This document shows positions 1 to 20,207 of a stretch of 20,207 nucleotides of DNA, piece by piece (the stretch's first letter is position 1; each line of letters starts with the position of its first letter). The notes beneath the pieces were generated by a model, which saw only the letters and a program-made list of their open reading frames with translations, was not told the DNA's origin and made no database searches. Position numbers and translations under genes: made by a program. Source of the DNA: Asterionella formosa (taxonomy: Eukaryota). The stretch is from the NCBI GenBank assembly GCA_002256025.1, contig NKIB01012336.1, positions 62,001 to 82,207 on the forward strand, given 5' to 3'.

Positions 1-252
1 AGATTTGGATCACAGTTACATATTACATACAGTACATAGCTAGCTTACCGATACATATTGCCGGTAGGCTTCAAATTATGATGTACCAGCAACCGGTATG
101 TTAGTTCTGTACAGAGATATACCGGTTCGGCAGCATCCATGATGCGCGACAGAAATCATACTTCTTTCTATGCGATAACGGTAATACTCCACATTATTTA
201 GTTGTTACTTCGACCGGCGGCACTCGTCGCGTCAGTGCCCTCAACCACGACG

Positions 253-969
253 ATGAACATGACTACAAAACCAACGCGACGATTTTGGAACGCGGCAGCG
301 ACGCTTATTGCAGTGACGGAGCAACACCCCTTCCTAGTGGCCATGGTAGATGGCTCCTTGGACATGGAGTCCTTTCGATACTACGCAGTGCAAGATGCAC
401 TGTACCTCAAAGATTTTGCAGCATGTCTCCGTCGACTTGGGAATAATACCACAATACCAGAACACTACCAACAGCGACTCCATGCCTTTGCCAAAGGTGC
501 CGAAGAAGCTGAGATGAGTTTGCACCATTCCTTCTTCAAAATGTGGGACATTAGTGCGGATGGAGTGGAACAAATGCCAAACAGTTTGCTGTACACCAGT
601 TATATGGAGCGCATAGTAGCGACCAAGTGCCATGAGGAGGGGCTAGCAGTCTTGCTTCCTTGTTTTTGGATATATTGGCATGTTGGCAAGTGTATGCTCA
701 AGTTGCGACAAGAATTGGGAGACTCAGTGGCGAGACCTACGCAGTTTGACGCCTGGATTGACATGTATAGTGGGGATGAATTTGAAAAGGAAGTTATGGA
801 CTACATTGACATGGTGGACGACTCCTGTAAGGGTGTTGGTGAAAGCACATTGAAGGAAATGGAGAAGCACTTTATCATGTCTTGTAAACTCGAACACATG
901 TTTTGGGATCAAGCACAGTACAAGATGGAGTGGCCCGTCATCGTTGGGTCTGCACAACCTGAGCATTAA
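253..969 (+). CDS. tenA: TenA/THI-4 family thiaminase II (aminopyrimidine aminohydrolase), Cys-type (TenA_C), ~238 aa, no intron needed
   Basis: Family motifs HPF..M.DGSL...FRYY.VQD.LYL..FA, LLPCFWIY (catalytic Cys), WIDMYS..EF and E..FWDQA. The first in-frame ATG is at 253; the ORF-track start at 202 is TTG. Confidence 0.9.
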   Translation: MNMTTKPTRRFWNAAATLIAVTEQHPFLVAMVDGSLDMESFRYYAVQDALYLKDFAACLRRLGNNTTIPEHYQQRLHAFAKGAEEAEMSLHHSFFKMWDISADGVEQMPNSLLYTSYMERIVATKCHEEGLAVLLPCFWIYWHVGKCMLKLRQELGDSVARPTQFDAWIDMYSGDEFEKEVMDYIDMVDDSCKGVGESTLKEMEKHFIMSCKLEHMFWDQAQYKMEWPVIVGSAQPEH

Positions 970-1872
970 CGAACTATAGCATACTATAAATAAGGCTATT
1001 CAAAAATCATGTTCTATGCAATACAAGGTAATGCAACCAGGGCCGATTCATTCTCTTATCTGCAATCAATTTTCACCATTCCTTCATGAAGGAGTGACCA
1101 TGGAAAGCCTTTCAAACAACCTCTCTTATTGGGTCATGGAAGTGCAATGACAATGAACTGAGAAATAGGAAGGCTATAATCTGCTATTACTTTATGTACA
1201 AATGCTTGATAACATGTATATTAAACATGACAAACGCCATCAACTTTCTCCAACCACTCTCATTGCCTGTGACATTATTGACAAAACCAGCCATGACACC
1301 CTCTCAATTAATTCAGTAGTTCGATACTGTCTCAGTATTTTATACAACACCAAATTTTGATACATTCTTGTGATTCGAATGGATATTGGGTGAAGGTTCC
1401 TTGGCTGTCTATATTCCTCCAGAAATCAGTTATCAATCCTGGAAGTCTGGGCATGGTATTCTCATCAACCACAAGGAGTTGCCTTGTGCAGTGCCTCATG
1501 CAGCTTGGAAAGCAACAGCTTCATGAACTCAAATACTGATAGTATTGCAATGCTTGTATTATTCACATGTTGTTCAGTGGATGGCAAAACCCTTTCAGTT
1601 AGTCATTTTTGGTACTTTAGAAATAGCTATATATGTAAACCACATTTCTTCATTATTCTCAAGGGTACCAGAGGTACCAGCAAGTTGCAGTTATTTTGCC
1701 GAAACTGAAATTTGGCGCCAGCAGACACTCAAATTCGAATCCTCCGGTTGAATAAATTCGACATATAGAAATTCCTAACGGTTTTTCGCTGGCCAGTTAA
1801 TTCAATTTTAACAAAATCTAATTTTAAAGAATGATTTTCTGAAAAAACCAGTTTCTGGACCTTGCTACATTT

Positions 1873-1883
1873 GGGGGGGGGGG
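1873..1883. repeat. poly-G tract (G11)
   Basis: Eleven consecutive G, read directly. Confidence 0.9.
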
Positions 1884-1949
1884 TTCCCTCCAATCTCAAT
1901 TCTGAGTGTTGACATTCCTTATTCCAGTATTCTCCTTGTTAACATGCAT

Positions 1950-1964
1950 TTCATAGACTACTAC
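1950..1964 (+). repeat. left copy of a 15-bp direct repeat (putative target-site duplication)
   Basis: TTCATAGACTACTAC, identical to 2341-2355. Confidence 0.9.
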
Positions 1965-2340
1965 AAGGGAATGGCTCAGTTGGTTGGGCACATTGCATTT
2001 GATTTGAAGTTGTGTGGTTAGATTCCCGCAATTTTTCTGAGAAGCAATTGTTGGGTTCCAACTCCACAATCCTCACCATCCAAAGCAGTCTTGCCTGGTG
2101 TGCAAGAAAAAATTGGTTGTCCCCCTACAATCAGTGTGACGCCTTCCTACTAGGTGGTTGGAGTTTTCCCTATCGCTGTGGCTAAGACAATCACCTTTTG
2201 CAAAAGGTGGTTGGGGATTCACCTGCCTATCCATGCTTACAAAACTAGGGAAGCACACAGACTTGTAGGCAGGCCATGCTATGAAATTCCAAGTGTAACC
2301 CGTGGTCTAAGACAGCGCATTATAAGTGAGTTTCAATTTG
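1965..2340 (+). mobile_element. tRNA-derived SINE-like element, 376 bp
   Basis: Starts immediately after the left repeat. Box A TGGCTCAGTTGG at 1972-1983 (tRNA position 8 onward). D-stem GCTC/GGGC at 1974-1977/1986-1989 (positions 10-13/22-25). Box B-like GGTTAGATTCC at 2016-2026 (positions 52-62). Anticodon and acceptor stems do not pair. Flanked by an exact 15-bp direct repeat. Confidence 0.72.
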
Positions 2341-2355
2341 TTCATAGACTACTAC
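2341..2355 (+). repeat. right copy of the 15-bp direct repeat (putative target-site duplication)
   Basis: TTCATAGACTACTAC, identical to 1950-1964. Confidence 0.9.
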
Positions 2356-3799
2356 TATATACCTGTATGAATGTACAGAAGTGCAAGTGGCTGTGGTACA
2401 TACCGGTATGCATCATATGAACATATTTTTTCCATTACCATTATGATAACAGAGCATGAAAAAATTAATATTAATTTTAAATTTTTTACAACTGCTCAAC
2501 AATTTAATTCGTTTCTTATATAGAATAAAAGTATCGATAGCAAGTAGCAAAAGAAATGTTCACAACACTTTGACATTCATTGCAAAATAGCTAAAAAAGA
2601 AAATCAGCGGAAGAATGGTGCTCAACCACAATGACAATATCTCCATGATTCCATGCCTGATCAAAACCCAAATATTTCTTAATTGATCCTTGAAACGCGC
2701 TGTTCATGATTGACCTGTAAAGATTTTTATAGCAACAGAACTAGAAAGTAACATACACGTGCGCCATTCAACTGTTTCAGCATGGAGTCATTTAATTGAG
2801 AGCAAAACACCTGCATTAGCCAGGCAGCACACCAACTCACTCATGCATGCAAAAGATCGCTCTTGTTCTGAAATGGGCTACCAAAATGTCAAATAAATGT
2901 AGATAACAATAACAGATCAGTGTAACTTATCGCTCCCATCTCTGATAGTATGATGACAAAAACTGAAAATAATCTTTCCTTAAAAGACTTCATTACGGAT
3001 ATCCATGTTGCATCACTTCACATTCTTCTTCTATCCCTTCTGCTTTAAAAGGTACAGTCACTTAATGAAAAAGCCTGTTCAAATTTCAAATGAAGAATTT
3101 AAAGAAAAACAGTATGAGTTATCGTTCCTTTGGTGATATGATAAGAAAAAACCCAAACAAACTAATCTTACCTTAAAAGCATCCAGTAGTGTGCATCATT
3201 ACATCATCAGAATGAAGGATTTATCAATGGTGAGACGCTGGTTGTAAGGATTGTCCCCAGCCATTTTGGAACAATATTGCTCATTGTTGTGTGAAATGTG
3301 GTTTTTACATATTCAGATGGTCAAACGCACATCCTAGCGCTGCCATGCTGATTTCCTCTTTGTACCACAACAACGTACAATCTATACGAATTTTTTTGGC
3401 GCAGCCTTGCTAATAGTTTCGTTCGGACCAATTTCTGAGGCTACAAGTGCGACTCTAAACAAAGATGATAAGTAGGAGAGGGTACAGCGAATGATTACTT
3501 CTATTAGCTCATGCACTGGATGACCTACTAGACTTCCATTAGAGTAACAAGTAAACACGTCATGGAATTTGTATTGAAAATAAATCAACTTATAGATTTA
3601 AAAAATTTAATCTTCATCCCTACAAATTTTTGATATGTCCTTTCTTCGCCAATTAAATATATCTCAAAAATATCTTAGAAGGAGGATGTTAACTCTGAAG
3701 AATTGTGATGAAATTTTGTTCTACCATGTCTTCCTCAATTTTCAGTGTGATTCGTACATTCCTGGTAATAGATACAACGACAATGACAATGAAAACAAG

Positions 3800-4600
3800 G
3801 CGACACTTGGAATAAGATGTTTTATTGGTGAGGGATAATGTCAAATGCAATGAGTACTTGGCCACTGTAGCCATGAGTTCCTTATCGCCTTCCACATCAT
3901 CCAACCTTAAAAAGACGTAGTCGTTCAAGGTCATTTTCTTGCTGCTTCCGTCTGGGTAATACCAAAACCAAGAGTTCTAAATGCCCACTACAAGTTGCTG
4001 ACGATTTCCTGTGACCTGAAATCATCTGCCCATATGCACGATCAACTGCCTCGCCACATGCCTCAATATTCTCAATGCCACCAAATCTTCCTATGAAGAC
4101 AACGATGTCGACAATGACGATGATGATGATGCCTTGGATTCTTGGTGCTTGTTCGAAATCCTAGTTGCCAGCCCCGAAGCAATGTTACTTAGCTCTTGTG
4201 GTTTGAACGATTTGACACATTTCTTGTCTCCATCTAACAAATCAGCAAATCATTCAATCACAGTCTCATTTCCCTTGGCATAAATTCTACTTGTTGCAAA
4301 GGCCTATATGGAATTACTAAACTCTTGAGGCTTTGGAGCTGTTTGGTCCAAGCTCTTTAGTATGCTTGCAAAAACAGCTTCCGTTGCACTCTTGGATGTA
4401 CTGAGGGCCCAAAGGAGATTGGCAATTTTTTGATTTTGTTGGTCGCTGACAAGGGTTGTAAAAGTGCTCATTGTAAAACACAGCATCCAAAAGTGTCTCT
4501 GATAGCAATGATAGTGTTGGATTCCAATCGACTCCAGCACTTGTGTCAGAAACTTGAATGATATTGCCACAAGGTTGTCCATGACTTGTTCCGTCAGACC
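3800..4600 (-). pseudogene. degraded fragment of an OPR (octotricopeptide repeat)/RAP-type helical-repeat RNA-binding protein gene; boundaries approximate
   Basis: Reading through stops and frameshifts gives four repeat cores: QKIANLLWALST, KPQEFSNSI*AFAT (TAG at 4304-4306 where W is expected), FKPQELSNIASGLAT and FRSQEIVSNL*WAFRTLG. The first three are spaced 35 and 43 codons apart. Frameshifts near 4030 and 3935. Confidence 0.65.
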
Positions 4601-5968
4601 GTCGTTTCAAATGAAATTGTGAAACACCCTTCAATTTGATTCTAGTCTTTTTCGAATCAAAAACTATTCGAATGTGTGGTTGTGTTGGACTGGGTGATGG
4701 ATAGTTGTGCACAATTTTCCCTTATAATGTATTACTGGTATATCTTTGTTATGTGAATGAATAAGCTGTATTTGAATGTGGATTCAAAAAGAGACATCAA
4801 AGGATAACAGGAAGACAACGGTGTTTGCGTAGCAAGAACAAGGAGGCACAGCTCTCACAGCTGCTGCTTTGAAAAAGATCCGCAAAGCCAAGGCTTTTCG
4901 TACCACTGCTAATGAATAATCCACAACGACAAATGATACAAGGCGTGACTTGGTCTCTTTGGAAGCTGCAGCATCAAGTGTGAATAACAGTTGAGCATGA
5001 CCATGATGACGACAAATCGGAGCAGGAGGAAAGGATTGGGACAATTATTACGCTTGTTAGAGCGGATTGGTGAGTACAACAGTGAAACACTGAATGTGAT
5101 TATAGGTACTTATAGTCGAATTTTCGATTTGATTGCTTCCATGGTCCGTTTTGATTGCTTCCATCATTGTTTGTTGCTCCGCACTGTTGTTTTGTTTCGA
5201 TTGTATCTATCTGCATAAGAATTAATGTATTTATCGATGACTACTCTTCGACTATGTATTGTTGTTGATCGTATTTGTTGATTTGTATAGTCATTTACCA
5301 TGATGTTAATATTGCCGCCAAGCAATGCTTTTCTTGTTCTAACATGCTTTGCTACATTTCTACTATGAGTTTGTATCAAAAGCTACATAAATACTCAGCT
5401 AGAGGGAGTAGATAGTAGTGCTGGAGCAGCCTGGAGATCATACTCAATCAGAATGGATTGGAATGGAATGATGATCAGGCTTGTTTGGTGGGAGGAATGA
5501 CTGTGGGCGGTAGGACTGCAACTTTTGTCATGCTACTACAGCGATGTGAATGGTTGCAGCAGCCAAATCATCTACACTACATAGCGATGCAGGTCTAAAT
5601 TGGGTTCAGCTTTTTTCCTTCTTATTTCAGTCTTTGATTGTGTGGTGATGGAAAGTCAATTGCCTGTGTAAGCACAACAATGTCACAATGCATACATCTC
5701 CATTGAAACTCCTATTTTTACTTCATTTCTAAATGAGAACAATTTTTTCTTTTTCTCATTTGATGCTACTTATTGCATCCCATTTCATGCTTTGGTTGCT
5801 CCAAACATCATGTTCAAATTTTATTGATGTTGCATGTTACAATCATTTTTGTGTGTTTTATGCTTGTTGTACCCTTTCTCTGTATTTTACTGTTATTCTG
5901 GCTGTCATGCTAAAATCGGCAAATTTAATGCCGAAAAATCGATGTGCCCTATATTGGCTGCTCCTAAA

Positions 5969-6012
5969 TAAAAATTACTTAAACAAATTGCTTAGAGCCT
6001 AAAAATTACTTA
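5969..6012 (+). repeat. three short direct repeats AAATTRCTTA (TAAAAATTACTTA twice)
   Basis: Copies at 5969-5981, 5985-5994 and 6000-6012. Confidence 0.6.
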
Positions 6013-6361
6013 GAAGTACCCGAATGGCAAGACAATAGCTGGAGCGGGAATTGCTGCTTCACTGTAATAACCTTGGTTATTTGTTTTCAAGTCTGACTTG
6101 TTGGCATCAGACTTTGGACTCAAGTCCAGAGTTGGTATAAATAACTAATAATCTTATTTTTTCCACAAATATTACTTATGTGCCTGGTACCTTCTGCTGG
6201 TAGTTAGATACTTCACTAGGCACCTTGCACCCATGCAAAGGTGCCAAATAAAACGGTTATTTTGACATGACTTGTGGTAGAACTACTGGTATATATCTTA
6301 AAATAATATACACACACCCTGTACTGGTATCCATAGTAGATATACTGGTAGTTCATCTCCT

Positions 6362-6784
6362 GTCGCTTTTTTACTATTATTTGATCCTACTCCCTGGAGC
6401 AATGGAAAGCCTGGAATGATTTTGTTCATGGAGCCTCAATCACTCACTGCTTAACAGACATGCCATACCTGCACTCTTATGACCACAGTCACCTCCGCTT
6501 ATGCAAATCAATCTTATCAGTCTCAGCTGATGAACAGGGACATCTCATTGGTCTACCATTCTCCACTTGTCTCATGAATGCTCCCACTGCTCTTGCTGCT
6601 TGTTTAGAAATATATAAATCTAGTGAAACACATCTAATTCATCAACTCTGACAAGATCAATGCCAACAGGGCTCCATCTGCCAATTTCTTATTCGACGTG
6701 TTCTCCCTCGCCAGCCCTCTCATCCTGTCTGACAACATTCTACATTCCAAGTGGGCGCTACATGCCCAGGTGCGACTGAAAAAG
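6362..6784 (+). mobile_element. probable 5'-truncated 3' end of a non-LTR retrotransposon (LINE) ORF, decayed
   Basis: One frame reads RFFTII*SYSLEQWKAWNDFVHG...LPFSTCL...LAACLEIY...HQL*QDQCQQGSICQFL. This resembles the IW...W..RN..HG C-terminal motif of LINE polyproteins, with apparent R-to-C/H/stop and W-to-stop decay. It ends in an A-rich GAAAAAG. ATCTCCT occurs at 6355-6361 and 6791-6797 as a weak possible TSD. Confidence 0.5.
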
Positions 6785-6849
6785 TTGATAATCTCCTACA
6801 TAAGCGTACTACGGGACTTGAATGTGAATCGGGTAGTTCATCAATTTAT

Positions 6850-6879
6850 TACCTGGTACCTGGTACCAGGTACCAGGTA
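6850..6879. repeat. perfect 30-bp palindrome built from 7-bp units (ACCTGGT x2, ACCAGGT x2)
   Basis: TACCTGGTACCTGGTACCAGGTACCAGGTA equals its own reverse complement. Confidence 0.95.
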
Positions 6880-7326
6880 CCTGCAAGCTTACCGATGTAC
6901 TAATGCATACACCATACGATTCATACATGATTTCCTTTGCTTTTGCTGTATGTACTTATTTATAGCACGTTACTGGTATATTAGTCAACTATAATTCTGT
7001 TCAACATCAGCATGCAACTTCTGCTTTGAGGAGATAAAGATTGGTTAAAATACATAACGGGATACTTTTTATCACCGCTTCACAGAAAAGTATCGAAATT
7101 GTCAGACGTGCGGTATTCTAAATCATTATTATTGTACATACCTATATTTGGATATCTGATGTTATCAGCCAAAACACCGCCACGCTTCAACACGGAATAC
7201 TTTCCATCACTTGGAACCCCTTTGAGCCTCTCTAAAATACCTGTGTATAAAACGAACCTTTTTTCCAGATTGAACCGGATAACCTGAAAGTGGACTTCCC
7301 ATTGCACGAAACCGAAACGACTCACA

Positions 7327-8391
7327 ATGAAAATGATCCTCCGCCCTCTTCCGTTCCTATCATCCGTGATGGTGGTACTATTTATAGTTTTCTTAGGCGT
7401 TCGTCAAACCAGCATGTTGGCTCCGACACAAATGGAACAGGATTCTCCCTTGTTGAATCAACGATCTGCCAACAAATGTCAAATTGTTCCTATTGGAGCA
7501 TGTACCTTCTGGAATAGAACTGTGCCAGAGCCAGGAAGAAAGAGCAGTTGGGTATGGACCAACTCCTGTCCGCCATCACGGGGATACGCACTTAACACAA
7601 CAAGGAAGGAAATAATAGTCCCGAGAATTAATGGGACGATACGTCGCCTGGATGAAATTACAAACAATCAAACATCATTTGTGTTCTTTGGGTCTTCTCA
7701 TATTCGAGAGCTATACAAAGAATTCATTCGATTGCACAATGGTTTTGACTTCAATAAAGTGCTCTCAAGGCAAGTCAACATGGTACATTCCGGGGTAAAA
7801 AACATGGCATGTGATCCAAATCGAACAGGCTATAAGGATGGTCTTTATGGGGTCGACCTAGATGCATGTGGCCTTCCTGGAAGACGAATGATACCAGAAC
7901 TTGGGGAGAGGGTTGCAATAGGCTTCAAGACATTTTTGCACACACCCATCGCCGATGAAAGCTTTGTCGATTGGTTAGCAATGCAAGCTTTGAGATATCC
8001 TCAAGTCATTGTGACGGATGTGGGAGTGTGGGGCCCACGGGGCAAAAAAGTGACTGCAGAGCTGAATTACACACTCACGTTAAATGAAGAGATTGACTAC
8101 AATTTAAACTGGCTACGAACTACCTTTCCGACTTCGGCTATAATCTTTATCGTGGAGCATCAATTTTATGACATTGGAATCGAGCCGTCGGTGAATCCTC
8201 GATTGCTTGAGTTTGTGATGAAGGACAAGAGGTCTGTGCTGGTAAGGAAGGACTTAATTATGCAGCAGATGCCCGCGAGAATGAAGTGTGACCATGGATG
8301 TTCTGGCCCGGTGCTTGTTGTGATCGTTCATTTAATACTTGACTGGCTAGAAGCTGAGAAGAAACGTAATTCTGGAGAATGCATTGTCTAA
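7327..8391 (+). CDS. type-II membrane SGNH/PC-esterase (TBL-like) superfamily protein, putative polysaccharide O-acyltransferase/esterase, 354 aa
   Basis: Uninterrupted ORF with an N-terminal hydrophobic anchor and a Cys-containing stem. FVFFGSSHIRELY resembles the GDS block, VIVTDVGVWG resembles NxGxW, and C-terminal CDHGCSGP resembles DCxHWC. The CDS is solid; the family assignment is moderate. Confidence 0.7.
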   Translation: MKMILRPLPFLSSVMVVLFIVFLGVRQTSMLAPTQMEQDSPLLNQRSANKCQIVPIGACTFWNRTVPEPGRKSSWVWTNSCPPSRGYALNTTRKEIIVPRINGTIRRLDEITNNQTSFVFFGSSHIRELYKEFIRLHNGFDFNKVLSRQVNMVHSGVKNMACDPNRTGYKDGLYGVDLDACGLPGRRMIPELGERVAIGFKTFLHTPIADESFVDWLAMQALRYPQVIVTDVGVWGPRGKKVTAELNYTLTLNEEIDYNLNWLRTTFPTSAIIFIVEHQFYDIGIEPSVNPRLLEFVMKDKRSVLVRKDLIMQQMPARMKCDHGCSGPVLVVIVHLILDWLEAEKKRNSGECIV

Positions 8392-8521
8392 GCAAAATAA
8401 ACAATTTTGAAAAGCTTGTGCTTTGACTACTGAATTCAAAATCACTAGTGTTTTCATCGTCTGCAAAATCTAAGTGAAGCTAATTCTAATTGGATGGAAG
8501 CAATCTTCTACTACTTGGAGC

Positions 8522-9634
8522 TTACAACTCTCCTAGGGTCGACATGTCGATCACTGCACGCGTAGCACCAACTTCACCGGCATTCAAGGCCTTGAAGTGT
8601 TCACTGGCATCCTTGGCATGAATAATTTCGCAGTCTGGAGAAATGTTGTGCTCAGCACAAAAGTCAAGCATTGCTTGCGTCTCGGGAACGCCACCGACCA
8701 AAGATCCTTCAACAGAGTATCGGCTCATCAGGAGGGGAAAGGCAGAAAGCGAGAAAGGCGCAGGAACACCACCAAGAAGGACAAATTGACCGCCAACCGT
8801 GAGTGTGCCCATCAATGAAGCAATATCATGACTTGCAGACACAGTATCCAAGATTACATCAAAGGTGTGAGCGGCGGCCTTCAATGCTTCTTCGTCGGTG
8901 TGAATCAAAATACCTGCACCGAGTTCCTTGGCCTGTTGCTCCTTTTTGTTGTTACGGGAAAAGACAGTCACTTCCGCTCCCATCGCCTTTGCAATCTTGA
9001 CTGCCATATGACCGAGTCCACCAAAACCGACAACACCAACATGCTTTCCCTTTCCGCCACCCTTTTGAAGAATGTGACGGTTAAGAGGAGAAAAGGTAGT
9101 GATACCAGCACAAAGGAGCGGTCCTGCATGTTCAAGCTTAATATTCTCGGGCACGTGATAAGTGAAGTGCTTGTTGACAACAATCTTGCTTGAATAGCCA
9201 CCGTTGGTATGGTGTCCAACGCATTCCTCAAAATTCGCCCCTTTACCTTCGGGGAATGGTGTAGAGTAGGTCTGAATCGAGTGGGCGCAATGTTGCTCGA
9301 GTCCTTCGTCACAAAGCTTACAACTGCGGCAACTTTCGACGAAACATCCTACTGCGACACGATCGCCAACTTTAAACTCGGTCTCGCTCACAGAACTTCC
9401 AACAGCGGCCACGACTCCAGCAATCTCATGGCCAGGAGCGATGGGGTAAAGGTTCACGCCCCAATCGCCGTTGCAGGCATGAAGGTCAGAGTGACACATT
9501 CCACAATATTTGATGTCAATGGCAACATCGTGCGGGCCTGGTTCGGGTCGGCCGAACTCATGCTTTCCCAACTCGGCAGTGTTATCAAATGCACAGAGTG
9601 CGATAGTTCCGGTTCCTTTCTCAATGGTGGCCAT
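8522..9634 (-). CDS. Zn-dependent medium-chain alcohol dehydrogenase/aldehyde reductase, cinnamyl-ADH (CAD/YahK/ADH6-like), copy A, 370 aa
   Basis: CGMCHSD, GHE, structural Zn site C-x2-C-x2-C-x7-C, GPLLCAGITTFSPL, GFGGLGH and SR after the Rossmann strand (NADPH-type). Start set at ATG 9634 by alignment with copy B. Confidence 0.93.
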   Translation of the reverse strand: MATIEKGTGTIALCAFDNTAELGKHEFGRPEPGPHDVAIDIKYCGMCHSDLHACNGDWGVNLYPIAPGHEIAGVVAAVGSSVSETEFKVGDRVAVGCFVESCRSCKLCDEGLEQHCAHSIQTYSTPFPEGKGANFEECVGHHTNGGYSSKIVVNKHFTYHVPENIKLEHAGPLLCAGITTFSPLNRHILQKGGGKGKHVGVVGFGGLGHMAVKIAKAMGAEVTVFSRNNKKEQQAKELGAGILIHTDEEALKAAAHTFDVILDTVSASHDIASLMGTLTVGGQFVLLGGVPAPFSLSAFPLLMSRYSVEGSLVGGVPETQAMLDFCAEHNISPDCEIIHAKDASEHFKALNAGEVGATRAVIDMSTLGEL

Positions 9635-10739
9635 GATTGCTGCAAAAGTGTTTAGTAAAATTATGTTTATATTATGGGTATGAAAGATTTCTGATGGGCC
9701 ACATATTATCATGTGGAGTACCTGGTAGCTCGTCTACATCATTATGGTGAGCTGACTCATCGACCTTTGTGGTATTACCGGTATTATATTGTACTCCATT
9801 ACCGTTATTTTGTACATATGGGGAGGGGAGTATCTGCTTTGATCAGGAAATGTCGCAGATTATCACCATGTCGTAGAAAGATTCCTGTCGCAATTCTTTC
9901 TTGTTCGATTTTGATCTGTTCTACGTTGTGGTATGTTATAGTATCGACCAGGTATGTAAAATAATATCCAGCAGAAAGAAATGTGTTTACCGGTAACCAT
10001 ATGAAACAGGTACTCTGGTACCTGGTGGTACCCACTTCTGTTCGATTTGACATGCTATGATCATCAATGTATGACCATGTCCCTGGTGGTCATTTTGCTT
10101 AAATAAACAATCTAATATGGGATAAAGATAGCTAAAGTTTTAGTTTCAGCACAATTAATTACCACATCTTGCTGCTACTCTACCATACCAGGTCCTGATT
10201 GCCGGCAGGAATGATGTGGGGACTTTGAAAATTCCTTCCTGTTCGTTCTTGTTCCTTTGTTCCCTTGCAACCCGACGAACTCTTAAATATACGGATAGTC
10301 GCCATGATCTCAAAAAGAAGGCTTGACGATGTGAAGCGAAACTTTTCTACAGCTTTCAAGCAAAAATCAAACGGTCACACTAATAAATGTATACATTTCG
10401 ACACTTGATATGCTGTTGACTCATTAGTAACAGTACCAGGTATGTGCTGGTTACAGATCACACCAGCCAAATTTTGCCACGCCATTTCATCTCACGTCAG
10501 GGTGAGGCGATTCGTTTACAAAGCATACCCAGCTAAGAAGTATCCTGATGATGCCTACATAAGAATCATCGTTAAAATTATTTCTAATTACGTGACTAAT
10601 GCTTCGAAGTTAAGCCATTTGTCATCCAGAAGGATGCATTGATAAAACCATATCAATGATTTTGAAAAAGAATTTCAGTGGAATCTAAATCAGCTGATTC
10701 TTAATTTGATGGAAGAAGTCAATGTCCACTACTCATCAA

Positions 10740-11852
10740 TTACAACTCTTGGATGGTAGACATGTCGATCACGACACGAGTGGCACCAACTTCCCCAGCG
10801 TCCATAGTCTTGAATGCGTCACTGGCATCCTTGGCATGAATAATTTTGCAGTCTGGAAAAATATTGTGATCGGAACAAAAGTCAAGCATTGCTTGCGTCT
10901 CGGGAACGCCACCGACCAAAGATCCTTCAACCGAGTGTCGGTTTCCCAAAAGGAAAAAGGCAGAAAGGGCAAAAGGTGCTGGAACAGCGCCGAGGAGGAC
11001 AAAATGACCGCCAACCTTGAGTGTTGCTACCATTGCAGCAATGTCATGACTTGCAGACACAGTATCCAAGATTACATCAAATGTGTGAGTGGCGGCCTTC
11101 AAAGCTTCTTTGTCTGCGTGAATCAAAATACTGGCACCGAGTTTCTTGGCCTGTTCTTCTTTCTTGTTGTTGCGAGAAAAGACAGTCACTTCTGCACCCA
11201 TTGCCTTTGCAATCTTGACTGCCATATGACCAAGCCCACCAAAACCTACAACACCAACATGTTTTCCTTTACCACCTCCCTTTTGAAGAATGTGACGGTT
11301 GAGAGGAGAAAATGTAGTAATGCCAGCACAAAGGAGGGGCCCTACGTGCTCAAGCTTGATATTCTTAGGCACATGATAGGTGAAGTGCTTGTTGACAACA
11401 ATCTTCGTTGAATAGCCCCCGTTGGTGTGGTAACCGACGCATTTCTCAAAGTTTGCTCCCTTACCGTCGGGGAATGGAGTAGAGTATGTCATAACAACGT
11501 GATCACAGTGTTGCTCGAGTCCTTCATCACAAAGCTTGCACTTGCGACAACTTTCAACAAAACATCCTACGCCGACACGATCGCCAACTTTAAACTCGGA
11601 ATTGCTAACAGAACTTCCAACAGCGGTCACGATACCCGCAATCTCATGGCCAGGAGCAATAGGATATCTATCACCGCCCCAATCGCCTTTGCAGGCATGA
11701 AGGTCCGAGTGACACATTCCACAATATTTGATGTCAATGGCAACATCGTGCGGGCCTGGTTCAGGGCGACCAAATTCATGTTTTCTTAACTCTGCGGTGC
11801 GGTTAAATGCACAGAGTGCGATAGTTCCGGTTCCTTTCTCGATAGTTGCCAT
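10740..11852 (-). CDS. Zn-dependent CAD/YahK-like alcohol dehydrogenase/aldehyde reductase, copy B (tandem paralog), 370 aa
   Basis: Same motifs as copy A. Aligns to copy A without gaps, with about 53 substitutions by manual count. Confidence 0.93.
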   Translation of the reverse strand: MATIEKGTGTIALCAFNRTAELRKHEFGRPEPGPHDVAIDIKYCGMCHSDLHACKGDWGGDRYPIAPGHEIAGIVTAVGSSVSNSEFKVGDRVGVGCFVESCRKCKLCDEGLEQHCDHVVMTYSTPFPDGKGANFEKCVGYHTNGGYSTKIVVNKHFTYHVPKNIKLEHVGPLLCAGITTFSPLNRHILQKGGGKGKHVGVVGFGGLGHMAVKIAKAMGAEVTVFSRNNKKEEQAKKLGASILIHADKEALKAATHTFDVILDTVSASHDIAAMVATLKVGGHFVLLGAVPAPFALSAFFLLGNRHSVEGSLVGGVPETQAMLDFCSDHNIFPDCKIIHAKDASDAFKTMDAGEVGATRVVIDMSTIQEL

Positions 11853-12141
11853 CGTTGATAAATTAATTATAATTATGTATTAGATTTTGTCACTGTTTTT
11901 GCGTCTAGTTGATTAGCTGGTTCTGGTTTTGTGAGGGAAACAAAATGTGAAAAGTCTTCACGCGAAAGCTGTGAAAATAGTGCGAAAGCTCCTTCATGTT
12001 CATTTTTGATCCATCGGTGTTCAGGAATCGATCCACAATGGTTACTATTTGGCGTTCATTTTCATCCTTTGCAGCGATTTGTGCTACACTATATCATGGA
12101 TTTCTCGTCAGCCAGTTGTTGTCTTTGGTGGCACATCATTC

Positions 12142-12178
12142 CTGTGAATTTCTGTGACAATTCTGTGAATCCCTGTGA
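12142..12178. promoter_or_regulatory. four CTGTGA hexamers spaced 10/11/10 bp apart in the divergent intergenic region; putative cis-element array
   Basis: CTGTGA starts at 12142, 12152, 12163 and 12173. The repeat is seen directly; the regulatory role is inferred. Confidence 0.4.
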
Positions 12179-12759
12179 TTTTCGGTATCAGTTTTACCCG
12201 TTATAATTGATCGAAATATATGCCGATGTAGGGCCCAATGATTTCTTTTATTTATTTATGTGAATCTACAGCTACCTAATACTGTGTATGATGTTTACAC
12301 CTAAGAAATGGTCGCAAGAAATACGTTCTGTTTCTTTATGATCTATTGATATATGCACGTATCATTTCTGCAGCATACCGGTCCTGTAGTAATCTATAGC
12401 GGGTATATTGTTCTTTCTCCTAGTGAGTCGTGGCGCCCTATGAATGACTTATCTCTCAAGCTAGTATATGCTAACTACATAGGTACTCCTACCAGGTACA
12501 GATCATTCTGCGGTGTGAGTGTCAGCGACGGGCTGGCTCATAATGGACCGAAATGTTGTCCCGTTTGAACAGGACGAGTATATAATTGTAGATATATATT
12601 TCTAATATATTTCAGAACTTCTTCTACTATAATACAGTAATATATAGCTTGTTAGAGTCGTGGACAACAAGACAATCAAGTTTAAGTCCAAGTCGCAACA
12701 TTTTCTGTTCACAAAATCTAGTGAAAAATTTCTAGCAACAAGGCTTCAAATATTCTAAA

Positions 12760-13185
12760 ATGACAAACCTTCGTCGCCTCGTACAGCTTTTCTCCATTGG
12801 GGCTATTCTTGGTTTCTGCAACTTAGTTGTGGCGGTGGATAACTTGTCTCACCTTCGTACAAGAAACCTAATGCTAACTAAAAAGCCAACTAGAAAGCCT
12901 ACCAGTAGACAGCCAAACGGCAGGCAAGCGCCAACGAAAGCTCCAACCAGGAGAAGTCCAACGAAACCTACTGTTCCTCTACGGAATCCTTGCCATTTTT
13001 GCATACATGGCGGGCCGCCCACGGCAACGCTTACCTGGATTTACACCAACGTCACGAAACGGTCTACAGGCTTTTATTGTAGAGAGTACTACCAAAAATC
13101 TCTGTATACACACGCAAACGATCCTTATTGCATTGTTGCTCGGCGTCATGTGAATCAAGTCAAATGTGGCTGTCGTGGGGCTTAA
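12760..13185 (+). CDS. small secreted basic protein: signal peptide, RxL pro-segment, K/R/P/T-rich PTxxPT linker and a six-Cys domain (CxxC...C...C...CGC), 141 aa
   Basis: ATG in an AAAATG context. Hydrophobic residues ~7-25, then HLRTRNL, TKKPTRKPT...PTKAPTRRSPTKPT and CHFC...CGC. Confidence 0.85.
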   Translation: MTNLRRLVQLFSIGAILGFCNLVVAVDNLSHLRTRNLMLTKKPTRKPTSRQPNGRQAPTKAPTRRSPTKPTVPLRNPCHFCIHGGPPTATLTWIYTNVTKRSTGFYCREYYQKSLYTHANDPYCIVARRHVNQVKCGCRGA

Positions 13186-14904
13186 TTTCTCCTTCACTTT
13201 CCAGTTGTCGCGGATATCTTCGATCGCACCATTCTTATTCTGATATGGTGATTGCTTCACGATTGGGTTTGCACTCTTTTCTGAAGAACAGAGCCCTAAA
13301 TCAATTGTGATTGCGACAAAACTTCCTGACAGAGCAGTGATGCCATCATTGTTCTTAAGCTAGTACCTAAATAAAACATAAAGTTACAGCAGTACAAGAC
13401 ACATTTGACGACAGGGCTGTCATTAGTTCTAATACCTGCTTACTTTTCACGTAATGGTACTTATACTGCATTACCTTCTTAGTATTATGCGTATTCCCCC
13501 TGCTCACATTTCCGCAGCAGAACAAATTTTTCAATTCTAGAGCATGCATCATGTAGTCTCCGAATTTTTGTCAAAACATAGTAGGATGATATCGTAACAC
13601 CGATGCACCATTACTGTAATTTCTTGATGATACTGCTCGATTCACTTTGTTGACAGAATCGCTTGGCCACCACGTCGTGTAGCTAGAAGCGATCAGATGC
13701 GCGCTGTCGAGCAATCTCTAGTACTAGTATATAATATGGTCAAACATGGGATGACATTCTAGGCCATAGCTGGTGGCTGGCTTTAAGATTCGGTGAATAA
13801 AGTTGCAACAAGAACCAGCTAGCTATTTTTGGATGAGTTTCACAGGTATAACAATCCCACCAGTGGCAACAAACTACCTGGTACCATCGTCAGGCAGCAA
13901 TGGCGCTGAAATTTAGAACTGTTCACATTCCACTTGCTGCTAGTATGTTTCTGTCTCCCCCAATTATCTCTAGCTAATCAACACAATACTGATGTGCCAA
14001 AAAAGTACATCAGGAAAATACGACAACAAATTTCTGGTCCTCCTATTAACCTAGGATATTTTTTGTACCGGTATCCGCAGTTAACTACCGGTACTCTTCT
14101 GAAAATCAAGCATCAAGAATGTATTGATCATGTCTAAGAACAATTATGTAGCCTCCGTTTACATCACATCCGCATGACGCAATATTCCTCATCCCTACAT
14201 ATGAATTGATTGGGAACACTATTGTATTCAGTATTTTTGTAAGTGCTTCAGTTAATGCACCAATTTTGGATCCCGGTATCCTTGTATGTATTGTGCACCT
14301 CTAGTGTACCATCTACATCAGCCAGCCAAACTACCGGTAGGCTGCCAGGCTATTATAGAGTATAAACAAATTTCATTTGTTTAAGGTTGTTTATTTACCG
14401 AAATGACAAGTACTGTGTTTTATATACCATCATACGCACAGAAACGCTTTTACGTGTATCGATACTCTACTCCTCTCTCATCTCATCCGGTATGTGCTCT
14501 TACAGGAGTCATTATCTAATACATACGACGACGGTTATACCATTGGGAGAAATCCAGAATTTAGGTCATTTGGTTGGTTGAAAAGATTTAGGTAATGAAA
14601 AATTATCGAAATTTTTGCTAGGAAAGGAAGTAACGGTAATAAATACGTAGGCATGTGTACGAACGTAAATCTTAGTTTCAATTTCGCGCCAACTCACATA
14701 TGAAATGTACATGTCATACCACCATCATCAGTAGAACCTTGTCAAGAATCTCAAGAACACAGGAGCAAGAATGGTGATGTTGAATTCCGATAACAAACGA
14801 CTTGGTGACGACTCATTGTTGGACAGATAAATGTGCCTTGGTTTCGCGTTCGTTATTCCGAACCGTCTCGCCTGCAATTGTCAATCGAACGAAAGAAAGG
14901 CGTC

Positions 14905-17900
14905 ATGGAAGACAAGATACCGTCGAAGGTTGGAGTACCTCAGTCCGATGAGATAATAGAAAGCGCTAGCATGGATCTGGAACCTTATCCTATTGCTGAC
15001 AAGAAAGCGACTCCAACTACTGTCACTAAACTGGAGGATGAGAAATCATTCAAGTCGAAGAAATCAATTGGATCGTTTGACGATCCACCTGCTTCGGACT
15101 GGTCTGTGAATGCCCATGACGACGGAACCAAGGTCGATGACCTCATCCGGAGTTGGGAAGTGATAATTTCTGCTCCGGGACAATCTGACGACGAAGGTGA
15201 GGCACTTGCCTCCCCTATCTTGACACCCTTGACACAAACGTCATTGTCGCAGCACGAGGATGCGAACAGCACCGCGGAAGTACAGCCGTTCAATAAAATA
15301 GGATTCTTTGCCGAACGAGGATTCTTGGAAACGTTTTTGGACGATTCATCGCTGGAAGTGTTTGAAGACAACATCAACGATAATGTTCCCTCGACCAAGT
15401 CGCCGAACAAGTCGCAAGTAAGAGACTTGCTTGCTCAGTCTACCTCAGCCGGGAAATCGGCATCGAACGAAAAGAATCTAGCTCCTTTACCGGATGTAAT
15501 GTCAAAAGCGAAACCAGAAACATTGACGCCAAATGTAGATCCTGTACCATTAAACGGGGAAGCCAATTTATCTTCGATCGTTCCATCTTCCAAGATCCAA
15601 GCCACGTCTACGAGTGTGGAAGCAAGCACGAAATCAGAATGTTCGGCCCCTGTTGTACATCATGTCCCATTGAAGGGGGAAGGTATTACATCTTCCGTCG
15701 CTACATCTTTCAAGTTCCAAGTAGCATCTCCGAGCGTAGAACCAAACCTGAAACCAGAAAACTCGGTACCTGTTGTTGATCCTGTGGAAAACAAACAAGG
15801 AATCATTATCTCTCCCATAGTTTTCCCTTCCAAGGTCAATCTCGAGACTTCGAATGTAGAAGGAAACGTAAAACCAGAAAACTTGGTCCCTGTTGTAGAT
15901 AATGTGGCAAACAAAGGCGAAGTCAATATCTCCCCTTTAGTTCTCCCTTTCAAGGTCAATGTCCTGTCTCCGAGTGTGGAAGCAAACATAAAACCAGAAA
16001 ACGAAGGAATAGTCAATATCTCCCCCGTAGTTCTTCCTTCCAAGGTCCAATTTGTTTCTCCGTTTCCGAGTGTAGAAGCAAATCTGAAACCAGAAAACTC
16101 GGTATCTTTGGTGGAACCTGTAAATGGCAAGGTGGTAAATTCGATGGGATTTAATCAAGTTGCAGCTGGATTGATAGATGTGGTGGATACATTTGCTCAG
16201 AATGAAGTATCACCAGTTGAAGCGCCTGTTGTGTTTGAAAACACAGCGACCTTGGTCGAATACGAAGTTCCAGGGCACTCGGATCTTCCAATTTCTATCA
16301 AGGGTTCACATAATGAAAAGAATGGATCAAACAAGTTAGTTGGCAATGAAGAGAAGGACGACAAGTTGTCGAATGTGGGTGCGTTTGTGAGTATTGCAAC
16401 GGTGGCTACAGTCGAAACTCTGGCTTCGTGGGCGACCCCTGAAGTACCAATGGTAGCGAGTCAAGTGGCTTCTATTGAAAGAACACCCTCGATCGAGAAA
16501 GTACCTAAACTGGCCGATTGCAACATACAAACAGAGAAACCTTTGGCCACATCGCTCCAGAAACCGACTGTGATCGAAGGGACCACTCCAGAAAATATTG
16601 CTGAGGATAAAGCCTTGAGACTTTCTGAGGAGGTTACCCCAGTTGCGAAGGAAGAAGTGTTATCACATTCCCTCAAAATTGACACATATGATGAAATTAA
16701 CATTCAGGAGCTGGATATTGACAGAGTGTCACCCGAAGTTCAATTGTCTAGTCGAAATATTAAGATGGAGATGGAAGATTACTCACAACACGAGGTGGAA
16801 GCAGGCAAAAGAGTTGGCGACGAAGAGAAGGAAGGCAACTCACCGAATGTTGTTGCTTCAGTTGGTATTGCAATCGTGGAAACAGCCACCGCTGTTGTGG
16901 TAACCTCTGTGGCGACCTCTGAGGTACCAATGGTAGCGACTCCAAGGACTCCTATTGAAGATCCTTCCTTTACTAAAAACGCACCTCAATTAGCTGACGG
17001 TGAAATGAACATGGAGGCACCTGTTCATACCGAACTATCCGCAACGCTCAAGGAGCGGGCTGTGATCGACGAGTCAGCTCCAGAACAAATTACTGAGAAA
17101 GCTTTGGATCCTTCGGAGGAAGTAGCGCCAGTTGCAAACCAAAAAGTCGCATCAATTGTCGAGAACGATGACAGCGACAATGACGTATTAATTCAGGAGC
17201 AGGATATTGACCAAGCGTTTCCTGAGTTATCGGAGGTTGAATCATTTAGAGATATTGAAATGGGGGACGACGACCCCCAAACCAGGGCATCGACAATCTC
17301 ATCCGATGAGAAATATGATCCTTTCTGGAAGAACCAAAAGTTTCTATTAATTGCTTTGGTTTTTCTTGTTGCTGTCATTGGGGCTGTGGTTGGCGCTATC
17401 ATCGCCACATCCGGCAGCGGTGGCTCGTCGATTTCAAGTTCCTCATCTAAAAATGTGCCTCCTTTGCTGGTTACACCGTCTCCCACCCTGTCACCCTCGC
17501 AAAGTCTCTTAAGCTTGATCACAGGCGTTGCTATACGAAAGGGCGCTGAATTTGTAGACCCCGATTCGTATCAGTCCCACGCTTACAATTGGCTTGCAAA
17601 AAATTTCACATACGGCACTTACAGTGACGCTCAATTAGTTCAACGATATTCTCTCGCTTGTCTCTATTTCTCAACTGACTTGGAGACCGAAGGAGGGTGG
17701 AATCTATCTACTGAATGGCTATCGTATCTTACAGCATGCGATTGGTTTGGTATAGTCTGCAATGCGGCAGGAGATATCACTGCATTGAACTTGGGGTCAA
17801 ACAATCTGGTGGGTGAACTGCCAGCCGAGGTATCCTTGTTAACTACTGCATATTTGCTTTGGTTCGACTTCAACAACGGACTGACGGGAACAATTCCGAC

Positions 17901-18216
17901 TGAAGTTGCAACCCTTCCTGTTTTACAGTCGCTTTCCTTGCAAGGTTGCTCTTTTTCTGGGACAATCCCTACAGAATTCGGACGCCTTACAAACTTGTAC
18001 AGTTTGAGGTTGAATTCAAATTATTTGACTGGCTCAATCCCATCATCATTAGGGAATTTGTTGAAAGTCCAGATTCTCTTGCTGAATTCGAATTTGTTGA
18101 CTGGTAATATGCCAGCTATGATTTGTGCCAATAGAGTCAACTTCGACACCGCAGTCGCGGAGTTGTCAGCTGATTGCAACTACGTCAATTGCACGTGCTG
18201 CACAAGTTGTTGGTGA
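14905..18216 (+). CDS. single-pass (type II) leucine-rich-repeat receptor-like membrane protein with a long acidic, repeat-containing N-terminal region, ~1103 aa
   Basis: TM segment FLLIALVFLVAVIGAVVGAIIA; PSPTLSPS linker; DPDSYQSHAYNWL and LVQRYSLACLYFST; CDWFGIVC cap; plant-type LRRs (LxLxxNxLTGxIP); C-terminal ADC..V.CTCCTSC. No kinase domain. First in-frame ATG is 14905; the ORF-track start at 14833 is GTG. Confidence 0.88.
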   Translation: MEDKIPSKVGVPQSDEIIESASMDLEPYPIADKKATPTTVTKLEDEKSFKSKKSIGSFDDPPASDWSVNAHDDGTKVDDLIRSWEVIISAPGQSDDEGEALASPILTPLTQTSLSQHEDANSTAEVQPFNKIGFFAERGFLETFLDDSSLEVFEDNINDNVPSTKSPNKSQVRDLLAQSTSAGKSASNEKNLAPLPDVMSKAKPETLTPNVDPVPLNGEANLSSIVPSSKIQATSTSVEASTKSECSAPVVHHVPLKGEGITSSVATSFKFQVASPSVEPNLKPENSVPVVDPVENKQGIIISPIVFPSKVNLETSNVEGNVKPENLVPVVDNVANKGEVNISPLVLPFKVNVLSPSVEANIKPENEGIVNISPVVLPSKVQFVSPFPSVEANLKPENSVSLVEPVNGKVVNSMGFNQVAAGLIDVVDTFAQNEVSPVEAPVVFENTATLVEYEVPGHSDLPISIKGSHNEKNGSNKLVGNEEKDDKLSNVGAFVSIATVATVETLASWATPEVPMVASQVASIERTPSIEKVPKLADCNIQTEKPLATSLQKPTVIEGTTPENIAEDKALRLSEEVTPVAKEEVLSHSLKIDTYDEINIQELDIDRVSPEVQLSSRNIKMEMEDYSQHEVEAGKRVGDEEKEGNSPNVVASVGIAIVETATAVVVTSVATSEVPMVATPRTPIEDPSFTKNAPQLADGEMNMEAPVHTELSATLKERAVIDESAPEQITEKALDPSEEVAPVANQKVASIVENDDSDNDVLIQEQDIDQAFPELSEVESFRDIEMGDDDPQTRASTISSDEKYDPFWKNQKFLLIALVFLVAVIGAVVGAIIATSGSGGSSISSSSSKNVPPLLVTPSPTLSPSQSLLSLITGVAIRKGAEFVDPDSYQSHAYNWLAKNFTYGTYSDAQLVQRYSLACLYFSTDLETEGGWNLSTEWLSYLTACDWFGIVCNAAGDITALNLGSNNLVGELPAEVSLLTTAYLLWFDFNNGLTGTIPTEVATLPVLQSLSLQGCSFSGTIPTEFGRLTNLYSLRLNSNYLTGSIPSSLGNLLKVQILLLNSNLLTGNMPAMICANRVNFDTAVAELSADCNYVNCTCCTSCW
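15511..16130 (+). repeat. coding tandem repeat, 120-nt (40-aa) unit KPEN..PVVDPV..KGE..ISP.V.P.KV....PSVEAN, five units plus a partial
   Basis: Unit starts (AAA[C/T]CAGAA) at 15511, 15631, 15751, 15871, 15991 and 16087. The fifth unit is shortened to 96 nt. Confidence 0.9.
16339..17265 (+). repeat. coding internal duplication, two diverged ~145-150-aa copies (~16339-16770 and ~16813-17265)
   Basis: Shared anchors VG.EEK, AT.EVPMVA, LAD, KAL..SEEV.PVA, IQE.DID...PE and R.I.M. Confidence 0.85.
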
Positions 18217-18446
18217 TTTCCTGTTGTTGTGACACGGAAAATGGAAGCTTGATGTTACCCAATTTCTTACAATCAGCATTCTCCCTCAAGTCATGTTCTA
18301 CCTTTATTATCTCTTTACAACTTCGCCACGAAATTTAACCTTCGGGCGCCATGTAGGACCAAAGCAATCCATACTTCTATCTGCACCTCCATTACTATTC
18401 AAAGCGATCCCAACCGGTAGTAACGTAGCACTCTATATGGATAGTA

Positions 18447-19772
18447 TTACGGACATTTACGATTCACAATTGCCGACCCATATTCATCATATTCTTTTTT
18501 TGTAATATACATGTCATGAAAAGATCCGAGAGATCCCAGAATTGACCCGCCTATCCAACTGCAAACTTTTCGCTCTTGAAAATTTGGCGACAAGACCTTC
18601 ACTCTCCATCCGGGTGTGTGTTGATGAATGATAGCCTCCATCTTTTCTCTAAAAAATTCCGGCAACGCCTGATCAGTTGGTCCCAAGCAAGCCCCACCTC
18701 CCGCCAGGATGACATTTCCCAAAAGACTTGCTTGTTGATCTCGATCACACAAAAATGCCGCCTCACATCCCATGGCAGGTATATTTCCCTCCGACCATGG
18801 TTCCGTAGATATATATGGTGCGCACGCTCGTTGTAAGTGCCGATTGGAGAAAGGCAATCGTGATGTAGTGGTGCTAGGGGTGGGCGGTTCATTGTCCTCG
18901 TTGCAATTGTCAAGGTCCATCATCATTGCCATCATTTGCTTCGTTCGTTGTCCTACCAAATCGTGACGCGTGGTGACACTGGCATCGTCTTGACCCAACA
19001 ACAAGTCCGATACTCCAAACCGTACCTTGGATGGAAGATCAATCTTGGTTCCATCCGGCAATTCATATGACATATGCGGAGCTTGGAACGTTGCATCAGC
19101 TTGAAGGACCGCCGCTCCAGATCCATCTTCACGACAATCTTGAGCCACAGCCAACCGTGCCAGCTGGTGAAAGTCCTCTCGTCGGAGAGCATGACCTCGT
19201 AGTTGGTATAGTGGCACATAGGGAGTCCCAATAGTCCTATCCAAGTGTCCCATGAGCATTGTATCCATTTCCTTAGTCCCCACCGGCGAGCGTCGAATGC
19301 CCTTTAGCTCCACGTAACCCTCATAGACGGGCGTGACAGTCGTGCCATGGTATCCCACGTCCACCACCGTCCCCGTCGTCCTCCCACATGCATAGCAGGC
19401 GAGCGTGGCGTCTCTCCCAAAGAATGCCGCTGGAACTTGTACCTCCTCCATGAGAATTTCCAACAACTGTTGGCGCATCGGCGGTGGCTGGTAGGATCGT
19501 TCTGCCAGCAAGAATGGTTGGTCGCTGGGCAATGTCAAGAGGGTGGTGTCAAAGGCGTGATGGACGAATCGTTGGAATAGGTCGCACCAATCGTCGTTGT
19601 AGAAAAGTCCAGTGGCGAGGTCGATGGGGTTGGCTGTTTCCCAGTCGCCGTCTGAGTCTTTCGGGTATTCAATGGGACGAGTGTGAAAGTCGTAATTGAT
19701 TTTCTGAATGGGTCGTGAGGTCGGAGCGTCTTGGTTCGTTGCAGCTGGCTGTTCCCTGAGCACCGCCACGTT
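18447..19772 (-). CDS. ARP4: actin-related protein 4 (Arp4/ACTL6-like, nuclear), exon 2 of 2; spliced protein ~484 aa
   Basis: Actin-fold motifs GRTTGTVVDVG, YELPDG and NVILAGG. SWIGGSILGSLGSFHDMYITKKEYDEYG...RKCP is a C-terminus typical of Arp4. Confidence 0.88.
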   Translation of the reverse strand, partial: NVAVLREQPAATNQDAPTSRPIQKINYDFHTRPIEYPKDSDGDWETANPIDLATGLFYNDDWCDLFQRFVHHAFDTTLLTLPSDQPFLLAERSYQPPPMRQQLLEILMEEVQVPAAFFGRDATLACYACGRTTGTVVDVGYHGTTVTPVYEGYVELKGIRRSPVGTKEMDTMLMGHLDRTIGTPYVPLYQLRGHALRREDFHQLARLAVAQDCREDGSGAAVLQADATFQAPHMSYELPDGTKIDLPSKVRFGVSDLLLGQDDASVTTRHDLVGQRTKQMMAMMMDLDNCNEDNEPPTPSTTTSRLPFSNRHLQRACAPYISTEPWSEGNIPAMGCEAAFLCDRDQQASLLGNVILAGGGACLGPTDQALPEFFREKMEAIIHQHTPGWRVKVLSPNFQERKVCSWIGGSILGSLGSFHDMYITKKEYDEYGSAIVNRKCP

Positions 19773-19868
19773 CTACATTATTTGAATGGATCATTAGACT
19801 CTAGATATAGTTGGCACAATACAGAACATCATATTATAAAGCAAGCATTGAAATATTATTCTACTCAC
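19773..19868 (-). other. 96-nt phase-0 spliceosomal intron of ARP4
   Basis: GTGAGT donor at 19868, CTAAT branch-like site (~19793-19797) and TGTAG acceptor ending at 19773. Splicing joins ...YFRS to NVAVL... in frame. Confidence 0.9.
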
Positions 19869-19997
19869 GGAACGGAAGTAGGATTTTGGAAAATCTTCGC
19901 CTGCAAAGCCCATTTTAGTCGCATACGAACCCATATCGCAGACAACGGCCTGAACGGCGTCGTTGGGGTCATATAGCGTATACTTTTCGTTGGACAT
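19869..19997 (-). CDS. ARP4: actin-related protein 4, exon 1 (43 codons)
   Basis: MSNEK...VQAVVCDMGSYATKMGFAGEDFPKS matches the actin/Arp4 N-terminal phosphate-1 loop. Confidence 0.9.
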
Positions 19998-20207
19998 GCT
20001 GATCGGAAGGCAGTTGTGAAGGGCGATGGATCAGTATTGATGTGTATTCGTTTTAGCAAGCAAAACTGGAAGCGAGTTATTGTTGAAATGGTCCGTACTC
20101 CTTCCCGCGGGTTGGGTCTCTCTTCACGTAGACTCTTACGTGATCGTAGTACTACCTAGTACCACTCACTTTCTCTCTTGTCTCTGCTTCTAGCCTTCCT
20201 GCTAGAT

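What the first reader, a model, noticed from the sequence alone, without database searches (positions are those of the whole stretch)
1950..2355. Candidate new tRNA-derived SINE with an exact 15-bp target-site duplication
Seen: TTCATAGACTACTAC flanks a 376-bp segment exactly. Counting from the first base after the left copy, standard tRNA numbering fits with no adjustment: T8 opens box A (TGGCTCAGTTGG), the D-stem GCTC/GGGC sits at 10-13/22-25, and GGTTAGATTCC sits at 52-62 (box B, with A at C56). The anticodon and acceptor arms are lost. About 300 bp of non-tRNA body follow, ending in a T-rich GAGTTTCAATTTG with no poly-A. Established: a tRNA head with an internal Pol III promoter, an unrelated body and a ~15-bp TSD is the SINE architecture produced by target-primed reverse transcription. 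Inference: a full-length copy of a SINE family in a lineage where, to my knowledge, SINEs are poorly catalogued. Whether it has been described cannot be checked here.
Basis: partly seen in the sequence, partly recalled or inferred. Interest (0 to 1): 0.78.

Follow-up and report, generated by a model that had tools for sequence, protein, structure and literature searches.

The report
High-copy tRNA-like SINE in a diatom
The 376-base segment is one copy of a short mobile element present in hundreds of copies in a freshwater diatom genome; it carries a worn tRNA-like front end and was pasted into another repeat, duplicating 15 bases of its target.

Summary
An exact 15-bp direct repeat (1950-1964 and 2341-2355) brackets 376 bp.

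- **Copy number.** Contigs of four public runs pile up on 1965-2340 at about 40-600 times the single-copy flank depth.
- **Shared ends.** Many copies start at 1967 with unrelated upstream DNA, and similarity stops at 2339.
- **Box B.** 70-78% of the copy depth, and the one fetched copy L001, read C at 2020, which restores GGTTCGATTCC.

The element sits inside a second repeat family. Copies of that family elsewhere lack the insert, so they serve as empty sites.

The host is a diatom by protein similarity. It occurs in freshwater metagenomes.

Best reading: a tRNA-related SINE inserted by target-primed reverse transcription (confidence about 0.7). Caveats:
- tRNA homology is weak.
- A T5 run (T7 in most copies) follows the head and should stop Pol III.
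- There is no poly-A tail.
- No partner LINE and no TSDs of other copies could be examined.

It is a new member of a known kind. Diatom SINEs are so far only "putative" calls from automated annotation.

The parts
1950..1964 (.). Left copy of the 15-bp target-site duplication
   Evidence: Exact direct repeat. Paralogous copies of the surrounding repeat carry a similar sequence only once (tables 5 and 5c).
1965..2340 (+). SINE-like element, 376 bp, one copy of a high-copy interspersed family
   Evidence: raised depth, a shared 5' break at 1967 and a shared 3' end at 2339. L001 is 82% identical over 1966-2170; four predicted proteins from other assemblies are translations of further copies. No second copy lies in the window.
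1965..2039 (+). Degenerate tRNA-like head
   Evidence: ARAGORN calls exactly 1965-2039 once its thresholds are lowered to 80%. The majority-corrected head and L001 are called at 85%. Shuffles give a call in 28 of 1000 and 6 of 1000. The Rfam tRNA model scores 13.6 bits, E 1.7, on the L001 head only. Default ARAGORN and Rfam find nothing in the window.
1972..1983 (+). Box A-like motif TGGCTCAGTTGG at element positions 8-19
   Evidence: Direct reading; regular-expression control.
2016..2026 (+). Box B-like motif GGTTAGATTCC; most copies read C at 2020
   Evidence: table 3: C at 2020 in 7,683 of 11,031 (X1), 343,624 of 438,900 (X5), 354 of 495 (X7) and 785 of 1,086 (X8) depth units. L001 also has C.
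2032..2036 (+). T5 run directly after the head (T7 in most copies)
   Evidence: One search lists the T-runs; 2037 reads T instead of C in 8,702 of 11,369 depth units (X1). L001 has T7. That such a run would terminate Pol III is general knowledge, not tested here.
2053..2065 (+). Second T-arm-like box, degenerate in this copy (GGGTTCCAACTCC)
   Evidence: L001 has GGGTTCGACTCCC here. Loose-end consensus behind 2058 in 18, 27 and 13 contigs (X1, X5, X8) reads GACTCCCAC.... ARAGORN at 80% thresholds also calls 2000-2074.
2188..2213 (.). 26-nt palindrome in the body, flanked by a 20-nt direct repeat (2152-2171 and 2205-2224, 80%)
   Evidence: The bin 2165-2215 is a second depth peak.
2282..2335 (+). 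Possible 3' terminal hairpin, weak
   Evidence: -14.3 kcal/mol, z -1.96, and 12 of 200 shuffles fold at least as well. The majority change at 2313 would break one inner pair.
2341..2355 (.). Right copy of the 15-bp target-site duplication
1682..1949 (.). Left part of the outer, older repeat into which the element inserted (approximate start)
   Evidence: depth rises from 32 to 300-4,150 (X1) from bin 1655-1705 onwards. The single-copy contig X1 record 1 ends at 1712.
2356..2420 (.). Right part of the outer repeat (approximate end)
   Evidence: depth is 400-550 (X1) up to 2419 and 36-45 after 2420. Joints 1954/1955 to 2360-2388 come from contigs of other copies of this repeat that lack the insert.

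Best explanation
Window 1965-2340 is a full-length copy of a short, non-coding, non-autonomous retroposon (SINE). The family has on the order of hundreds of copies in the genome of a freshwater diatom.

Structure:
- The first ~75 nt are a worn tRNA-like module. It keeps box A at positions 8-19 and box B at 52-62, the internal promoter type of RNA polymerase III.
- Most copies then have an oligo-T tract and a second T-arm-like box.
- About 270 nt of unrelated body follow, ending without poly-A.

Inferred mechanism: an RNA copy of the element was reverse-transcribed at a staggered nick in the chromosome by the endonuclease and reverse transcriptase of an autonomous LINE (target-primed reverse transcription). 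Filling in the stagger produced the 15-bp duplication. The target lay inside an older repeat of another family.

Shown: the repeat family, its shared ends, the TSD of this copy, insert-free paralogous sites, conservation of the promoter-like boxes, and the absence of coding capacity and of terminal inverted repeats.

Inferred: tRNA descent, Pol III transcription, the + orientation, and mobilisation by a LINE that recognises the 3' tail.
For: 1. **TSD.** An exact 15-bp direct repeat bounds the segment. Any such repeat within 1 kb appears in 5 of 300 shuffles.
2. **High copy number.** In four runs from four studies, summed contig depth over the element is far above the single-copy flank. X1: 1,415-10,669 against 32.4. 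X5: 53,152-519,897 against 849. X7: 70-485 against 5.8. X8: 136-1,067 against 5.4. At single positions up to 116 different contigs carry one variant.
3. **Shared ends.** Loose ends before 1967 occur in 18 (X1), 9 (X7) and 11 (X8) contigs. Their median loose length is 200-255 nt and agreement is only 0.46-0.50. X1 record 5 and X8 record 30 continue beyond the element but stop matching at 2339. In L001, similarity starts at 1966.
4. **Empty paralogous sites.** At least 7 contigs (X5 counts) in the six listed joints from 1954/1955 to 2360-2388, plus rows in table 5c, join the two flanks with only 2-32 other letters between. One of them (X1, 1940 to 2366) carries a single target-like sequence.
5. 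**Promoter boxes conserved while the tRNA stems decay.** 70-78% of depth restores C56 in box B. L001 does the same. The box A + box B pair occurs once in the window, against 3 of 500 shuffles.
6. **Sub-threshold tRNA signals that begin at the element's first base.** ARAGORN at 80% thresholds calls 1965-2039. The majority-corrected head and L001 are called at 85%. Shuffles give 28 of 1000 and 6 of 1000. tRNA is the only Rfam family matching the L001 head (13.6 bits, E 1.7).
7. **No coding or DNA-transposon features.** There are no terminal inverted repeats, no tandem structure, stops in all six frames and no Rfam family.
8. **Further copies elsewhere.** Four predicted proteins from ENA and JGI assemblies are translations of the family and map to 1980-2225.
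Against: - Default ARAGORN finds no tRNA in the window or in L001.
- Rfam finds no tRNA in the window head, even in a 96-nt search. The L001 score of 13.6 bits is far below the gathering score of 29.
- ARAGORN at 80% thresholds makes 14 calls in the 20-kb window, so such calls are common background.
- The T-stem pairs at only 2 of 5 positions, even in L001 (direct reading).
- A T5 run at 2032-2036 (T7 in about 77% of depth and in L001) directly follows the head. Two T4 runs lie at 2164-2167 and 2196-2199. By general knowledge these should stop Pol III after about 70 nt, so full-length Pol III transcription is doubtful.
- There is no poly-A or simple-repeat tail, and no LINE was seen: no long ORF scanned in the window has a reverse-transcriptase domain.
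- TSDs of other copies were not seen. L001 is cut at its 3' side.
- Depth falls towards the 3' end, the opposite of what 5'-truncated copies would give. This may instead reflect subfamilies with other tails, or broken alignments.
- All depth figures are sums of contig depths in metagenomes, not copy numbers.
Confidence: 0.7

Rival explanations
1. The element is a retroposed non-autonomous element whose tRNA likeness is superficial or no longer functional. It would be transcribed by Pol II or as read-through from neighbouring genes, not from an internal Pol III promoter, and still inserted by a LINE enzyme. A variant of this reading: the RNA strand is the minus strand, and the tRNA-like part is its 3' end.
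For: An oligo-T run (T5 here, T7 in most copies) lies right after the head, with two further T4 runs. tRNA scores are below threshold. Depth falls from head to tail, which would fit 5' truncation if the minus strand were the RNA. In the majority sequence the A6 run at 2107-2112 is interrupted (2110 T, 2112 G), so the minus strand has one T-run fewer.
Against: Box A starts at element position 8 and box B at 52, the spacing of real tRNA genes. Box B is kept or restored in most copies while the stems decay, which suggests selection on the promoter. The ARAGORN relaxed call starts exactly at the first base of the element.
Confidence: 0.2
2. It is a DNA-level mobile element: a MITE or other non-autonomous DNA transposon, a solo LTR, or a Helitron fragment.
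For: It is short, non-coding and high-copy, with defined ends. MITEs are reported in a diatom (PMC5859163, passages).
Against: It has no terminal inverted repeats. A 15-bp TSD is longer than those of the DNA transposon superfamilies I recall (2-11 bp) and of LTR elements (4-6 bp). The ends are AAGG... and ...TTTG, not TG...CA.
Confidence: 0.05
3. It is a heavily 5'-truncated LINE copy, or part of a larger composite repeat, and not a unit of its own.
For: The flanks are themselves repeated, so a longer composite unit had to be considered.
Against: Many contigs break at the same 5' position, 1967, with unrelated flanks. Insert-free copies of the outer repeat exist. L001 has a wholly different, 29% GC upstream flank. 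No ORF or RT similarity was found.
Confidence: 0.03

Closest known systems
tRNA-derived SINEs in general (the tRNA class of SINEs; Kramerov and Vassetzky 2011 is cited in the passages; I did not read that review)
   Same: Length of a few hundred bp; non-coding; a 5' tRNA-like head with box A and box B at tRNA positions; an unrelated body; a TSD of about 15 bp; hundreds of dispersed copies with common ends.
   Different: An oligo-T tract lies directly behind the head. There is a second T-arm-like box. There is no A-rich or simple-repeat tail. The partner LINE is unknown. tRNA homology is only sub-threshold.
'Putative SINE' annotations in diatom genomes: Phaeodactylum tricornutum (PMC5859163), Cyclotella cryptica (PMC7466962), Skeletonema costatum as cited in PMC8147415, and Pleurosigma pacificum (PMC12803021); passages only
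   Same: Same host group and the same class label.
   Different: Those are automated calls with no structure given in the passages I read. P. tricornutum has 13 putative SINEs covering 1,454 bp in all, about 110 bp each. Here there is a 376-bp unit in hundreds of copies with defined ends and a TSD. Sequence relatedness could not be tested. The supplementary tables of those papers were not opened.
infSINE families of the oomycete Phytophthora infestans (recalled, no call; only P. infestans small-RNA papers appeared in the listing)
   Same: tRNA-related SINEs in another stramenopile, a lineage once thought poor in SINEs.
   Different: Different host class.
Dimeric tRNA-head SINEs such as Twin of Culex (recalled, no call)
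   Same: Two tRNA-related boxes in tandem at the 5' end.
   Different: Here the second unit is only a T-arm-like hairpin, and the two are separated by an oligo-T tract.

Membership tests
tRNA-derived SINE | Short (under about 700 bp) and non-coding | tested here: met
   376 bp. Stops in all six frames. The longest frame finds no protein relatives.
tRNA-derived SINE | Many dispersed copies sharing the same 5' and 3' ends | tested here: met
   depth is 40-600 times the flank. 18, 9 and 11 contigs break at 1967 with unrelated flanks. Two contigs that continue stop matching at 2339. L001 starts at 1966.
tRNA-derived SINE | Target-site duplications of variable length flanking the copies | tested here: inconclusive
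   This copy has an exact 15-bp TSD. No other copy could be read with both flanks, because L001 is cut at the contig end.
tRNA-derived SINE | Empty (pre-insertion) site with one copy of the target | tested here: met
   Only paralogous sites were seen: at least 7 contigs (X5 counts) in the six listed joints from 1954/1955 to 2360-2388, plus rows in table 5c. One holds a single target-like sequence. No allelic empty site was seen. Junction-bridging contigs with 0-5 differences are present in all four runs.
tRNA-derived SINE | 5' head homologous to a tRNA | tested here: inconclusive
   Default ARAGORN finds none. Rfam tRNA scores 13.6 bits against a gathering score of 29, on L001 only, and finds none on the window. 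Relaxed ARAGORN calls 1965-2039; shuffles give 6-28 per 1000.
tRNA-derived SINE | Internal Pol III promoter: box A and box B at tRNA spacing | tested here: met
   Motifs at positions 8-19 and 52-62. One match in the window against 3 of 500 shuffles. Box B C56 is present in 70-78% of depth. The consensus motifs used in the test are recalled, not taken from a call.
tRNA-derived SINE | Transcribed full-length by Pol III, with no internal terminator | tested here: not met
   T5 (majority T7) at 2032-2036/2038 and two T4 runs on the + strand. Transcription itself was not testable.
tRNA-derived SINE | 3' tail that is A-rich or a simple repeat, or is shared with a partner LINE | not testable with these tools
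   There is no A-run or tandem repeat at the 3' end. No genome and no LINE library are held. No RT domain was found in the window's long ORFs.
MITE / non-autonomous DNA transposon | Terminal inverted repeats and a short TSD of fixed length | tested here: not met
   No inverted repeat involves the termini. The TSD is 15 bp.
Solo LTR | TG...CA ends and a 4-6 bp TSD | tested here: not met
   The ends are AAGG... and ...TTTG, and the TSD is 15 bp.
5'-truncated LINE copy | Variable 5' ends, a shared 3' end, and remnants of RT coding | tested here: not met
   The 5' end is common to many contigs. No coding similarity was found.

The most novel reading that the evidence does not exclude
This is the first structurally defined, high-copy SINE family of diatoms. 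It has a compound head (box A, box B, an oligo-T tract, then a second T-arm-like box) and a specific non-poly-A tail. That would imply a LINE with stringent 3'-end recognition that was recently active in a freshwater diatom. Hundreds of loci could also each release a ~70-nt tRNA-like Pol III transcript ending at the T tract. A diverged copy (82% identical) in a contig labelled marine, beside very AT-rich DNA, would mean the family reaches beyond one species.
Probability: 0.4. Interest if true: 0.5.

Novelty: new member of a known kind. Interest (0 to 1): 0.4.

Why it matters
SINEs were long thought to be absent from most unicellular eukaryotes. In diatoms they are known only as small "putative" classes from automated repeat annotation (passages read).

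A family with clear ends, a TSD, insert-free paralogous sites and hundreds of copies would give diatom genomics several things:
- a curated reference SINE;
- indirect evidence for LINE activity;
- presence/absence markers for strains of a freshwater diatom found in many lake and river metagenomes;
- a test case for how an oligo-T tract inside a SINE is tolerated.

It does not change how SINEs are understood in general.

Tried and rejected
- **Own genome:** none is held, so no genome-wide BLAST or consensus was possible.
- **Other copies in the window:** none.
- **Public collections:**
  - The metagenome contigs pattern scan gave one copy, L001.
  - Genome contigs gave two loci that share only the 21-nt pattern.
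  - Three viral-contig scans gave 0, 0 and 14 loci. None of the 14 has any BLAST similarity to the element.
- **Protein route to more copies:** the window's 77-aa frame found no candidates. The L001 frame found four products without names or accessions. Their DNA could not be fetched.
- **Earlier findings of this scan:** nothing.
- **Rfam:** no family at gathering score in the window. Only chance-level matches lie near the element.
- **Whole-element RNA fold:** unremarkable (z -1.34). Head fold z -1.39. 3' hairpin z -1.96. None is used as support.
- **Allelic empty site:** no joint skipping exactly 391 bp is among the 15 listed joints (50 more are not shown). That is no evidence of fixation beyond the junction-bridging contigs seen in the four runs.
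- **tRNA isotype of the head:** ARAGORN's relaxed readings disagree (Ser-tga in the window, undetermined in L001). I assign none.
- **L001's flanking ORF:** no Pfam family above cutoff.

Full report
**1. The observation**

The 15-mer TTCATAGACTACTAC stands at 1950-1964 and again at 2341-2355, 100% identical. That leaves 376 bp between the copies. The neighbouring bases differ on both sides, so the repeat is exactly 15 bp. Only 5 of 300 block-shuffled windows contain any exact 15-mer direct repeat within 1 kb.

- TGGCTCAGTTGG at 8-19;
- GCTC at 10-13 and GGGC at 22-25;
- GGTTAGATTCC at 52-62.

A loose box A + box B pattern (the consensus motifs are recalled) occurs once in the whole window on both strands, at 1972. 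It occurs in 3 of 500 shuffles.

The element ends in ...GAGTTTCAATTTG. It has no A-run and no tandem repeat.

**2. The host**

No genome is held for this window. The window carries long uninterrupted ORFs:
- a TenA-family protein;
- two tandem zinc alcohol dehydrogenases;
- an LRR protein;
- an actin-related protein.

Among the best 120 relatives of the actin-related protein, every one that carries an organism name is a diatom. The names are Seminavis, Nitzschia, Mayamaea, Pseudo-nitzschia, Cylindrotheca, Fistulifera and Bacillariaceae MAGs, at about 39-51% identity. Closer relatives (69% and 56%) are unnamed.

The stretch 1500-2900 is held by 20 of the 24 listed public runs, from 15 studies. 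Those with an organism label are freshwater, lake, riverine, aquatic or "algae" metagenomes; the four best holders carry none. I therefore treat the host as a freshwater diatom that is not among the named genomes in the protein collection.

**3. A repeat family with these exact ends**

I laid Logan contigs of four runs from four studies (X1, X5, X7, X8) on 1400-2900, accepting 80% likeness or more. Depth here is a sum over contigs. It is not a copy number, and it could include relatives in a metagenome.

| Run | Single-copy flank (1400-1650) | Element (1961-2317) |
|---|---|---|
| X1 | 32.4 | 1,415-10,669 |
| X5 | 849 | 53,152-519,897 |
| X7 | 5.8 | 70-485 |
| X8 | 5.4 | 136-1,067 |

The excess rises and falls with the abundance of the organism across the runs. 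Up to 116 different contigs carry one variant at a single position. The order of magnitude is hundreds of copies.

The ends agree with the TSD:
- 18 (X1), 9 (X7) and 11 (X8) contigs stop matching just before 1967. They go on for a median of 200-255 letters that share no consensus (agreement 0.46-0.50).
- X1 record 5 and X8 record 30 run on past the element but stop matching at 2339.

The only copy I could fetch, L001, is 82% identical over 1966-2170. Its upstream DNA is unrelated and 29% GC. Its 3' part is lost at the contig end, which looks like library-adapter sequence (my recollection of the adapter).

Four predicted proteins from ENA and JGI assemblies are plain translations of further copies. 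They map to 1980-2225.

The window holds no second copy.

**4. It is an insertion, nested in an older repeat**

The flanks are repeated too, at a lower level. X1 depth is 300-4,150 from about 1655 to 1960 and 400-550 from 2318 to 2419, then returns to 36-45.

The six listed joints from 1954/1955 to 2360-2388 (at least 7 contigs by X5 counts), plus rows in table 5c, each at about single-copy depth, join the two flanks with only 2-32 other letters between. These are other copies of the outer repeat that lack the 376-bp insert. One of them (X1, 1940 to 2366) shows a single sequence resembling the 15-mer. This is a paralogous empty site.

I saw no allelic empty site. Contigs with 0-5 differences bridge a junction in all four runs:
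- X1 records 4 and 6;
- X5 record 15;
- X7 record 17;
- X8 record 31.

**5. The head**

At 2020 (position 56), C replaces A in 70% (X1), 78% (X5), 72% (X7) and 72% (X8) of the depth. L001 also has C.

tRNA descent as such is only weakly supported.
- Against:
  - Default ARAGORN finds nothing.
  - Rfam finds no tRNA in the window head, even in a 96-nt search.
- For:
  - On the L001 head, tRNA is the only Rfam family found. It matches full-length at 13.6 bits, against a gathering score of 29, with E 1.7.
  - With ARAGORN thresholds lowered to 80%, the window is called at 1965-2039, starting at the first base of the element.
  - The L001 head, and the window head corrected at three majority positions, are called at 85%.
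- Background:
  - Shuffles of the head give a call in 28 of 1000 (80%) and 6 of 1000 (85%).
  - The 80% setting makes 14 calls in the whole window.

The stems are poor. The T-stem pairs at 2 of 5 positions. Promoter boxes kept while stems decay is the usual state of an old SINE head (general knowledge).

Most copies also have a second T-arm-like box, GGGTTCGACTCCC in L001. It appears in the loose-end consensus behind 2058 in 18, 27 and 13 contigs (X1, X5, X8) and is degenerate here at 2053-2065.

**6. What does not fit**

- A T5 run directly follows the head (2032-2036). In about 77% of the depth, and in L001, it is T7 (2037 reads T). Two T4 runs follow at 2164-2167 and 2196-2199. By general knowledge such runs terminate Pol III. 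So the internal promoter may yield only a ~70-nt RNA. The retroposed full-length RNA may instead come from read-through or from another polymerase.
- There is no poly-A. A LINE that recognises a specific tail would be needed, and none could be looked for.
- A 3' hairpin (2282-2335) is weak: z -1.96, and 12 of 200 shuffles fold as well.
- Depth declines towards the 3' end. I cannot tell subfamilies with other tails from broken alignments or from the opposite orientation.

**7. Rivals**

- **DNA transposon or MITE.** Excluded as far as tested: there are no terminal inverted repeats and the TSD is 15 bp.
- **Solo LTR.** The ends and the TSD do not fit.
- **Truncated LINE or larger composite.** It does not fit the common 5' end, the insert-free paralogues or the unrelated flank of L001.
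- **A retroposon whose tRNA-like head is not a working Pol III promoter.** This is the serious rival (about 0.2).

**8. What is known**

Three full-text searches found no description of a characterised diatom SINE family. The term sets were:
- diatom + SINE + tRNA-derived;
- diatom + short interspersed + transposable elements;
- diatom + non-LTR retrotransposon + SINE.

From passages only:
- P. tricornutum has 13 "putative SINE" covering 1,454 bp, reported as the first in a diatom (PMC5859163).
[quoted passage not shown] - Pleurosigma SINEs are mentioned only for their GC content (PMC12803021).

I did not open the supplements, and Dfam, Repbase and SINEBase are not available. Prior description in those libraries therefore stays open.

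**9. Verdict**

The element is a new member of a known kind: a tRNA-related SINE in a diatom. It has two unusual details, the internal oligo-T tract and the second T-arm-like box.

Interest is moderate (0.4). It is useful for diatom genome annotation and as a sign of LINE activity, but it is not surprising in principle.

Noticed in passing
window 1655-1964 and 2356-2420; also 2573-2674 and 2726-2900: The DNA around the element is itself made of repeats. X1 depth is 300-4,150, against 32 for single-copy DNA. At least 7 contigs hold other copies of the outer repeat. Its class, orientation and ends were not worked out. ARAGORN at 85% thresholds calls a tRNA-like shape at 1791-1874 on the minus strand, which is at background level.
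   Followed up: partly
L001 230-1180 (metagenome contig labelled marine): The one fetched relative of the element (82% identical) sits next to DNA of 29% GC with a 163-aa ORF that matches no Pfam family above cutoff. The contig has low coverage by its name, and its end looks like a library adapter. A different host, a chimeric contig or a wider spread of the family are all possible.
   Followed up: partly
window 8467-9676 and 10682-11889: Two tandem zinc-type alcohol dehydrogenase genes lie on the minus strand (ORFs 8522-9733 and 10740-11879). They are 83.6% identical at the DNA level over 1,215 bp, a fairly recent tandem gene duplication.
   Followed up: no
window 14809-18216 (+): A 1,135-aa open frame has leucine-rich repeats near its C-terminus and diverged internal DNA repeats (15511-16121 and 16338-17211, 64-86% identical).
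   Followed up: no
window 6850-6881: A perfect 30-nt palindrome (self-match on the opposite strand in the window's self-BLAST).
   Followed up: no
window 1873-1884: A run of about 11 G lies inside the outer repeat. Paralogous contigs show small deletions at 1872-1875.
   Followed up: no
window 7288-8391 (+), 1394-1708 (+), 4317-4721 (-), 12736-13185 (+): Open frames of 104-367 aa with no Pfam family at E up to 1. Whether they are genes is unknown.
   Followed up: no
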